In this document: positions 1-43,247 of the stretch, piece by piece | Position numbering within the stretch: the stretch's first letter is position 1 | Layout: every line of letters begins with the position of its first letter | DNA from: Candidatus Caldarchaeales archaeon | GTDB lineage: Archaea; Thermoproteota; Nitrososphaeria_A; Caldarchaeales; Calditenuaceae | Assembly: GCA_032249095.1 (NCBI GenBank) | Contig: JAVVGN010000006.1 | Location: forward strand, 1-43,247 | Length of the DNA stretch: 43,247 nucleotides | Direction: 5' to 3' | Made by a program: the position numbers and the translations under genes | The notes under the pieces: generated by a model | The model's input: the letters and a program-made list of their open reading frames with translations, nothing else | Told to the model about the DNA's origin: nothing | Database searches by the model: none

Positions 1-11
1 TCGGAGGGGAT

Positions 12-210
12 TGTGAGCCACTGTCGGCTAAAGCCGACAGCTTCTTGCAGGCACGACGCCGACGAGAGGTTGGCGCCCCTGCGGGCTCGCTCCGAGCCCA
101 ACTTGCTGGGCGGCTCTCTAAGCCTGCCCGATAAAATTATAACGCAACCGAAAGAGAGGCGCATTCCCCTGTCGCCTAAAGGCGACAGTCCCTTGCGCCC
201 GTTTTCTATG
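12..210 (-). mobile_element. Miniature non-autonomous IS200/IS605-type element, subfamily A copy M1 (LE hairpin + TATAAT + omega-RNA-like RE scaffold, no ORF)
   Basis: The reverse complement aligns with both ends of the tnpA-tnpB element at 2676-4416. LE: CATAGAAAACGGGCGCAAGGGACTGTCGCC vs CATAGTAGAACGGGCGCAGGGGACTGTCGCC. RE: GGGCTCGGAGCGAGCCCGCAGGGGCG...GCTGTCGGCTTTAGCCGACAGTGGCTCACA vs 4329-4416. LE hairpin at 169-188; TATAAT on the minus strand at 136-141. Confidence 0.65.
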
Positions 211-390
211 GCTGGATCCACTTATATTTTCACCACTCAGACAGGATAGAAGACTGTGCTTTCTACAGGCTTGTTTTCCGGTTTTCGCCAAATAGGCGTC
301 GGTGGCATTGGGAAGTTATCCGTTTCGGCGACTATCCACCCAAGCCGTGGCGGACAAAAGTTACAGGCTCAATCAAAGAAAACCCGATAG

Positions 391-1716
391 ATGCCTTCGT
401 TAAAATCGTCAAAGGGTTACAGCTCCTTGATCTGTAGTAGCAATTCACACCCAAAGGGGGTTTATGCCGTGAAAGTATTCACCAGAAAGGCATACTTAGA
501 AAGAGGCCCAAAGGGCGGATGGGTTGGAAAGGACCCTCGTCTTGGAGGGTTCTTCATCGTTACCAATGACAGTACCATACCTGAGGATCTGCCAGGAGAC
601 GCAATACTTGAAGGCAAGATAGCGAAAACGATAACGGACAAGAGGGGTAAGCCCGTCCACATTGTCCGTTTGCGGCCGCATGTTCATCAGTTCGAGCCTA
701 CAGCTGCTGGTCTCCACTCTTGTGAATGTGGAAAAACGGAGCCGCACAGCGCCACCTGCCCCGATCGGGTTTGCGTCTGTGGGGTGGAAGTCGCTAACCC
801 CACCCACCGCTACGAACGGCTCGTCGGCGAAGTACTTCGCCCGTCCTCAGACGGAAAATACTTGGAAGAAGAGAGAGTTTGGGAATGCGTGGGGTGTGGA
901 GAGAGAACCGTCTACCCAGGCTTAGTCATCCTCAATCCCTTCTATCCAGATAGAGTATTCACATCTTACCCAGAATTGCACGCTGCTATAATGGCGGCAG
1001 AAGAGAAAGTGGAATCCGACCCAACCTGCATCCCCCTACCGCCACACCAGCCGCAATTAGAGACAACCCATCCGGCGGCGATAATGCTTGCGTGGGATCG
1101 ATGGAAGATAGAAATAAAAAACTGGTTCTCATCCCTTCCAACCGAAATTAAAGTTGGGCTTGCGGCTCTTTTAGTAGAAAAGAAACCGTCGGAAGGAATT
1201 GCGTGGGCAAGGGCAGTCGGAGAAACTATCTTCCATCCTAACCTGTACGATTTTTATCAGCTTGCTTTAAAACTTCTAAAGGGCGAGGGAGTTGAAATTC
1301 CCCCTCTGATTTGGAGGGAAAGACTAAGACCTAAATTTGAAGGATACAGAGACGAATTGGAAATAACAGGGTACGAAAAAGAGTATGAACCGCAATTCAC
1401 CGCTGAAGTCGGAACGTGGACGGAAGGAGATAGTTGGGAACCTATCCTTAACCGCCTCTCCGCCTATTTCAACCTGTCAGAGTGGGCGGAGGAAGGAATA
1501 CAGGAAGCAAGAGAGGCACTTGAAACTATCAAAAATTTAGTGGGGGAAAAAGTGCAGCAAGTTACATCAATAGACCCACTTGGCAATGAAAGAACCTTCT
1601 TCTACGTGTTAAAGGGAGATTGGGATGAGATAAAACAAAAGAGCAACGAAATATACCGCCATGTAAGCGAGATAATAAAGGCGAAACAATACAAGCAGGC
1701 ATATAGCGAAGGCTAA
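391..1716 (+). CDS. Hypothetical Cys-rich protein (possible zinc-ribbon segments); the start may be GTG 469
   Basis: Long ORF. AAAGGGGG lies 9 nt before the in-frame GTG at 469. Cys clusters HSCECGK..CPDRVCVCG and WECVGCGER. No family recognised. Confidence 0.55.
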   Translation: MPSLKSSKGYSSLICSSNSHPKGVYAVKVFTRKAYLERGPKGGWVGKDPRLGGFFIVTNDSTIPEDLPGDAILEGKIAKTITDKRGKPVHIVRLRPHVHQFEPTAAGLHSCECGKTEPHSATCPDRVCVCGVEVANPTHRYERLVGEVLRPSSDGKYLEEERVWECVGCGERTVYPGLVILNPFYPDRVFTSYPELHAAIMAAEEKVESDPTCIPLPPHQPQLETTHPAAIMLAWDRWKIEIKNWFSSLPTEIKVGLAALLVEKKPSEGIAWARAVGETIFHPNLYDFYQLALKLLKGEGVEIPPLIWRERLRPKFEGYRDELEITGYEKEYEPQFTAEVGTWTEGDSWEPILNRLSAYFNLSEWAEEGIQEAREALETIKNLVGEKVQQVTSIDPLGNERTFFYVLKGDWDEIKQKSNEIYRHVSEIIKAKQYKQAYSEG

Positions 1717-1725
1717 AATCGTAAC

Positions 1726-1832
1726 GGGGGCGAACTGGGTTCGACGGGAAGGAAAGTGGCATCGGTGGCGGGTCGGGTGCACCGATGTCGCCGCCTTCTC
1801 GGACGCGGGTTCAATTCCCGCCGCCTCCACCA
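1726..1832 (+). ncRNA. tmRNA-like tRNA-like domain only (mini-ssrA): acceptor stem with G3:U, T-arm, encoded CCA, no tag-coding region
   Basis: The 5' end GGGGGCGAACTGGGTTCGACGGGA matches the conserved tmRNA 5' end (GGGGCUGAUUCUGGAUUCGACGGGA in E. coli). The 3' end GGACGCGGGTTCAATTCCCGCCGCCTCCACCA matches the tmRNA T-arm, acceptor and CCA. The 7-bp acceptor GGGGGCG/CGCCTCC includes a G3:U wobble. P2-like helix 1746-1752/1794-1800. Hairpin 1760-1767/1780-1787. Total about 107 nt, against about 350 nt for a normal tmRNA. Confidence 0.65.
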
Positions 1833-1859
1833 ATTAACCAATGAGGGGGTCGGCAATAT

Positions 1860-2414
1860 ATGTCTAAAAAACACTGGTGGGTTGTCGGCGGCGGCACAGT
1901 TGTTCTTGTTGCCGTCGCTGCCATCGCCTACCTTGTCGGCAAACATACTCGCCCGCCAGCAACTGAGACCAACAGGTTCGTCAGGGTGATTCCGTCGGCT
2001 GAACGCCGAAGGAGAACGGAGGGAACGCCGCCGACGCTGCCTCCGCCTTACCAATACCCCCAACCCACCCCGCATGAACCGCTTGCAACATTAGTAGGTC
2101 GCTGCTCTGCCTGTAACGGGAGGGGGTTCTTTAGTGACCCAACGATTTGTCCGGTCTGCGGCGGCGCTGGCAAGGTCATTGGTGTCCGTACCGTCGGATA
2201 TGTAGGTGGTATTCCCGTCTACCAACGGGATAATGCGCCGACTGTCTGCCCCTACTGCAACGGCTACGGGTTCTTCCTTCCGTCCTACGGGCGCTGCGAA
2301 ACCTGCGGGGGCAGGACAACAGGCGACTGGTTGAATTATTGGCGACAGCTGGCGAGACAGCACTGGCTCACAACCAGCGGCGGACGCTATGCGGAAGTCA
2401 ATATGACTCCGTAA
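1860..2414 (+). CDS. Membrane-anchored protein with a DnaJ-type CxxCxGxG zinc-finger domain
   Basis: N-terminal hydrophobic helix WWVVGGGTVVLVAVAAIAYLVG. Four CxxCxG(x)G repeats (CSACNGRG, CPVCGGAG, CPYCNGYG, CETCGGRT). GAGGGGG lies upstream of the ATG. Confidence 0.7.
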   Translation: MSKKHWWVVGGGTVVLVAVAAIAYLVGKHTRPPATETNRFVRVIPSAERRRRTEGTPPTLPPPYQYPQPTPHEPLATLVGRCSACNGRGFFSDPTICPVCGGAGKVIGVRTVGYVGGIPVYQRDNAPTVCPYCNGYGFFLPSYGRCETCGGRTTGDWLNYWRQLARQHWLTTSGGRYAEVNMTP

Positions 2415-2480
2415 ATAAGCCCCCCAAGACTGAGCAGGCGATCGGTCAAAAGAGGGGAAGAGCGAAGGAGGCACCTGAAA

Positions 2481-2675
2481 ATGGTAGACAAGGTAATCGC
2501 TAAGGTCGTAGATGTCATCCGCAACACGCCCGCATGGGAAATTGACATTAAGGGATATACCGTGCGGCCTTTAGAAGACAGGGGTCGCACCGAAATAGAG
2601 CTATTAGCTAAAATATGCAATGAGACCCCTTACCTATTCGTGCTCGTCAATAACGAAACCCACCACATAGAGTTC
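2481..2675 (+). pseudogene. 5' part of a small phage gene interrupted by the IS200/IS605 element (3' part = 4417-4497)
   Basis: AAGGAGG RBS before ATG 2481. The ORF runs into the IS left end at about 2676. Removing 2676-4416 (1741 nt) joins it in frame to the 27 codons VEEDDVTRKVEKLLKAIDALLRRLQS*. The restored protein resembles ORF 14988-15281. Confidence 0.5.
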
Positions 2676-2796
2676 CATAGTAGAACGGGCGCAGGGGACT
2701 GTCGCCTTGCTGGCTATCGCCAGCACAGGGGAATGCGCCCCCACCGTCCTTTCGCCGAGGAATTATATTGCTGGATGCGTTATAATTAAATAGTGG

Positions 2797-3222
2797 GTGA
2801 GCAGTATGTTGGAGAAACAACAAGGCGAACGATGGGCTGTCCACTACGGTGGTGTTTGCGAAATTCGCTATCACTTCGTTTGGTGCCCAAAATACCGCCG
2901 TCCTATCCTCGCGGGTTTGGTGGCAGAGAGACTTAGACAATTGCTGGAGGAGCGCGTTGCTATGCTTGGTGGCGAAGTTATAGAAATCGCCATCCAGCCT
3001 GACCATGTGCACCTTTTCCTTCGCTTGCATACTCCTTATCTTGCACCTGCTCAAATTGCTTACCGCCTTAAGGGTTATACAAGCAGAATATTGCGGAAGG
3101 AGTTTCCAGAGTTGCGCCGCCGCTTGCCGACCTTGTGGAGCCGCTCCTATTATGTTGGCACTGTTGGACAGGTTAGCAAGGAAATAGTTGAAAGATATAT
3201 TGCGTCGCAAAGGGGGCGTTAG
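2797..3222 (+). CDS. tnpA: IS200/IS605 family Y1 (HUH) transposase TnpA
   Basis: Contains YHFVWCPKYRRPIL, the HUH motif HVHLF, and the C-terminal SYYVGTVG catalytic-Tyr region. Size about 140 aa. Start is GTG 2797 or ATG 2806. Confidence 0.9.
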   Translation: MSSMLEKQQGERWAVHYGGVCEIRYHFVWCPKYRRPILAGLVAERLRQLLEERVAMLGGEVIEIAIQPDHVHLFLRLHTPYLAPAQIAYRLKGYTSRILRKEFPELRRRLPTLWSRSYYVGTVGQVSKEIVERYIASQRGR

Positions 3223-4497
3223 TTGTTGAAACTTACTTATCAATATAAACTCAAACCAACCAAAACACAAAGCAGGCTGCTGTGGCAGTTTTTGGCAATA
3301 TCGTGTCAAATCTACAATGATGCCCTTAAGGAACGAAAAGAGGCTTGGGAAACCGAGCGCCGAACCGTCACCTATCAAGAACAAGCCCTCAAACTTAAGG
3401 ATTTGCGGGCAACCGATAAAGAACTGGCGCTCCTTAACTTTTCCGCCTGCCAACATGTCTTGCGCCGCCTTGACAAAGCCTTTAAACGCTTCTTTAATGG
3501 GCTGAAGAAAGGCGAGAAAGTGGGCTACCCCCGCTTCAAGAAACCCCACCGTTTCAGGACTTTGGAGTTTACCTACGGCGACGGCACAAAGATTATGCCC
3601 GATGAGAAAGGAAGGTTGCGGTTGTATGTCCAAAATGTCGGTTTGATTAAGGTTATCTAGCATCGCCCGTTGCCCGAAGGAGCGGTCATCAAACAAGTGT
3701 GGGTTACCCTTAAGGCTGATGGTTGGTATGCTACATTTGCTTTGGAAGTGCCCGACGAGGCTGTCAGGAAACCCTTGCTAAAGACAGAAAAAGCCGTCGG
3801 GATAAATGTCGGTTTGGAAAACCTTTTGGCGCTTTCTGACGGAACGCTGATAGATAACCCCAAGTGGTTTAAGGCAACCGAGGAAAAGATTGCCCTTAAG
3901 CAACGAATACTCAGCAAGAAGGTTAAGGGTTCTAAGAGATGGCGAAGGATGTGTCGGCAAATTGCTAAGTTGCATCTTAAGGTTGCCAGACAAAGGCGGG
4001 ATTTCTATTTCAAATTGGCAGGTTGGCTCGTGAGGGAGTTTGACCTTATCGCCGTTGAGGATTTGAACACTAAGGGTTTGGCGCAAGGGATTTGTAGTAA
4101 GGGTGTGCACGATGCCAGTTGGGGCATTTTCCTTAACCAAATCCTGCCTTACAAGGCTTGGAGCGCTGGTAAGGCAGTGGTTAAGGTTAGCCCCAACGGC
4201 ACTTCCCAATATTGTGCTATGTGTGGCGCTTGTGTGCCGAAAGACCTGTCCGAGCGTCAACATTGTTGCCCGCATTGCGGTTTCGTGACGCATCGTGACA
4301 TCAACTCCGCAATCTTAATCCTTAAGATGGGCTTGGAGCGAGCCCGCAAGGGCGCTGGTTTCACACTAGCGTCGTGCCTGCAGGAAGCTGTCGGCTTTAG
4401 CCGACAGTGGCTCACAGTAGAAGAGGATGATGTGACAAGAAAAGTGGAAAAACTCCTAAAGGCAATAGACGCCCTGCTAAGGAGACTTCAGAGTTAA
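3223..4497 (+). pseudogene. tnpB: TnpB (OrfB_IS605, RuvC + zinc ribbon) with one in-frame TAG at 3658-3660; the reading frame continues past the IS right end into flanking gene sequence
   Basis: N-terminus LKLTYQYKLKPTK. The two ORFs 3223-3660 and 3670-4497 share a frame and are separated only by TAG. Zn ribbon CAMCGACVPKDLSERQHCCPHCG followed by HRDINSA. The TTG start overlaps the tnpA stop. Confidence 0.8.
4329..4416 (+). ncRNA. Conserved 3' part of a putative TnpB omega-RNA scaffold (the 5' limit is not determinable here)
   Basis: This segment overlaps the tnpB 3' end and is conserved in the ORF-less mini copies. Stems GGGCTTG/CGAGCCC and CTGTCGGC/GCCGACAG vary between copies by substitutions that keep pairing only as G:U in this transcript sense. 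Confidence 0.5.
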
Positions 4498-4519
4498 TTT
4501 CGGCGCCGAAATTAACTCT
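4490..4519. repeat. 30-bp perfect palindrome AGAGTTAATTTCGGCGCCGAAATTAACTCT, copy 1 of 5
   Basis: Exact palindrome. It contains the TAA stop of ORF 3670-4497 and lies between convergent genes. Confidence 0.9.
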
Positions 4520-4541
4520 AAAACGATGGAGTTATGCTCTC

Positions 4542-5477
4542 CTAAGGAAACACCCCCCGCAAAAGCCTGAATTTTGTCAGCACACCAAGGGTTGATCGCC
4601 AAATCATCGCCGCCAAACTACCCACTCTTTCCCTTAGCTCTCCTATACTTTCTATAAGGTTCTTTTTCTCTTCGTCTGCTGCGAGGTTAGCTACAGCCCT
4701 CGCGAAATTTTCAATCGCCCTCATCTTTTCGCCCAAAAGTGTTGCATTGCCTTCCTTCACCGCCCCTTCTAAATCCTTTACAATTTCACGAAAGTATTGC
4801 TGAGCCCCTTCTACTTTTTCAGCCGGCATTACCTCCACCAAGATTGTTTCCAATGTCTCAACGAATTTTTCAAGGTAAAGCAGGACTGCTTCCTTTACCC
4901 GCTCAACATTCTGCTCCCCCCCGTAATATTCCGACGCCATTTCTGAAAGACGATATTCATTTAGTTTCTCGCCAACAATCCTAGCAATAGCAGCAATTCG
5001 GCTAGCCACCCCAAAACGGAAGCGCTCCGCAAACGGCTCATCAGAGGAAACGACAAAACCGCCAAATAATGCGGGGTCCTGGTTTATGTGCTCATCCACT
5101 TTTTGCAGCTCCCTCTCAATACTTCTTACCCAACTGGGGGAAGGAATACAAGAGAGAACTGCCGACCAATCGGGCCTATCTAAAATATGCCTTCCCCAAT
5201 CAATCCCCTGCCACTCTTCTACCTTAACCTCCTCCGCAGAAACGGAAAGACGAAAGGCTGTTAATACCCTCAGCATCGCCCCAAAGGCATTTCGAAGAAT
5301 GACTAGCCAGTCCAGCACGGAAACTAAGGTGTTGACGGCAAAAACCTCCTTCTGTCCTCTTCCTCGTCGTGCTACTCTATCTAGAAGGGCTACGAGATCC
5401 CTTCCGAGGCTATCTATAGCCTCCAGAGCAGAGAGAATATTGGTCGCTATCTCCGTCTTCCAAGATGCCTCTTGCAT
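4542..5477 (-). CDS. Hypothetical alpha-helical protein, paralog family 1 (with 6757-7554 and 8682-9647)
   Basis: GGGAGG RBS. Shares EEWQGIDWGRHILDRPDW vs VPWTEVDWEKVILDYPAW and a C-terminal F-x-F/L-L-L-R motif with the other two members. Confidence 0.65.
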   Translation of the reverse strand: MQEASWKTEIATNILSALEAIDSLGRDLVALLDRVARRGRGQKEVFAVNTLVSVLDWLVILRNAFGAMLRVLTAFRLSVSAEEVKVEEWQGIDWGRHILDRPDWSAVLSCIPSPSWVRSIERELQKVDEHINQDPALFGGFVVSSDEPFAERFRFGVASRIAAIARIVGEKLNEYRLSEMASEYYGGEQNVERVKEAVLLYLEKFVETLETILVEVMPAEKVEGAQQYFREIVKDLEGAVKEGNATLLGEKMRAIENFARAVANLAADEEKKNLIESIGELRERVGSLAAMIWRSTLGVLTKFRLLRGVFP

Positions 5478-5596
5478 TATTAACCTCCCCCCACTGAAAA
5501 TTTTAGGGGTATGAGCCGCTCAGGAGGTTACCTTCTGCCGAATAATAAGGGAAAGGACAACGCTTATGACCAACGACCTTAGGAGGCACTGTAGCC

Positions 5597-6085
5597 ATGT
5601 GGGAGTGGGCACCGCAACTTTTGCGGGCGTTCCAAGAAAATTACGCACCGATTCTCGCCCAGTGGGGGCTGCCATTCCAAGTGCACACGCAGGAGACGGA
5701 AAACCCAATGGAGGGTATCTCCAAGTATACCGTCAAAATAGAAATCTGCAGACCGTCCGCAACCGGAGAATACCTCGTGCTGATAGAAGAATCTCTCCAC
5801 AAAGCGGACAAGAAGCGTTGGATTACCGTCGGGTCGTCCTTAGGAGCAGCGATAACGCGGTGGAAACTGGATCAGCTGGTCTGGAGGGTCTTCCACAACG
5901 CGGCAAACGATATTATCGCCGATATCATTGCCGAGCAAGTAAAAAGATATGCCCCCAGCGAGACGGTCAAGGTCAATTTCGCCTTGAGCGACGGGGCGAT
6001 TATCCGCTTTGGCTGGGGGACCCTCCACATCCCGTTGTCACACATTGGAGAAATGCCAAAGCTAATTGCAATGCTTGCAGTTTGA
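5597..6085 (+). CDS. Hypothetical protein, paralog family 2 (with 6190-6762)
   Basis: AGGAGG upstream. The N-terminus APILAQWGLPFQV is similar to APKLRQWGISVTP of the next ORF. Preferred over the overlapping frame 5566-6165. Confidence 0.55.
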   Translation: MWEWAPQLLRAFQENYAPILAQWGLPFQVHTQETENPMEGISKYTVKIEICRPSATGEYLVLIEESLHKADKKRWITVGSSLGAAITRWKLDQLVWRVFHNAANDIIADIIAEQVKRYAPSETVKVNFALSDGAIIRFGWGTLHIPLSHIGEMPKLIAMLAV

Positions 6086-6189
6086 CCGCCTGCCCCCACC
6101 CGCTAACCAAAGATTTAGGGATTAGCGGGATGGCGGACGCTTCAATAGGCGGCACTGCCGAATAATAGCATCGGTGGAGGTGTTACAGA

Positions 6190-6762
6190 ATGGACCCGAA
6201 GGAATCCTTTAACTTAGCAGTGCACTTGTTTGAGACTGTCTTCGCTCCCAAGCTGCGGCAATGGGGGATTTCTGTAACCCCTATGGACGACTACGGGGGG
6301 AGAAAAGAGTGGACTATAGAGAGCCACAAAGGAGCAACAATAATTTTAATAACTCCCCACGTATCTGGCATTGGAATTTACAGGGAGGGACCAGGGGGAA
6401 GAATAATGCGTACTTGGGAATACTCAAAGGAAAAGGCGGTAAAAGCGATCCGCAGGAAACTCATTAAAGTAACCGCAGGCGCGATTGTGTCTATTTGCCG
6501 AAGTACGGCACCGCCAGAATTCACCAGACTTTACATAGACTACCGATTCACTGAGGAGAAAATTGACTGGTGGTTAAGAGATACCCGCACGACACTCCCT
6601 TCTGAGATAGCCCTAACCTTTGTGATTGAGCCAACGCGTCTTCGTTGGAAGTGGATAGTAGAAATTGAGCGAAGAAACAAATTTACCGTGCAGGGGGATG
6701 ATAATCCAATAGAAGCCCACCACCGCATTCTTAAAACAGGTATTTCCCTTGCTACTCTATGA
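6190..6762 (+). CDS. Hypothetical protein, paralog family 2
   Basis: GGTGGAGGTG RBS 8 nt before the ATG. Similar to 5597-6085. Confidence 0.6.
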   Translation: MDPKESFNLAVHLFETVFAPKLRQWGISVTPMDDYGGRKEWTIESHKGATIILITPHVSGIGIYREGPGGRIMRTWEYSKEKAVKAIRRKLIKVTAGAIVSICRSTAPPEFTRLYIDYRFTEEKIDWWLRDTRTTLPSEIALTFVIEPTRLRWKWIVEIERRNKFTVQGDDNPIEAHHRILKTGISLATL

Positions 6763-7554
6763 AACAAGGCGACGCAGAAAGGCAAATCTTCGAACTAAAC
6801 GGTTTGTCACCTCCCCAAGCGCAAGGCCCAACTCGCTTATTACCCCCGCCAAACGCTCAAGGCTATCTGCTAATTTGTCCGCATCTGCCTTAAGTTTATC
6901 CCGCTGCACATCCGTCAGGCTCTCATCCTGCAGCTGCCCTCTTAAATACTCCAATACCAATTCCCCAATTTCGTTGATTTTCTCCCAATAGACCTTCACC
7001 TCATCCCAGTTCCCTTTCACTACGGCTTCCTTAAATAGCTCTGCCAAAGCTTCTATATTGATAGGTCGCTCCGCCACCTTAGAAAGGTGTTCTTCAATAA
7101 TTTCTCGAGATTCCCTAAACAACTTAAGTGTCTTTCCTTTTAAAGTACCGAGGCCGCTGTCATGAAGGCGAGGCAACCCCTCCCCTATTTTTATGCTTTG
7201 CCAACGGCCCTTTTCCTCCGCTATTTTCTGGTCAACAACCCCAGCGATAAGATCAATCCATTCTTTTATTTCCTCCTCAAAATATTTAACAGTCGAAAGA
7301 TTGGGAGGGACGCTGAAAAGGCGGCAAATTCTTTTGAAGGCAGGCGAGTTGTCCACCTCTTTAAGCAATCTTGCTATATCCGCTACTAACTCAGAAGAGG
7401 GTAGGTGTTTCCGCACCTGCCCCCATGCCGGATAATCCAAAATGACTTTTTCCCAATCCACCTCCGTCCAAGGTACCTCCTGCACCTCTACTTCCTCTGC
7501 CTGCCGCGGCGCCTCGTGCCCTTCACTTCCCGCCAAAAGCCTAAGTACCTCCAC
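6757..7554 (-). CDS. Hypothetical alpha-helical protein, paralog family 1
   Basis: Similar to 4542-5477 (see that entry). GTG start with no clear RBS; possibly coupled to the small ORF upstream. Confidence 0.6.
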   Translation of the reverse strand: MEVLRLLAGSEGHEAPRQAEEVEVQEVPWTEVDWEKVILDYPAWGQVRKHLPSSELVADIARLLKEVDNSPAFKRICRLFSVPPNLSTVKYFEEEIKEWIDLIAGVVDQKIAEEKGRWQSIKIGEGLPRLHDSGLGTLKGKTLKLFRESREIIEEHLSKVAERPINIEALAELFKEAVVKGNWDEVKVYWEKINEIGELVLEYLRGQLQDESLTDVQRDKLKADADKLADSLERLAGVISELGLALGEVTNRLVRRFAFLRRLVS

Positions 7555-7598
7555 AAGACTATCACGAAGGGTAATTAATCTGCCAATTACCTCGTTTT

Positions 7599-7727
7599 CT
7601 ATTGTATCGGCAAGGTCAGTCCACCAGCCTCTTCAGCTACTTCTTCTAAAAATCTCTTCAATTCGTAAGTACTGGCTAAGGCTAACCCTATATAGTTTGC
7701 TATTTCCCTCTTCCACACTCTACTCAT
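7599..7727 (-). CDS. Small hypothetical protein (42 aa)
   Basis: ATG 7727 is preceded by GGAGGTG. MSRVWKREIANYIGLALASTYELKRFLEEVAEEAGG looks like a real helical sequence. The longer ORF extending to 7892 lacks support. Confidence 0.35.
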   Translation of the reverse strand: MSRVWKREIANYIGLALASTYELKRFLEEVAEEAGGLTLPIQ

Positions 7728-7844
7728 TCTTTCATTTGCACCTCCATTCCATAAACGGATTTTAAACAGACGAAAAGTCCTTTGGGGTTTTAGCCAAAGG
7801 CAAAGCAAGCGAGGTAAAATTAAGGCGCTGGAGGTGTTTCTATA

Positions 7845-8102
7845 GTGGCCAATGTTATCAAAGGAAGAACGGATTTTGTAGTCATCTCCCAAACAAAAAA
7901 GTTCTATCGGATGCAGGATGCAGTCATCGACGGGCTAATCAATGTACTGTCGGAAACGATAAAGTGGCTGGAAGGTGTAAGGGGCAAAGCCTCCATCAGC
8001 GGGGTCATTCTCTCCTGGATCAATGATCTTCAAGAATGGGAAGTAATGATTACCTTCCGCGAACTGAGCCCAGAGGAACCGGTAACGAACGCGAAGAGTT
8101 AA
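7845..8102 (+). CDS. Small hypothetical protein (the start may be ATG 7911)
   Basis: The ORF ends with its TAA inside palindrome copy 2, as ORF 3670-4497 does in copy 1. Confidence 0.45.
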   Translation: MANVIKGRTDFVVISQTKKFYRMQDAVIDGLINVLSETIKWLEGVRGKASISGVILSWINDLQEWEVMITFRELSPEEPVTNAKS

Positions 8103-8124
8103 TTTCGGCGCCGAAATTAACTTT
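8095..8124. repeat. 30-bp palindrome, copy 2 of 5 (29/30 match, ...AACTTT)
   Basis: AGAGTTAATTTCGGCGCCGAAATTAACTTT, located between convergent genes. Confidence 0.9.
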
Positions 8125-8180
8125 TGAAAGGCGCGCCAATCCCAGCGGAAGGGAAAGATGTAACTTGACCCCCTCCTTTC

Positions 8181-8468
8181 CTATAGCCGCTTGTGCAACT
8201 TCCTGATAAGCTCATCTAACTTTCTCATCTTGGCGAAAAGGTCAACTTCCAAGGCGCCCTTGCTACTATCCTCAAGGAGAGGAATATACCCCCCAAGCCT
8301 AATAGCGTCACGGAGCCACCTCACACCGACATCCCCCAACTTCATATCACGAGCGACTACATCCTCTAAGGCACGAGTAATCTCATCTATAACCCGCGCT
8401 CTGATCCAATCCACATCCAAAGGTGCGCCTCCGATTTTATCCATCAACCTCTCCGCAAGCCATTTCAA
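8181..8468 (-). CDS. Hypothetical protein (95 aa); start uncertain
   Basis: ORF with a TTG start at 8468 or an ATG 8 codons in. The frame stays open upstream to a TAA but has no start codon there. Confidence 0.45.
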   Translation of the reverse strand: MKWLAERLMDKIGGAPLDVDWIRARVIDEITRALEDVVARDMKLGDVGVRWLRDAIRLGGYIPLLEDSSKGALEVDLFAKMRKLDELIRKLHKRL

Positions 8469-8644
8469 TCCATCCGAAGTAGGTGCAACATCTATCGCTG
8501 CCCTGCAATCCTCACAAGTCGGAATATAATCCCATTCACTATCGTCAAAAATATCTTAATTCCATATGTAATTTTAACCTTTTTGGTAGCCGAGGAGAAT
8601 TGTCTTGATTCTTAAGCAAACCGATTGCCCCAGATTTGGGCTCA

Positions 8645-8720
8645 CGCAGTGGCGATAGCCAGCACATGGGTTCAAACCCCATCAGGGCAATCCGTCAGAT
8701 TCAGCCGACGGTAGGTGACC
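8645..8720 (+). mobile_element. Deletion remnant of a subfamily-B mini IS605-type element (LE hairpin joined to the last ~55 nt of the RE scaffold)
   Basis: GTGGCGATAGCCAGCACA plus TGGGTTCAAACCCCATCAGGGCAATCCGTCAGATTCAGCCGACGGTAGGTGACC. This aligns with 14160-14177 and with TGGGTTTAACCCCCACACGGGCAAGCCGCCGGCTTTAGCCGACGGTAGCTGACA at 14303-14357. Confidence 0.5.
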
Positions 8721-9647
8721 GAGGGCACTTCTTAGCAAGAGGAATTTGAAAAACACCTTTGCTGAGCCCCAGTAGACCAATTCCGTAAGCCAGCTCAACA
8801 AACTCCGGTCCGCTTCGTTTAGATCAGAAAGAATGGGTCTGTCGTTAACTGTGGCCCGTACAATATCTACAAGGCGACTGATTTCACGGTAATAGATTTC
8901 TGCCGCTTCGTTCACCTCACCTTTCTGTAGAGCCCTCTTAAACCTCGCAGCCGCATCGGACAAAAGCTCTAACGCTGCATTCTTTTGTCCCTGCGGCAGT
9001 TGCGAAAGCGATAAAGCTTGCTTTAGGACATGGTGTAGGTGGTCAAAAGACTCAAAAACTTTTTGTGGGATATTTCTCCCCGCCAATAGTGCCTTCAGTT
9101 CATCAACAACCGAAAACAGGGGGGAAATGTAGTCTTGAATGATAGACGTAAGGGCATCCGAAAACACCTGCGTGTCTATCTTGACCTTCTGACACAGCGA
9201 GGAGAATTCTTCGTGTGACTCCATTTTAGCAAGCCATGAGCGTGCCTCCGCCAACTCGCTTTCAATATTACGAAGATAAAATTCTTCTATATGAGTTAAC
9301 ACTTCGTTCATCGAAGACGATACTGAAGAGTCTTCGTCCAGCATTTGTAAGACAACTTTCTTTGCCGAGTTTTCTATAACTTCCATCGAGCTATTTATTC
9401 CACAGACATAAAAACGAAACTTATAGATTATTTCATCCAGCTCCTTTTCCCGTTCCTCGCGGGATCGTGGCCTTTTCTTTTTTGCCTCCGCCCCAAGACG
9501 CTCCTTCTGATCGACGAGACACGCTAACAAAAACCACCCCAATAACCCGCTTAATTGCAAAAGTTTGGAGGATGCCCCCCCAGCAATATCTCTTATTGAG
9601 CGCCACTTCTCTAAAATGCGGTCACGAAAGCCTTTAGGTTCCATCAT
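8682..9647 (-). CDS. Hypothetical alpha-helical protein, paralog family 1 (ORF open to 9740; MM start at 9647 preferred)
   Basis: The C-terminal FFKFLLLRS motif resembles the other family members. The last ~12 codons and the stop lie inside the mini-element remnant. Confidence 0.55.
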   Translation of the reverse strand: MMEPKGFRDRILEKWRSIRDIAGGASSKLLQLSGLLGWFLLACLVDQKERLGAEAKKKRPRSREEREKELDEIIYKFRFYVCGINSSMEVIENSAKKVVLQMLDEDSSVSSSMNEVLTHIEEFYLRNIESELAEARSWLAKMESHEEFSSLCQKVKIDTQVFSDALTSIIQDYISPLFSVVDELKALLAGRNIPQKVFESFDHLHHVLKQALSLSQLPQGQKNAALELLSDAAARFKRALQKGEVNEAAEIYYREISRLVDIVRATVNDRPILSDLNEADRSLLSWLTELVYWGSAKVFFKFLLLRSALGHLPSAESDGLP

Positions 9648-9730
9648 ATCTACCCCACGTAAGGATTTTAAGTAACAAGCCTTGCAAGCGGCGAAGCGCG
9701 AGGTAATAATAGAATTGGAGGTGGCCCACG

Positions 9731-9916
9731 TTGTCTCCAATTGAAATTGTTGGACGGGACCCCGCTTACAGAGACAGCCAAGGTATCCTTTACTGCGGCG
9801 ATGCCTTAGAGATTTTACAGAAATTGCCTTCGGAAAGCGTTGACCTCATCCTAACCGACCCGCCCTTCATGATCAGCCAAGAAACCGTCATCCGACGGGC
9901 ACCCCATCACAAGTAG
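9731..9916 (+). pseudogene. N-terminal fragment of a DNA (N6-A/N4-C) methyltransferase, truncated after the DPPF motif
   Basis: ILYCGDALEILQKLPSESVDLILTDPPF is followed by 15 unrelated codons and a TAG. Only 61 codons, against about 250-300 for intact enzymes of this kind. Confidence 0.6.
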
Positions 9917-10713
9917 TCGGCAACCGCGTATCCCAAGCTCAGGAGATTTACCGAACACTTAAAGAAAAAGTTGAAGGAGTATATTTACTTCACAGCCGTT
10001 TCACCAGACGAGACCGCGCAGAGAAGGAACGAAGGATAATTGGTTCATTAAGGGATACAGACAACACAGAAGTTCGAGTTTTAGTAGCAACCCAAGTTGT
10101 CGAGGTATCGTTAGATATAAGCTTTGACACCCTCTACACAGAGATAGCCCCCGTTGACGACTTACTCCAACGGTTCGGCAGGGTCAACCGTTACGGTGAG
10201 CACCCCGCTGGCGTGGAAGTCCATGTAGCAACCAAATACGATAAGCGCCTGCATAACGTCTATGGGAAAGAGCGCCTCGAAGCGACCCTCAACTGCGGGC
10301 CCGCTGATAACGCCGAGCTACCCTATGTTGTGTGCTCGCAATGGGTTAAGAGGGTTTACAAAGGGTGGACGAAATCTGAAGAGAGGAGGTTCTCTAAAGC
10401 AATGAGGGGGCTGGAAGAGTTATGTCGGGACCTAAAGCCGCTGACGGCCCTGAGTGAAGAGGATGAGCACGACTTAGAAAGTTACCTCAGCCAAACAATT
10501 GAAGTTCTTCCTAAATGTCTGGAGGACACTTTTAACCAATACTGGAACAACGGAGAGTATCTGCTTGCCTTTCAACTCCTCGCCCCCGTGCCCTTCTGGG
10601 TATGGAAGGAGTTACCAAAGAAAACAAAGAAAATAGGAAATGGGCAAGAAATATCGATAACCGATACGGCATATGACTCTGAAGAGGGGCTTAAAATTGA
10701 AATTGGTGAGTGA
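9913..10713 (+). pseudogene. cas3: Cas3-type SF2 helicase fragment (RecA2 lobe + C-terminal domain only; no HD nuclease, no RecA1, no start codon before GTG 10213)
   Basis: Frame-1 translation from 9913: VVGNRVSQAQEIYRTLKEKVEGVYLLHSRFTRRDRAEKERR...VRVLVATQVVEVSLDISFDTLYTEIAPVDDLLQRFGRVNRYG. HSRF...DR, ATQVvEvSLDIsFD and QRfGRvnR are hallmark Cas3 helicase motifs V/VI. The frame opens only at 9844. Confidence 0.7.
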
Positions 10714-11777
10714 CCGTGCGTGAAAAAGACTGGGAAAAGGCAATCCAAATCGTTGACAAAGAATACAAAAACAAAGTGGTTCGGGGGTCAGCCCAATGGT
10801 GGTCTTTGGTTCTCGGAGTATATAAGAAAATGCAGGGGCGAAAAATGCTTCGGCGGCTCAAAGCAGCAGGAATCCTAAGGAAGCAGCAGATAGACTTACT
10901 GACCATCCTCGCCCCGATTCTAACACCTTCCTTCCCAATTTCCATTGACCAGCTGTTAGTAGACCTACCTACTCCATTTACCATTACTTCGCTGGAAAAC
11001 TTGGCGGCACATTACCAACGTCTTATTCCCCAGATGGCGCTTTTATCCCCTTCCCAAAACCCGCCCCTCGTCTTTGTGCCTCTCCGTGCCGAAGAAATTC
11101 TCAAACTTGAAGAAGGGCAAGGGATCCCACTCACGACAATAGACGAATTCCCTGAATGGGTGGAAACATTCATTAAGGCATGGTATACCGCTATTTTGTG
11201 CGGCATTTTGGACGGCGTTTTTGTTCCGCAGGGCGAGGCAGGACTAAAATGGATTCTCCAGCTAACTGCTAATCCAGTGCTGAAGACTTTCTTGGGTACA
11301 CAATTACGGCGTAATCTTGAAAGCCTCAATACGGCGTGCCGTCAGTGGCAAAACATCACATTGGCGGACGCGCTGAGCCTACAGCACCGCTTTGGCGTAT
11401 TTAAGCAAAACAATGTCACGATGGGCGCTTTTCTACACCCGTCAGCCATCGGGCGGGTATGGTGCGTCCGCCTCCACGCCCTCCATAACCCTCTCTTTCC
11501 CAAAGAATTTAGCCCTGCCAATGCTCATCAGTGGTGGCTGAACACCATCCAAAGCCTCCTTCCTTGTCAATACTTGGACGAGGGAAATGTGGAAGGGTGG
11601 GTTCCACTCATCGGCGGTGTCCTTAACCGTGACGACATCGGAGCACTTGTTATCTTTAGAGATTTCGTCCCCGCCCATCCGTCATTGCGGATAATTGAAG
11701 TTGACTTTGACACGGATTATAATTTAATCGCTGAGGTTGCTACTAAGGTAATAAAGCAGAGAAGTGGGGCGAAATGA
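10710..11777 (+). CDS. Hypothetical protein (355 aa), translationally coupled to the flanking ORFs
   Basis: GTGA overlap with the cas3-like frame and ATGA overlap with the portal-like gene. No Walker motif or other family signature seen. Confidence 0.55.
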   Translation: MTVREKDWEKAIQIVDKEYKNKVVRGSAQWWSLVLGVYKKMQGRKMLRRLKAAGILRKQQIDLLTILAPILTPSFPISIDQLLVDLPTPFTITSLENLAAHYQRLIPQMALLSPSQNPPLVFVPLRAEEILKLEEGQGIPLTTIDEFPEWVETFIKAWYTAILCGILDGVFVPQGEAGLKWILQLTANPVLKTFLGTQLRRNLESLNTACRQWQNITLADALSLQHRFGVFKQNNVTMGAFLHPSAIGRVWCVRLHALHNPLFPKEFSPANAHQWWLNTIQSLLPCQYLDEGNVEGWVPLIGGVLNRDDIGALVIFRDFVPAHPSLRIIEVDFDTDYNLIAEVATKVIKQRSGAK

Positions 11778-14074
11778 CCGACCGAGAGCTAGCTGAAGCA
11801 ATGGAACGACTGAGGCAGGCAATAGTTTCAACTCCGTCCACCCTCGATAAGGAGCTGGCAAAAGCAGATGCCGCCATTGCACCAACACTAAATGAAACCT
11901 TTGCTATGCAAATGCTTGAGAAAGCATTGCCGCCCGTCCCAACCACTCTTATTACTACCAACCTGGATGAAGCCAGCCAGCGTCTAGTAGAGCAGGTTTG
12001 GAACCTAATGCTATCTGGGCGGTCAACGCGGGTTCGCCGGAGTTGGCATGTTAACTTTATCTTGCTCCGCCGATTGTCTTGGCTCAACCCCATCATCCGT
12101 CCCGCTATCAACCTCATAAGACAAGAATTGCGCCAACTCAACTGGGAAATCGTCCCGCTAAAGCCCGAAGCGAAAGGAAGAGTTTTATTAGCCCACAGGT
12201 TACTTTTGAACCCTCACCCGCTACTTTCGTGGGGCGAATGGCTGGATAAAATGGTAGAAGATAGCCTCGCTCTGGACGCCGCAGCATCCGAAGTTTGGTC
12301 GGCAAGATACATACCTTTTACGATCACTTACCCCCAACTCGTCTTGCCCCAACTGGAAGAGAAAAAGAAGAAGCCAGAAATGCCCGCTGCCCCGCAGCAA
12401 GCCCCGCCTGACCTGGAAGAACTCATCGGATTGGCGGGGGGAATGCGGAAAGAATTAGCATCTTCTTTACTCCATACCAAACGTATGGCGGAATTAGTTA
12501 TTAAAGAGAGATTGTTTTGGTTGGAAGAGTGCGGGCTGGTTAAGTCAACGACAGACATTTACCGATATATTGACGCGATGTGTAACCGATTGTCTAAAGC
12601 GAGAGACCTGCTGGAAGCCCACGAAATCATGGTCGCCGAAAGCCCATCCGTCCTGCGCAAAACCTTCGGGGGCTCCGAGGAAGAGTTGAACAAAGCGGCG
12701 CTTAGCGTCAGCGAACCAAGCCTAATCCCCTACCCGATGGATTTGCCCCTAGCGCTTATCCCCGTGCCTGGCGAACAGATTGAGTTCCAGGGAGATATTT
12801 ATACACTGGTTTTAGACCCTTACTTCCCCTATTTGCGCGTGGTAAACGGCGTTATCATGCGGGCTTATCAGCGACACGAACTAATGTATGTCAAGGAAAA
12901 CCCTCGCACTTGGAGTTTCTACGGGCTCTCGCCGATTGAATGTGTCATTATCGTCGCCCACGTCATGCTCTACGCCCACGATGTTCAGTTTAGATATTTC
13001 TTGACGGGCGCTGTGCCAGCAGCCGTGATCGGCGTCGTCGGCGCTGGAGATGTCTCTGAAATTCGGGCTTACTTAAACGAGGTTGCACGGGGTAAACAGG
13101 AAGCCATCGCCGTCCTCGGCATCCCGCCACAAGGCAACCTCATCGTCCAGCGCCTCGCCGAAACCAACCGAGAGTTGCAATACATTCAACTGCTGGAATG
13201 GTATGCCCGACTAATTTCTATCGCCTTCGGTCTCCAACCCTGGGAACTGGGCATCCTCTCTGGCGGAACACCGTCCCGCAGGATGCTTCGGCAAAGACCA
13301 GGCATTTACGGACGATTTATCACCTGGGAAAATGCCATCAACCATCACATCATCTACCGAGGTTTTAAACTGGCACCCCACCGAGACGCAGTCTTCAGGT
13401 TTGTGAACAAAGACATCGGCGACTTCAATGAGGAATCACAAGCCGTAACCAACTTGGTTGAACGGGGAATTATCACCAGAAACGAAGCGCGGCACAGACT
13501 TGGTTACCCACCCCTCGTTGGCGGGCTGCCCGACCACGCCTACACCGTCGCTGGTCAAGCGCTGTTGCTCCATGGAAAAGCCCCGCCTGTTGGCACAGAG
13601 GGCGAGCCGCCTGAAATCCCACCCATTCCCAGCCCCGTCGGCTTCTGGGTGCCGCCCCCCGTGGGGGGCATAAGCGCCGCTATGGCAGCAGGGGGGCGAG
13701 GTGGGGGTGGAGGCGGTGCTGGTGGCGGTCTTGCGGGGCTGCTCGGCTTGGCGAAATCTCTCATACCTACCCCTACTACGGTTTCTTTAGAAAAATGGAG
13801 TGACGAAATTCAAATTGCTTTGAAACTCTTTGCCAGAGCAATGGTCGCTGGGGGAGAAGTTACTCATTGGCGGGAGGGTATCGCGCTCGGCATCGCCATC
13901 AAAGATGCACTGGAAAAGCAGCTAAAGCGCCAAATTACGGACGGAGAGTGGATTGCGACGCTCCGCCAAATTCTGGATTTTCTCTGGAAAACCAAGTGGG
14001 CGAAGGAATGGGATGAGCTAATGCTTAAAATGGTAGACATTACCGACTTGCTCAAACCACCAGACAACAGATAA
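11774..14074 (+). CDS. Putative portal-like virion protein with a Gly-rich C-proximal linker
   Basis: 766-aa ORF. The call rests on size, on an N-proximal segment (NPIIRPAINLIRQELRQLNWEIVP) reminiscent of portal families, and on context. I cannot verify it without a profile search. Confidence 0.4.
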   Translation: MTDRELAEAMERLRQAIVSTPSTLDKELAKADAAIAPTLNETFAMQMLEKALPPVPTTLITTNLDEASQRLVEQVWNLMLSGRSTRVRRSWHVNFILLRRLSWLNPIIRPAINLIRQELRQLNWEIVPLKPEAKGRVLLAHRLLLNPHPLLSWGEWLDKMVEDSLALDAAASEVWSARYIPFTITYPQLVLPQLEEKKKKPEMPAAPQQAPPDLEELIGLAGGMRKELASSLLHTKRMAELVIKERLFWLEECGLVKSTTDIYRYIDAMCNRLSKARDLLEAHEIMVAESPSVLRKTFGGSEEELNKAALSVSEPSLIPYPMDLPLALIPVPGEQIEFQGDIYTLVLDPYFPYLRVVNGVIMRAYQRHELMYVKENPRTWSFYGLSPIECVIIVAHVMLYAHDVQFRYFLTGAVPAAVIGVVGAGDVSEIRAYLNEVARGKQEAIAVLGIPPQGNLIVQRLAETNRELQYIQLLEWYARLISIAFGLQPWELGILSGGTPSRRMLRQRPGIYGRFITWENAINHHIIYRGFKLAPHRDAVFRFVNKDIGDFNEESQAVTNLVERGIITRNEARHRLGYPPLVGGLPDHAYTVAGQALLLHGKAPPVGTEGEPPEIPPIPSPVGFWVPPPVGGISAAMAAGGRGGGGGGAGGGLAGLLGLAKSLIPTPTTVSLEKWSDEIQIALKLFARAMVAGGEVTHWREGIALGIAIKDALEKQLKRQITDGEWIATLRQILDFLWKTKWAKEWDELMLKMVDITDLLKPPDNR

Positions 14075-14099
14075 AAAGAAAAAGGAGATATAATATAAG

Positions 14100-14358
14100 G
14101 GCAGGTTGCAGTCGACCTCGCAGGGTTTCACAGAGAGTGGCAGCAGGAGGCTTTCGCCTTGCTGGCGATAGCCAGCACAGAGGAATGCCGCCTTTACACC
14201 TCCTTTCAGTTACGTTATAATTGTAATTAGTGATTGAAAGAGCGTCTGCCCCTAACATAAGGTTAGGGGCTCGGGCTGCCGTCAGCCAGCCCCAGATGCT
14301 CGGTGGGTTTAACCCCCACACGGGCAAGCCGCCGGCTTTAGCCGACGGTAGCTGACAG
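14100..14358 (+). mobile_element. Subfamily-B mini IS605-type element (LE hairpin + TATAAT + diverged omega-RNA-like scaffold)
   Basis: TCGCCTTGCTGGCGATAGCCAGCACAGAGGAATGCCGCC aligns with TCGCCTTGCTGGCTATCGCCAGCACAGGGGAATGCGCC at 2702-2738. ACGTTATAATT (TATAAT at 14216-14221). The 3' end is GCCGGCTTTAGCCGACGGTAGCTGACAG, against GTCGGCTTTAGCCGACAGTGGCTCACAG in the full element. The left limit is approximate. Confidence 0.55.
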
Positions 14359-14361
14359 GGT

Positions 14362-14913
14362 ATTTCGCGACGACATGGGTAAGGTGGAAATATAAAAAGG
14401 GGTATAATAATAGGAGGAGGTCGCAGCCGACAACGCAGGATGTTTCGCGACAGTATAGGTAAGGTGGAAAGTGGAAAGGCATGGTAGGCATTTGTTGGAG
14501 CAATGGGAATGCAGTTTCGCGACAACATGAGTGTGGTGGAAAGAAACTTGGCAGAGTTGGCAGAGATGGGTTCGCGACAACATGAGTGTGGTGGAAAGAT
14601 AACTTCGTCCCTCACCCGAAGAGAAGGGTGAGGAGGTTTCGCGACGACATGAGTGGAGTGAAAAGCAAAGGGATGCCAGCGTTTCGCGACAACGCAAGTA
14701 TGGCGGAAGGTGGAAAGAAGGTGGAAAGTCAACCTGCCATTGGTCGTTTTGTGGTTTCGCGACGACATTGGTAAGGTGGAAAGGCATTCATTGTGGGCGA
14801 GGATGATGACAACGTTTCGCGACAACACGAGTAAAGTGGAAAGGAAGGCGGCGCACTTGCAAGGCGAAGAAGGCGGGTTGATAGCTTCGCGACAACAAGA
14901 GTGTGGTGGAGGG
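14362..14913 (+). repeat. Array of nine direct 30-bp repeats, consensus GTTTCGCGACRAC-N8-GGTGGAAAG (CRISPR-like termini, irregular spacing)
   Basis: Unit starts: 14362, 14442, 14514, 14569, 14636, 14681, 14754, 14814, 14884. The TTCGCGAC core is invariant. The 3' GTGGAAAG is mostly conserved and the centre is variable. Gaps between units are 50, 42, 25, 37, 15, 43, 30 and 40 nt. Confidence 0.85.
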
Positions 14914-14939
14914 GAAAGTATAATATACACGGACGGCGC

Positions 14940-14969
14940 AGAGTTAATTTCGGCGCCGAAATTAACTCT
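14940..14969. repeat. 30-bp perfect palindrome, copy 3 of 5
   Basis: Exact AGAGTTAATTTCGGCGCCGAAATTAACTCT. It lies between the repeat array and the AAGGAGG RBS of ORF 14988. Confidence 0.9.
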
Positions 14970-14987
14970 AAGGAGGATGGAAAGAAG

Positions 14988-15281
14988 ATGGCAACGCTTC
15001 GGAGTTGCTTCTTTGCGTACACTCACCAGATGGCGGGCGCTAACTTGGACGAGGAGGTAAAAATCGTCCGCCTAAAGCGGGTGGATACCGACGTTGAGGT
15101 GATAGTGTGCGAAGCGTGTGCGGGGAGATTACTATCAACGGGGAACTTTGTTGTCGTAGAAGAGTTTCGCGACGACATGGATAGAATGGAAAGCATAGAG
15201 CCCGTCGCCTTGCAAGACCTCTTGGATGAAGGAACGACAGTTGAGGATGTCAGCGACGACGGCGGAGAAGGAAATTCTTGA
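14988..15281 (+). CDS. Small acidic protein (97 aa) containing repeat unit R10 in its coding sequence; paralog of the IS-interrupted gene 2481/4417
   Basis: AAGGAGG at 14970-14976. ...FVVVEEFRDDMDRMESIEPVALQDLL resembles ...FVLVNNETHHIEF|VEEDDVTRKVEKLLKAIDALL. At DNA level GTAGAAGAG occurs at 15156-15164 and at 4417-4425. Confidence 0.5.
   Translation: MATLRSCFFAYTHQMAGANLDEEVKIVRLKRVDTDVEVIVCEACAGRLLSTGNFVVVEEFRDDMDRMESIEPVALQDLLDEGTTVEDVSDDGGEGNS
15164..15193 (+). repeat. Tenth copy (R10) of the 30-bp repeat, inside ORF 14988-15281
   Basis: GTTTCGCGACGACATGGATAGAATGGAAAG. It shares 16 contiguous nt (TTTCGCGACGACATGG) with R1. Confidence 0.8.
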
Positions 15282-16884
15282 AGCGGAAGAAGTCGTCGGA
15301 GCATACCTTTTCCTTCACCCAGAAGCCCTACATATCCCATACAGCCTGCGGGCGCTAAACTACCGCGCCCGCAATCCGCATTTCAAGGAATTACTGGAAG
15401 TTGCCTCGGCAGGGCTATCTGGGGGCGGGGTCAATTTCCGTGCCCACCTATCACCAGACAGCTATCGGTTCTGGAATGACAAATCTTTCTCATTAAGCCT
15501 CTCCCCAACTCACTACGAACAAGTCGCTGATGCCCTGCTCTTCCTCTGCGATGTCGCCCGATATGACTCTCTGCGTACTACCCTAAACGACCTCGCAAGA
15601 AATCTAACCCCCCACAATGTGACCGAAACAATACACTCCCTCTTGGAGCGGACAGCGAGCGTCCTGCACAGTACCAACTGGCGCATTCAATCGGGTAGCC
15701 TCTTGCAGGAGCAATACACAGCACGACTACGCAGCATCTACGAAACCAAGAACTTGCCCCTCTATAGTCACATCCAATTTCTGGACGGTCACGACATTTT
15801 CTTCCCACGCCGAGAATACACCCTCATATCTGGACGAACGGGCTCGGGGAAGACGAGCGTAGCGTGCATCCTAACCTACAACCTCCTTTTCTCGCACGAA
15901 AGGAATGACAGCCACGCAGCACCCCGCCCCCTTAACGTCCTCTACATTTCCTTAGAAGTGCCTTCAGAAGCCATTCTCGCCAAAATCCTTGGCACCTTCA
16001 CCCACAGGTACATCCTCAAGCGCGCTCCGGCAGGCGAACTCCCGCAATTTAGCGACGATGAAATCAAAACCCTAAAGCACTTTGGCTGGAACGATTTTTA
16101 CGCTAAAACCACACCCGAAAAATTTGAATTGACAATGAAGGTCTTAGACGTCTTCAGGGAGAAAGTTGGTGATAGACTGTCTATTTACCATAGCCCTGTC
16201 CTCACTGGCGACGATGTCGTTTTGTTAGTTACATCAAAAGCGCTAGAGCTTGCCGCCGATGGACAAACGCTGGATGTCGTGATCATTGACTTCATTCAAA
16301 ATCTAAGGACTCGCAGTGAAGCAAAGGGGCAAGGAAAAGAGGGGGCATCCCTGTCCCGCGAGATAGGCCACACCATTCAAGAACTCCAGCAAGTATTTAG
16401 CCGATTTGAAATTTGCGGAATAGTTCTATCGCAAGTTAATGACATGGGTGAAGTGCGAGACAGCCGTGTCCTCGAACACCTCGCCGCCGTCCACATCCGC
16501 ATAGGAAATTACTATCGGGATTTCTCTCCTTTGTTTGAAAGATACCTGCGGGGGAGTGGAAAATTTAAGGATGGGAAACCTGTCGATCGTGCCTCCGCAA
16601 GACAACTGGCAGAGACCTTCAACGATATCGCTCAAAAGCTCCCAAACAAGAAACTGCTGGATATTTCTGTCTCTAAAAACCGCTACGGCGATGAGATCAG
16701 AACTCCTCAGATTCTTATGTGGCGCCCTGCCATACCCCTCATAGTGCGAGGCTTCGAGATAGCCGAAGCGATCAAACATCTGGAAGAAGAGCAAGCTAAA
16801 AAGTCGCCAAAGAGTACCACAGAGGAAACGCCGACCCTTGCAGAACCCGAAGATACTACCCCCATAGGTGACTATCCCTTTTAA
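15226..16884 (+). CDS. DnaB/RepA-like replicative helicase (RecA-fold ATPase); the start may be ATG 15247
   Basis: Walker A SGRTGSGKTS, Walker B VVIIDFIQNL, and a GIVLSQVN (SQxN) motif typical of the DnaB C-terminal domain. Confidence 0.75.
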   Translation: MKERQLRMSATTAEKEILEAEEVVGAYLFLHPEALHIPYSLRALNYRARNPHFKELLEVASAGLSGGGVNFRAHLSPDSYRFWNDKSFSLSLSPTHYEQVADALLFLCDVARYDSLRTTLNDLARNLTPHNVTETIHSLLERTASVLHSTNWRIQSGSLLQEQYTARLRSIYETKNLPLYSHIQFLDGHDIFFPRREYTLISGRTGSGKTSVACILTYNLLFSHERNDSHAAPRPLNVLYISLEVPSEAILAKILGTFTHRYILKRAPAGELPQFSDDEIKTLKHFGWNDFYAKTTPEKFELTMKVLDVFREKVGDRLSIYHSPVLTGDDVVLLVTSKALELAADGQTLDVVIIDFIQNLRTRSEAKGQGKEGASLSREIGHTIQELQQVFSRFEICGIVLSQVNDMGEVRDSRVLEHLAAVHIRIGNYYRDFSPLFERYLRGSGKFKDGKPVDRASARQLAETFNDIAQKLPNKKLLDISVSKNRYGDEIRTPQILMWRPAIPLIVRGFEIAEAIKHLEEEQAKKSPKSTTEETPTLAEPEDTTPIGDYPF

Positions 16885-16948
16885 TTCCAGCCGCTGTATA
16901 ATTTAGCAGGCGATAGCACATCCGACATAAAGGAAGGAGGGTAACACG

Positions 16949-18133
16949 ATGCTCGTAAGAGCGGGCGACCTTTTGAAGGCGCTCCAGTTCCTTCACGCGG
17001 CTTCGTCGGCGCTCGGCAGCAAATACTTCGCAAACTACTTTTCTTTGGAAAGTGAAAATGGCCTTCTGCGGATGAGAACCTCGTCACCTAACGGAGCAGC
17101 GGAAGCGACAATAGAGCCTACCGGTGAGGCAGAACCAATAAGCGTCGTGACGACGACAAAAATCTTCCGCCTGCTCCAGTTCATCCCCCAATCAACAGAT
17201 ATTGAACTGATACCCGACGAAGGGGAGATTAAAATTCGCGCCGACCGAAGTACATGGCATATTCCCTTAATGAACGTTGAAGCACCGTTTATGCCCGAAC
17301 TACCTGAGGAGGCAGCTCTTGCCATCCTGGAGGTTGAAGGCAAATGGGGAATGTTTCAGTCCTTCCTCTCCGCCGTCGCTCCCTATACGGAAGGGTCGGG
17401 GTCCTATCAACAGCCGTCCGTTTACTTCCAAATAGACCCTACCGAAGGAATCTGCTATGGAGTAGGAACGAATAGAGCGGAAGCCCTGATAGAACGGATC
17501 CCCGTTGAAGCTAACGGACAAGCTGAAATCTTACTGCCTTACGAAACTCTAAAGCCAATTATCAATAAAGCCACGCCATCGCGGGTGGAAATCTACCAGT
17601 CGGGCGCCAAATTTGTCGGCGCAACCTGGTGGCTTTACGTACCAGCCCTTAGCCTTGAAATAGCAGACCAGCGCCGCTTCCGACGCATCTACGAAAAAGT
17701 CAACGATGAAACGATTAGAGTCTCCCTGGCTATGGAACGGACGGAATTGCTCTTGGCGATGCAGCGACTCCAAGCATTGGCAGACCTAAGCGGCGCCGTC
17801 AAATATATGACAGGCAGCATAGAAGTCCACATCCAACCCCACTCCGAAAGGGAAATCCACCTGTCCGCCTATGCCCTTGGCGGGACGCTCCTCTCAGAAG
17901 AAGTTATCCCCACAGCGGAGGCAGTTGTATGGCCGGAAGATATTGAGCCCCCGCTGCGAATAGGCAGCAGAAGCATCCAAAATGCCCTCAACACCTTCAA
18001 TAAATCGACGATTATCCAATTCGATTTCGCTTACGACAGCGATAAGAAAGGTCCGACCATTGCACGGGTGACATCGCCACTGCAGCCACACCGAGAAGTC
18101 TACTTCGCCCTGTTAATGAAAGGCGAATCCTAA
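16949..18133 (+). CDS. DNA polymerase sliding clamp (beta-clamp/DnaN-like)
   Basis: 394 aa with GGAGGG upstream. The N-terminus (DLLKALQFLHAASSALGSK) and the segment IKIRADRSTWHIPLMNVEAPFMPEL parallel the DnaN pattern (..LLKPLQ.. and ..RSGRSRFSLSTLPAADFPNL..). Three-domain length. Confidence 0.65.
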   Translation: MLVRAGDLLKALQFLHAASSALGSKYFANYFSLESENGLLRMRTSSPNGAAEATIEPTGEAEPISVVTTTKIFRLLQFIPQSTDIELIPDEGEIKIRADRSTWHIPLMNVEAPFMPELPEEAALAILEVEGKWGMFQSFLSAVAPYTEGSGSYQQPSVYFQIDPTEGICYGVGTNRAEALIERIPVEANGQAEILLPYETLKPIINKATPSRVEIYQSGAKFVGATWWLYVPALSLEIADQRRFRRIYEKVNDETIRVSLAMERTELLLAMQRLQALADLSGAVKYMTGSIEVHIQPHSEREIHLSAYALGGTLLSEEVIPTAEAVVWPEDIEPPLRIGSRSIQNALNTFNKSTIIQFDFAYDSDKKGPTIARVTSPLQPHREVYFALLMKGES

Positions 18134-18162
18134 CCGAGCAAGTAAGGGGGAAGAGTACCGAG

Positions 18163-19218
18163 ATGGTGTGGGATGTATCGCCATCCGACCTTTATAACTA
18201 CCTCAAGGAAGATTTGCAGTTAGGAAGGAAATGCCCCATCATCTTCATTTGGGGGCAGCCTGGTATCGGCAAGACGATGATTGTCCAGCAGCTTGCCCAA
18301 GAATTGGGTTACCACCTTGTCGTTTTAGAGGTTTCCACCATCCACCCTTATGCCCTCTCAGGTATCCCCGTTCCCAATATCCGCCGCAGGATGGTGGAAT
18401 TACTACCTCTCCGCTTCGTTGAAGAAGTGCGACAACATGAAAAGGAGGACTGCATTATCTTTCTGGACGATTTCGGCGCTGCCGACCCCTACCAACAACG
18501 AATCGCCCTCGCACTGACAACCTACCGAGCCATTGGAGATACCGCCCTACCCCCAACAGCGAGGTTAGTCATCGCAACAAATCGCGAGGAGGACGCCGCC
18601 TATGTCATCACGCCATCCTATGCCATCCTTAACCGCGTGAAGCACTACAACTTGGTGCCGAAGTTTGAAGACTGGGTGAGTTGGATGCACCGCCACTATT
18701 CCCAAACCAAGCCGACACTGCTGGAGCTAGTCGTCTCCTTCCTCACTGCATACCCTTCACACTTCTGTTGGACGCCAGAAACGGCGATAAAGAAGCGGAC
18801 AGCAGCATATCCGACGCCGAGGTCTTGGGCAAACTTTATAGCAAATACACCTGAAGAGGCTATCCAAAACCCTAAGGAAATAGGCCAACGGTGCTCTTTT
18901 TGGGTGGGAAAGGAAACCGCTACCGAATTTTATAAGTTCTGCTTAGTTCCACAAGACGAAGTAAAAGCAATCCTTCGCAACCCTAAACTGATAAGGCAGA
19001 AAAGTAGAGTCTGGCAAATCCTGTTTATCACCCACATTATTGAGACTATGTATAAATCGGGGAAGGCAATTGACACGAAAGGCTTAGAGGATCTCCTGAA
19101 GAATGTGTCTAACGATGTCCTCGCCGCTGTCCTTCCCAACCTACAAGGAGACCCAGAATTAGAAAAGCTGCGTGCCCAACTCAGCCTTCAAATCGTCTCA
19201 GGGAAGAAAACCGATTGA
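18163..19218 (+). CDS. AAA-type ATPase (MoxR/AAA_5-like); a clamp-loader-type role is possible from context only
   Basis: Walker A GQPGIGKTM, Walker B IIFLDDFG, followed by VIATNREED. Confidence 0.7.
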   Translation: MVWDVSPSDLYNYLKEDLQLGRKCPIIFIWGQPGIGKTMIVQQLAQELGYHLVVLEVSTIHPYALSGIPVPNIRRRMVELLPLRFVEEVRQHEKEDCIIFLDDFGAADPYQQRIALALTTYRAIGDTALPPTARLVIATNREEDAAYVITPSYAILNRVKHYNLVPKFEDWVSWMHRHYSQTKPTLLELVVSFLTAYPSHFCWTPETAIKKRTAAYPTPRSWANFIANTPEEAIQNPKEIGQRCSFWVGKETATEFYKFCLVPQDEVKAILRNPKLIRQKSRVWQILFITHIIETMYKSGKAIDTKGLEDLLKNVSNDVLAAVLPNLQGDPELEKLRAQLSLQIVSGKKTD

Positions 19219-20210
19219 AGATACTCCCACCCATCCTCTGGTCTATTACTCCAGATGACTTTCGCAAATGCCTGCAACCACGGATGATAGAACAATTCCA
19301 AATGGGGTGTTACCACAACGACGGGGCGCTCATTAAACGCCGCGCAGAGAATCTCCATCGCTATACCGATAGATGGCTTCTCCAACCAGAAAAAGGCAGC
19401 GTGCGCTTGACTAATAAGGCTAATATCTCCGACGACGAGCTCCCGTGACGCCACGGAAAAAGGCATTTCGGAGATCATCTTGGCCCAACGACGGCGGTCA
19501 GTCGCATCCACGGGCGTTAGAGGGTCAAACCCATAATCCATCCCAATATCGGAGAGAGCGAGAAACGCCTTCTCAAAAACCCGCTCTCCATGTATGTTCG
19601 TGCCGACATATACCTTAGGCCTACTCGCCGGCTCACCGAAATGTTCCTTCAGGTAAAGAAGAATTTGGCTTAAGACCCAGCGACGGTTGTCGTCCAAGAC
19701 CTCTATGTAATAATCGCACAAGTGGGGAGATAACTGTTCGCTCGGGTGAGGGTCAGAAGGCGCATCGATATAATTGAGGTAAATAACCTTGCCTCCTGAT
19801 GAGCGAACGAAATCTACCTCGTTGGGAAAACGAACATCTGGAATAACGCACCGAGGTAAGTCGCCAAAGTTTGCCTGCCAACACCGAATCCACAAATCCG
19901 CTTCATCAGTAAGCGACCGCCCCGCCATTCCGCAATCCTGAAGACGCCGCCGCACCTCACCTACCCACTGGGGACGAAACGCCATAGCAGAGTAAATGTA
20001 TGACGCTCCTCCCTTAATCGCCGCAGCGAAAGGAGCAACCGCCGCACCATAGTGACCGGCAATAACCCAAGCCATCGTCGTCTTGCCACTCCTCTGCTTA
20101 CCCGCAAGCCCAACGAGGAACTTGCTGGGGCGCTTGTAGACATACAACTCCTCAACAATGCCAACAGGTACTTCCATCATCAGCGGGCACGACGAGCCGT
20201 GCCCTCTCAC
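19188..20210 (-). CDS. Fusion of a phage-type dNMP kinase (P-loop) and a nucleoside 2-deoxyribosyltransferase-like domain
   Basis: N-terminal half: GLAGKQRSGKTT...RRRLQDCG...VIPDVRFPNEVDFVRSSGGKVIYL, a T4 gp1-like pattern. C-terminal half: KVYVGTNIHG...PSIGIAMEILCAAFNERPVVVV, a deoxyribosyltransferase-like pattern. The second domain call is tentative. Confidence 0.55.
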   Translation of the reverse strand: MRGHGSSCPLMMEVPVGIVEELYVYKRPSKFLVGLAGKQRSGKTTMAWVIAGHYGAAVAPFAAAIKGGASYIYSAMAFRPQWVGEVRRRLQDCGMAGRSLTDEADLWIRCWQANFGDLPRCVIPDVRFPNEVDFVRSSGGKVIYLNYIDAPSDPHPSEQLSPHLCDYYIEVLDDNRRWVLSQILLYLKEHFGEPASRPKVYVGTNIHGERVFEKAFLALSDIGMDYGFDPLTPVDATDRRRWAKMISEMPFSVASRELVVGDISLISQAHAAFFWLEKPSIGIAMEILCAAFNERPVVVVTPHLELFYHPWLQAFAKVIWSNRPEDGWEYLQSVFFPETI

Positions 20211-20214
20211 CTCC

Positions 20215-21069
20215 TTACGATTGCTGGTTATCAGAAAATATATCTACCAACCCCACGCTGAGGTTATGGTAGATGTAATCGACATATCGCCTATTTATAT
20301 CAATACCCCAAGCGACCCGATTCAAGCGCAAGGCAGTGTAAAGGGTAATGCCACTTCCAGCAAAGGGGTCAAGAACCGTATCCCCAACAAAAGAGAACAT
20401 CTTGATAAGACGGTACGGAATCTCAGGTGGAAAGGGAGCAGGACAAATATCGCGCCGCCGGTTCGGCGGGAGTTGCCAGATGCCTGTGGACGCCCATACG
20501 AATTCCTCCTTCGTCAATTTGCTTGCCTCCCTGATTTCATCCGCTGCGATGGCAGGCCGATACTTACCACCCTTCTGAAAGATAAGGATATATTCATAAA
20601 AAGTGCAAACGGGAATGTTAGGAGGATAAGGAAACGACCCATAAAGGTGAAGCGCCCCGCCAGAAGCATGATGCGCCCGTAATTGCTCGTAAAGAAAACT
20701 CCCCTTATAGATCAGCCCGCATTCCTTCTCCAAGTAAACAATAATGTGGGCATGCGTCGGCAAACACCTATTGACCTTTTCGTACTTTAGATTTGTCCAA
20801 GAATCGGCAATATTAATACATAGCTTCCCGCCACGGACTACGACGCGGGCGCATTCCCTTAAGATAGCGAGCAGCTTGGCTAAATACTCCTCCCAAGTAG
20901 GCTGGTTTTCTAAATCATCCGCCAAATCCGTGTAGTATCCTGACCGTATGTAGTAGGGAGGCGATGTTACCACAAGGTGAACGCACTCGTCAGGAAAAGT
21001 CTGGAGAATGGGCAAAGCATCCCCCGCCCAAAGCTTCCAACGCTCTCCCGCATACGTCGGTTGAATCAA
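20215..21069 (-). CDS. DNA methyltransferase (N6-adenine/N4-cytosine, beta-class motif order)
   Basis: VVTSPPYY (motif IV) precedes DPFAGSGIT (motif I). Confidence 0.85.
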   Translation of the reverse strand: MIQPTYAGERWKLWAGDALPILQTFPDECVHLVVTSPPYYIRSGYYTDLADDLENQPTWEEYLAKLLAILRECARVVVRGGKLCINIADSWTNLKYEKVNRCLPTHAHIIVYLEKECGLIYKGSFLYEQLRAHHASGGALHLYGSFPYPPNIPVCTFYEYILIFQKGGKYRPAIAADEIREASKLTKEEFVWASTGIWQLPPNRRRDICPAPFPPEIPYRLIKMFSFVGDTVLDPFAGSGITLYTALRLNRVAWGIDINRRYVDYIYHNLSVGLVDIFSDNQQS

Positions 21070-21204
21070 TTAAAACCCTCCTTTCCTCGCTGGCTGCTTC
21101 AAGCGACCGGCTGGCAGGTTGAAATTTTAGCACCGCCGTGTTATAACTGTGGGTGGCGAGACTGCCGAATAATATACTCGGGACGCCGAAAGGAGGAAAA
21201 AGCG

Positions 21205-21900
21205 ATGGCACGCCGTAAGCCTGACGCTAATCAGATGACGGACGAAGAAATCATCGCCCGCCTGACGCGGGACGAGGCGGTAGAGATACTCTTGGAGCGG
21301 TACGAGGGGTACCTGTGGCAAATGGCGCGAACGCGGTGGGAGCAAACAACAGGTAAGGAGTTTGTGCCCTTAGAAGACCTTGTTTCCGCAGCTAAGCTGG
21401 GCTTTATCGTTGCCGTCCGAGAATTTAACCTATCAATGGGCGTCAAATTTCTCACCTACTTTGTTACCGTCGTCAACAACCACATCCTCAAAGAGATTCA
21501 AAACTTCATGCCCCTCTCTTTCGGCACTTGGAGCCAAAAGACGGAAGCGGAAAAGGAGGAAATCGCCCAAGTCCTAAAGTCAATCCAAAGCCTCAACAAC
21601 AACGACAACCCTTATTCCCTTGATGAAGACACCCCGTTGCTTGAGGAAGAAATTCCCGACGAAGCCGACTTAGAGGAACAGGGGCGGCGGGAATTGCGTT
21701 GGATACTAAGGAATGCTGTCCGTCGCCTGCCACCCGCCGAACGACAAGTCATTACCTTAATCTATGGCTTGCGAGGGGGTAACCCACTATCACCCAAGGA
21801 AGTCGCAAAAATACTCGGTTACACCCCGAAATCAGTCAGCGTCATACTAAATAGGGCGACACAACGGCTTAAAAAGATATTATCGGAGCCCCTGACATAA
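21205..21900 (+). CDS. Sigma-70 family RNA polymerase sigma factor (no. 1)
   Basis: AAAGGAGG RBS. Region 2: EDLVSAAKLGFIVAVREFN..FLTYFVTVV. Region 4 HTH: LPPAERQVITLIYGL..SPKEVAKILGYTPKSVSVILNRATQRLKK. Confidence 0.8.
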   Translation: MARRKPDANQMTDEEIIARLTRDEAVEILLERYEGYLWQMARTRWEQTTGKEFVPLEDLVSAAKLGFIVAVREFNLSMGVKFLTYFVTVVNNHILKEIQNFMPLSFGTWSQKTEAEKEEIAQVLKSIQSLNNNDNPYSLDEDTPLLEEEIPDEADLEEQGRRELRWILRNAVRRLPPAERQVITLIYGLRGGNPLSPKEVAKILGYTPKSVSVILNRATQRLKKILSEPLT

Positions 21901-22953
21901 GGGATGGTTACGAAGCCTTTCGGCGGCTCGGCGAACAAGCTGCATCGCCCGTTGGCGGGAGATCCCCATCTTCTTGCCGACAGCAAGAAAGCTACCGGCG
22001 CATTCTTTGTCCTCAAATCCGCAATAAAGCATCAATGCCCGACGCTCTCGCTCTGGTAAGCTTTCCAAGAGCTGACGAAGTATCCTCGACCGTTCTCTCC
22101 TCAGCACGTCTTCCTCCACTTCATCCGTGCTGGCCCATTCAATATCCAAAATTTCTTCCACCATCGTTTCATCGTCGTCAGCAGTAAGGCGTCTGTCCAT
22201 ATCAGGCGGCTGCTGTAAGGAAATAAGCGTCGGTCCAGCTAACAGCCCATAATCGTCCTTTGAAAGGCTCATCTCTTGTAACAAGTCTATGAATTCCTCG
22301 TCGCTTAACTTTCGGATATCAATCCCGCGCTCAGCTAAAAAGCGGCGAAGACGCGACCACCTACCCAACAACCTCGTAGAAAACCGAATCCCGCCGTGAC
22401 GGTGACTATAATTGAGCAATTTCCTCCCGATCTCTTGATGAATCCACCAAATAGCAATCGTGGAGAACTTCGTTCCTTCATTAACACTGTAGTGGTCTAT
22501 TGCCTTGCCCAGCCCAATGACGCCTTCATAAAAAAGGTCTTCAAATTGCATCCCCTCAAATTTGGGGAACTTCGCCAAAACGGCGGCAACCAGCCGAAGG
22601 TTGTGATTGAATAACTTCTCTCGGATACGCTCCGCCTCCTCAACGACCGCGCGGCCCGCCTCTGGAAGATCGTCCTTTCCTTCCCAAAGCATCTGCCACA
22701 CCTCTTCGTAGGAACGATTAAGCTTGGTAGATACATAGCGAATGTAAGCAGCAATAGCTTCGCCTGGCTTCTTTCGACGAATGGTAACACCGAATTCCTT
22801 CTTCACACGACGCACCAATGCCGACGCCAATAAAGACATCGCCAAGTCATAGCAACGGAAAAGCAACTGCTCCTCCTCAGGCCCCAACGGTTCATAAGCC
22901 TTCAACCACTGTTGGATCTCTGAAGAGATATCGTATAGCAAGGCACCTTGCAT
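21880..22953 (-). CDS. Sigma-70 family RNA polymerase sigma factor (no. 2)
   Basis: GGAGGGAAGGAG RBS before ATG 22953. Region 2: FEDLFYEGVIGLGKAIDHYS..FSTIAIWWIHQEI. Region 4: LPERERRALMLYCGF..KKMGISRQRAMQLVRRAAERLR. Confidence 0.8.
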   Translation of the reverse strand: MQGALLYDISSEIQQWLKAYEPLGPEEEQLLFRCYDLAMSLLASALVRRVKKEFGVTIRRKKPGEAIAAYIRYVSTKLNRSYEEVWQMLWEGKDDLPEAGRAVVEEAERIREKLFNHNLRLVAAVLAKFPKFEGMQFEDLFYEGVIGLGKAIDHYSVNEGTKFSTIAIWWIHQEIGRKLLNYSHRHGGIRFSTRLLGRWSRLRRFLAERGIDIRKLSDEEFIDLLQEMSLSKDDYGLLAGPTLISLQQPPDMDRRLTADDDETMVEEILDIEWASTDEVEEDVLRRERSRILRQLLESLPERERRALMLYCGFEDKECAGSFLAVGKKMGISRQRAMQLVRRAAERLRNHPLCQGLR

Positions 22954-23000
22954 GCCTTTCTCCTTCCCTCCTGTTGAAGTCAAAGGATTAGCAGTGCCAA

Positions 23001-24275
23001 TCAGAAACCTGCCTTCTCCTCTCCTGCTGAGAGGACCCCCTTCAAACGACGCGGCCGTGACCACTTCGCCATGTCCTTAAGAAGCGCCTTAACATCTTCC
23101 GCCGAAACCGCCCCTCCAAATTTTGCCATACGGCTAATCTTGTGAGCGAGCGCAGCACACTCGGCGTGGGTCCGCCCCTCGAAATATTTCTCATCTACTC
23201 CTGCTGGAGGCTCCACACCCAACCTCCTACAATGATATTCGAAAACCTTCCACCCCAGATGCCCGTCCTGCAGCGGCAGGACTTCCACCAGTTCGTCCAA
23301 ACGCACCGGCCGCAAAAATGCTGGGTCTATCGCGTGCGGTCGGTTAGTCGTAAAAATCATCCCCCAAGAAGCATATGACCGATAGGCATAACCATCAAGC
23401 AACTGAAGAAAATGAATGAGCTCTCGCGTCGGCTGCTCCTCTCGATCCTGTATTAAGAACTCGCATTCATCAAAAATGAATAAGACTAAAGGAAACATCT
23501 TGATAGCTTCGTAAACAAAATCGATTCCTGTGACACCCGAAGAAAAAACTACCAGCGCCCTTTTCTTCTCAACGGCATACTGGGCAAGGAGGGTAGCGAA
23601 AAGGCTTTTCCCCGTGCCAGGCGGGCCAGCAAGGAGAGCACTAAAGTGCATCCCACTGGCAGGATTATCCGCGATAACATCAACCATGTGGATAATTCGT
23701 CGAAGGGCAAGCGCAGTGGCAGAGGGATAGAAAGAAAGGAACTCCTCTAAAGTTATCTCCGCTTCACCCAAAGGTGATACTTCGTCGCCGATATCGGCGC
23801 CGCCCAATTCCTCTTCTTCATCCTCTACGTCATCATCAAAAGCACTCTGCCATGAAACGTTGCAGACGGCCCCACGTGATTCCTCGCGCAACGCATTAAG
23901 AAATGCTTCGTACAGTGAGGCAGGGCTCTCCTTCGCTTCATCCACGAAAAATCGGAAGTATTGATGAAACGCCGTTTCCGCAATTTCCAAGACGACATTA
24001 GGAGAACAGCGCCAGTAACCCGCAACGAACTCATAGGAGCGAGGGTCCCACCTCAGCGATGAAATATTGACCTTTGTATAAGGAACAATCTCGGGGTAGA
24101 GCCGCCGCAAAGCGCGTCCAGCGATGTGGCGAAAAGCATGGGGAACAGTAATAACAACTAAACGGGGCTTTTCCATTTCCCTGACAATCGTAAGGTCGTA
24201 ATCAATCCGGCGATCCGTCTTATCTATAACCCAATTTTTGGTAGGGTCTATTTCCTTTAACACTTTCTCATCCAT
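23001..24275 (-). CDS. AAA+ ATPase (classic clade)
   Basis: Walker A LLAGPPGTGKSL, Walker B VLFIFDECE, second region of homology FTTNRPHAIDPAFLRPVRLDE. Confidence 0.8.
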   Translation of the reverse strand: MDEKVLKEIDPTKNWVIDKTDRRIDYDLTIVREMEKPRLVVITVPHAFRHIAGRALRRLYPEIVPYTKVNISSLRWDPRSYEFVAGYWRCSPNVVLEIAETAFHQYFRFFVDEAKESPASLYEAFLNALREESRGAVCNVSWQSAFDDDVEDEEEELGGADIGDEVSPLGEAEITLEEFLSFYPSATALALRRIIHMVDVIADNPASGMHFSALLAGPPGTGKSLFATLLAQYAVEKKRALVVFSSGVTGIDFVYEAIKMFPLVLFIFDECEFLIQDREEQPTRELIHFLQLLDGYAYRSYASWGMIFTTNRPHAIDPAFLRPVRLDELVEVLPLQDGHLGWKVFEYHCRRLGVEPPAGVDEKYFEGRTHAECAALAHKISRMAKFGGAVSAEDVKALLKDMAKWSRPRRLKGVLSAGEEKAGF

Positions 24276-24347
24276 AAATATTGGGCACGAAAGATTGCTT
24301 CCCCACCCAGACCACTATAGAAGGAACGTGCCCAATCACCTCCTTCC
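24276..24347 (-). promoter_or_regulatory. Candidate split ribosome-binding site: strong SD, 10-bp hairpin, then AUUU-AUG of the AAA+ gene
   Basis: mRNA sense: GGAAGGAGGUG (24347-24337), AUUGGGCACG (24336-24327), 37-nt loop, CGUGCCCAAU (24289-24280), AUUU, AUG (24275-24273). No SD lies next to the AUG in linear sequence. Confidence 0.35.
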
Positions 24348-24418
24348 GATTAAATTGTAGGTTACAAAGCGACCGCAGGCAACCCACCCCCTCAACCAGA
24401 CAGTAAGCGGTAACTGCC

Positions 24419-24811
24419 CTACCCCACTAACCAGTCAAGTGCTTCCTTCGCCCATTCCCCGTTCTTTTCGTAAAGGTTGTATATCATCTGAATCTCCCTA
24501 TCACTATATCCCTCTTGTCTGAGTCTTTCTTCTTCTTCCCTTACTTCTGCTAATTTCTGTTCTACTAGCTGTTCTACGACTTCCTTTGCCCTTTCACCAA
24601 GCTGTCGAGACAAGGGACCTGGCGGCTCCTCGGAAATGCCAAATATCCACCGATGCGCTTGGATTATATAATCCAATAATTTGCCCAGCCCGACGCTCTC
24701 CCACTCCTGCCGTCGGTAAACGCCGAGGGTGGCTAACGCTGACATAAGACGCCCGATAACCGACCTTACTTCCTCCTTTTCCTTTGGAAACGCACCTTTC
24801 ACGATGCTCAA
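24419..24811 (-). CDS. Hypothetical protein (130 aa)
   Basis: ORF in a co-directional gene string with a 3-nt gap to the upstream gene. Confidence 0.5.
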   Translation of the reverse strand: MSIVKGAFPKEKEEVRSVIGRLMSALATLGVYRRQEWESVGLGKLLDYIIQAHRWIFGISEEPPGPLSRQLGERAKEVVEQLVEQKLAEVREEEERLRQEGYSDREIQMIYNLYEKNGEWAKEALDWLVG

Positions 24812-24814
24812 GGC

Positions 24815-25210
24815 TCAATCTTCTTCCTCGGCGACTACCTTGTCCGCCTTCTCTCGGAGCCGCTCAGCCAACTTAATCGCCCGCTTCTTCACTTCGTCAG
24901 GCAAGTCAACACCTCGACGCGCCCCCGCCAATGCCTGTTGGGCAGCAATGACTCCTCGGCGGATAACCGTCGGTTTCCCGTCCACAACATCAGCGACAGG
25001 CAATTTGTAAGACTCAAACTTGTGGGGGTCCTCCGCATCATAGACGAGGAAAAAGGTCTTGTATCTGCGCCACTCGGAAGCACCCCACTCCGATGGATCC
25101 TTGTCGGAAACCCACTTTCGGGCGCGTCTGTCGGCAGCGTCCGCGTCCCACGCGCGATGGTCTGTAACAGGTAGGCGCAGAACGGCAGTATTTACCGTCC
25201 AACGCGCCAT
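24815..25210 (-). CDS. Hypothetical phage protein (131 aa)
   Basis: AGGAGGGAGAG RBS. The pattern AWDxxAA...YKLPV...GKPTV..RGV.AA..AL.GARGGV resembles a domain I recall from phage head-maturation/scaffold proteins. Unverified. Confidence 0.55.
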   Translation of the reverse strand: MARWTVNTAVLRLPVTDHRAWDADAADRRARKWVSDKDPSEWGASEWRRYKTFFLVYDAEDPHKFESYKLPVADVVDGKPTVIRRGVIAAQQALAGARRGVDLPDEVKKRAIKLAERLREKADKVVAEEED

Positions 25211-25305
25211 CGTCTCTCCCTCCTACACAAATTCGGGTTTACCCCCGCCGATATAATTTTAGCTTCGGAAGTACCCCATCCCCGCAGAGGATAGAGGCGC
25301 CGGAT

Positions 25306-26454
25306 TTAAAAGATGCTAATCGGCTCGCTTAGGCGAAGAACTGCTCTAAGCAAATAGGATTCATCAGGAGTGATGGAAGTGCTTATGCTTTCCACCATCG
25401 CCATCGCCCGCAAAGTAACCACATCAGAAAAAACAATGTCTATAGGAAATTGCTCCCGCACATAGTCGTAAATGTTAGTTAACTGAAAGACCGCCAAGTT
25501 GATATCGGAGGCAAGACCCGCCTGTAGCTCTAGCTGCATAGCAATGGGACCTTCTTTTACACTTTGGGCAACAGAGCCCCACTCGTCAGCCACTAACGGC
25601 TTGACGCGAGCTCCCCAGACAGCCACCTCCGAATCCTCTACCTCAGGAAAGGTATAGACAGGAGAAATTGTCCTCTCAAGGGAGAAAGTAAAACTATAAA
25701 CCAATCCCAATAAATCCACCCAAATTCCTGTAGGAAACCGAATGCTGATATCCCGAATAGTCAGTAGGTTGCTGGAAAAGAGGGAGGCAGCGGCAGCCGA
25801 AGAAGAAAAAACATCTATCCCCGTTCTATCAGTATACCAAGACAAATACGGGGTCAAAAAGTCCATACCGAAGGACACAATAGGCTTATCTCCCCCCGAA
25901 GAGCCTTGGATACGAACCCTTGTTGGGATAGCCATATGAGTCTCCACGACAAAACAGTGCCCTGCGAACTCTGGGATCATAGACAAGGCGACCAGTTGGA
26001 TACCATACTCCGGCGCCGATTCAAAACTTCTTCGCCTTCCACCTGCCTCATCATTCCATACCGACGAAAGAACCTCAGGCAGGAATTCCTTGGAAAGTGA
26101 CCCCGTGATGGAAATGGAACGCCCACCTATAGGGACGGGCTTGAACGTAAAGGCAAAAAGTTTACCAAGTATCTCAAGAGGAGCTATCCCAAAGTCACCG
26201 CTAACTGTTACACCGTCAATAGGAGGAGCAGGCAAATAAGGCAAATCTAAAAGATTAAAACCATAGACACGATAAGCATTTCCATAGGCTAAAGCTGATC
26301 TTAGGATCCGACGTTCTTTTCCCTGCGACCTTCCATGCGACCCCGCCCCCTCCCCAGATTCATCCGTCTGAAGGATTCTGAATGGGATAGGTGTCGCTGT
26401 CCTCAACCACCTAATTATTGACACTTTTACATTCTTCCCAGAAAACAGAATCAA
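25306..26454 (-). CDS. Hypothetical beta-rich protein, probable virion structural component
   Basis: TTG start 7 nt after GGAGGAG. Composition and neighbourhood only. Confidence 0.5.
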   Translation of the reverse strand: MILFSGKNVKVSIIRWLRTATPIPFRILQTDESGEGAGSHGRSQGKERRILRSALAYGNAYRVYGFNLLDLPYLPAPPIDGVTVSGDFGIAPLEILGKLFAFTFKPVPIGGRSISITGSLSKEFLPEVLSSVWNDEAGGRRRSFESAPEYGIQLVALSMIPEFAGHCFVVETHMAIPTRVRIQGSSGGDKPIVSFGMDFLTPYLSWYTDRTGIDVFSSSAAAASLFSSNLLTIRDISIRFPTGIWVDLLGLVYSFTFSLERTISPVYTFPEVEDSEVAVWGARVKPLVADEWGSVAQSVKEGPIAMQLELQAGLASDINLAVFQLTNIYDYVREQFPIDIVFSDVVTLRAMAMVESISTSITPDESYLLRAVLRLSEPISIF

Positions 26455-26473
26455 GGCACTACTCCTCCGATTT

Positions 26474-27394
26474 TCAAGTACCGTAAGAAAAATCTAATGC
26501 CCGCAAAGAAACCGTTGCCTCCAATGCCCCCTCAACCCTCACGGAAGTGTTCCCCTCACCAAGCCGCGCAGAATAAAATGAGAAGGTAGTTGGCACTCCC
26601 CCCTCAGGATAAATGGTCATCATGATTTGGTAGACCCCCGTATGCGGCTGGAACTCTATATTGCGTCCAAGCCATAAAACAGCATCGGGCGATAAGGCAA
26701 GTTGCAACTCCACATCCCAACGATTAATAGAGAAGTCATTGGCGACTTTGACGGGGGATATTCCGACACGGTGCCGCCAAGTAACAGGGGCATTAATCCT
26801 CACTTCGGCACCGACGATACCATGCGGCGGAACATGCGGGGGGTCGAAACTCAAAGCGATGTTTCTTATCGTAATGAATTCGTCATTAGGATTAACAGTC
26901 GAGAGAACTGGTAAGGTTGTGTCTGTAAGGTTAGCCATATTAAATGACCAAGTGATTGAAACGGTTGCAGGATTGCTTCCGCGCGCTTGAAATTCCCACC
27001 GCGTCGGCACGGCCTCGGGAATATCTATGACAACGAAACTTCCCGTTACGAAGGGGTTCACAAAAGCAACACGAAGACGCTGCTTGTAAAACGGGGGGAA
27101 ACCCCCGACAGGGCGCCCCATAAACGGAAAGAGCACGGGGTTAGTAAGGTGAGAAGCCTGTAGAAAGAATGTCGCCGAAAGGTTTCTAGGCGGCACTACT
27201 CCCGTCGCAATAGTTGCATAGGTGTCTGCACCAACCGACTTAACCGGCACGGTAAAAAACGAGAGGGGTACGGCTATTTCCCTGACCAGCGGCATCGCCA
27301 GCCAAGGAAACTCCATAGCCATCCCATCAGAAGCATAGGACGACCAATTGGAGACAATAATTGTACAATCTCGTCCAGAAAGACCATACAACAT
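26474..27394 (-). CDS. Hypothetical beta-rich protein, probable virion structural component
   Basis: Abuts 27395-28060 with no gap. No family recognised. Confidence 0.5.
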   Translation of the reverse strand: MLYGLSGRDCTIIVSNWSSYASDGMAMEFPWLAMPLVREIAVPLSFFTVPVKSVGADTYATIATGVVPPRNLSATFFLQASHLTNPVLFPFMGRPVGGFPPFYKQRLRVAFVNPFVTGSFVVIDIPEAVPTRWEFQARGSNPATVSITWSFNMANLTDTTLPVLSTVNPNDEFITIRNIALSFDPPHVPPHGIVGAEVRINAPVTWRHRVGISPVKVANDFSINRWDVELQLALSPDAVLWLGRNIEFQPHTGVYQIMMTIYPEGGVPTTFSFYSARLGEGNTSVRVEGALEATVSLRALDFSYGT

Positions 27395-28060
27395 TTACTT
27401 ATCGACCTCTAGGAGGATGGCTACCGCTCCCGCTGCTTGAGAAGCAACAAAAATATTTCCGTCACTATTGACGACGACTTTAAAAGGTGGACGCGGTCTC
27501 TCAAAGACTTGACCTTCAACATCTACTATCCTATCACGTACCTTTATTTTCCCGCTAGAGACAACGATTTTGTCTTCAGTAAGCTGCACATTTAAGCCAG
27601 AAATCACCTCGACATCGCGCTCAGGAAGAGGCGGCAATGGGTGGGGATTCGTCCTTGGAATATCCCCAATAGAGACCGCCGAAAGGAAGTGGGAAGACAT
27701 AAAGCGTCCCCCCACCGTCATACGGCGAACCAGCGTCATGTGCGGACCAACAAACCCCATGAGATAGGCATTTCTCACATGTTCTCGAATTTCTCGAAAT
27801 GGGCGCCGCACCCACATATCCATGTAATAAATCTTCTGCATCTCTTGTTCATGCAAATGCAGCAACTCCAACAGCTTAGCATCTTCCTCAGCCACAGCAC
27901 TCGCTGGCCGAGGAAGGTCAATATAAATTGGAATGTTGTCTTCTCCAACTGAAGTACCCCCCACCCCAGGGGGTTCCGTAGCCCCTGCGCCTTGACCTTG
28001 ACGCGGAAATCGCCCGAGCAGAGCATTTTCACGGCGCAACAATCGACCATCACCCAACAA
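27395..28060 (-). CDS. Hypothetical protein; start uncertain (TTG at 28060, no early ATG)
   Basis: ORF directly upstream of 26474-27394 in the same operon-like string. Confidence 0.45.
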   Translation of the reverse strand: MLGDGRLLRRENALLGRFPRQGQGAGATEPPGVGGTSVGEDNIPIYIDLPRPASAVAEEDAKLLELLHLHEQEMQKIYYMDMWVRRPFREIREHVRNAYLMGFVGPHMTLVRRMTVGGRFMSSHFLSAVSIGDIPRTNPHPLPPLPERDVEVISGLNVQLTEDKIVVSSGKIKVRDRIVDVEGQVFERPRPPFKVVVNSDGNIFVASQAAGAVAILLEVDK

Positions 28061-28084
28061 ACGATTTTAATTTAAAATCTACTG

Positions 28085-28954
28085 ATGGGGAGGTATAAAT
28101 TTAGGATGCTGACAACTGCCGCCATCGCCGCCGTCCTAATAGAAAAAACCAATACCAGCATACCATGGGAGTGGCAGATACTTCTATGGGGGTGGCTCTT
28201 CCTCGCCGCTGTCAAGGAATATCACTACAGCGACATTTTGTTCCTCATAGATGTAGCGTTGTTCATTGCTCTCTCCACTTTTTGCCCCGCATTGCTACCG
28301 TTAGGAACGGACGCACTGGTCATCGCCGCCCTCTTTACCCTCCTCAAGAGAGCCTCCCTCAATACCGACCAACTACTACAGAAGCATACCAAGTGGATAA
28401 CCGCTCTCCTAATAACCCTCGTCCTATTGGACGTTTTCCTTGTTATTGCCGTCTACCCTCGCATAAAACAGCTAGCCCTCCACTTCACTATCCCAGCCTA
28501 TATAAGCGGGCCAAGAGTGGGGGAGTGGTTTCCCATTTTAGGCAGCGGGGATTACCTCGTAGCAGGCACTCTAATGTCCCTTCTTAATATGCGCTGGCTT
28601 CAAGCGTGCGCTGCCCTTACTATTGCCCTCTTAGCTTGCTTTTACCTTCCAGACGCCATTAGCCAATGGCTACAATTCATACCAGCCCTCCTTTTTATAG
28701 TGCCTTCCTTCCTTTTCGTTTGGTTTCTATGTACTAATATCTCTAAGAGACTCCCGAAACAAACCGAACCCCTTCCGCTAGTCTCTGGCAGAGGCGCTTG
28801 GGGGCTTTACTATCTCGCTATGCAGCGCCAAAATAAGACAAGCGGAGGTGACACGAGGACAGCGCCTGTCGCTGACGTGAGCGACGAAGGACTGTCCGAC
28901 GCCTGTGAGCTGCCATCGGCTAAAGCCAACAGCTTTTTGCAGGCACGACGCTGA
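28085..28954 (+). CDS. Polytopic membrane protein (about 7-8 TM helices); the last ~17 codons are read from mini-element M2
   Basis: Repeated hydrophobic segments (for example LFLAAV.., LFIALSTFCPALLPLG, ITALLITLVLLDVFLVIAVY, FIPALLFIVPSFLFVWFL). The frame enters element M2 at 28904. Confidence 0.6.
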   Translation: MGRYKFRMLTTAAIAAVLIEKTNTSIPWEWQILLWGWLFLAAVKEYHYSDILFLIDVALFIALSTFCPALLPLGTDALVIAALFTLLKRASLNTDQLLQKHTKWITALLITLVLLDVFLVIAVYPRIKQLALHFTIPAYISGPRVGEWFPILGSGDYLVAGTLMSLLNMRWLQACAALTIALLACFYLPDAISQWLQFIPALLFIVPSFLFVWFLCTNISKRLPKQTEPLPLVSGRGAWGLYYLAMQRQNKTSGGDTRTAPVADVSDEGLSDACELPSAKANSFLQARR

Positions 28955-29109
28955 CTTAAAGTCAGCGCCCCTGCGGGCTCGCTCCGAACCCAAGCCATCG
29001 GGCGGCTCTCTAAGCCTGCCCGATAAAATTATAACGCGAGAGCAAGGAGGTGAAAGGGCGCATTTACCTGTCGGCTAAAACCGACAGCTCCCTGCGCCCA
29101 GTTTTTATG
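28904..29109 (-). mobile_element. Miniature non-autonomous IS200/IS605-type element, subfamily A copy M2
   Basis: Collinear with 12-210 and with both ends of 2676-4416. LE hairpin 29068-29087. TATAAT on the minus strand at 29028-29033. RE end ...GCTGTTGGCTTTAGCCGATGGCAGCTCACA (minus sense). Confidence 0.65.
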
Positions 29110-29493
29110 GCAAATCAGAAACTTTTCGAAGCTAGTCCCACCGAAACGGGTATCGTGAAAATCGTGTGGCGACTGGACAGCGTAGGCTCAGGCGGAATGA
29201 ATTCAAATGCCATTCCTTTATATGTCACTAACAGAAAGCTGGTCATTTTGGGGGTGAGCGGAACCGCAACTGTCACGATAAAACTTTACGCTGACCTGCG
29301 AGATGTCCCAGCGGCGCCCAACGATTTCCCGCCAGCGGGAATTGCCCTTCTAGGCACATTGGGACCTTACTCTCTGTCGCCTGACACAGCAATCGTTGAG
29401 AACTTTCCGCTATATGCGGACTTCGCCGAGCCAACGGTATCCAATATCGGAGGCACATTCGTTGCCTATGCCATTATCGAAGGAGCACTTTGA
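29107..29493 (+). CDS. Small hypothetical beta-rich protein (129 aa)
   Basis: ATG 29107-29109 coincides with the terminal CAT of element M2. The longer GTG-initiated ORF from 29050 would be translated from element sequence. Confidence 0.5.
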   Translation: MANQKLFEASPTETGIVKIVWRLDSVGSGGMNSNAIPLYVTNRKLVILGVSGTATVTIKLYADLRDVPAAPNDFPPAGIALLGTLGPYSLSPDTAIVENFPLYADFAEPTVSNIGGTFVAYAIIEGAL

Positions 29494-29749
29494 AAATGGA
29501 TGGAGCTATAAACTTAACTTGGCAAAGAATTACACAGGATTTGTACTTTTTCTCCCAACCAACGCAGGAGCTTTCGCAAAAAAGATAGGATTTTCGCCAA
29601 CCAAATTCGTCTACAAGCACTACAAAATGTGGGTTGTCGTCTGCAAAGGAAGAAGAGCAATGGACATCGAAGGTTTCCTCAAAAGGAACGGCTTAACACT
29701 ACTTTTGGAGGATGACATCATAGAACGGTGTTACCCCTTTCCCCTCTGA
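29396..29749 (+). CDS. Possible small ORF; start unclear
   Basis: Overlaps 29107-29493 by 98 nt, with no convincing start or RBS downstream of the overlap. Confidence 0.3.
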   Translation: MRTFRYMRTSPSQRYPISEAHSLPMPLSKEHFENGWSYKLNLAKNYTGFVLFLPTNAGAFAKKIGFSPTKFVYKHYKMWVVVCKGRRAMDIEGFLKRNGLTLLLEDDIIERCYPFPL

Positions 29750-29764
29750 AATCCTTCGGATGCT

Positions 29765-29794
29765 AGAGTTAATTTCGGCGCCGAAATTAACTCT
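29765..29794. repeat. 30-bp perfect palindrome, copy 4 of 5
   Basis: Exact copy between convergent genes. Its last base is also the first base (29794) of the polA stop-codon complement. Confidence 0.9.
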
Positions 29795-32352
29795 TAAATC
29801 CCCCTGCGCCGAAACGGAGAAAGATGTAACTCCTCCATCAGCTGGACGCCCCGTTCGGCAAGACCTGCCCTCCACATAGCGGTAACCCCCAAAGGTTGCT
29901 TCTCACCTTCATCTCCCAATGATTGATAGCAAAAACGAAATTCACCATCTATCGGAACAGCCAACTGCCATCGCGCCGATACAAGGGTCATCGCGTCCCG
30001 CAAGCATTCCAAGGCTTGTTCTTCGCAGCCCACCCGCACTTCTGCCAGCATACTATCGTGGATGGTAGCGAGAAGAGCGACGGCATCCGACCCTAACCGC
30101 TTATAAGAGAGGCGGACGAACCAGAGCGTCACCATCTGCCACCAATCCGATGCTTCCGACTGAATGACAAAGTTACCTATCTGACGAAGGGCACGGGGGT
30201 CCCCCCGCACGGCGGCATAGGCACGCCGATATCTCCCAAGCCAATTTCGCACGAACCCGTGTTGTTTCCCAAACGCGTGTACCGCCTCCATATAGCGGAA
30301 GACCTCAGGATAATGGTCGCGCAACCGACTAATGTAAAGATTGGCTTCCTCCTCAGGCAGGCGCAAAAGGCGCGCCAACCCAAAAGGAGACATCCCGTAA
30401 AAGATACCGAGGACGACTTGCTTCGCTATCTGCCTCTCTCTTTTACGGTCAATCTCTTCGGGAGGTTTCCGAAAGATAATGCTCGCCACCTCCGTATAAA
30501 CATCGTTTCCGCTGTAAAAAGCCTCTATCAGATTCGGGTCGCCACTTTTTGCCGCCATCACACGGACTTCAAACTGAGAGGCATCACATTCCAAAAAGCA
30601 ACAGCCTGAAGTGGGAACGAAAATTCGGCGAGCCTGCCGGCCCGATTCCGTCCGCTCCGAGGGGAAGTTGTGAAAGGGAGGCTCTTCAACAGACAAACGC
30701 CCAGTCCGTGTTCCGAAGAATTTGAATTCGGGGCGAATGCGCCCGTCTATATCTACGAATTTCGTCCACTGGCGCAAATAGGATGAATAAAGCTTGTCCA
30801 ACTGCGAGAACTCTATCAAGCGAGAGAGAATTTCAGAGTGCTCAGGGTAATGCTCAAGGAAATACGACAAAACTTGCCGACGGGTCGTCTCGTCCCCCCC
30901 TTCAGGCGGCTGCAACCGCAACACCTGATATAGGTAGTATTTCTTCTCTTGCCAGCTGCGCGGGTTCTTGATGTGTCCCTTCGACAACTGCCTTATCTCC
31001 ACCGTAAGGGCGTCCAACCGCTGGCGGACAATATTTGCAATATCCTTCCGCAACAGGTCGGTATTGACCCCAATCCCTCGGTCGGAAGCAACGGCATAGA
31101 GGCACTCTAACGGATAAATCAATTCCGAAAGGAGAAAATCTAAGTCAGCCTCCCGAATTTGCGCCTGCAGATAGTGATAAAGTCGCACCGTCCAATAAGC
31201 GTCATTAGCATTATATCGGCACAGTTCGTCCCACGACAACTTTCCAAGTCCAGCGGTGCGACGAGCCTCCTGCACACGATCATCTACCCACGAAGGGGCG
31301 CCGAGCAGGCGCATAGCCATATTTTTGAGCCCATACTCATGGTCATCCCGTTCCTCATCCAACACATAATACATCAACATCGTATCAGCGAAAGACCGAG
31401 GCGACGGCACAGCCCCCCAAAGGCGATGGAACCACATCAATTCAAAGAGGGCGTTGTGATAAACCTTGCGAGGCACCGTGCGGAAAATGAGATCGCGCAA
31501 GGGCGAAAGGCGGGGAAAGTCCAGAAGACCATCCTTATCTGCAATAACAACCGTCCGGTCCCCATCCGACAGCCCCACTGCAAGTACCTGCGCCGCTTTC
31601 GTCTTCCCCCGCGTCACCAGCTGGTAACCCCGATAAGCAGGGTCGACGACATCCACCTCAATATCACAAGCAATCACCTCGCGCTCAGAGAAATACCGGC
31701 AGACATCTTCCACTTCCGCGGGAGTGCTTACTACCTCATAGCTAAATGGCGGGACAGCACCACCAGCAGCCGCCAGCCGCCGCTTTACGGAAATAAGTGT
31801 GTCGGTAATCGGCCCCCACAAATTGGGGTTTCGGACAGCAGCGGCTGGATGATAAGTCCAACAAACCCATATCCCGCGCCACTGGACAAATTCACCGTGC
31901 GGCGGTCTCTTCACCCGAATAGCCCTAAAAAACTCGCCTGCGGCAATCGCCCCCAAAAGGCATATATATTGAGGTCGGTACTTCTGGATTTCCTTCATAA
32001 GGTTAATTGAGCAACATTTAGCAGCTGCTCTTAACATCTCATCACTAACATTTGTTTCTGGTAAGATTACACACTTGATAATGTTTGTTAAAATGGAATG
32101 ATCCCAAAGACCGATATCCTGAAGTTTTTCCGCAAACATCTCGCTGCTATAGCCGACGAATGCCATTTCCTTCTCCATCTCCTCCTTTGCTGGGTGTTGC
32201 CCGACAAACAAAATGATGGGTTCACGAAGGACTTTCGGCTGACGCACCGTCGTCACTTGCTTCGGCGAAAGTTGCCTTTGCCAGATCGGGCATGACGGGC
32301 AATTGTCACAGATGACAGGCAAGCGCCCATCTTCCGCGCCGATGTAAAGCAT
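29794..32352 (-). CDS. polA: Family A DNA polymerase with 3'-5' exonuclease and an N-terminal UDG (family 4)-like domain
   Basis: UDG-like: CDNCPSCP..ILFVGQHPAKEEMEKEMAFVGYSSEMF..LTNIIKCV. Exo I: IACDIEVD. Pol motif A: DASQFEVRV. Motif B: RERQIAKQVVLGIFYGMS. Motif C: ATIHDSMLAEV. Confidence 0.9.
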   Translation of the reverse strand: MLYIGAEDGRLPVICDNCPSCPIWQRQLSPKQVTTVRQPKVLREPIILFVGQHPAKEEMEKEMAFVGYSSEMFAEKLQDIGLWDHSILTNIIKCVILPETNVSDEMLRAAAKCCSINLMKEIQKYRPQYICLLGAIAAGEFFRAIRVKRPPHGEFVQWRGIWVCWTYHPAAAVRNPNLWGPITDTLISVKRRLAAAGGAVPPFSYEVVSTPAEVEDVCRYFSEREVIACDIEVDVVDPAYRGYQLVTRGKTKAAQVLAVGLSDGDRTVVIADKDGLLDFPRLSPLRDLIFRTVPRKVYHNALFELMWFHRLWGAVPSPRSFADTMLMYYVLDEERDDHEYGLKNMAMRLLGAPSWVDDRVQEARRTAGLGKLSWDELCRYNANDAYWTVRLYHYLQAQIREADLDFLLSELIYPLECLYAVASDRGIGVNTDLLRKDIANIVRQRLDALTVEIRQLSKGHIKNPRSWQEKKYYLYQVLRLQPPEGGDETTRRQVLSYFLEHYPEHSEILSRLIEFSQLDKLYSSYLRQWTKFVDIDGRIRPEFKFFGTRTGRLSVEEPPFHNFPSERTESGRQARRIFVPTSGCCFLECDASQFEVRVMAAKSGDPNLIEAFYSGNDVYTEVASIIFRKPPEEIDRKRERQIAKQVVLGIFYGMSPFGLARLLRLPEEEANLYISRLRDHYPEVFRYMEAVHAFGKQHGFVRNWLGRYRRAYAAVRGDPRALRQIGNFVIQSEASDWWQMVTLWFVRLSYKRLGSDAVALLATIHDSMLAEVRVGCEEQALECLRDAMTLVSARWQLAVPIDGEFRFCYQSLGDEGEKQPLGVTAMWRAGLAERGVQLMEELHLSPFRRRGI

Positions 32353-32446
32353 CTAGGCATCCTCCTTTCCGCCCAGCGAATATTTTACAGAGGCTGCACT
32401 GGGAGCGTTAGCGGCTAAACCCGGAGCCCCTACCGATTGCGAGGAG

Positions 32447-33814
32447 CTACGGAATAAGGGCCCATACAACGGTTACCCAGTCGTCCCGCTCATTTCTGAA
32501 ACGGAGATATCCCCGCCCAACAGGTCTCACAAGCTTATCTGGGTAAACAGGAACTACACCTGCTAACATCCAAAAGTTCCCGTCAGGGGACAATAGCACC
32601 CGAACCCGCGATTCCTCCACTAAGCTTGTCGCATGCAAGGTCGCACTAGCGAAGGGAACCCTCAAAGTAGTCAGCGACAACGGCGGGATAATTGAGACCC
32701 CCCACACCGATGCATCTGGCAGGGGCGAGATATCCAAGATATCATCAATAGTTAAACACCGCACAAAAGCATCCCCAGCCCTTTCCCCCACCCCCACAGC
32801 CACGAAGGTTAGGGAATCCCCCCTTCTTATCCACTCCGTCCCGATGTGAGCGAGGGCATCAGCTCGGAACGCCAAAGCATTTGAGCTTAGGTGGGCAACG
32901 GCATCACCGAGGCGCTCCGCCAATGCGGTGGCAAAAATAGCCAAAGCGTCCGCCCGCCCCTCCCGAAGAAGAGAAGATAAGTGCACTAAAGCATCCGCCC
33001 GAAGACTGACAGGAATGCCCAGTATAGTGAAAGCGTCACCGTCTACAGAGGTTGCCGAGTCAGAAAACCGAGCCGCCGCATCAGCGGATAACCAAAACTC
33101 TGCTATGGCAATAGCCAGCACCTTAATGACCTTCTGCATATAATCTGACTCGGCAAAACCATCAATCAGCGGATAAAGAGAAGTGATACTATCTGGTAGC
33201 GACCGCAAAAACCCAGCAGGTTGGTAAATGGGAGGCGGAGTCATTTGAGTAGTAACAAGAGGCGCACTTTGACGGAGACCGCTTCTCAACGCCCCCCAAA
33301 GGTCACGAGGAAGTTGCACTTGCTGGCTCTGATAAGAATAAACAACGTAGGTTACTGGCTCTCCGTTCACCCGCAAAATGCAGTAAGAGTCACTTGTGGG
33401 AGTAGACGTATCACGATACTCTAGCCGCAGCCAAACAGGAAAGGCAGAACGAGATGGGATGGAGAGAACTAAGGATGCTGACCAAACGCCAGAGATGACA
33501 GGGCTGGCGTTTTCATTTTCAAGAAAATCAACATGAAAGGTAGGCGATTGCGCCCCTAAAGCAATGTAAACCTCCTCAGGCCTCGTCGGCGGGAAAGGGC
33601 CGATGACTTCCAAGGTGGCATTGTCGACAACGGTATCGGATGGGTTGTAAAGGTAGAGGCACCGATGATAAGGTTGAGGGGTAAGGACAGGAGGCGGGAA
33701 AAGCAACCCAACATTATAAACTTCTACCTGCCGACTGGAGATATAACGCCCCCGAGAAAACTGCGGAATAGTAGCCCCCCATAACTCTATCGCTCCGGAA
33801 TAATAAAGCTTCAA
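32447..33814 (-). CDS. Hypothetical protein with internal ADAL/GDAV repeats, possibly structural (fibre or baseplate-like)
   Basis: Reiterated segments: RADALVHLSSLL, RADALAIFATAL, GDAVAHLSSNAL, RADALAHIGTEW. Otherwise beta-rich. Confidence 0.5.
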   Translation of the reverse strand: MKLYYSGAIELWGATIPQFSRGRYISSRQVEVYNVGLLFPPPVLTPQPYHRCLYLYNPSDTVVDNATLEVIGPFPPTRPEEVYIALGAQSPTFHVDFLENENASPVISGVWSASLVLSIPSRSAFPVWLRLEYRDTSTPTSDSYCILRVNGEPVTYVVYSYQSQQVQLPRDLWGALRSGLRQSAPLVTTQMTPPPIYQPAGFLRSLPDSITSLYPLIDGFAESDYMQKVIKVLAIAIAEFWLSADAAARFSDSATSVDGDAFTILGIPVSLRADALVHLSSLLREGRADALAIFATALAERLGDAVAHLSSNALAFRADALAHIGTEWIRRGDSLTFVAVGVGERAGDAFVRCLTIDDILDISPLPDASVWGVSIIPPLSLTTLRVPFASATLHATSLVEESRVRVLLSPDGNFWMLAGVVPVYPDKLVRPVGRGYLRFRNERDDWVTVVWALIP

Positions 33815-33820
33815 ATATTG

Positions 33821-34291
33821 CTACCCCCTTTCCTCGATTTTTACCCGCAATAGCCGCCTGCCCTTGAATTTCCAAACGCCTACTTTGGCAACAACCGAGT
33901 GTCGTAGGCGCCAACGCCCGTCGCACCCCAACTTGGCATCGCTCAAGTGCTTGGGTACCCAAACGATGAAAAGATACGGCACAAAGCCCAAATTTTCCTT
34001 GTCTGCGGACGACGGACGAAGGAGAGCATCCGCACCAGGATGCGAATGAAAAGTGCCTATTACCCGCTCCCCCCTCCTGCTCTGCTCTATATTTGACTTA
34101 AAAATTAAAAGTTTTTCTGGTTTAAAAATAACTTCATCTCTTTTATTAATTACCGACTGGAGGGGAAGGACGTCCGTTACGATGTTGTCCTGCCCCAATA
34201 CAAAGCCGAAGCACTCCTTGGGGAATATCTCCTCCGCCGCCAACACCATCGTCAATAAATGCTGCCGAGAAATATAAATCCGCTCCTTCAT
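33821..34291 (-). CDS. JAB/MPN (JAMM) metalloprotease-like protein
   Basis: E..CFGFVLG followed by HSHPGADALLRPSSADKE (the HxHx7Sx2D JAMM motif). The ATG at 34291 follows AGGTGGGTGG. The 5' extension to 34450 overlaps the divergent gene. Confidence 0.7.
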   Translation of the reverse strand: MKERIYISRQHLLTMVLAAEEIFPKECFGFVLGQDNIVTDVLPLQSVINKRDEVIFKPEKLLIFKSNIEQSRRGERVIGTFHSHPGADALLRPSSADKENLGFVPYLFIVWVPKHLSDAKLGCDGRWRLRHSVVAKVGVWKFKGRRLLRVKIEERG

Positions 34292-34331
34292 AAGGGACCA
34301 CCCACCTAAAATTTTAGCGGCAGGAAGGATT

Positions 34332-35066
34332 ATGCTAAAATTTCCTGCGGGTGAGAATATGCGGCTGAAAATGGGACCAGGAACGAGATTACCGGCAGAG
34401 TACGTCATTCCGAACTTGCCACATGTGTGGTACGACCAAGAGACGATCAACTCGTGCGTGGGGCAAGCCCTCTCTTTTTGCGTTTCCTATTATTTTTACA
34501 AAGCCACTGGAAAGGTAGAAATGTTTTCCCCAATGTTTCTCTATTGGCACGCCCGATACTTACGGGGCTTGACAGCGAAGGATGAAGGGGCATACTTAAT
34601 TGACGGGATAACGGCCTTGATACGATGGGGATGCTGCCGAGAAGCGGTATGGACACATACTCGAGCACACTTGACAGTACAGCCATCACCGGAGGCTTAT
34701 GAAGACACCATGTCATTCGCTTTAACAGCAAAATACGCTATAATAAAGACGGTGGAAGAAATGAAACAGGCTTTGGTTCATCAAGTGCCTGTGGTTTTTG
34801 GCTTTCCCGTCCCAGAATCCTTCAAACGTTCCCTCAGAGGCGAAGTATTTCTATATCCCCCTCGACCCAACGATAGGATCCTCGGTGGTCACGCTGTCGT
34901 TGCCATTGGTTATAGCGACAGCAAGACAGCCTTCCTTTGCCGCAACTCGTGGGGACGAGAATGGGGGGATGAGGGTAACTTCTGGATCCACTACGATTAC
35001 TTCGAAATTGAATTCACTAATCCCCGCTATGGGATAAAAGTGGAAAGGAGGAAGCCAAAATGCTAA
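34332..35066 (+). CDS. Papain-like (C1 family) cysteine protease
   Basis: Catalytic Cys context QETINSCVGQALSF, His context GGHAVVAIGY, Asn/Trp context CRNSWGREWGDEGNFWI. Confidence 0.75.
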   Translation: MLKFPAGENMRLKMGPGTRLPAEYVIPNLPHVWYDQETINSCVGQALSFCVSYYFYKATGKVEMFSPMFLYWHARYLRGLTAKDEGAYLIDGITALIRWGCCREAVWTHTRAHLTVQPSPEAYEDTMSFALTAKYAIIKTVEEMKQALVHQVPVVFGFPVPESFKRSLRGEVFLYPPRPNDRILGGHAVVAIGYSDSKTAFLCRNSWGREWGDEGNFWIHYDYFEIEFTNPRYGIKVERRKPKC

Positions 35067-36046
35067 GGACGCTGTGGAACCTCATTAAATCTCACAATAT
35101 CCTTCGCCAAGACGAGAGCCAGCAGCAAAGTGACCGCTTCCGATCATCAGGATGCGAGTGGGCGATAGAATTTACTACGACCAAGGCAGATATCCGCGTC
35201 CTGAAAGGAACCCTCAGATGTCTCGTACTCAGTGATGTTCACTCCCCCTTCTTCTATCCGCCAGCGGTCGCCTTAGCCCTCAGCATTGGAAAATACATTA
35301 AGCCACACCTCGTCATCCTAAACGGCGACTTCGTCGACTGCTTCTCCGTATCTCCCTTTCGCTGGAGCAGTCGCGAGGACAACCTCCATAACGAAATAGA
35401 AATCAGCCGACAACTATTAGATATCATTACTAAGACCTTTCCAGATACGCCCTTCATTTTCATCGAAGGAAACCACGAGTTGTTCCTCCAGAAATACATA
35501 CGACGGCGGGCAGCAGCACTTTCCCTACTTGAAGAAATCAAAATCCCGTCCCTCTTAGGGTTCAAAGGGAAAAACCGCTACTATCTGCGCCGAGAGGAGG
35601 AATATGCCTCCTTCGAAACAAGCGCCTTCCCGTCAGTCTACTTCTATAACGCTCACGGAACGCCAAGACTACTAGTGATTCACGGCGACGGGTTAGGGAT
35701 TTCTAAAGGAGCGTGTCATTTTGCCCGTCTCGTTCACCAACGAGTGCTCATGAATACCATCTGCGGGCATTGGCACGTTAGCCAAACTTGGCATTCCTTC
35801 ACATTAGAAGGGGAACGAATCAGTGCATGGGTCTTCCCCCCACTTTGTTTCCCCCGCCCGCATTGGCGCCATAGCATTTGGGGGCTCGGAGTTGGCTTCT
35901 TCCAATTAGATGCCGCAGGATCATTAAATGTGGACATTGTAGATTTCGTAACCGACCCAGAGAGAAAAGTTCTCCGAGCTAAGTATGGAGATAAAGTTTT
36001 TGAGGAAGGTCTCTCCTTTGCCGAGTCCTCGAAGAATTATAAGTAA
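35060..36046 (+). CDS. Calcineurin-like metallophosphoesterase
   Basis: Motifs in canonical order: LSDVHSP, NGDFVD, EGNHE, VIHGDG, GHWH. Confidence 0.8.
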   Translation: MLRTLWNLIKSHNILRQDESQQQSDRFRSSGCEWAIEFTTTKADIRVLKGTLRCLVLSDVHSPFFYPPAVALALSIGKYIKPHLVILNGDFVDCFSVSPFRWSSREDNLHNEIEISRQLLDIITKTFPDTPFIFIEGNHELFLQKYIRRRAAALSLLEEIKIPSLLGFKGKNRYYLRREEEYASFETSAFPSVYFYNAHGTPRLLVIHGDGLGISKGACHFARLVHQRVLMNTICGHWHVSQTWHSFTLEGERISAWVFPPLCFPRPHWRHSIWGLGVGFFQLDAAGSLNVDIVDFVTDPERKVLRAKYGDKVFEEGLSFAESSKNYK

Positions 36047-36981
36047 TACTTTTGAATTAGCTTTTCCAAAACCTCCCACAACTTGGCGACAAGTGGGGAA
36101 GGAACCCCATAAGCCTTCAAGTCCCTGTAACGGCGAATTTCACCATACCAAGCGGCCAAGGCAATCTCCCCAAATGGCGGGGGTAGCTTGCGTAGGAAGT
36201 CCTCAATTTCTATTCGCTCGAACCCCTCCCTCCATTGCCTTTCCGAAAGACCGTTAGCCTCGTCAGCCAAAACAACTTCTTCTCCTGTACTTGAAACATC
36301 CCCGTCCTCATCCTCATCCTCAAGGTCCGAAAAGGAAAGGATTAGGAAACGGTCGCCGTTTTTCTTCATTTTGACATAAGCGGAGGGCGGGTAGGAGAGA
36401 CCGTGCTGAGCCCGTGAGACATAGTCCAGAAGTAGCGACCTAATGACGTAGAAAGCATAGGTGGCAAAAGTCGTCTGACGGGTGGGATTAAACCTCAAAG
36501 CAGCAGAAACAATCCCCAGAAGGGCTTCCCCAATCACATCCTCCACATTGACGTGATAAATCTCCTCCGCGATTTTATTGGCGATGGAAACAGCAAGACC
36601 TTTGTGTCTCTCCATTAGAGCAGCCGAAAGGCGCTGAAACTCCTTAAATTTGGAGCGAACGCCAGGGAATCGGGGGGAAAGAAACTTGACCACATTCTCA
36701 AGCGTTAAATCCTCTTCCCGCCCCAAAACCTTATGCCATAAGTGCTCGACCGTCTTCGGAGCCCGCCCCCGCCAAATCTGCTCAAGCACAATGTTTTGAT
36801 GACCTAACCGCCTTCTTGTGAACCCCTTCTTAGTTGTCTTTCGGAGATATTCATCAAAACATTTGAGAATATAAGTAGCACACTGCTGTAACTGCCGGCA
36901 TAGAACGACATCGTCATCTCGCTCGAATGGCATGGAAACAACCCCCCAAAAGTTACCTTTGTCAAATCGTCCCCTCCCCAC
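36037..36981 (-). CDS. Sigma-70-like factor (no. 3, divergent); the start may be ATG 36933
   Basis: Region 2-like EDVIGEALLGIVSAALRFNPTRQTTFATYAFYVIRSLLLDYV. The C-terminal region-4-like segment is weaker. Confidence 0.55.
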   Translation of the reverse strand: MGRGRFDKGNFWGVVSMPFERDDDVVLCRQLQQCATYILKCFDEYLRKTTKKGFTRRRLGHQNIVLEQIWRGRAPKTVEHLWHKVLGREEDLTLENVVKFLSPRFPGVRSKFKEFQRLSAALMERHKGLAVSIANKIAEEIYHVNVEDVIGEALLGIVSAALRFNPTRQTTFATYAFYVIRSLLLDYVSRAQHGLSYPPSAYVKMKKNGDRFLILSFSDLEDEDEDGDVSSTGEEVVLADEANGLSERQWREGFERIEIEDFLRKLPPPFGEIALAAWYGEIRRYRDLKAYGVPSPLVAKLWEVLEKLIQKYYL

Positions 36982-37084
36982 CTATCGGAAGCGACATATC
37001 CGAGAAAGAGTTTAGCACGGAAAGAGCAACATCTAATTACTTTTTCTGGTTTTCCTCTCTTAAAATCTATGATGGTGGACCATC

Positions 37085-39880
37085 ATGATGGAGCAATTAC
37101 AACATCCGTCTCAAGGAAACCACCCAATAGTAACGGCTCTAAAGGATTTAATCAAGGAATCAAAAGGTTTGTTCCTCCAAGTAGACGAACTGTATAAGCT
37201 CATAGGGCAACAACTCAGAACGGCACAAGACCAGCAAGTAAAGGATCTGATAACAGAAATGAGAACGAGAACAGGCGCCTTTTCTTATGCCGTCATTACC
37301 ATTCTTTGGTATGATGGACTCAATCTCCTTAACAGAATCGCTAATTACAAAAAGCTCATAGAGGGCCAAGAGGGAAAAGACATTAAAACGGAGGCAGAAA
37401 AAGCCAAAAAAGCTATCGAGGACGCAGCCGAGAAATTTGAAAAGACTATCACTTATGTTAAAGACACCGTAGAAAAACTCAATCAGGGAGCAAGCACCTT
37501 AACACAAAAGCTGCAAAGCCTACAAAGTTCCGCCCAGCAACAGGAAATCGCCAGTGTAATCCAACAAGCCACCAGCGAAATCGGTAATATATCTAACAGT
37601 ATTAACAGCATTGCACAGAAATTGGGAGATCTCGAGAATATCTTCACTCAGATTAAACAGGAAGTAAATCAACTAGAACAACAAACCACCACTACTAAGA
37701 CATCCAATGATAAAGAAGGCGCCGACGGCACAACATCCACTCCCTCTGAACAAGACCTGCCAACCCAACTGGGTGAATTGGAAACAAAGATCGTGAACTT
37801 ATACCAAGCTGTCGTGGCCTTGGAAAGTGTAGTAAACACAGCAAACTCGGCCGCCTCAATTATCCCAGCAAATATTGAAGGCATGAATACTACCTCCTTG
37901 GCGGAGAAACTTAGACAAATGAGGCCCCGGAACTTCTACACCAACATACAAGCCTTAGAACAGTATACCGGGCGGGAACTGCCAGACATATTCGCCATAT
38001 TGAACCCACCAGAAAACCAGGAACAGGGGAATGTTACGCAGCTTAACCTCTTGAAACAACAGGAGGTTTCTAACACTGATATCCCAGAATCAATAAAAAG
38101 TTACCTAGAAGAAGTCAAAACGCTTCTTTTAGACGCCAGAAACCTGATGGAAGCGAATCTAAACAATATTTTAGAAGAATTGTCCAAGCTTGGAGGCAAG
38201 CTAGGTCAAATTTCAGACATAAGGATAGCGCAGGAAGCAAAAAGAATCTACTCTATTCCTACCTTAGTCATTTTAAATGAATGCAAAAGCAAACTCACCG
38301 AGGATATGCCCCGAAGCCGAATAGAAGAGATCGCCCCCATAGTTGGGGCGATACTCATCGGCGTAATGTTTTGGGACAGTTTTCTAAAGTGGGATAAGGT
38401 AAACGATGCAATGAGGGGACTAACAAACATCGCCGGAAAATTCCAGGATCCAGTCACAAACACAGCTCTCTCTAACATAAAGGGAAGTGCCAGTAGCAAA
38501 TTGAAACAATCAAAGCCAGCTCTCAAGGAGGCTCCGGTTCCTCCTGCCACCGCTGAGGAGGTCGGCGCCACTGTGCTTGCCGCCATAGCAAGTAAATTCG
38601 TCAAATCGCCGGAAGAGCAAGCTGGCTTAAAAATCCAAGCCCAGAGACAGCAAGAAAAAAAACTTCAGGGGTTTCGTGTGATCACCGACCCTTCCACCGT
38701 CAAAAAGATAACAGATGAAGTAAAAATACGGGGAGTAATACCACGTCTTGGAATGATTCTGGATCCGAAGAGAGGTGGAGTAGTTAGGAATATCAAGACG
38801 ATGATAAACGCTTTTGCCGAATATATGGCAGAGTCCTGGACGGAAATTAAGAATCAAATAGAAGAAGATATTAGGGAGGGGCGCCTTTCTGACCCCCAAA
38901 AAAAGATACAACAGGCGCTCGACAAGATAGACAACTCGTGGGACAACCTTTTAGAGAAAATGCGAGCAACAAAGTGGAGAGAATACTCCCTTGATATTGG
39001 ACTAGAAAAAGAAAAAATAGAAGGGATCAAGAGGGAATTAGAACAACTCATAGACGAGTTTTTTGAACTTCTCGAAGCATGGAAGGCCGCTAAAAAACCC
39101 CAAGAAGGCGCGCTAGACATAGAAGAACTTTTCTTTCAACCCCTTGGCTTGCCAGCGCTTAAGGCCGCACTTCGTACACTGCCACCCTCCATCCCTGGTG
39201 GCGCTGGCACGAGAAAAGTAACCCGGAGGAAAGAAGCAGGAGGACCCCAAGTAGCCCCGAAAAAAGAAGAGAAAGAAACACAAGCAGACAAGGTAGACGA
39301 AGGAGAAGGACCCCAAGTAGCCCCGAAAAAAGAAGGAGAAGCACCAAAACGCCTTAGGTACCGAGGTCGACAGAGAGGGCCAGTTAACCCGAGAGGACCA
39401 AGTATGCCAACATCTTCCCACTTGGCGGGAGGCAAAGAGACTAGTGAAAAAACGCTACAAGGGGAAATAGGAAGAGCGATAAACTTCATAAAGGCAGGAA
39501 AAGTCGATGATGCCATTAAAGCAGTGGCAAACGCCATACAGGTACTTGACGGCATTATTCGCCAAAAACCCCAACCACAAGGTGCACCTTCAGCACGTCT
39601 ACGGGATGCAGAAATTTACCTTAAAGCTGCCCGACAAAAACTACTCAATGCAAGACGATTAGGCCCAGATAGCTATGGATTCAAGACCAGCCTCAAAGAG
39701 GCAAATTCTTTCCCCCAGGATGCCCTTATTGCCCTTTCAAACCAGACCGCCGGAAGCAGCCCCTATTTAGGAAGGAATCTACTGCTTCTCATGAAAATCT
39801 TGAATTCCATGCCCGCAATGGCGCAATCACGTCGCCAGGAAGATAAAGACGAAGCTATCTTGGAAAAAGAAACTATATGA
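37085..39880 (+). CDS. Large (931 aa) coiled-coil protein with one hydrophobic segment and a 22-aa tandem duplication; a tape-measure or internal virion protein is possible
   Basis: Long Q/E/K-rich heptad-like sequence. Hydrophobic segment IAPIVGAILIGVMFWDSF. GPQVAPKKE occurs twice. Confidence 0.6.
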   Translation: MMEQLQHPSQGNHPIVTALKDLIKESKGLFLQVDELYKLIGQQLRTAQDQQVKDLITEMRTRTGAFSYAVITILWYDGLNLLNRIANYKKLIEGQEGKDIKTEAEKAKKAIEDAAEKFEKTITYVKDTVEKLNQGASTLTQKLQSLQSSAQQQEIASVIQQATSEIGNISNSINSIAQKLGDLENIFTQIKQEVNQLEQQTTTTKTSNDKEGADGTTSTPSEQDLPTQLGELETKIVNLYQAVVALESVVNTANSAASIIPANIEGMNTTSLAEKLRQMRPRNFYTNIQALEQYTGRELPDIFAILNPPENQEQGNVTQLNLLKQQEVSNTDIPESIKSYLEEVKTLLLDARNLMEANLNNILEELSKLGGKLGQISDIRIAQEAKRIYSIPTLVILNECKSKLTEDMPRSRIEEIAPIVGAILIGVMFWDSFLKWDKVNDAMRGLTNIAGKFQDPVTNTALSNIKGSASSKLKQSKPALKEAPVPPATAEEVGATVLAAIASKFVKSPEEQAGLKIQAQRQQEKKLQGFRVITDPSTVKKITDEVKIRGVIPRLGMILDPKRGGVVRNIKTMINAFAEYMAESWTEIKNQIEEDIREGRLSDPQKKIQQALDKIDNSWDNLLEKMRATKWREYSLDIGLEKEKIEGIKRELEQLIDEFFELLEAWKAAKKPQEGALDIEELFFQPLGLPALKAALRTLPPSIPGGAGTRKVTRRKEAGGPQVAPKKEEKETQADKVDEGEGPQVAPKKEGEAPKRLRYRGRQRGPVNPRGPSMPTSSHLAGGKETSEKTLQGEIGRAINFIKAGKVDDAIKAVANAIQVLDGIIRQKPQPQGAPSARLRDAEIYLKAARQKLLNARRLGPDSYGFKTSLKEANSFPQDALIALSNQTAGSSPYLGRNLLLLMKILNSMPAMAQSRRQEDKDEAILEKETI

Positions 39881-41102
39881 CGGCAGACGCTAAGTCCAAA
39901 AACCGCGCGGTAACCTCTTCGGAAGAGCTGCTTTCTGGATGACCGAGGGCGTCCGATGCCGCAAGCAATATCGCCGCATACCTTAGAACATCCCTTTTGC
40001 GCTTTAGCCACTGGATTGCTTTTTCGTCGCCGTGCGCCGCCTCGTGGACCCGCATGTGATACCGCACGAGCCAGTAGATAATCCAACGCTCATTGGGAAA
40101 GAAAGAAAGCTGCTCAGTAATCTTCCCAACAAGGCGAGCCCCCAAAATGTCATGACTGTCCTCCTTAATTGCCTTCCCAATGTCGTGCAAAAGCAGAGCA
40201 AACCCAGTCATATTGAGAAGGTTCCGATAACGAGAAACGCCCATCCGAACGTTGACCAGCACCTCTTTAGCCTTCGCACAAAACTTCGCCCACCGCTTCC
40301 CATACTTGTCCGTGCGGAGAGAATCATCAAAGGCACTGTAAGCAAGGAAGAGATGCTGGCTTTCCGCCCCCCGCAAAAGCTTCTGTAGGGGGTCAAAGAA
40401 AACCTCATCGCCACGAGTAACATAGAGAGCCTCCGCAAAGCGCCGAAGCGAATAATCAATAGCCCGCGCAAATTCCCGAACAATAAGTAGAGGAGATATA
40501 TCCCACCGAGCCTTCTGAAGAGCCTTTGGGTAAATACCTGCCGTCGCCTTCTCAAACCGATAGAGGGGCAACTGGCAATAAAGGCGCAACCCCCGAATAG
40601 CACCGAAAGGGTAATCCACCAACCACCGAGGGTTGGGCGCCCGCAACACCTTTTGTTGAACATCTTGCCAACTCGCCTTAAACGGAGAATATATAGGCGC
40701 AGAACCGTCCCCTACAAGCGTCTGACCGTCACAATAGAAAGTGTTCACCGTAAAATCAAAGGGATATCGAGTCAGATCTACCGAGGTCGGAACGACCGCC
40801 ACATCCACCGACTCGTCGTCCCCAACCACCACCCTGATAGTGCGCTCCTTAATAAGGGCGGGAAAGAGTGCTTTCGTATGACGAGAGAGAAAATCCACCG
40901 CCTCATCAAAGTTGTCGTGCAAGAAAAGGATATCCACATCCGATTCTTGCGCCACCTCGTCCTCCGACGGAGCAGTTTCATCCCCCAACTGGCTCCGGAT
41001 ATAATCTCTAACGAGCCCGCCGTACACCAGAAACCTGTGGTCTTTAATTTTCTCAAGAAAGGCAAATGCCTTTTTGGGGAGCCATTTAGCTGGAAAATCC
41101 AT
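39873..41102 (-). CDS. tRNA nucleotidyltransferase (CCA-adding/poly(A) polymerase family) head domain fused to an HD domain
   Basis: N-terminus: FLVYGGLVRDYI...ESDVDILF (GG.VRD ... D.D). C-terminal HD motif: ALLLHDIGKAI. Confidence 0.7.
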   Translation of the reverse strand: MDFPAKWLPKKAFAFLEKIKDHRFLVYGGLVRDYIRSQLGDETAPSEDEVAQESDVDILFLHDNFDEAVDFLSRHTKALFPALIKERTIRVVVGDDESVDVAVVPTSVDLTRYPFDFTVNTFYCDGQTLVGDGSAPIYSPFKASWQDVQQKVLRAPNPRWLVDYPFGAIRGLRLYCQLPLYRFEKATAGIYPKALQKARWDISPLLIVREFARAIDYSLRRFAEALYVTRGDEVFFDPLQKLLRGAESQHLFLAYSAFDDSLRTDKYGKRWAKFCAKAKEVLVNVRMGVSRYRNLLNMTGFALLLHDIGKAIKEDSHDILGARLVGKITEQLSFFPNERWIIYWLVRYHMRVHEAAHGDEKAIQWLKRKRDVLRYAAILLAASDALGHPESSSSEEVTARFLDLASAVI

Positions 41103-41176
41103 GCCGAACCCACCGTAAGAGATTTTAGAAAGCCCCGCTTAAAATCTGCATAGGAGGTGCGCTAAAAAACACGGCT

Positions 41177-42754
41177 ATGGACTTGGTAACCATTAACGCC
41201 AGTTACATGACGGTCAAAATACCGATAAGCGACCGAGAGCAATGGGAGAACCTTCTTACCGTAGCAGATAAGCACCTGATAGCCCTGCCTAAAGATGTCA
41301 TCCCGCCAGCCGCCATCGGTTGCCCCCAACATGCCGTTTTCGACCCCAACCATGCCCTCTGCTGGATCCACTATCGCCCCTACAACCAGTATCGCCTCTA
41401 CAGAATGTGGATGGAAGAAGGACATCTCCTCTTTAGACTGCCTATCGGCGGCGTCATCCTGCTTCTTTCAAAGGCAAAAGAAGAATTAGATAACGATGTC
41501 CACCAAACCATCCGCCAATACCTTGTTGCTAATTACCCGCGCAAGGACCTTCTTTCTTTCGACCCCTTAAAATTCCCCGTAGAGCTTTACCCTTACCAAA
41601 TCAAAGCAATAACGGGGGCGATAAACTACAGAAGAGCCATCGTGTCCGCCCCGCCAGGGTCCGGTAAGACAGAAATTGGGAGCGCCCTTATCGCCTCGAT
41701 GCCCGCCCACTGGCAAGTAGGGTGGTTTACTCACACTCGGACACTTCTCCGCCAATCTCAAAACCGCCTGCTAAAAAATCTGCGCGAACCTATCGGCGCC
41801 ATCAGCGGAGAGGATAGCTTTGACCCCAGACGAGTTACCGTTGCGATGGTGCAAACCATAACAAGAAGAGGACAAGAAAAGAATGACCCCAACATCATTG
41901 CATGGCTCCGTTCGTTAGACGCCATCATACTAGATGAAGCGCATCACGCCCCAGCAAAAACTTTCTATTGGACACTGATGAGCTGCACCAAAGCATGGGT
42001 CAGATTTGGTCTAACCGCCACGCCAATGCGGGAGGAAGGTGAAGAGGAAATCTATATGTGGTGCGCTATTTCCCCCCTCATCGTGGAAGTCAACCCACAC
42101 GAATTAGTCGCCGTGGGAAGACTCGTCCCAATAGAACTAATCGTCTACGATTTAGAAGGAACCGTTGAATACAAAGGCAATTACCGAAATTGGCAAGATG
42201 AATACATGGATCAAATCGTCAGAAATAAAATCAGAAACTACATCATCGCAGCAGAAGCTATCATAAACCGCCCATCCGTTATCCTCGTCTGGGCTATTGA
42301 ACATATCCAGCATCTATTGGACGCCATTCAAAATCTATCCAAGAAATACAACATCGAGGTAAAGGTTGCAGCCCTTCACGGCGAAACAAAGAGCCACGAC
42401 AGACAAATCGCATTGCAGCAGTTTGAGACGGGTCAAATCGACATCCTTATCATCTCCGACGTCGGTAAGGAAGGGTTGAACATTATTAACATAAGAAACC
42501 TCATCGTGGCAGCCGGACAGAAAAGTAAAGTCGCCGCCATCCAACGGGTTGGACGAGGAATGCGCCCCAAAAAATGGGGGTTCGTCAGAGTTGTAGACTT
42601 CTACGACTCAGGAGACGTAACCCGCCGTCACTCCTTCCGGCGGATCAGGATATACCAGCAAATGCTTCCTGTAGCCAGGGTTAAGAGAATACCTGCTGAA
42701 GAGGGCATACGGCAACTAATTCAAGAGCTGAAAGGCGGCGCGGCGCTCTTATAA
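41177..42754 (+). CDS. SF2 DEAH-box helicase (ResIII-type)
   Basis: Walker A SAPPGSGKT, DEAH box ILDEAHH, then TATP, then motif VI QRVGRGMR. Confidence 0.85.
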   Translation: MDLVTINASYMTVKIPISDREQWENLLTVADKHLIALPKDVIPPAAIGCPQHAVFDPNHALCWIHYRPYNQYRLYRMWMEEGHLLFRLPIGGVILLLSKAKEELDNDVHQTIRQYLVANYPRKDLLSFDPLKFPVELYPYQIKAITGAINYRRAIVSAPPGSGKTEIGSALIASMPAHWQVGWFTHTRTLLRQSQNRLLKNLREPIGAISGEDSFDPRRVTVAMVQTITRRGQEKNDPNIIAWLRSLDAIILDEAHHAPAKTFYWTLMSCTKAWVRFGLTATPMREEGEEEIYMWCAISPLIVEVNPHELVAVGRLVPIELIVYDLEGTVEYKGNYRNWQDEYMDQIVRNKIRNYIIAAEAIINRPSVILVWAIEHIQHLLDAIQNLSKKYNIEVKVAALHGETKSHDRQIALQQFETGQIDILIISDVGKEGLNIINIRNLIVAAGQKSKVAAIQRVGRGMRPKKWGFVRVVDFYDSGDVTRRHSFRRIRIYQQMLPVARVKRIPAEEGIRQLIQELKGGAALL

Positions 42755-42783
42755 GAGTTAATTTCGGCGCCGAAATTAACTCT
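42754..42783. repeat. 30-bp perfect palindrome, copy 5 of 5
   Basis: Exact copy. Its first base is the last base (42754) of the helicase TAA stop. It ends 28 nt upstream of the next ATG. Confidence 0.9.
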
Positions 42784-42811
42784 AGCCCCTGACCGCAAAG
42801 GGGAGGCACCC

Positions 42812-43247
42812 ATGACCAAAGTCCTGTGTGGGGATTGCCTGAAATTGTTGGAAAAATCCGTCCTGACGCAATATGGAGTTGAGGCAGAGTTCGCCTTAAC
42901 CTTCCTTGACCCGCCGTTCAATCAGGGCAAGGACTACGCCTTCTTTGATGACGAGTTGCCACCAGAGCAATACTGGCAATGGCTTGAGGAAGTCTGCGCC
43001 AAAGTCTATGCGCTGACGGCGGAGGGCGGCGCCATCTACTTCATGCATCGGGAGAAAAACGCTGAGCAGGTTTTGCGCCTCCTGCGGGAAACGGGCTGGA
43101 CGCTGCAGAACCTCATCGTCTGGCAGAAGCGCACTTCCGCCGTGCCCAATGCTTGGCGATATAGCAAAGCCTACCAAATCATCGCCTTCGCGACGAAGGG
43201 GCGGAAGCCCCGCACTTTCCATCGCCTTCGCATTGACGCTCCTTTGC
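42812..43247 (+). CDS. DNA methyltransferase (N6-A/N4-C type), 5' part; runs off the window
   Basis: AAGGGGAGG RBS. My own translation from ATG 42812 gives MTKVLCGDCLKLLEKS...LTFLDPPFNQGKDY..., open to the window end. This ORF is absent from the supplied track because it has no stop. Confidence 0.8.
   Translation, partial: MTKVLCGDCLKLLEKSVLTQYGVEAEFALTFLDPPFNQGKDYAFFDDELPPEQYWQWLEEVCAKVYALTAEGGAIYFMHREKNAEQVLRLLRETGWTLQNLIVWQKRTSAVPNAWRYSKAYQIIAFATKGRKPRTFHRLRIDAPL

Follow-up and report, generated by a model that had tools for sequence, protein, structure and literature searches.

Overview of the locus

The window, by which we mean the whole 43-kb stretch of DNA analysed here, is an incomplete phage contig whose last ORF runs off the contig end. 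Its phage genes specify a portal protein, a DnaB-type helicase, a family-A DNA polymerase, a clamp and a helicase. Known phages are remote, with a DNA polymerase identity of about 25%. Window 1–230 found no match by blastn among GenBank phages, and IMG/VR returned nothing with the right-end (RE) pattern, the mini-specific pattern or the phage DNA polymerase as query, which indicates that this phage lineage is absent from IMG/VR. Within the window lie a full IS200/IS605 element and a set of short ORF-less elements, here called minis, in which the left end (LE) and RE of such an element are fused.

The full-length element and its tnpB pseudogene

The full-length copy comprises the following features:

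2679–4415, plus strand: full IS200/IS605 (IS605-group) element, with CCAT at 2675–2678
2797–3222, plus strand: tnpA, Y1 (HUH) transposase (Pfam Y1_Tnp, 6e-35)
3223–4410, plus strand: tnpB pseudogene with HTH_OrfB, OrfB_IS605 and Cas12f-TNB domains
4321–4415, plus strand: RE of the full element, with its predicted ωRNA scaffold

Its LE carries a variant hairpin (TGCTGGC N4 GCCAGCA) and a TATAAT box. TnpA is apparently intact, being of full length, possessing the HUH and Tyr catalytic motifs and matching the solved ISHp608 and ISDra2 TnpA structures from end to end.

Three defects were found in tnpB. A TGG to TAG change in frame at 3658–3660 removes Trp146, which is near-invariant in comparison with 14 relatives; AAT at 3805–3807 converts the RuvC-I catalytic Asp to Asn (GIDVG to GINVG), an Asp which is present in all 14 of the TnpB relatives compared (GIDVG or close variants); and TGG at 4408–4410 takes the place of the normal TAG stop, the frame continuing to 4497. 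The identical defective allele occurs in an independent sample (ENA contig, 99.93% identity). Rescue of the gene by recoding of TAG was ruled out: this codon ends 9 of 48 long ORFs, and neither a tRNA gene nor a suppressor tRNA was found in the window. A nuclease-dead repressor of the TldR type was also rejected, since besides the Asp to Asn change there are the TAG at codon 146 and the lost stop. To judge from these lesions, the state of the resident tnpB is one of decay and not of domestication.

No intact tnpB was found in this phage, the sole tnpB in the window being the pseudogene. With the resident gene dead, any TnpB must act in trans. Intact TnpB relatives, 84–90% identical, are encoded on other metagenome contigs. 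One of these (87%) lies on a 91.6-kb contig which has a DnaJ-like gene and a mini-tmRNA module in common with the window phage, while the 84% relative (P0010) has sample numbers neighbouring those of L001 and L003, two loci described below. The nearest TnpB relatives are encoded in hot-spring metagenomes and in MAGs assigned to Candidatus Fervidibacter, Chloroflexota and Thermus.

The miniature elements

The preliminary description of this DNA recognised two ORF-less LE+RE fusions of the tnpA-tnpB element, both on the minus strand, and homology to the element at 2679–4415 bears this out. Window 12–212 aligns with 28904–29111 at 78.8% identity over 208 nt (E 7e-48), window 12–104 with the RE of the full element (4416–4324, reverse complement) at 85% (E 1e-25), and window 179–211 with its LE (2708–2675) at 91%. 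As a list of copies the two were correct but incomplete, since a third element, mini3, and a decayed copy occur besides. Exact limits were derived from a filled/empty-site comparison with a related phage contig, and fall 1–3 nt from the coordinates first given. The features are:

13–207, minus strand: mini1, a 195-nt ORF-less LE+RE element (PATE)
208–211, minus strand: CCAT target/transposon-adjacent motif, directly 5' of the mini1 LE
188–169, minus strand: LE hairpin of mini1
141–136, minus strand: TATAAT of mini1
129–108, minus strand: S1', the mini-specific hairpin, of mini1
99–83, minus strand: S2 of mini1
82–47, minus strand: outer stem and variable hairpin S3 of mini1
40–21, minus strand: terminal hairpin S4 of mini1, with a UUUA loop at -20 to -17
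20–13, minus strand: tail of mini1
28905–29106, minus strand: mini2, a 202-nt ORF-less LE+RE element, 79% identical to mini1
29107–29110, minus strand: CCAT target motif of mini2
29033–29028, minus strand: TATAAT of mini2
about 14122–14356, plus strand: mini3, a third ORF-less LE+RE element of a divergent subtype (covariance model 26 bits, E 0.002)
8566–8719, plus strand: decayed copy of the mini3 subtype, keeping CCAT (8562–8565) and the RE end GGTAGGTGAC

The minis are short (195 and 202 nt) and hold no protein-coding gene, their sole ORF being a non-conserved antisense one. This ORF spans the minis, with about 78 aa in mini1 and 57 aa, owing to an early stop, in mini2; it was ruled out as a genuine gene because mini1 and mini2 do not share a conserved version. 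Their ends are homologous to the LE and RE of full IS200/IS605 elements and bear subterminal hairpins, not terminal inverted repeats. The LE hairpin (CTGTCGCC-TTTA-GGCGACAG) lies 19 nt inside the LE and the RE hairpin (CTGTCGGC-TTTA-GCCGACAG) 8 nt from the end, distances as expected for IS200/IS605.

The stem variants listed in the preliminary description are all found in the sequence. These are GGGCTCG, GGGCTTG and GGGTTCG facing CGAGCCC, the second stem pair GCTGTCGGC..GCCGACAGTGGC versus GCTGTTGGC..GCCGATGGCAGC, and three LE hairpins, including CTGTCGG/CCGACAG and TGCTGGC/GCCAGCA. Hairpin S1' (GGGCAGGC-TTARAGA-GCCGCCC) is common to all minis and missing in full-length elements, which points to one ancestral deletion derivative.

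Mini3 shares its LE hairpin variant with the full element and differs in the body of its RE. Its ends can be placed only to within about 6 nt, the junction falling inside a CAGGGT direct repeat (6 nt), a non-canonical arrangement. The decayed copy at 8566–8719 has had its LE hairpin deleted and has lost its -10 box. A run of repeats at 14362–15198, after mini3, was considered as a possible CRISPR array supplied by the scaffold of mini3 and rejected: its units are 63–83% identical and 45–118 nt apart from start to start, there is one 280-nt gap, and the sequence, when read through, shows nothing resembling the scaffold's 3' part.

A predicted guide would be taken from the flank of each copy. 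That of mini1 is cut off, the contig beginning 12 nt past the RE, and is complete in L001, where it reads AATCCCCTCCGACTTCTTCCC; that of mini2, leftward from 28904, reads AGGCGTCGGACAGTCCTTCG. Within the window no second targets of the guides were found, save the repeated unit adjoining mini3. The complement of the mini2 CCAT is ATGG, which forms the start codon (plus a G) of the plus-strand ORF 29107–29493.

Related loci, target sites and mobility

Scanning of metagenome DNA with the RE pattern yielded three loci only. L001 is the window prolonged by 2.85 kb leftward, and L002 and L003 contain two mini1-type copies apiece. The spurious antisense ORF crossing the minis, when used as a query against protein collections, led to one cluster, L095–L097, which proved decisive. 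These are contigs of a related phage, with 80% identity to window 13463–14126 and synteny up to 15079.

Type-A minis occur in at least seven contexts in the window, L002, L003 and L095. Copies of the mini1 type are 97–99% identical to each other and have different flanks, and CCAT adjoins all 11 of the insertions compared. Between L095–L097 and the window, two sites are filled by minis where the window is empty, and the mini3 site is empty in L095–L097. The clean site is L095b: the window reads GGAAAGAAG followed directly by ATGGCAACG (the empty junction being ...AAGAAG and then ATGGCAACG), and L095 has a 202-nt mini between GGAAAGAAG and ATGGCAACG. The insertion lies right after CCAT, without target duplication, and the empty site of the window consists of CCAT and then a stretch matching the L095b flank at 19 of 20 nt. 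In element orientation the ends are therefore CCAT, then A(A/G)A(A/G)AAC GGGCGCA as the start of the element, and GCTCAC as its end, followed by the flank. It is from these filled/empty ends that the exact spans of mini1 (13–207), mini2 (28905–29106) and the full element (2679–4415) follow.

A fixed target motif, subterminal hairpins, presence/absence polymorphism and, at the clean L095b site, lack of duplication are the hallmarks of TnpA-mediated non-autonomous transposition. The earlier designation of the minis as palindrome-associated, MITE-like derivatives is thus upheld by the homology of LE and RE, the spacing of the hairpins, the mobile copies, the polymorphic sites and the apparently intact tnpA.

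Promoter sequences

The TATAAT box of mini1 and mini2, said earlier to point into the retained RE scaffold, does so in both copies. When left ends of the window and of full-length relatives are aligned, it emerges as a feature of the family, situated 25–35 nt upstream of the start codon of tnpA or tnpB. Among the full-length relatives it lies 17 nt downstream of TTGACA or TCGACA, and so forms part of the element's own promoter. In seven of seven mini sequences the box is unchanged, despite many indels in the surrounding LE.

Mini3 possesses a near-consensus promoter (TTTACA-17-TATAAT, 14193–14221; 11 of 12 positions matching σ70). The -35 region of mini1 is gone through a 7-nt deletion and that of mini2 is poor; no -35 is recognisable in either copy, and a promoter scan reported none for them. 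By its position the candidate -10 box of the minis may drive transcription into the scaffold, and a start 6–8 nt past TATAAT would land at the foot of S1'.

Structure and covariation of the scaffold

The final ~95 nt of the RE, including the TCAC terminus, are retained in the minis and run collinear with those of 12 full-length relatives. These relatives (TnpB 57–90% identical), the full copy of the window and five minis make up an alignment of 18 sequences over the last ~95 nt. A four-helix structure pairs 95.9% of its cells, versus 28–44% when the 3' partners were slid by 1–3 columns. Changes on both sides were found at 13 of 29 pairs, against 7.4 ± 1.4 in shuffles, and none of 500 shuffles reached the observed value. 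The long middle hairpin, S3, covaries at all nine of its pairs and overlaps the hypervariable C-terminal part of TnpB. RNAalifold, when given the full-length relatives alone, returned the same helices together with one weak extra upstream helix. Applied to the window and its relatives, a covariance model built on the 18-sequence alignment recovered unseeded, more distant right ends at 28–50 bits, as well as mini3; in the flanks of 90 genomic and metagenomic tnpB loci it found no further minis.

When the ORF-less copies are taken alone, 96.2% of cells are paired (100% in S2, the outer stem and S4), and seven pairs are altered on both sides, six of them in S3. The structure thus persists where the tnpB reading frame is gone. 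Mini1 and mini2 differ at 20 positions of the scaffold, 7 of them among the 76 paired and 13 among the 45 unpaired positions (p 0.01); six pairs are altered, and each of these can still form. Minimum-free-energy folds reproduce the helices, with z scores of -4.0 and -6.4.

Covariation had been described as confined to G:U pairs. This is too strong, since 13 of the 29 pairs change on both sides and Watson-Crick compensation is common; in a hairpin that was not listed earlier, for example, one pair changes from C-G to U-A between mini1 and mini2 and the neighbouring A.C becomes G-C. Nor do the wobbles serve as a sign specific to RNA. A.C mismatches occur in 11 cells, against 35 cells with G:U, and G.T wobbles are tolerated in single-stranded DNA hairpins. 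The bias fits RNA and, equally well, hairpins of the top strand of DNA, as this is the strand on which TnpA acts. Wobbles alone prove no RNA. The co-variation reported for the LE hairpin is real as far as the presence of the variants goes, but neither this nor covariation in S4 counts as evidence for RNA, since both hairpins are in the first place DNA structures bound by TnpA.

Apart from a G-to-A change which breaks one pair of S1' in two metagenome copies, S1' and the pseudoknot proposed below do not vary, and covariation cannot assess either. Searches of Rfam in both gathering and E-value modes assigned no ωRNA or other family to any copy.

As a separate observation, the RE segments are mosaic between minis and full copies, the last 48 nt being 98% identical and the remainder about 80%. 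Some of the "compensatory" change may hence stem from recombination and not from selection in place.

Comparison with known systems

ORF-less derivatives of IS200/IS605 elements, known as palindrome-associated transposable elements (PATEs), have been described in haloarchaea, with PATE-like elements in Geobacillus stearothermophilus, and "often encode ωRNAs" which need TnpB in trans (Meers et al. 2023, PMC10055086). The minis resemble them in being short, ORF-less and multi-copy, in having the LE and RE of a cognate element with subterminal hairpins, in their fixed short motif, in the lack of target duplication at the clean L095b site and in their presumed reliance on TnpA in trans. Unlike these PATEs, they belong to a bacteriophage from a hot-spring community, vary in presence from one related phage to another and carry S1', which the full-length relatives do not have. 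A further difference is the presence on the same genome of an autonomous partner with an apparently intact tnpA and a dead tnpB.

The ωRNA of ISDra2 from Deinococcus radiodurans has a functional scaffold of 116 nt with four stems, among them a dispensable stem 3b, a pseudoknot between -5..-3 and -105..-103, and a UUUA tetraloop at -20..-17 (PMC10097598). In both systems the scaffold is placed at the 3' end of tnpB/RE and stops at the RE boundary, the guide being derived from the flank. The last stem of the minis, S4, is closed by UUUA at exactly -20..-17, and S1', at -117..-96, occupies the position of stem 1. The long middle hairpin is variable in the minis (S3) and dispensable in ISDra2 (stem 3b). 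A putative pseudoknot can also be read off the minis, in which GAGC of S1' (-104..-101) could pair with the complementary GCUC (-6..-3) shortly ahead of the guide. This match in layout is a reading of the sequence, and the RNA of the minis is a prediction. The two differ in having no detectable sequence similarity (the RE covariance model had no match at Deinococcus loci, and Rfam gave nothing), in their TnpB proteins, which are about 37% identical, and in their targets, TTGAT in ISDra2 and CCAT here.

The archaeal tailed virus HRTV-DL1 harbours a single-copy PATE of 489 bp, shared with its host, and this PATE is transcribed more strongly than any other region of the virus (PMC10544981). It too is an ORF-less element of IS200/IS605 type on a virus genome. 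That study made no link to a TnpB scaffold or guide; the present minis, known from sequence, are bacterial, occur in several copies beside a resident full element and have mapped boundaries. Several RNA guides on a viral genome near a gene of TnpB type are also a feature of phage mini-CRISPR arrays and of the CRISPR-like arrays beside tnpB in Thermus "Lalka" phages (PMC11437467). Unlike those, the minis are dispersed over 29 kb, with no array, repeat-spacer structure or acquisition machinery, and each guide would be the flank of a separate transposon copy. A CRISPR array or multi-guide locus with a resident nuclease was ruled out on these grounds: the insertions are dispersed transposons and the effector-type gene is dead.

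Proposed origin and function

We consider it probable that the minis are PATEs of IS200/IS605 origin, mobilised by TnpA, which keep the -10 box and an ωRNA scaffold for a TnpB acting in trans. The proposal builds on what was observed, namely the identity, boundaries and mobility of the minis, their conserved and covarying structure and the pseudogene state of tnpB; from these we infer transcription from the -10 box, loading of the RNA by a TnpB supplied in trans and cleavage of empty sites. The minis would be non-autonomous deletion derivatives of an IS200/IS605 insertion sequence, mobilised as single-stranded DNA by a Y1 TnpA in trans, for which the gene at 2797–3222 is the candidate. On the top strand, the subterminal hairpins of both ends would serve TnpA as recognition sites, and insertion of the element, which terminates in TCAC, would take place directly 3' of CCAT.

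TATAAT would sit 6–8 nt upstream of a structured RNA of ~117 nt, made up in order of the 5' hairpin S1', S2, the outer stem enclosing the hypervariable S3, S4 with its UUUA loop and an 8-nt tail. This RNA would represent the ωRNA scaffold of the family's TnpB nuclease, and a transcript reading on into the flank would give each copy a separate guide. Bound to TnpB made elsewhere, it might guide the nuclease to cut the allele lacking the element (CCAT plus flank) and so favour retention or spread of the copy. The source of that TnpB would have to be the host or a co-resident element, since the resident tnpB is dead. Predicted ωRNAs are most likely still encoded by the minis. Stand-alone guide RNAs from them, as had been suggested earlier, are plausible in view of the invariant -10 box, the whole RE scaffold and a 5' hairpin at the position of ISDra2 stem 1.

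An unlikely, though by no means negligible, alternative is that the minis are TnpA substrates and nothing more, that is, selfish DNA whose hairpins act as single-stranded DNA or were simply inherited, with no functional guide RNA. Hairpins of IS608 lie about 19 and 10 nt from the ends, and the LE hairpin and S4, at 19 and 8 nt, resemble these; the tolerance of DNA hairpins for G.T wobbles, the dead resident tnpB, the missing -35 of mini1 and mini2, and the mosaic right ends, which suggest recombination among copies, can all be accommodated in the same way. TnpA is not known, however, to require S2, the outer stem, S3 or S1', all of which remain paired in ORF-less copies that differ by 15–21%. 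TATAAT is likewise unchanged in copies which hold no gene to express, in length and layout the scaffold closely resembles a functional ωRNA, and the decayed copy illustrates that unconstrained copies do lose these features. Much less credible is the earlier proposal of a multi-guide, single-nuclease arrangement, in which the minis would provide several guides to a TnpB of the phage itself, in the manner of a CRISPR array. One contig does carry a tnpB and several scaffold copies with different flanks, and an intact TnpB is encoded on the 91.6-kb contig that shares the DnaJ-like gene and mini-tmRNA module. Nevertheless the proposal fails, and for this genome is already contradicted, as the only tnpB in the window combines the nonsense codon at Trp146, the catalytic Asp-to-Asn change and the lost stop codon, the same allele recurs in a second sample, TAG is a normal stop with no suppressor tRNA found, and the guides have no other match in the window save the flank of mini3, which is part of a repeated unit.

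We see still less reason to suppose that the copies serve the phage, either by lending neighbouring genes a portable expression signal, such as an outward ribosome-binding site or promoter, or by yielding small regulatory RNAs that have nothing to do with TnpB. CCAT being the complement of ATGG, mini2 and L095b do lie exactly at the ATG of an ORF on the opposite strand, and the LE contains a conserved sequence, CACCTCCTT, that on the opposite strand reads as a perfect Shine-Dalgarno, AAGGAGGTG; next come a long hairpin and the ATG. Yet the copies of mini1 type, the most numerous, have lost the CACCTCCTT motif; in full-length relatives this motif lies inside the LE promoter, flanked by its -35 and -10; and the Shine-Dalgarno would be about 60 nt from the ATG. 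That the repeat reflects chance similarity or an assembly artefact is hardly conceivable. Mini1 does begin 12 nt from the contig start, and L001 and L002 split exactly at a mini LE, assemblers being prone to break or switch at these repeats; against this stand the E value of 7e-48 inside the window and the recurrence of the same copies, with clean junctions, in independent JGI and ENA assemblies.

An extension of the TnpA-mobilised, scaffold-keeping PATE interpretation, which we regard as rather improbable, is that these PATEs function as RNA-guided homing cassettes between co-infecting related phages, each copy supplying a guide against the empty allele of its own site and a host or phage TnpB cutting rivals that lack the insertion. 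The copy would then spread by repair, or the rival phage would be excluded. The reciprocal filled and empty sites, the 19 of 20 nt flank match after CCAT and the intact 84–90% identical TnpBs in related contigs are compatible with such a role.

Significance

ORF-less IS200/IS605 derivatives that keep an ωRNA have already been published, and elements of this kind are not new. What this locus adds is a fully mapped bacteriophage case, with exact ends, CCAT, filled and empty sites and a covariance model of the scaffold. The survival of ωRNA structure without an overlapping tnpB frame separates constraint on the RNA, or on DNA structure, from coding constraint. The minis also represent a natural minimal scaffold, about 117 nt long, in which the 5' stem has been replaced and which has a -10 box to itself; this may be of interest for the trimming of ωRNAs in genome editing with TnpB from thermophiles. 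Should TnpB homing operate between co-infecting phages, the present pair of lineages would be a direct system in which to test it. Such homing, if true, would be the RNA-guided counterpart of the free-standing homing endonucleases of T-even phages, and it is the one reading of these elements that would be new.

A tmRNA-like RNA gene

The window carries, upstream of the full IS200/IS605 element, a small RNA gene:

1726-1832, plus strand, tmRNA-like RNA gene of 107 nt (Rfam tmRNA, 93 bits)

Measured against the Rfam tmRNA model, this RNA possesses the acceptor stem, the T-arm, the ACCA end and helix 2, while a 9-nt loop stands for the entire mRNA-like and pseudoknot part, which occupies 273 model positions. 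ARAGORN made no call for a tmRNA-like RNA at this position. Judged by its sequence, it is a phage-borne, "tRNA-like-domain-only" tmRNA. A comparable short element is found at about 600-700 of L099 (a 91.6-kb contig), beside a DnaJ-zinc-finger ORF that is 77% identical. The RNA could serve as a decoy for SmpB or AlaRS, or it could be the relic of an attachment site.

Repeats and palindromes

A DnaB-like helicase gene (15226-16884) lies downstream of a set of repeats which also has a counterpart in L095, a contig of a related phage:

14362-15198 of the window (plus strand) and about 640-2000 of L095, repeat unit of about 30 nt, at least 10 copies

The unit reads GTTTCGCGAC-RACAYGRGTRDRG-TGGAAAG; its copies are 63-83% identical and unevenly spaced (45-118 nt from start to start, with a single 280-nt gap). 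CRISPR-like arrays have been reported adjacent to tnpB in the Thermus "Lalka" phages (PMC11437467). The repeats at 14362-15198 resemble iterons or an origin region more than they do a CRISPR array. The first unit directly adjoins mini3, an ORF-less copy retaining the left and right ends (LE and RE) of the element, and L095a, a mini of the related phage, is inserted within one repeat unit.

The sequence AGAGTTAATTTCGGCGCCGAAATTAACTCT is a perfect 30-nt palindrome present in five copies in the window, all located at gene ends, and it is conserved in related phage contigs:

4489-4521, 8094-8126, 14939-14971, 29764-29796 and 42753-42785 of the window, palindrome
3830-3858 of L002 (a metagenome contig) and 2228-2257 of L095, palindrome

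The palindrome probably serves as a bidirectional terminator or as a site bound by a regulator.

Insertion and probable exchange of the elements

The full element splits a small phage ORF (2481-2678 and 4416-4497), paralogues of which occur in the metagenome contigs L002 and L003. Because the tnpB stop codon has been lost, the tnpB frame now extends into 27 codons downstream, and these are similar to the C-termini of the L002 and L003 paralogues. Once 2679-4415 is cut out precisely, the frame of the 27 codons is shifted by 1 nt relative to the upstream part.

The last 48 nt of the RE of another ORF-less copy, mini1 (12-59), are 98% identical to those of the full element (4369-4416), as against about 80% for the remainder, and the TAG-to-TGG change of the full element RE is also found within this shared stretch. 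Such a pattern of identity indicates mosaicism or gene conversion among copies. L002 and L001 (the window extended 2.85 kb leftward) are 99.97% identical as far as the mini LE, beyond which L002 differs, ending in another mini; this reflects either recombination at repeats or alternative assembly paths.

Among relatives, L084 shows a second, partial RE-like hairpin (ATCGGCTCCAGCCGACAGCAGTTGAC, 1697-1740) directly after the RE end, and in L085 (4497-4540 and 3200-3250) about 30 nt of the element's own LE is repeated in the RE flank. Both arrangements suggest nested or tandem insertions.

Insertion at start codons

The target motif, CCAT, has ATGG as its complement, and for both mini2 and L095b, a mini of the related phage, the exact insertion point is the ATG of an opposite-strand ORF:

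29034-29110 of the window, mini2 LE read on the plus strand (counterpart, 2400-2481 of L095)

L095b lies between its opposite-strand ORF and that ORF's own AAGGAGG. The conserved LE sequence CACCTCCTT exactly matches the 16S rRNA 3' end. Reading from the LE outward, its complement, AAGGAGGTG, comes first, and the long LE hairpin stands between it and the ATG. The AAGGAGGTG of the LE could act as an outward-facing ribosome-binding site, easing the cost of insertion.

Follow-up and report, generated by a model that had tools for sequence, protein, structure and literature searches.

An IS605-type element in a truncated hot-spring phage gene, probably lying beside a deletion

A small phage gene on a contig assigned to a Candidatus Caldarchaeales archaeon (GCA_032249095.1, JAVVGN010000006.1) is cut short by a transposon. 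This raises the question of whether excision of the element would give the gene back, and whether the RNA-guided nuclease that it encodes could be directed to the empty site. We analyzed the whole 43,247-nt stretch, here called the window, together with the rest of the assembly and related sequences in public data.

Judged by its sequence, the element is an ordinary and decaying member of the IS200/IS605 family, of the IS605 type, with a Y1 tnpA and a tnpB (Table 1). An earlier note on this DNA had recognized that a small phage ORF is interrupted by an IS200/IS605 element, and Pfam domains of tnpA (Y1_Tnp) and tnpB (OrfB_IS605, TNB, HTH) do lie at the coordinates that it gave. The tnpA product aligns end to end with the solved TnpA chains 2ec2, 2f4f and 2a6m and carries the HVH motif and, toward the C-terminus, SYYV. 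When seven left and seven right ends are folded as DNA, similar subterminal hairpins form on either side, all of them on one strand, and there are no terminal inverted repeats. In the mini copies, the left hairpin is CTGTCGCC-TTTA-GGCGACAG and the right one CTGTCGGC-TTTA-GCCGACAG; the left hairpin of the full copy is more elaborate. At the left end, three mini copies share the conserved CGTTATAAT with the full copy. The consensus fold of the right end comprises 31 pairs, five of them with compensatory changes among four copies, although the same pairs also serve TnpA as DNA. The right end matches no Rfam family, and the left-end pattern has no match in IMG/VR.

Table 1 Features of the element, its host gene and its surroundings in the window.
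Feature	Position	Strand	Details	Basis
Phage gene, first 66 codons	2481..2678	+	truncated by the element; intact homologues 206-237 aa	64/66 identity to P0129 N-terminus
CCAT, left cleavage/target motif (TAM)	2675..2678	+	host-gene bases, not element	predicted from GGGA by the IS608 pairing rule
IS200/IS605-family element (tnpA + tnpB)	2679..4415	+	1737 nt	domains, folds, copy alignment, guide/cleavage pairing
Left end	2679..2790	+	20-nt linker with guide GGGA (2695-2698); imperfect palindrome 2699-2728 within outer stem; conserved TATAAT 2781-2786	DNA folds
tnpA, Y1 (HUH) transposase, appears intact	2797..3222	+		Pfam Y1_Tnp, 3-121 of 121 positions, E 6e-35
tnpB pseudogene	3223..4497	+	TAG at codon 146; D195N; lost stop; 27-codon run-on	OrfB_IS605, TNB and HTH domains
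Right end and likely omega-RNA scaffold	4296..4415	+	three conserved stem-loops; right guide GAAG 4384-4387; hairpin 4388-4407; cleavage motif TCAC 4412-4415	
Right flank (tail)	4416..4497	+	would serve as omega-RNA guide; coding-like in the VEEDD... frame; no relation to the interrupted gene	
Perfect 30-nt palindrome, recurring at gene 3' ends	4490..4519	.	contains the TAA (4495-4497) ending the tnpB run-on	
Gene-less mini copy (PATE-like), same element	13..207	-	own CCAT at 208-211	
Gene-less mini copy, sister subtype	14132..14356	+	TCAC left, TGAC right; metagenome contigs diverge exactly after 14356	
Gene-less mini copy	28905..29106	-	one mismatch per guide/cleavage pair	

Further gene-less copies share the ends of the element: the 43-kb contig holds at least four further copies or remnants of the element, in both orientations. 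Several short contigs terminate in element copies, which indicates that the assembly breaks at these repeats.

In IS608, as described in the available parts of PMC3201880 and PMC5934647, each cleavage tetranucleotide is read by a 4-nt guide that lies 5' of the hairpin. The element ends were set by this rule, taken from the same two sources; the c4-g4 pairing used was inferred from the IS608 sequences. In a comparison of eight left and eight right ends, which took in an extra copy (L014), the rule fits six of eight on each side, with compensatory changes between subtypes that span three left types and two right types. The remaining ends, two left and two right, each deviate at one position. Where the rule fits, the predicted left motif is CCAT, TCAC or TCAT, 19-20 nt from the hairpin foot, and the right motif is TCAC or TGAC at 8 nt. 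Guide GGGA pairs with CCAT; copies with guide GAGG have TCAC, and the copy with GAGA has TCAT.

The earlier note had drawn the ends at 2676 and 4416. The conserved left block begins at 2675, where all seven copies have C or T, and the base after the terminal ...TCAC (4416) is not constant, being A in five copies and T on contig C134; metagenome contigs that follow the mini copy as far as the corresponding point, 14356, also part from it there. Since this base varies and CCAT behaves as the target and cleavage motif, the element comprises 2679-4415. Beyond the motif, the aligned flanks of the copies have nothing in common, which points to insertion 3' of a conserved motif without duplication. 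The left flanks AGTTC, CCAGC and TTTGC, from which a TAM was to be read, turn out to be unrelated flank bases plus the initial C of CCAT. The left end opens with the 7 nt AGTAGAA, and so does the right flank.

The corrected ends change what excision would leave behind. Deleting 2676-4416 (1741 nt) does give an in-frame ORF of 91 aa ending ...IEFVEEDDVTRKVEKLLKAIDALLRRLQS, but this ORF is a chance chimera, and the apparent restoration of a protein is an artefact of ends drawn four bases too wide. When the ends are aligned across the family they shift to 2679-4415 and the join to the VEEDD tail is lost, and canonical removal of 2679-4415 yields instead a 70-aa ORF that stops after ...EFHSRRG. 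An in-frame join carries little weight here, since about 2 nt of slack at each end allows any of the three frames. The supposed likeness of the joined protein to ORF 14988-15281 also did not hold up: BLASTP returned nothing at E<=100, and tblastn of the joined protein missed this ORF at E<=10. Nor does the tail match, at E<=10, a profile built from the local 30-nt repeat units.

What, then, was interrupted? The ORF at 2481..2678 has an AGGAGG upstream of its ATG and a codon-usage score of 0.30 per codon in frame; the two remaining frames of the same strand score -0.6 to -0.7, and those of the opposite strand -0.09 to -0.59. A HMMER search of 1.84 billion representatives found the relative P0122, and the full-length relatives P0129 (206 aa), P0130 (213 aa) and P0131 (237 aa) each cover 100% of it; P0129 is encoded on a contig of 1782 nt and P0131 on one of 6691 nt. 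Homologues of the uninterrupted gene thus exist in public data, as had been anticipated, but at 206-237 aa instead of about 91 aa and without the tail. P0129 is identical to the window at 64 of 66 residues, including His66, whose codon is the CAT of CCAT, and then continues RFKCVGP... for 140 further residues. The homology, at 97% identity, breaks off after residue 66 of 206, precisely where the element sits. At this position P0122, P0130 and P0131 have P, L and V, respectively. The uninterrupted allele is known at the protein level, from the P0129 family.

None of 40 related genomes has the N-terminal part, and none of 400 other genomes of the phylum has P0129. In IMG/VR nothing matched P0122, the family alignment or the neighbor gene 4542-5477; P0129 and the element DNA had none among GenBank phages. 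Among proteins of 35-114 aa, a range outside which the 206-aa family falls, the sole match to the N-terminal 65 residues is the window's own 102-aa ORF. The neighbor gene 4542-5477 occurs on one 2.8-kb metagenome contig, which ends before reaching the site, and the neighbor gene 1860-2414 has two unrelated Clostridia matches in species genomes. The interrupted gene's product matches no Pfam family and has no PDB fold match at E<=0.001, with TM-scores of at most 0.35. The gene represents a small 206-aa family with a confidently predicted fold that lacks a solved relative.

To the right of the element the sequence takes another course. After His66, P0129 reads RFKCVGP..., and the right flank encodes either SRRG and a stop or VEEDD.... 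When four family members were compared with the 146 contigs of the assembly by tblastn, the C-terminal 140 residues gave chance-level matches (best E 0.016), and the tail, in its three frames, resembled the C-terminal parts of P0129 and P0131 no better than shuffled sequences did. The right flank is thus not the continuation of the interrupted gene, since the homologues continue with RFKCVGP..., which is absent from the window and from the whole assembly. A guide copied from 4417 onward had been expected to match the uninterrupted allele; at the protein level, P0129 suggests that a flank-derived guide would not. The first 16 nt of the flank, taken from six copies, match nowhere else in the assembly with fewer than two mismatches.

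The tail probably represents the final codons of a different gene that a deletion has left behind. In the VEEDD... frame its codon score is 5.66 over 26 codons, and true-frame windows average 4.4 (SD 2.8). This good score falls in exactly the frame that the earlier note had proposed. The palindrome that closes the tail occurs in five copies in the window and also on six other contigs; ORFs 7845-8102 and 29794-32352 have their stops inside such copies, and the stop of 41177-42754 lies directly before one.

The description of the tnpB frame in the earlier note holds in full: it has an internal TAG at 3658-3660, does not stop inside the element and runs 27 codons further to the TAA within the palindrome. 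The frame leaves the element because the usual family stop, TAG, has become TGG at 4408-4410; the closest TnpB homologues are 390-394 aa long and end ...GFSRR or ...GFSRW. Trp146, replaced by the internal TAG, is W in all 14 homologues that cover the column. At codon 195 the window has AAT (3805-3807), which encodes Asn where 14 of 14 homologues from other loci have Asp, and the residue aligns with the RuvC-I aspartate column of a solved TnpB-like chain. The Glu of AVEDL and the Asp of HRDIN are retained. With both changes, the gene is dead. An active TnpB-omega-RNA retention system needs the RuvC residues and an open frame, and both are broken here. TnpB-assisted retention, for which the arrangement had been taken as typical, therefore cannot run in cis at present, given the nonsense codon and the Asp-to-Asn change. 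Recoding of TAG in the phage was considered and rejected: 25 long ORFs are open under table 11, three of these use TAG as their stop, and a search for tRNA genes found none.

Taken together, the most probable explanation, in which we have good confidence, is that the element inserted 3' of CCAT in a phage gene of the 206-aa type, that the DNA adjoining it on the right was lost and that this copy is decaying. Single-strand "peel and paste" transposition would have placed the element 3' of CCAT, within the codons for Phe65 and His66. At least 420 nt to its right would have been lost, later or in the same event; this estimate follows from the 140 P0129 residues after His66, which are encoded nowhere in the assembly and are unrelated to the tail. 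The lost stretch would have contained the other 140 codons of the gene and probably the beginning of the following one, so that the right end now adjoins an unrelated 3' gene remnant ending at a palindromic, terminator-like site. The tnpB frame would have entered the frame of this remnant by chance after the change of TAG to TGG. The loss may have come about by recombination between two element copies, several of which lie in the contig, or by an intramolecular strand transfer in which TnpA linked the right end to a target further downstream. As tnpA and both ends look intact, TnpA could still excise the element and join 2678 to 4416, which would leave the 70-aa ORF and no restored gene. The shared AGTAGAA is not accounted for by this explanation.

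The last of these routes can be put more specifically: the transposase itself may have made the present right joint by transferring the cleaved ...TCAC 3' of a downstream target motif and deleting the DNA in between. We regard this as unlikely. If true, it would explain the start of the deletion precisely at a right end that is intact and the preferred +1 A at the head of the flank, and perhaps also why the first 7 nt of the flank equal those of the left end. For HUH/Y1 single-strand transposons, we know of no description of such an "adjacent deletion" pathway. Combined with the many gene-less copies, it would make this element family an agent of genome reduction in a large phage.

Deletion beside the element has to be weighed against accounts in which no DNA was lost. 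That a gene of about 91 aa received a simple, fairly recent insertion, whose removal (2676-4416) restores the frame and whose flank-derived guide matches the empty allele, is very improbable. The 1741-nt arithmetic does hold, the codon score of the tail in that frame is in the usual range for coding sequence, and its stop lies inside a palindrome, as in other genes. However, the copies keep CCAT at their left edge, where it forms pairs with the left guide and varies together with it from subtype to subtype, and the left motif stays in the donor after excision according to the available parts of PMC3201880 and bioRxiv 10.1101/2023.03.14.532601. Moreover, none of the intact homologues of 206-237 aa continues into the tail, the closest of them keeps His66, and the slack at the ends makes any frame obtainable. 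A simple insertion with the canonical ends into a lineage that already had the 70-aa form, the element landing four codons before its stop, would agree with the 70-aa ORF left by canonical excision. Sparing 66 of 70 codons would be easily tolerated and would fit the presence of the insertion in several metagenomes, but the near-identity to P0129 ends exactly at the insertion point, and a prior breakpoint at that very place would be an improbable coincidence; we give this account a low probability.

An inversion or other rearrangement between two element copies, which would have split the gene and moved its 3' part elsewhere in the phage genome, appears about equally improbable. The further copies in both orientations and the contigs that end in copies speak for it, and the missing 140 codons could sit on a phage contig outside the bin, in which case there was an inversion and no deletion. 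Against it, none of the 146 contigs, including those with element ends, encodes the C-terminal part of any of the four family members. Insertion followed or accompanied by loss of the right-hand DNA remains the reading that we prefer.

At least two independent hot-spring metagenomes carry the same insertion. Runs X2 and X3, which come from different studies, yield contigs with an identical left junction (1806-3490, no differences). The fusion of TnpB to the tail also occurs in P0033, from another assembly, and three more members of its 90% cluster, counted by cluster membership, come from further assemblies. Given the same junctions in assemblies from several studies and the decayed tnpB, the fairly recent insertion that had been proposed is not supported. 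No joint that skips the element was found in the Logan contigs of four runs (X2-X5), which drop rare variants such as excision products. In run X5 the left flank is covered and the element and 4670-5336 hardly are; X5 may hold an intact allele.

The main value of the analysis is a correction: excision does not appear to restore the gene, a guide from the flank would not target the empty allele, and the element probably lies next to a deletion. The case also shows that sequence alone, read with the IS608 pairing rule and the covariation seen between subtypes, is enough to fix the ends and the TAM (CCAT, TCAC or TCAT) of an uncharacterized thermophilic IS605 lineage. The window also portrays a large hot-spring phage with one full and several gene-less transposon copies, whose closest named relative, with 76% TnpB identity, is labelled Candidatus Fervidibacter sp.

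IS608 (ISHp608, from Helicobacter pylori) is the reference IS200/IS605 element, and the available parts of the sources on it describe a Y1 HUH TnpA with TnpB and subterminal imperfect palindromes on one strand, as in the window element. Both insert 3' of the left motif without duplication, by the same partial record, which also gives 19 nt from the left site to the hairpin foot in IS608 (19-20 nt in the window family) and 10 nt at the right site (8 nt in the window). The motifs differ: the window element has CCAT and TCAC with guides GGGA and GAAG, and IS608 has TTAC and TCAA with guides AAAG and GAAT. The similarity of the window TnpA to the solved IS608 chain is moderate (E 2e-27), and unlike IS608, the window copy has a dead tnpB.

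The window also matches the layout of TnpB-omega-RNA systems as far as the excerpted sources set it out, with a TAM 5' of the left end, a scaffold overlapping the 3' end of tnpB and the right end, and a guide formed by the right flank. It departs from them in its nuclease, which has a nonsense codon and D195N and whose frame exits the element without a stop of its own, and in a right flank that seems not to be the original continuation of the target site, so that the guide would miss the uninterrupted allele. Gene-less PATE-like copies beside a full element are found in the window family as in G. stearothermophilus, in the portion available of bioRxiv 10.1101/2023.03.14.532601. The closest TnpB proteins in public data are P0002 and P0003 (394 aa, hot-spring metagenomes), with 90% identity to the window TnpB, and P0035, the Fervidibacter-labelled relative. 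All share with it the three Pfam domains and the C-terminal motif ...CLQEAVGFSR; they keep W146 and D195 and stop after ...GFSRR/W, whereas the window copy has TAG and Asn at these positions and a frame 30 residues longer.

The full copy in the window carries a Y1 transposase gene and a tnpB frame, and related gene-less (PATE-like) mini copies, a degenerate remnant and the ends of further copies are present in the window and on other contigs of the assembly. TnpA can be aligned over its full length to TnpA chains of solved structure and retains the HUH (HVH) and tyrosine motifs. Every structural feature looked for is found, which on sequence grounds assigns the element to the IS200/IS605 family. 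No excision event was observed. IMG/VR holds one related mini copy, L014. A TATAAT 3' of the left hairpin is kept in all copies but L014 and the one on contig C144, where the fragment is too short to reach it.

Features of the element, its relatives and the recurrent palindrome
Feature	Position	Strand	Remarks
tnpA, Y1 (IS200-like) transposase	2797-3222	+	Pfam E 6e-35
tnpB frame	3223-4497	+	three TnpB domains
Gene-less mini copy	13-207	-	
Gene-less mini copy	28905-29106	-	
Gene-less mini copy	14132-14356	+	sister subtype
Degenerate remnant of element	about 8560-8719		end at 8719
Ends of further copies	contigs C134, C138, C140, C144		two left ends on C138
Perfect 30-nt palindrome	4490-4519, 8095-8124, 14940-14969, 29765-29794, 42754-42783		also contigs C9, C14, C15, C26, C122, C144

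In IS608, the fourth bases of guide and cleavage site would pair as well (C/G at the left end, A/T at the right), judging from complementarity at both ends. According to the passages on IS608 in PMC3201880 and PMC5934647, the guide is the 4 nt 5' of each hairpin foot (AAAG for the left site TTAC, GAAT for the right site TCAA), guide base 1 pairs with site base 2 and guide base 2 with site base 1 (A+16:T-3, A+17:T-4), and the cut falls 3' of the site, the left site being retained by the donor upon excision. Here, the left guide GGGA calls for CC-T, seen as CCAT 19-20 nt upstream in the full copy, mini copy 13-207, C144 and one of the two left ends on C138 (C138b); GAGG calls for TC-C, with TCAC present in mini copy 14132-14356, and GAGA for TC-T, with TCAT present in L014. 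On the right, guide GAAG calls for TC-C, found as TCAC 8 nt past the foot in the full copy, mini copy 13-207, C134 and C140, and CAAG for TG-C, found as TGAC in mini copy 14132-14356 and L014. The pairing rule is obeyed at six of eight left and six of eight right ends, counts in which C140 and mini copy 13-207 are probably one physical copy. Each of the four misses concerns one position (both ends of mini copy 28905-29106, the left end C138a and the right end of the 8719 remnant). The base 3' of TCAC/TGAC is variable: five copies have A and C134 has T. Metagenome contigs part company exactly after 14356, the right end of mini copy 14132-14356. A preferred +1 target base is reported for IS608 and ISDra2 in a passage of PMC5934647. 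Guide pairing and the variable base together place the element at 2679-4415 (1737 nt), shifting the ends from the 2676 and 4416 of the earlier note and leaving CCAT (2675-2678) as the predicted target motif. CCAT would also be the TAM, by the logic of a preprint, a passage of which states that TnpA and TnpB recognise the same motif (10.1101/2023.03.14.532601).

AGTAGAA, the heptamer that opens the left end (2679-2685), recurs at the start of the right flank (4416-4422); in the other copies these two stretches share the first A only. Since C138a has the same start with a different flank, AGTAGAA belongs to the element. Chance alone would give such an identity, at a fixed register, roughly once in 4,000 to 16,000 cases; a leftover right-end/left-end junction or a target preference may lie behind it.

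Searching with the 65 N-terminal residues of the interrupted gene against proteins of 35-114 aa returned the window's own ORF as the sole match. HMMER against 1.84 billion representatives returned P0122, a 206-aa protein with 77% identity over residues 1-65, and P0122 as query recovered P0129 (206 aa), P0130 (213 aa, 20 member sequences) and P0131 (237 aa), each with 100% coverage of P0122. These full-length relatives set the normal form of the family at 206-237 aa. P0129 and the window agree at 64 of 66 positions, including His66, which corresponds to the CAT of CCAT and so places this motif in the host gene independently of the end mapping. After His66, P0129 goes on as RFKCVGPALSLHTV... for 140 further residues. 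An AlphaFold2 model of P0129 (four sequences; mean pLDDT 84.8, pTM 0.86) predicts, with confidence, one compact alpha/beta unit, to which residues 1-65 would contribute only the first helix and four strands. The model gave no convincing PDB match and the family corresponds to no Pfam family. It is small and drawn from short metagenome contigs, and its residues 21-51 bear a weak likeness to the PAN-domain repeats of another protein, P0123.

The earlier note proposed that excision restores a protein of about 92 aa, with the right flank as an omega-RNA guide for the uninterrupted allele. Its arithmetic holds, as deleting 2676-4416 yields an ORF of 91 aa. However, what results from the canonical joint of 2678 to 4416 is an ORF of 70 aa with the end EFHSRRG, which leaves the VEEDD... 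tail unjoined. With four family members as queries, tblastn against the assembly found the N-terminal part only, plus chance-level matches, and no C-terminal continuation; compared with the C-terminal parts of the family, all three frames of 4416-4541 score no higher than shuffled sequence. Because the continuation is absent and the flank is unlike the family, the right flank is not the remainder of the interrupted gene, and, judged at protein level, a guide taken from it would not match the uninterrupted allele. The earlier note's proposal of a restored frame and a matching guide is not supported. At least 420 nt adjoining the right end have thus been lost or moved.

We take the tail to be the 3' end (last ~26 codons) of a different gene. 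Its codon score of 5.66, of which 4.3 units come from the first five codons, is typical of real coding sequence, and it terminates in the 30-nt palindrome, like other genes. The tnpB frame runs in phase with it by coincidence, with a chance of one in three. What the sequences show is the family, the ends, a truncated target gene whose continuation is absent, and the tnpB lesions; the order of events and the way the DNA was lost are inferred. Recombination between two directly repeated element copies would be the conventional route, and copies of the element are plentiful here. Alternatively, intramolecular TnpA strand transfer from the right end to a downstream target could have removed the DNA; such an event, too, would put a +1 A next to an intact right end.

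The closest TnpB homologues are 394 aa long and 90% identical. Column 146 is W in all 14 homologues covering it and TAG in the window (3658-3660). Position 195, in the GIDVG motif, is D in 14 of 14 homologues from other loci and N in the window; in an alignment with a solved TnpB-like nuclease the motif's D falls on the corresponding Asp, and we take the position, from ISDra2 TnpB, to be the RuvC-I catalytic Asp. Ten of the 14 homologues terminate at or close to ...GFSRR/GFSRW; another three fall a few residues short, and one is longer by about nine residues. In mini copy 14132-14356 the family stop TAG lies in the linker between right hairpin and cleavage motif. The full copy has TGG in its place at 4408-4410, and for this reason the frame leaves the element. 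The read-out itself, already seen in the earlier note, is confirmed, the frame staying open after the internal TAG up to the TAA at 4495-4497 within the palindrome. Compared with the unanimous residues of its nine closest homologues, tnpB has six differences: A27S, W146 to stop, G189E, D195N, I283T and R376K. Four of the six are G-to-A changes on the coding strand. With these lesions, tnpB is a pseudogene.

P0033, a TnpB-tail fusion protein from another assembly, has the same N195 and the same tail, and its 90% cluster also contains three 266-aa proteins from further assemblies. The left junction is spanned by contigs of two hot-spring metagenome runs, X2 and X3, and the TAG region is represented on an X2 contig, in each case with zero differences. 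The identical junctions, together with P0033, suggest that the insertion is fixed in the sampled populations, and a fairly recent event, as had been proposed, is not demonstrable.

The three mini copies of the window retain the left hairpin, TATAAT and about 95-120 nt of right-end scaffold, so that each could express an omega-RNA-like transcript whose guide is the copy's own flank. These guides have no second target in the assembly. A 289-aa ORF (28085-28954) comes from outside mini copy 28905-29106 and extends ~17 codons into its right end, another gene whose 3' end comes from an element copy.

The window is the whole of a 43,247-bp contig, C6, and is phage-like, encoding a portal protein, a DnaB-like helicase, a family A DNA polymerase with a UDG domain, three sigma factors and an SNF2/ResIII helicase, and has a G+C content of 50.1% against 54.3% for the assembly (2.03 Mb, 146 contigs). 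The runs containing this stretch are hot-spring metagenomes, and one TnpB relative carries the label Candidatus Fervidibacter sp. The palindrome, which lacks a T-run, recurs at gene 3' ends, with the stop codons of several genes inside or directly before it; the contigs bearing it probably belong to one large phage. A 107-nt tmRNA match at 1726-1832 (93 bits, both model ends covered) has very high metagenome depth, and host-like contigs diverge at its borders; ARAGORN found no tRNA or tmRNA gene in the window. A probable reading of this stretch is an attachment site used to integrate into the ssrA gene of the host. A ~30-nt unit (consensus start GTTTCGCGAC, end GGTGGAAAG) occurs ten times at 14358-15197, immediately past mini copy 14132-14356 at its right end, with the portal gene on one side and a small ORF plus a DnaB-like helicase gene on the other. 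Their spacing is irregular (45-118 nt), and the tenth copy lies 280 nt further on, within ORF 14988-15281. A profile of the units has no other match in the assembly. Spacing too irregular and units too degenerate rule out a working CRISPR array; the units may be replication-origin iterons or phage-regulator sites.

Judged by its sequence, the element does not qualify as a currently active TnpB retention system. It adds one more member to the known IS200/IS605 family and, as has been described for Geobacillus, is a full element accompanied by PATE-like derivatives.

Follow-up and report, generated by a model that had tools for sequence, protein, structure and literature searches.

Nearly all CRISPR-Cas systems of huge phages lack Cas1, Cas2, and Cas4, and an I-C variant with a substitute helicase has been highlighted among them (Al-Shayeb et al. 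2020, PMC7162821). The locus described here is like those systems in being a compact phage-borne locus, in occurring on contigs of up to 255 kb, and in forming a block devoid of Cas1, Cas2, and Cas4. Unlike the highlighted I-C variant, it is of subtype I-B (Cst1/Cst2/Cas5t) with an HD-helicase Cas3, and, unlike the huge-phage systems in general, in the strain studied here one deletion appears to have removed the entire effector module along with two thirds of cas3. The locus also resembles the type I-B (Tneap/Cst) systems of thermophilic bacteria, in which Cas3 likewise consists of HD, RecA1, RecA2, and C-terminal domains within 725 to 770 aa. The bacterial Cas3 proteins used for comparison (Syntrophothermus lipocalidus WP_013175511.1 and those of Fervidibacter and Armatimonadota MAGs) are 49 to 56% identical to the surviving part of the phage protein, the S. 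lipocalidus one reaching 78% over motifs IV to VI. However, the cellular loci are complete, several of them with adjacent regular arrays, whereas the window (the whole stretch of 43,247 nt that was analyzed) keeps only the last 266 codons of cas3, together with a degenerate array built on a different repeat. We consider it very probable that this locus is a scar left when a huge phage recently lost about 5.9 kb of its own type I-B operon by deletion, hence ordinary gene loss and no new device.

The window is the entire contig C6 of a 2.03-Mb, 146-contig MAG. It encodes a portal protein, a DnaB-like helicase, a family A DNA polymerase, three or four sigma-70-type factors, two further methyltransferases, and an IS605 TnpB. 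Its G+C content (0.50, versus 0.55 to 0.57 in the largest contigs of the assembly), the size of congeneric genomes (1.4 to 1.7 Mb, versus 2.03 Mb for the MAG), and the presence on contigs C7 and C15 of the same mini-transposon sequence as in the window suggest that a large phage was binned here together with a cellular genome. No other contig of the assembly is similar to the region at the nucleotide level. Three genes with sigma-70 region 2 and/or region 4 domains lie at positions 20977 to 23064 and 36040 to 36981; such genes would fit a large phage that redirects host transcription. The features on which the following paragraphs rely are listed here in window coordinates.

9682..9710, plus strand: promoter-like site TTGCAA-17-AATAAT, upstream of the methyltransferase start
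9731..9916, plus strand: 5' stub of an N6/N4 adenine DNA methyltransferase gene; TTG start, 61 codons, DPPF at residues 43 to 46
9908..9916, plus strand: deletion junction; homology to the methyltransferase of the relative L013 ends at 9912, and homology to its cas3 begins at 9912
9913..10713, plus strand: 3' remnant of cas3; 266 codons and a stop, with helicase motifs IV to VI and the Cas3 C-terminal domain
10710..11777, plus strand: ORF355 (355 aa, conserved, no match to a Pfam family); its GTG overlaps the cas3 stop (GTGA), and it overlaps the portal gene by ATGA
11774..14074, plus strand: phage portal protein gene (PF04860, E 8e-15), the synteny anchor with relatives
14362..15198, plus strand: degenerate irregular array of 8 to 10 copies of an approximately 30-nt repeat, GTTTCGCGAC..GTGGAAAG

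The first-pass annotation had described a methyltransferase stub, a start-less C-terminal half of Cas3, and overlaps of GTGA between the remnant and the open reading frame at 10710 to 11777 and of ATGA between the latter and the portal gene; all of these elements were found in their places, both overlaps included. It had also advised a search with Cas3 profiles, and the remnant matched the curated model TIGR01587 (cas3_core) above its cut-off (E 1.5e-40; 139.4 bits against 102.45) over model positions 224 to 353 of 358. A match to PF22590 (Cas3-like_C_2, E 1.5e-31) identifies the Cas3 C-terminal domain. The frame is open from 9844 to the TGA at 10711 to 10713, Cas3 homology begins at V24 (nucleotide 9913), and the helicase motifs present are IV (VVGNRV), V (VLVATQVVEVSLD), and VI (QRFGRVNR). 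With the product of this frame as the query, 2,290 matches at E <= 1e-10 were found among 1.84 billion representative proteins, their alignments starting at query residues 22 to 24 (nucleotides 9907 to 9913) and reaching the C terminus of proteins of about 730 to 800 aa. The remnant can be aligned, free of gaps and stops, with the final ~266 residues of full-length Cas3 (starting near position 491 of 768) and end to end with the C termini of full-length members of the family; when it was aligned with ten relatives, neither a frameshift nor a stop was seen and motifs IV, V, and VI were kept. Judged by these matches, the assignment to Cas3 lies far beyond chance.

What precedes motif IV in Cas3 is missing. 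The RecA1 lobe (motifs I to III), present in the Cas3 of L013 and in the proteins P0283 and P0162, is absent from the remnant, whose homology begins at motif IV and which is preceded by methyltransferase sequence. A Cas3 HD domain is likewise absent from the window, and the fragment is the sole match in contig C6 in a TIGR01587 search of the assembly; an HD protein encoded at 39876 to 41102 matches only the generic PF01966. The cas3 frame contains no ATG, GTG, or TTG before the GTG at 10213. A programmed −1 frameshift from the methyltransferase into the cas3 frame was considered and rejected, no X XXY YYZ slippery site being seen in 9844 to 9913. The public NCBI annotation of the contig nevertheless holds a 255-aa product that starts at a noncanonical ATT at 9946 (P0280), together with the 61-aa methyltransferase stub as a second call (P0313). 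Pseudogene fragments would be the better label for the two, and the 255-aa public protein in particular should be read as such a fragment and not as a gene.

The relative that defines the event, L013 (Ga0080007_1100433, 10,170 bp), came from a scan of metagenome contigs in which the Cas3 fragment, aligned with its relatives, served as the query; it matches the remnant over all 266 residues (residues 461 to 726 of its Cas3) with 87% aa identity, the next best match reaching 55%. Its genes are arranged as follows, in L013 coordinates.

937-1995, minus strand: 352-aa gene, counterpart of window 8682-9740
1982-2776: complete methyltransferase, 264 aa (CcrM-type model, 3e-38)
2825-4462: Cas8b1/Cst1 (TIGR01908)
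4464-5714: Cas7/Cst2/DevR (TIGR02585, 4.5e-28)
6015-6773: Cas5t (TIGR01895, 7.5e-27)
6724-8904: Cas3, 726 aa (HD, TIGR01596, 4e-21; helicase, TIGR01587, 2.6e-78)
8901-9968: ORF355, with the GTGA overlap as in the window
9965 onward: start of the portal gene

Two blastn segments connect this contig to the window: L013 915-2169 corresponds to window 8650-9915 (86% identity), and L013 8103-10170 corresponds to window 9912-11979 (91.8% identity, no gaps). The 5.94 kb that separate both segments in L013 are missing from the window. Since both genes truncated in the window are complete in L013, the window carries a deletion, rather than L013 an insertion. At the level of sequence comparison, this collinearity establishes the synteny, the limits of the deletion, and the identity of what was lost, namely, the rest of the methyltransferase gene (3/4 of its length), cas8b1, cas7/Cst2, cas5t, and the first 460 codons of the HD-helicase cas3. 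No cas1, cas2, cas4, or cas6 gene lies between the methyltransferase and ORF355 in L013. Beyond the deletion, the layout is the same (cas3 ends at 8904 and ORF355 starts at 8901 in L013), and ORF355 is 95% identical to its L013 counterpart at the aa level.

On the other side of the junction, the stub is 95% identical in aa sequence to residues 2 to 62 of the 264-aa L013 methyltransferase, and profile searches relate it to the N termini of adenine methyltransferases (NF008572, E 2.7e-8; CcrM model, 1.3e-5). It retains residues 1 to 61, including DPPF, lacks a complete catalytic domain, and has no Pfam match above the cut-off. The ancestral ATG (L013 1982) reads ACG in the window, and the next codon is the TTG at 9731. 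The length of 61 codons given in the first-pass annotation holds, but the stop does not come just after DPPF, as had been noted; it lies 15 codons further on and is a product of the junction, base-by-base comparison with L013 showing that the TAG at 9914 to 9916 was created by the join and derives from the cas3 side. The same comparison leaves 1 nt (A) shared between the two sides, or at most an imperfect 4-nt AxTA. Other methyltransferase genes of this type are present in the window: a complete N6/N4 gene on the minus strand at 20218 to 21069, and another (PF01555, 1.1e-18) at 42812 to 43246, open at its 3' end where the contig ends. Counting the gene reduced to the stub, the phage thus possessed three or more genes of this kind prior to the deletion.

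We propose that the ancestral operon sat between the divergent 352-aa gene and the ORF355-portal module, in the order methyltransferase, cas8b1, cas7/Cst2, cas5t, and HD-helicase cas3. A single illegitimate recombination at the level of microhomology would then have removed a stretch of about 5.94 kb that begins at methyltransferase codon 62 and ends at cas3 codon 460, joining the gene ends out of frame; as a result, the stub would stop one codon past the join and the cas3 tail would be left without a start. The tail would have been kept only because the deletion ended short of ORF355 and the portal gene, and the GTGA overlap goes back to intact cas3. The remnant is thus most likely a nonfunctional pseudogene fragment, passively transcribed from the old operon promoter into the structural genes. 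A candidate for this promoter is the site at 9682 to 9710, which may have served the one-time methyltransferase-cas operon and which now has ORF355 and the portal gene about 1 kb downstream of it. Conservation with L013 extends to this region; the site is a weak one, defined by consensus match only (3 such sites were found, versus 1.8 expected in shuffled sequences). Because of this upstream promoter-like site and because no plus-strand terminator-like site occurs up to 10713, transcription probably continues across the scar into ORF355 and the portal gene.

The age of the event is indicated by two proteins from other assemblies, P0283 (582 aa; ENA contig of 34.7 kb) and P0161 (535 aa; JGI contig of 36.1 kb), which are identical to the remnant at 265 of its 266 residues and extend upstream through RecA1. 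The sole difference is an A-to-G substitution in VVANRV, eight bases from the join. Longer, near-identical alleles thus exist, and since they differ at one residue only, the open frame speaks for youth and is no sign of retained function; the remnant would be undecayed because the event is very recent. We conclude that the deletion is of very recent date and probably polymorphic in the population. Comparison with L013 gave dN/dS values of 0.18 for the remnant, 0.17 for the portal N terminus, and 0.09 for both ORF355 and the methyltransferase stub. When the 34 aa differences between the window and L013 were polarized with eleven outgroups, 4 proved derived in the window, 8 derived in L013, and 22 ambiguous, so the window lineage is not accelerated. 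Two small marks of disuse are seen, the change of the methyltransferase ATG to ACG and the substitution at a nearly invariant position of motif IV. However, a low dN/dS and 266 intact codons would be equally expected under selection, and these data do not separate selection from a young deletion. The calls for P0283 and P0161 themselves begin at an internal GTG or ATG (about positions 148 and 195 of a 729-aa protein) and lack the HD domain. These short starts could be a contig-edge effect or reflect a second, independent cas3 lesion in a sister strain.

The cell with which the phage was binned has a type I locus of its own on contig C1 (44256 to 55407), with a Cas7-like gene near 49.5 kb, a Cas6-like gene at 54.7 kb that is the sole Cas6 match of the assembly, and a 570-aa Cas3' without HD at 51.1 to 52.1 kb. 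Its array is regular, with about 33 copies of a 26-nt repeat, CTTTCAACTCCCTCTCTCGGGATCAC, at 44256 to 46398; this repeat is unrelated to that of the phage, and the spacers have no match in the phage contigs. Over 380 aa, the C1 Cas3' shares about 25% identity with L013 Cas3; with the window fragment it shares 47% over a conserved RecA2 stretch of 98 residues. The comparison with the host system that had been recommended therefore yields no link between the two.

Capture of host type I DNA was among the origins first suggested for the scar, and in its more specific form a piece of a bacterial cas3 would have entered the phage methyltransferase gene by illegitimate recombination. Recombination did leave a scar, but the synteny with L013 makes the remnant the phage lineage's resident cas3. 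The closest named cellular Cas3 proteins (49 to 56% identity) do come from thermophilic bacteria, namely, Fervidibacter, Armatimonadota, Thermosediminibacteraceae, and Syntrophothermus; from this we take it that the phage system was presumably acquired from bacteria at some earlier time. For the present junction, however, we regard capture as hardly credible: phage relatives carry a full cas3 with cas8b1, cas7, and cas5t at this exact position, beside a complete methyltransferase gene; identity of the fragment to those phage genes is 87 to 99.6%, and no cellular gene exceeds about 56%; and an insertion cannot yield two genes that are both cut on their inner sides. An assembly chimera at 9880 to 9913 had been raised as well. 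The contig could misjoin two places of an undeleted phage genome or collapse a strain bubble, so that the methyltransferase-cas3 junction, which is drawn from the assembly, would be an artifact. Near-identical strains retain at least 582 residues of Cas3, other assemblies contain contigs of about 35 kb with N-terminally short Cas3 calls that hint at graph breaks here, and the junction-specific 61-aa stub is on record for this contig only, independent assemblies leaving the same join unconfirmed. Against this, a single relative shows both sides in collinear arrangement, with order and orientation unchanged, and the 1 to 4 nt shared at the join fall far below any k-mer overlap that assemblers need. 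A 166-aa open reading frame derived from the truncation is also found on 5 JGI and 3 Logan contigs, the longest of 76,217 bp, in agreement with the figures for the identical portal protein. A 103-aa call occurs on 2 ENA contigs, and the presence of one or the other call on 10 other contigs is compatible with the same deletion without proving it. We therefore rate an artifactual junction as unlikely. A misjoin at a repeat shared with the other two methyltransferase genes of the contig was rejected; these are 42 to 47% identical at the protein level, and no nucleotide similarity is found elsewhere in the assembly.

Cas3-binding anti-CRISPRs (e.g., AcrIF3) and solitary-repeat RNA anti-CRISPRs are phage elements that resemble a type I part and could, in principle, titrate its partner. 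By analogy, the RecA2 and C-terminal piece might be translated from a noncanonical or internal start (ATT 9946, GTG 10213, or ATG 10402) and be kept in one phage subpopulation as a dominant-negative decoy that competes with full-length Cas3 for recruitment to Cascade. The phage would in that case have converted the wreck of its own CRISPR-Cas into an anti-CRISPR. The intact 266-codon frame with its dN/dS of 0.18, the operon-like setting in which the frame overlaps the following gene by GTGA, and the 255-aa product called by NCBI can all be quoted in favor of such a role, which we nonetheless hold to be very improbable. Indeed, 100 codons past the join contain no canonical start, and GTG 10213 has no convincing ribosome-binding site; intactness is explained by age, given the single residue that separates the remnant from longer alleles; and the GTGA overlap is ancestral, being already present in L013. 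The bin's only cellular Cas3, the distant protein on C1, belongs to another locus with an unrelated repeat. No stand-alone homologue of 91 to 291 aa was found, and this counts as weak evidence, since the word-based search overlooked even the 166-aa and 103-aa calls made on the remnant; apart from these calls of the phage itself, no homologue of comparable length was recovered. Unlike AcrIF3 or the RNA anti-CRISPRs, the remnant thus lacks evidence of translation and stand-alone conservation, and a deletion offers the simpler origin. The retained Cas3 C-terminal peptide put forward in the first-pass annotation accordingly gains no positive support, and we keep to the reading of the remnant as a pseudogene fragment.

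The intact operon is widespread among relatives of this phage. Exact-sequence and cluster look-ups (clusters of at least 90% identity) placed the methyltransferase, Cas8b1, Cas7, Cas5t, and Cas3 (725 to 734 aa) on many JGI and ENA contigs, the longest of 255,739 and 106,681 bp; JGI names the operon proteins Cas8b1/Cst1, Cst2, Cas5t, and Cas3. Portal homologues with 66 to 92% identity are found on contigs of up to 199 kb. There is thus a family of huge hot-spring phages that has its own compact type I-B CRISPR-Cas system beside the portal module. In the assembly under study, tblastn with L013 Cas8b1, Cas7, and Cas5t gave no match, and so the Cascade trio cas8b, cas7, and cas5 of a functional type I-B system, present in L013 and on other contigs, is missing here and has no second copy. 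Strains with and without the operon appear to coexist, and comparing such a pair could help to show the benefit and the cost of CRISPR-Cas to the phage that carries it.

IMG/VR contained no relatives when searched with the fragment, ORF355, the portal protein, or the portal alignment; tblastn against 50,697 phage records returned only distant Cas3 matches (up to 47% identity, over one third of the query); this DNA is absent from 60 genomes related to the bin; and a scan of genome contigs with the portal alignment gave no match. P0012 (78% identity) was considered as a phage relative and rejected because it is the Cas3 of S. lipocalidus; as a query against IMG/VR, it retrieved only matches of 26 to 27% identity.

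The repeats downstream of the portal gene, some 4 kb past the scar, had been tied to a type I system in the first-pass annotation, which was right in spirit, as the phage family carries type I-B. They are 63 to 83% alike and spaced by 55 to 280 nt, unlike a regular CRISPR array, and we presume that they are the array of the lost type I-B system. Within the assembly, the repeat is confined to this contig; in 185,579 species genomes, it gave single chance matches and no array. The time scales clash, however, the array being strongly degenerate while the cas deletion is recent and cas3 has evolved under purifying selection (dN/dS 0.18); an array so much more decayed than a recent cas loss predicts speaks against our preferred reading of the locus. 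The array may have decayed well ahead of the cas loss, the system may rely on a different array, or the repeats may serve another purpose.

A piece of about 90 nt of an IS200/IS605 mini-element is present between cas7 and cas5t in L013 (5926 to 6019), away from the limits of the deletion. Copies of this mini-element, 81 to 88% identical to the L013 piece, occur in the window at 2674 to 2753 and 14143 to 14222.

What the first reader, a model, noticed from the sequence alone, without database searches (positions are those of the whole stretch)
14100..15193. Omega-RNA-like scaffold running head-to-tail into an irregular 10-unit 30-bp repeat array (CRISPR-like, iteron-like, or a hybrid)
Seen in sequence:
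- A diverged copy of the window's IS605-type LE hairpin + TATAAT (14216-14221) + RE scaffold lies just after the portal-like gene. It ends ...GCCGGCTTTAGCCGACGGTAGCTGACAG at about 14358.
- Repeat R1 starts 3-4 nt later, so R1 sits where a TnpB omega-RNA would carry its guide.
- Eight further same-orientation units follow. A tenth lies 250 bp on, inside ORF 14988-15281.
- The repeats keep an invariant TTCGCGAC core. Their GTTTC...GGAAAG termini resemble Cas6-processed CRISPR repeats.
- The repeat centres vary and the gaps range from 15 to 50 nt. This is neither CRISPR-regular nor codon-periodic.
- R1 and R10 share 16 contiguous nt.
- The array ends at a 30-bp palindrome. It is followed by a helicase, a clamp and an ATPase.

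Inference, three non-exclusive readings:
(a) A promoter-scaffold-array transcript, that is, a TnpB-type guide locus that has acquired repeat-separated segments. This is the kind of intermediate postulated between omega-RNA and Cas12 guide loci.
(b) Cas-less viral repeat units acting as RNA decoys against a host CRISPR system, or a decayed mini-array. A cas3 fragment lies 4 kb upstream.
(c) Replication-origin iterons for the adjacent replisome genes, one of them embedded in coding sequence.

Sequence alone does not discriminate between these.
Basis: partly seen in the sequence, partly recalled or inferred. Interest (0 to 1): 0.8.

Follow-up and report, generated by a model that had tools for sequence, protein, structure and literature searches.

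The report
Decaying phage CRISPR array with transposon insert
The irregular repeats are the worn-down remains of a CRISPR array carried by a family of very large phages, and the "omega-RNA scaffold" in front of it is a small gene-less IS605-type transposon that landed there in this lineage only, so this is not a new hybrid guide system or a replication origin.

Summary
Ten same-strand 30-nt units with a TTCGCGAC core are present, and an IS200/IS605-derived element ends 3 nt before unit 1.

**The repeats are a degenerate CRISPR array.**
- At the same locus (portal to small ORF to DnaB-like helicase), sibling phages carry up to 23 units. These include long blocks of near-identical 30-nt repeats with unique 34-38-nt spacers.
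- Those spacers match sibling phages' portal genes and a dispersed palindrome. Seven of eight regular full-length protospacers have a 5'-CCN flank.
- A 255-kb relative has cas8b1-cas7-cas5-cas3 (subtype I-B) 3.4 kb upstream of its array.

**In this lineage the system is decaying.**
- The conserved leader-like element is absent. A ~220-nt gene-less IS605 mini-element (PATE-like) sits in its place.
- Only irregular units remain, with spacers of 15-50 nt.
- A near-identical sibling has a nonsense codon in cas8.
- The window has a 5.67-kb deletion that leaves only the last 266 codons of cas3.

**Verdict on the three readings.**
- More distant relatives (helicase 68% identical) keep the same replication genes with no repeats, which argues against iterons.
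- Relatives keep the array without the scaffold, which argues against a TnpB/CRISPR hybrid.
- The "decayed mini-array" reading is correct.

This is a new member of a known kind, of moderate interest.

The parts
9731..9913 (+). N-terminal remnant (residues 2-62) of an N6/N4 DNA methyltransferase; left edge of the 5.67-kb deletion that removed the cas operon
   Evidence: tblastn of the L143 methyltransferase gives 93% identity over residues 2-62. The blastn breakpoints are L143 7689 and 13355 against window 9912-9915.
9913..10713 (+). 3' fragment of cas3 (residues 464-729 of 729); non-functional remnant
   Evidence: tblastn gives 87% identity to L143 Cas3 residues 464-729. The full-length L142 protein scores 270 bits on cas3_core and 75 bits on cas3_HD.
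11774..14074 (+). Portal gene, flanking the array; the main target of the sibling phages' spacers
   Evidence: Pfam Phage_portal and PHROG portal hits. Ten spacers from relatives map to window 12107-13871.
14083..14124 (+). Native upstream region of the array, with a promoter-like TATAAT at 14089-14094; conserved in relatives
   Evidence: The portal-end regions of the window, L142, L129, L137 and L130 were compared side by side. A diverged duplicate lies in spacer 1 at 14394-14441 (family D8).
14125..14140 (+). Remnant of a degenerate repeat unit (GTTTCACAGAGAGTGG); in relatives this unit precedes the conserved leader-like element
   Evidence: It matches L129/L136/L139/L140 'GTTTCACGGCTAGTGG' and L138 'GTTTCGCGACAACACAGAAACAGG', both of which precede the leader-like element.
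14139..14358 (+). Gene-less IS200/IS605 mini-element (PATE-like): left-end hairpin 14141-14192, promoter-like TTTACA-17-TATAAT 14193-14221, omega-RNA-like right-end scaffold to 14358. The left junction is uncertain by about 3 nt.
   Evidence: Homology to the full IS ends and to the sibling mini-elements. Promoter scan. Strong predicted fold, z = -4.2. Absent from the same site in all divergent relatives.
14362..14913 (+). Degenerate CRISPR array, units 1-9 (30 nt each) with spacers of 50, 42, 25, 37, 15, 43, 30 and 40 nt
   Evidence: Orthology to arrays in relatives: spacer 5 plus unit 6 match L137 units 11-12, and spacer 7 matches the L142 portal at 18 of 19 positions.
14919..14924 (+). TATAAT of the conserved trailer (GTATAATATAC.CGGACGGCGCAG) that ends the array in all relatives
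   Evidence: The same trailer follows the arrays in L129, L132, L133, L134, L136, L137, L138, L139, L140 and L141.
14940..14969 (.). Perfect 30-bp palindrome (AGAGTTAATTTCGGCGCCGAAATTAACTCT); one of five dispersed copies at gene ends, and itself the protospacer of a sibling phage's spacer
   Evidence: Copies found by blastn. Spacer 10 of L129/L136/L139/L140 matches it at 30-34 of 36 positions.
14988..15281 (+). Small acidic ORF (97 aa) overlapping the helicase start; conserved in relatives with and without arrays
   Evidence: Orthologues in L142, L134 and L003. No family match in Pfam, PHROGs or NCBIfam.
15164..15193 (+). Solitary repeat unit 10, in frame inside the small ORF (encodes FRDDMDRMES)
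   Evidence: Present in the window, L142, L133 and L138; absent from L134 and L003.
2680..4417 (+). Full-length IS200/IS605: TnpA 2797-3222, and TnpB 3223-4497 with an in-frame TAG at 3658-3660. It is the autonomous relative of the mini-element family.
   Evidence: Pfam Y1_Tnp, HTH_OrfB_IS605, OrfB_IS605 and Cas12f1-like_TNB. Stop codon seen directly. Element ends read from sequence.

Best explanation
The 10 units are the degenerate remnant of a subtype I-B CRISPR array that a family of huge phages carries between the portal gene and the replicative-helicase module.

**How it works in functional relatives (inferred from type I-B biology).**
- The array is transcribed from the portal side.
- The pre-crRNA is cut so that each crRNA keeps the 8-nt AUGGAAAG tag from the repeat's 3' end.
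- A phage-encoded Cas8b1-Cas7-Cas5 complex plus Cas3 then destroys co-infecting sibling phages. It targets mainly their portal gene, at protospacers preceded by 5'-CCN.

**What has happened in the window's lineage (shown).**
- A ~220-nt gene-less IS200/IS605 mini-element (left-end hairpin, promoter, omega-RNA-like right end) occupies the position of the leader-like element found in relatives.
- Only old, irregular units remain.
- cas8 carries a nonsense codon in a near-identical sibling haplotype.
- In the window, a 5.67-kb deletion has removed cas8, cas7, cas5 and two thirds of cas3.

**Consequences (inferred).**
- The array is most likely a non-functional relic, still transcribed from the native promoter and the mini-element's promoter.
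- Unit 1 sits where an omega-RNA would carry its guide only because an omega-RNA's guide is whatever DNA flanks the transposon's right end.
For: **Regular arrays at the same locus in relatives.**
- A metagenome scan found 13 contigs with arrays between the same portal 3' end and the same trailer/palindrome.
- They hold up to 23 units. L138 units 2-17 are 97% identical to each other.
- 67 of 120 unique spacers are 34-38 nt, with a mode of 36.

**Spacers are real protospacer matches.**
- Matches reach 35/35, 37/38 and 35/37 against portal genes of sibling contigs.
- Ten spacers map to window 12107-13871, and one maps to the dispersed palindrome.
- The 5' flank is CCN for 7 of 8 regular full-length matches. 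The 3' flank shows no motif.

**A cas operon in a relative.** The 255.7-kb contig behind L142/L143 has, 3.4 kb upstream of its array:
- Cas8b1/Cst1 (TIGR01908, 32.9 bits; cutoff 19.4);
- Cas7/Cst2 (TIGR02585, 102 bits; cutoff 72.8);
- Cas5 (TIGR02593, 46.8 bits; cutoff 17.8);
- Cas3 (cas3_core 270 bits, cas3_HD 75 bits).

**Orthology of the window's units.**
- Spacer 5 plus unit 6 match L137 units 11-12.
- Spacer 7 matches the L142 portal at 18 of 19 positions.
- The trailer is the same.

**Decay in this lineage.**
- The leader-like element is absent from the window and present in 11 related loci.
- The 5.67-kb deletion is mapped.
- L144 is 99.9% identical to window 2224-9915. It keeps the methyltransferase, cas8 and cas7, but has TCA>TAA at cas8 codon 138.
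- The 1151-nt mini-element plus array region is 100% identical in three contigs that retain cas3 beyond the deletion breakpoint (L145, L146, L147).
- That region is also unchanged in the deleted contigs L150, L151 and, as far as it extends, L155.

**The scaffold is a transposon.**
- It has homologous ends and sibling copies in the window.
- It is absent from this site in all divergent relatives.
- PATE-like elements that carry omega-RNAs are described in PMC10055086.
Against: - No expression or processing data exist.
- No cas6, cas1, cas2 or cas4 was seen within 10 kb of the operon in the relative. How pre-crRNA is processed and how spacers are acquired is therefore unknown.
- Even the relative L142, whose cas genes look intact, has many irregular units. 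Irregularity alone does not prove loss of function.
- The identical array occurs in contigs that still carry most of cas3. It could therefore have been in use until recently.
- No relative shows a clean empty site for the mini-element. It occupies the leader's place rather than simply interrupting a known sequence, and its left junction is ambiguous by about 3 nt.
- The solitary in-ORF unit is not explained by this account.
Confidence: 0.8

Rival explanations
1. The array is still functional. It is transcribed from the mini-element's strong promoter, and its RNAs are used by Cas proteins supplied in trans, either by a co-infecting cas-positive sibling phage or by a host type I-B system.
For: - The promoter-like site at 14193-14221 (11 of 12 positions) faces the array.
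- Most units keep the GGAAAG 3' tag, and spacers 4, 8, 2 and 6 are 37-43 nt.
- The identical array is carried by contigs that retain cas3.
- Huge phages often lack parts of the Cas machinery and are thought to borrow host proteins (PMC7162821).
Against: - cas8 has a nonsense codon in the sibling that still has the operon.
- No window spacer has a convincing protospacer. The best is 18 of 19 for spacer 7.
- Spacer 1 is a copy of the array's own upstream region.
- No host array with this repeat was found.
Confidence: 0.12
2. The units act as RNA decoys (RNA anti-CRISPR, solitary-repeat-unit type) that soak up the Cas6 or Cascade proteins of a host or competitor I-B system.
For: - There are many repeat copies with short or useless spacers, and an extra solitary unit inside a transcribed ORF.
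- The cas genes are dispensable in this lineage.
- The concept itself is known from the literature. I recall this and did not retrieve a paper for it here.
Against: - The repeat belongs to the phages' own cas-associated arrays.
- No host array with the repeat appeared among the 14 metagenome hits. Thirteen were phage-locus arrays and one was unrelated.
- None of the 119 genome-scan rows listed carried the repeat.
- Degenerate units also occur beside active blocks in relatives, which fits ordinary decay.
Confidence: 0.05
3. The units are replication-origin iterons bound by an initiator (the small acidic protein or the helicase).
For: - The repeats lie immediately upstream of the helicase / clamp / ATPase genes, and one copy is inside the first ORF of that module.
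- Each unit has a bipartite look, and there are extra GTGGAAAG half-boxes.
Against: - L003 and L004 have the same portal / small ORF / helicase / clamp module (helicase 68% identical) with only 85-128 nt between portal and ORF. They have no repeats, in or out of the ORF.
- The unit-to-unit spacings of 45-80 nt are not multiples of a helical turn.
- GC skew is negative on both sides of the array, with only a local G-rich blip at the array itself.
- In relatives the units are separated by unique spacers that follow a PAM.
Confidence: 0.02
4. The scaffold and the array form one evolved unit: a TnpB omega-RNA locus that has acquired repeat-separated guides, an intermediate on the way to a Cas12-type array.
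For: - The right end of the mini-element stops 3 nt before unit 1, so unit 1 sits in the guide position.
- A promoter-like site inside the element points into the array.
Against: - The repeats are type I-B repeats with their own Cas8b1/Cas7/Cas5/Cas3.
- About a dozen relatives have the array without the scaffold.
- The scaffold has sibling copies at unrelated sites in the window.
- The only tnpB in the window has an in-frame stop.
- The repeats have no similarity to the omega-RNA scaffold.
Confidence: 0.01

Closest known systems
CRISPR-Cas systems encoded by huge phages (Al-Shayeb et al. 2020, PMC7162821)
   Same: - The phage genome is over 200 kb.
- The array comes with an interference module, and no cas1/cas2/cas4 lies nearby.
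- No cas6 lies nearby; the paper also describes a huge-phage type I variant that lacks Cas6.
- Spacers target structural genes of competing phages.
   Different: - The module here is subtype I-B (Cst1/Cst2/Cas5/Cas3).
- Arrays in relatives hold 18-23 units, against a median of six in that study.
- Targeting is concentrated on the portal gene next to the array.
- The window's copy is a decayed, cas-deleted version.
Subtype I-B CRISPR arrays: 30-nt weakly structured repeats with an 8-nt 3' tag and a 5'-CCN PAM (the repeat format is recalled from memory)
   Same: - 30-nt repeat of the form GTTTC...ATGGAAAG.
- Little predicted structure.
- Spacer mode of 36 nt in relatives.
- CCN flank at protospacers.
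- cas8b1-cas7-cas5-cas3 gene order.
   Different: In the window the spacers are 15-50 nt, the repeats are only 67-97% alike, the leader-like element is missing and the cas genes are deleted.
PATE-like gene-less IS200/IS605 elements carrying omega-RNAs (PMC10055086)
   Same: - Left-end and right-end hairpins are homologous to those of an autonomous tnpA-tnpB element in the same genome.
- No coding capacity.
- The right end is homologous to the omega-RNA region at the 3' end of tnpB.
- Several copies exist.
   Different: - No covariance-model match to any curated RNA family.
- The internal scaffold differs from that of the full IS.
- No clean empty site or TAM could be defined.
- It lies inside a phage CRISPR locus.
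Virus-borne mini-CRISPR arrays and solitary repeat units (recalled from memory; not retrieved here)
   Same: A viral repeat array without a functional cas set in the same genome, in a setting of conflict between related viruses.
   Different: Here the array descends from the phage lineage's own cas-associated array, and no matching host repeat was found.
Origin iterons of phages and plasmids
   Same: Direct repeats next to replication genes, with one copy inside a coding sequence.
   Different: - They are not conserved together with the replication module.
- They are not helically phased.
- In relatives they are separated by unique, PAM-selected spacers.

Membership tests
CRISPR array (subtype I-B) | Same-orientation direct repeats of constant length (about 30 nt) | tested here: met
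   There are ten 30-nt units on the + strand. They are degenerate, with pairwise identity of 67-97%.
CRISPR array (subtype I-B) | Unique spacers of near-constant length | tested here: not met
   The window's spacers are 15-50 nt. The feature is met in orthologous arrays of relatives, where 67 of 120 unique spacers are 34-38 nt with a mode of 36.
CRISPR array (subtype I-B) | Common descent with bona fide arrays at the same locus | tested here: met
   The portal flank, trailer and palindrome are the same as in relatives. Spacer 5 plus unit 6 are shared with L137.
CRISPR array (subtype I-B) | Associated cas genes | tested here: not met
   The window keeps only Cas3 residues 464-729, because of a 5.67-kb deletion. 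Relative L143 has cas8b1, cas7, cas5 and cas3. Sibling L144 has a nonsense codon in cas8.
CRISPR array (subtype I-B) | Spacers match foreign DNA next to a PAM | tested here: inconclusive
   In the window only spacer 7 has a match, and it is partial (18 of 19). In relatives many matches run the full spacer length, with a CCN flank in 7 of 8 regular cases.
CRISPR array (subtype I-B) | Leader adjacent to the newest repeats | tested here: not met
   The conserved leader-like element is absent from the window and present in 11 related loci. The mini-element occupies its position.
CRISPR array (subtype I-B) | Transcription and processing into crRNAs | not testable with these tools
   Only promoter-like sites are available as evidence.
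IS200/IS605 gene-less mini-element (PATE) with omega-RNA | Left- and right-end hairpins homologous to an autonomous element | tested here: met
   85% identity to the left end at 2688-2739 and to the right end at 4385-4417.
IS200/IS605 gene-less mini-element (PATE) with omega-RNA | No protein-coding gene | tested here: met
   The element is about 220 nt, made of hairpin, promoter and scaffold.
IS200/IS605 gene-less mini-element (PATE) with omega-RNA | Presence/absence polymorphism at the site (mobility) | tested here: met
   It is absent at this site in L142, L129, L130, L131, L135, L136, L137, L139, L140 and L141. It is present in the near-identical strains L145, L146, L147, L150, L151 and L155.
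IS200/IS605 gene-less mini-element (PATE) with omega-RNA | Clean empty site and a transposon-adjacent motif | tested here: inconclusive
   The element replaces the leader-like element rather than interrupting a known sequence. The 5' flanks of the copies show no shared motif.
IS200/IS605 gene-less mini-element (PATE) with omega-RNA | Omega-RNA expressed and used by TnpB | not testable with these tools
   There is no Rfam match. The only tnpB in the window has an in-frame TAG.
Replication-origin iterons | Repeats conserved together with the replication module they serve | tested here: not met
   L003 and L004 have the module without any repeats.
Replication-origin iterons | Helical phasing and an origin-type skew inflection | tested here: not met
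   The spacings are 80, 72, 55, 67, 45, 73, 60 and 70 nt. GC skew shows no sustained sign change at the array.
RNA anti-CRISPR / solitary repeat units | Repeat mimics a host CRISPR repeat | tested here: inconclusive
   No host array with this repeat appeared in the metagenome scan or in the listed genome-scan rows.
TnpB-to-Cas12 intermediate (scaffold plus array as one unit) | Scaffold and array inherited together | tested here: not met
   Divergent relatives have the array without the scaffold.

The most novel reading that the evidence does not exclude
The mini-element is more than a passive insertion. Its omega-RNA guide (GGTATTTCGCGACGACATGG, the leader-repeat junction of the array), used with a TnpB supplied in trans, would cut the head of sibling phages' CRISPR arrays during co-infection. 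Repair would then copy the element in, replacing their leader. That would make it a transposon gene drive that disarms a competitor's CRISPR locus. As a variant, the element's promoter may keep a leaderless array expressed for use with Cas proteins from a co-infecting sibling.
Probability: 0.06. Interest if true: 0.75.

Novelty: new member of a known kind. Interest (0 to 1): 0.35.

Why it matters
- **It resolves an apparent omega-RNA/CRISPR hybrid into two ordinary parts.** These are a phage-borne type I-B array and an IS605 mini-element. An omega-RNA scaffold abutting a CRISPR repeat can arise by simple insertion.
- **It gives a natural decay series for a phage CRISPR-Cas locus within one family of huge phages.** The stages seen are active arrays with PAM-consistent spacers, then a leader lost to a transposon, then a cas8 nonsense codon, then deletion of the operon.
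- **Sibling phages aim their spacers mainly at each other's portal gene and at a dispersed palindrome.** That is a clear, testable case of phage-against-phage CRISPR conflict.

Tried and rejected
- **GenBank phages.** Neither the region (blastn) nor the helicase (tblastn) gave any match.
- **IMG/VR.** No helicase relatives were found and no arrays with this repeat. The four hits to the triple-core pattern were unrelated repeats, one of them an unrelated true CRISPR array, L007.
- **Genome-collection scan.** The TTTCGCGAC x3 pattern was too permissive. It is only a weak negative for a host repeat.
- **Rfam.** Nothing credible was found on 14000-15300. The only hit was a sub-threshold miRNA model.
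- **Minus-strand ORF 14052-15026 (324 aa).** It spans the mini-element and the array and has no Pfam match. I attribute it to the purine-rich + strand, which leaves the minus strand free of stop codons. The unit spacings are not multiples of 3, so it cannot encode a repeat protein.
- **Iterons.** Rejected by comparison with L003/L004 and by the skew profile.
- **A simple 'empty site' for the mini-element in L142.** This was my first reading. I revised it after seeing that 14125-14140 is native sequence shared with L129-type loci.
- **TAG recoding as an explanation for the split tnpB.** Not supported. TAG ends 5 of 30 ordinary genes, and the stop in the sibling's cas8 is TAA.
Full report
**1. 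The observation**

The repeat array is real.
- TTCGCGAC occurs ten times on the + strand between 14364 and 15173. The whole window has 11 occurrences against 1.3 expected, and no shuffle reaches that count.
- The motif anchors 30-nt units with consensus GTTTCGCGACRACATGAGTRWGGTGGAAAG. Units start at 14362, 14442, 14514, 14569, 14636, 14681, 14754, 14814, 14884 and 15164. They are separated by 50, 42, 25, 37, 15, 43, 30, 40 and 250 nt.
- Units 1-9 are only 79% identical on average.
- The tenth unit lies in frame inside ORF 14988-15281.

The 'scaffold' is also real.
- The window has an IS200/IS605 element with TnpA (2797-3222) and TnpB (3223-4497, split by an in-frame TAG).
- 14139-14192 matches that element's left-end hairpin, and 14326-14358 matches its right end.
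- Gene-less sibling elements lie at 12-190(-) and 28905-29095(-). A partial one lies at 8600-8720.
- The right end stops at 14358, 3 nt before unit 1.
- A near-consensus promoter-like site (TTTACA-17-TATAAT, 14193-14221) points towards the array.
- The 30-bp palindrome at 14940-14969 is one of five dispersed copies, all at gene ends.

**2. Context**

The window is phage DNA.
- Identified genes are a portal (11774-14074), a DnaB-like helicase (15226-16884), a clamp-like protein, an AAA ATPase, three sigma factors and a family A polymerase.
- There are no relatives in GenBank phages or IMG/VR.
- The protein database holds close relatives on contigs of up to 255.7 kb, so this is a huge phage.

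**3. What the relatives show**

*The 255.7-kb relative (L001/L142/L143; helicase 97% identical).*
- It has the array directly after the portal with no IS-derived element.
- It has 17 units plus the in-ORF unit, including a run with a period of exactly 65 nt.

*Relatives with 68% identical helicase (L003, L004).*
- They have the same portal / small ORF / helicase / clamp order.
- Only 85-128 nt separate the portal from the ORF, and there are no repeats at all.

*The metagenome scan.* A scan with a two-unit pattern returned 13 further contigs, all at this same phage locus (same portal end, same trailer, same palindrome).
- Their arrays hold up to 23 units. Long blocks of near-identical repeats (97% in L138) separate unique spacers.
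- 67 of 120 unique spacers are 34-38 nt, with a mode of 36.
- These regular blocks follow a conserved, hairpin-containing, leader-like element of about 60 nt.
- The regular blocks are flanked by degenerate units with short spacers, like those in the window.

**4. These are working CRISPR arrays in relatives**

- Spacers match portal genes of sibling contigs at up to 35/35, 37/38 and 35/37 positions.
- Ten spacers map to the window's portal gene (12107-13871). One matches the dispersed palindrome.
- For the regular full-length matches, the 3 nt on the 5' side are CCN in 7 of 8 cases. Chance expectation is 1 in 16 per site. The 3' side shows no motif.
- This fixes the orientation of the array as GTTTC...ATGGAAAG, transcribed from the portal side. 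From established knowledge, a 5'-CCN motif is a typical type I-A/I-B PAM.
- The repeat has little predicted structure.
- In L143 the operon 3.4 kb upstream of the array encodes four Cas proteins:
  - Cas8b1/Cst1 (TIGR01908, above cutoff);
  - Cas7/Cst2 (TIGR02585, 102 bits, above cutoff);
  - Cas5 (TIGR02593, above cutoff; TIGR01895 90.5 bits, just below cutoff);
  - Cas3 (HD plus helicase).
- No cas6, cas1, cas2 or cas4 lies within 10 kb of the operon.
- This fits what is described for huge phages in PMC7162821. Most phage systems there lack the acquisition genes, one type I variant lacks Cas6, and spacers target structural genes of competing phages.

**5. The state of the locus in the window**

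- The window's units are orthologous to the old, degenerate parts of relatives' arrays:
  - spacer 5 plus the unusual unit 6 (GTTTCGCGACAACGCAAGTA...) correspond to L137 units 11-12;
  - spacer 7 retains 18 of 19 positions of a portal protospacer;
  - the trailer is the same.
- Spacer 1 is a diverged duplicate of the array's own upstream region.
- The leader-like element is absent from the window. In L129-type loci it follows the degenerate remnant GTTTCACGGCTAGTGG. In the window the equivalent remnant (14125-14140) is followed by the IS mini-element instead.
- Compared with L143, the window lacks 5.67 kb. The missing stretch covers most of a methyltransferase gene, cas8, cas7, cas5 and Cas3 residues 1-463.
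- L144 is 99.9% identical to window 2224-9915 and still has the methyltransferase, cas8 and cas7. Its cas8 has TCA>TAA at codon 138.
- The 1151 nt from the portal stop to the helicase start (mini-element plus array) are 100% identical in three contigs from three samples that retain cas3 beyond the breakpoint (L145, L146, L147).
- The same region is unchanged in the deleted contigs L150 and L151 and, as far as it extends, in L155.

The most likely order of events is therefore:
1. leader loss with insertion of the mini-element, and loss of the regular units;
2. the cas8 nonsense mutation (relative order of this and step 1 is not resolved);
3. deletion of the cas operon.

**6. Mechanism**

*Shown:*
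- homology of the array to cas-associated arrays with PAM-consistent spacers;
- the transposon nature of the scaffold;
- decay of the cas genes.

*Inferred:*
- In functional relatives, crRNAs with an AUGGAAAG 5' tag guide a Cas8b1-Cas7-Cas5 complex and Cas3 against co-infecting sibling phages.
- In the window the array is a relic, probably still transcribed from the native promoter (14089-14094) and from the mini-element's promoter.
- Unit 1 lies in the 'guide' position only because an omega-RNA's guide is whatever lies 3' of the transposon's right end. TnpB uses that guide to cut the vacated site (PMC10055086).

**7. Rivals**

- **Iterons.** Contradicted by L003/L004, by the unphased spacing and by the GC skew, which is negative on both sides of the array.
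- **TnpB/CRISPR hybrid.** Contradicted by the presence/absence pattern of the scaffold and by the repeats' own type I-B cas genes.
- **Decoy function, or use of Cas proteins supplied in trans.** Not excluded.

**8. Novelty and score**

Phage-borne CRISPR-Cas systems that target competitors, and PATE-like IS605 elements, are both known kinds. This is a new member of each, in an unusual but probably incidental juxtaposition. The points of real interest are:
- the portal-focused conflict between sibling phages;
- the spacer against a dispersed palindrome;
- the stepwise decay series;
- the unexplained solitary repeat inside a coding sequence.

Interest is 0.35.

Noticed in passing
window 1726-1832 (+): A 107-nt tmRNA-like gene. 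It scores 93 bits in Rfam (gathering score 47) and matches both ends of the model, with 273 internal model positions skipped. That leaves the tRNA-like domain without the mRNA-like part. ARAGORN does not call it.
   Followed up: no
window about 4490-4519, 8095-8122, 14940-14969, 29765-29794, 42754-42783: A perfect 30-bp palindrome (AGAGTTAATTTCGGCGCCGAAATTAACTCT) recurs at gene ends, like a terminator or operator. A spacer in sibling arrays (L129/L136/L139/L140, unit 10) matches it. Those phages' own copy next to the array is diverged (…AAGGTTATTTTCGGCGCC…).
   Followed up: partly
window 15164-15193; L142 about 9918; L133; L138: A solitary CRISPR repeat unit sits in frame in the variable acidic linker of the small ORF upstream of the helicase. 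It is present in four array-bearing relatives and absent from L134 and L003. Its origin and any function are unexplained.
   Followed up: partly
window 12107-13871 (portal gene): All ten sibling spacers that map to non-palindrome sequence in the 43-kb window fall inside the 2.3-kb portal gene next to the array, on both strands. This could reflect primed acquisition or a DNA-end hot spot. The sampling is biased towards portal-containing contigs.
   Followed up: partly
window 3658-3660: tnpB of the full IS200/IS605 is interrupted by a single in-frame TAG. It is probably a pseudogene.
   Followed up: partly
L001 5463-5680 (= L142 about 9463-9680): The 255-kb relative has an extra structured insert of about 215 nt between the array-end TATAATATA and the palindrome. 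The window lacks it, so this may be another small mobile element.
   Followed up: no
L135 8764-8830 and L130 1180-1425 (minus orientation): In these contigs the array is followed by a second copy of the portal 3' end rather than by the small ORF and helicase. This is either a rearrangement or an assembly artefact.
   Followed up: no
window 29794-32352 (-): The family A DNA polymerase carries an N-terminal uracil-DNA-glycosylase-superfamily domain in the same ORF.
   Followed up: no
window 39216-39345: A 33-nt tandem repeat of about 3.9 copies lies inside the 931-aa ORF 37085-39880. That ORF is coiled-coil-like and has no clear family.
   Followed up: no
L007 1907-2900 (minus orientation), IMG/VR UViG_3300036853_000417: An unrelated but regular CRISPR array on a viral contig: 14 repeats ending ...TTTTTCGCGACTGAGCGATTGAAAC, with a period of 73-76 nt. 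It was picked up only because it shares the core motif.
   Followed up: no
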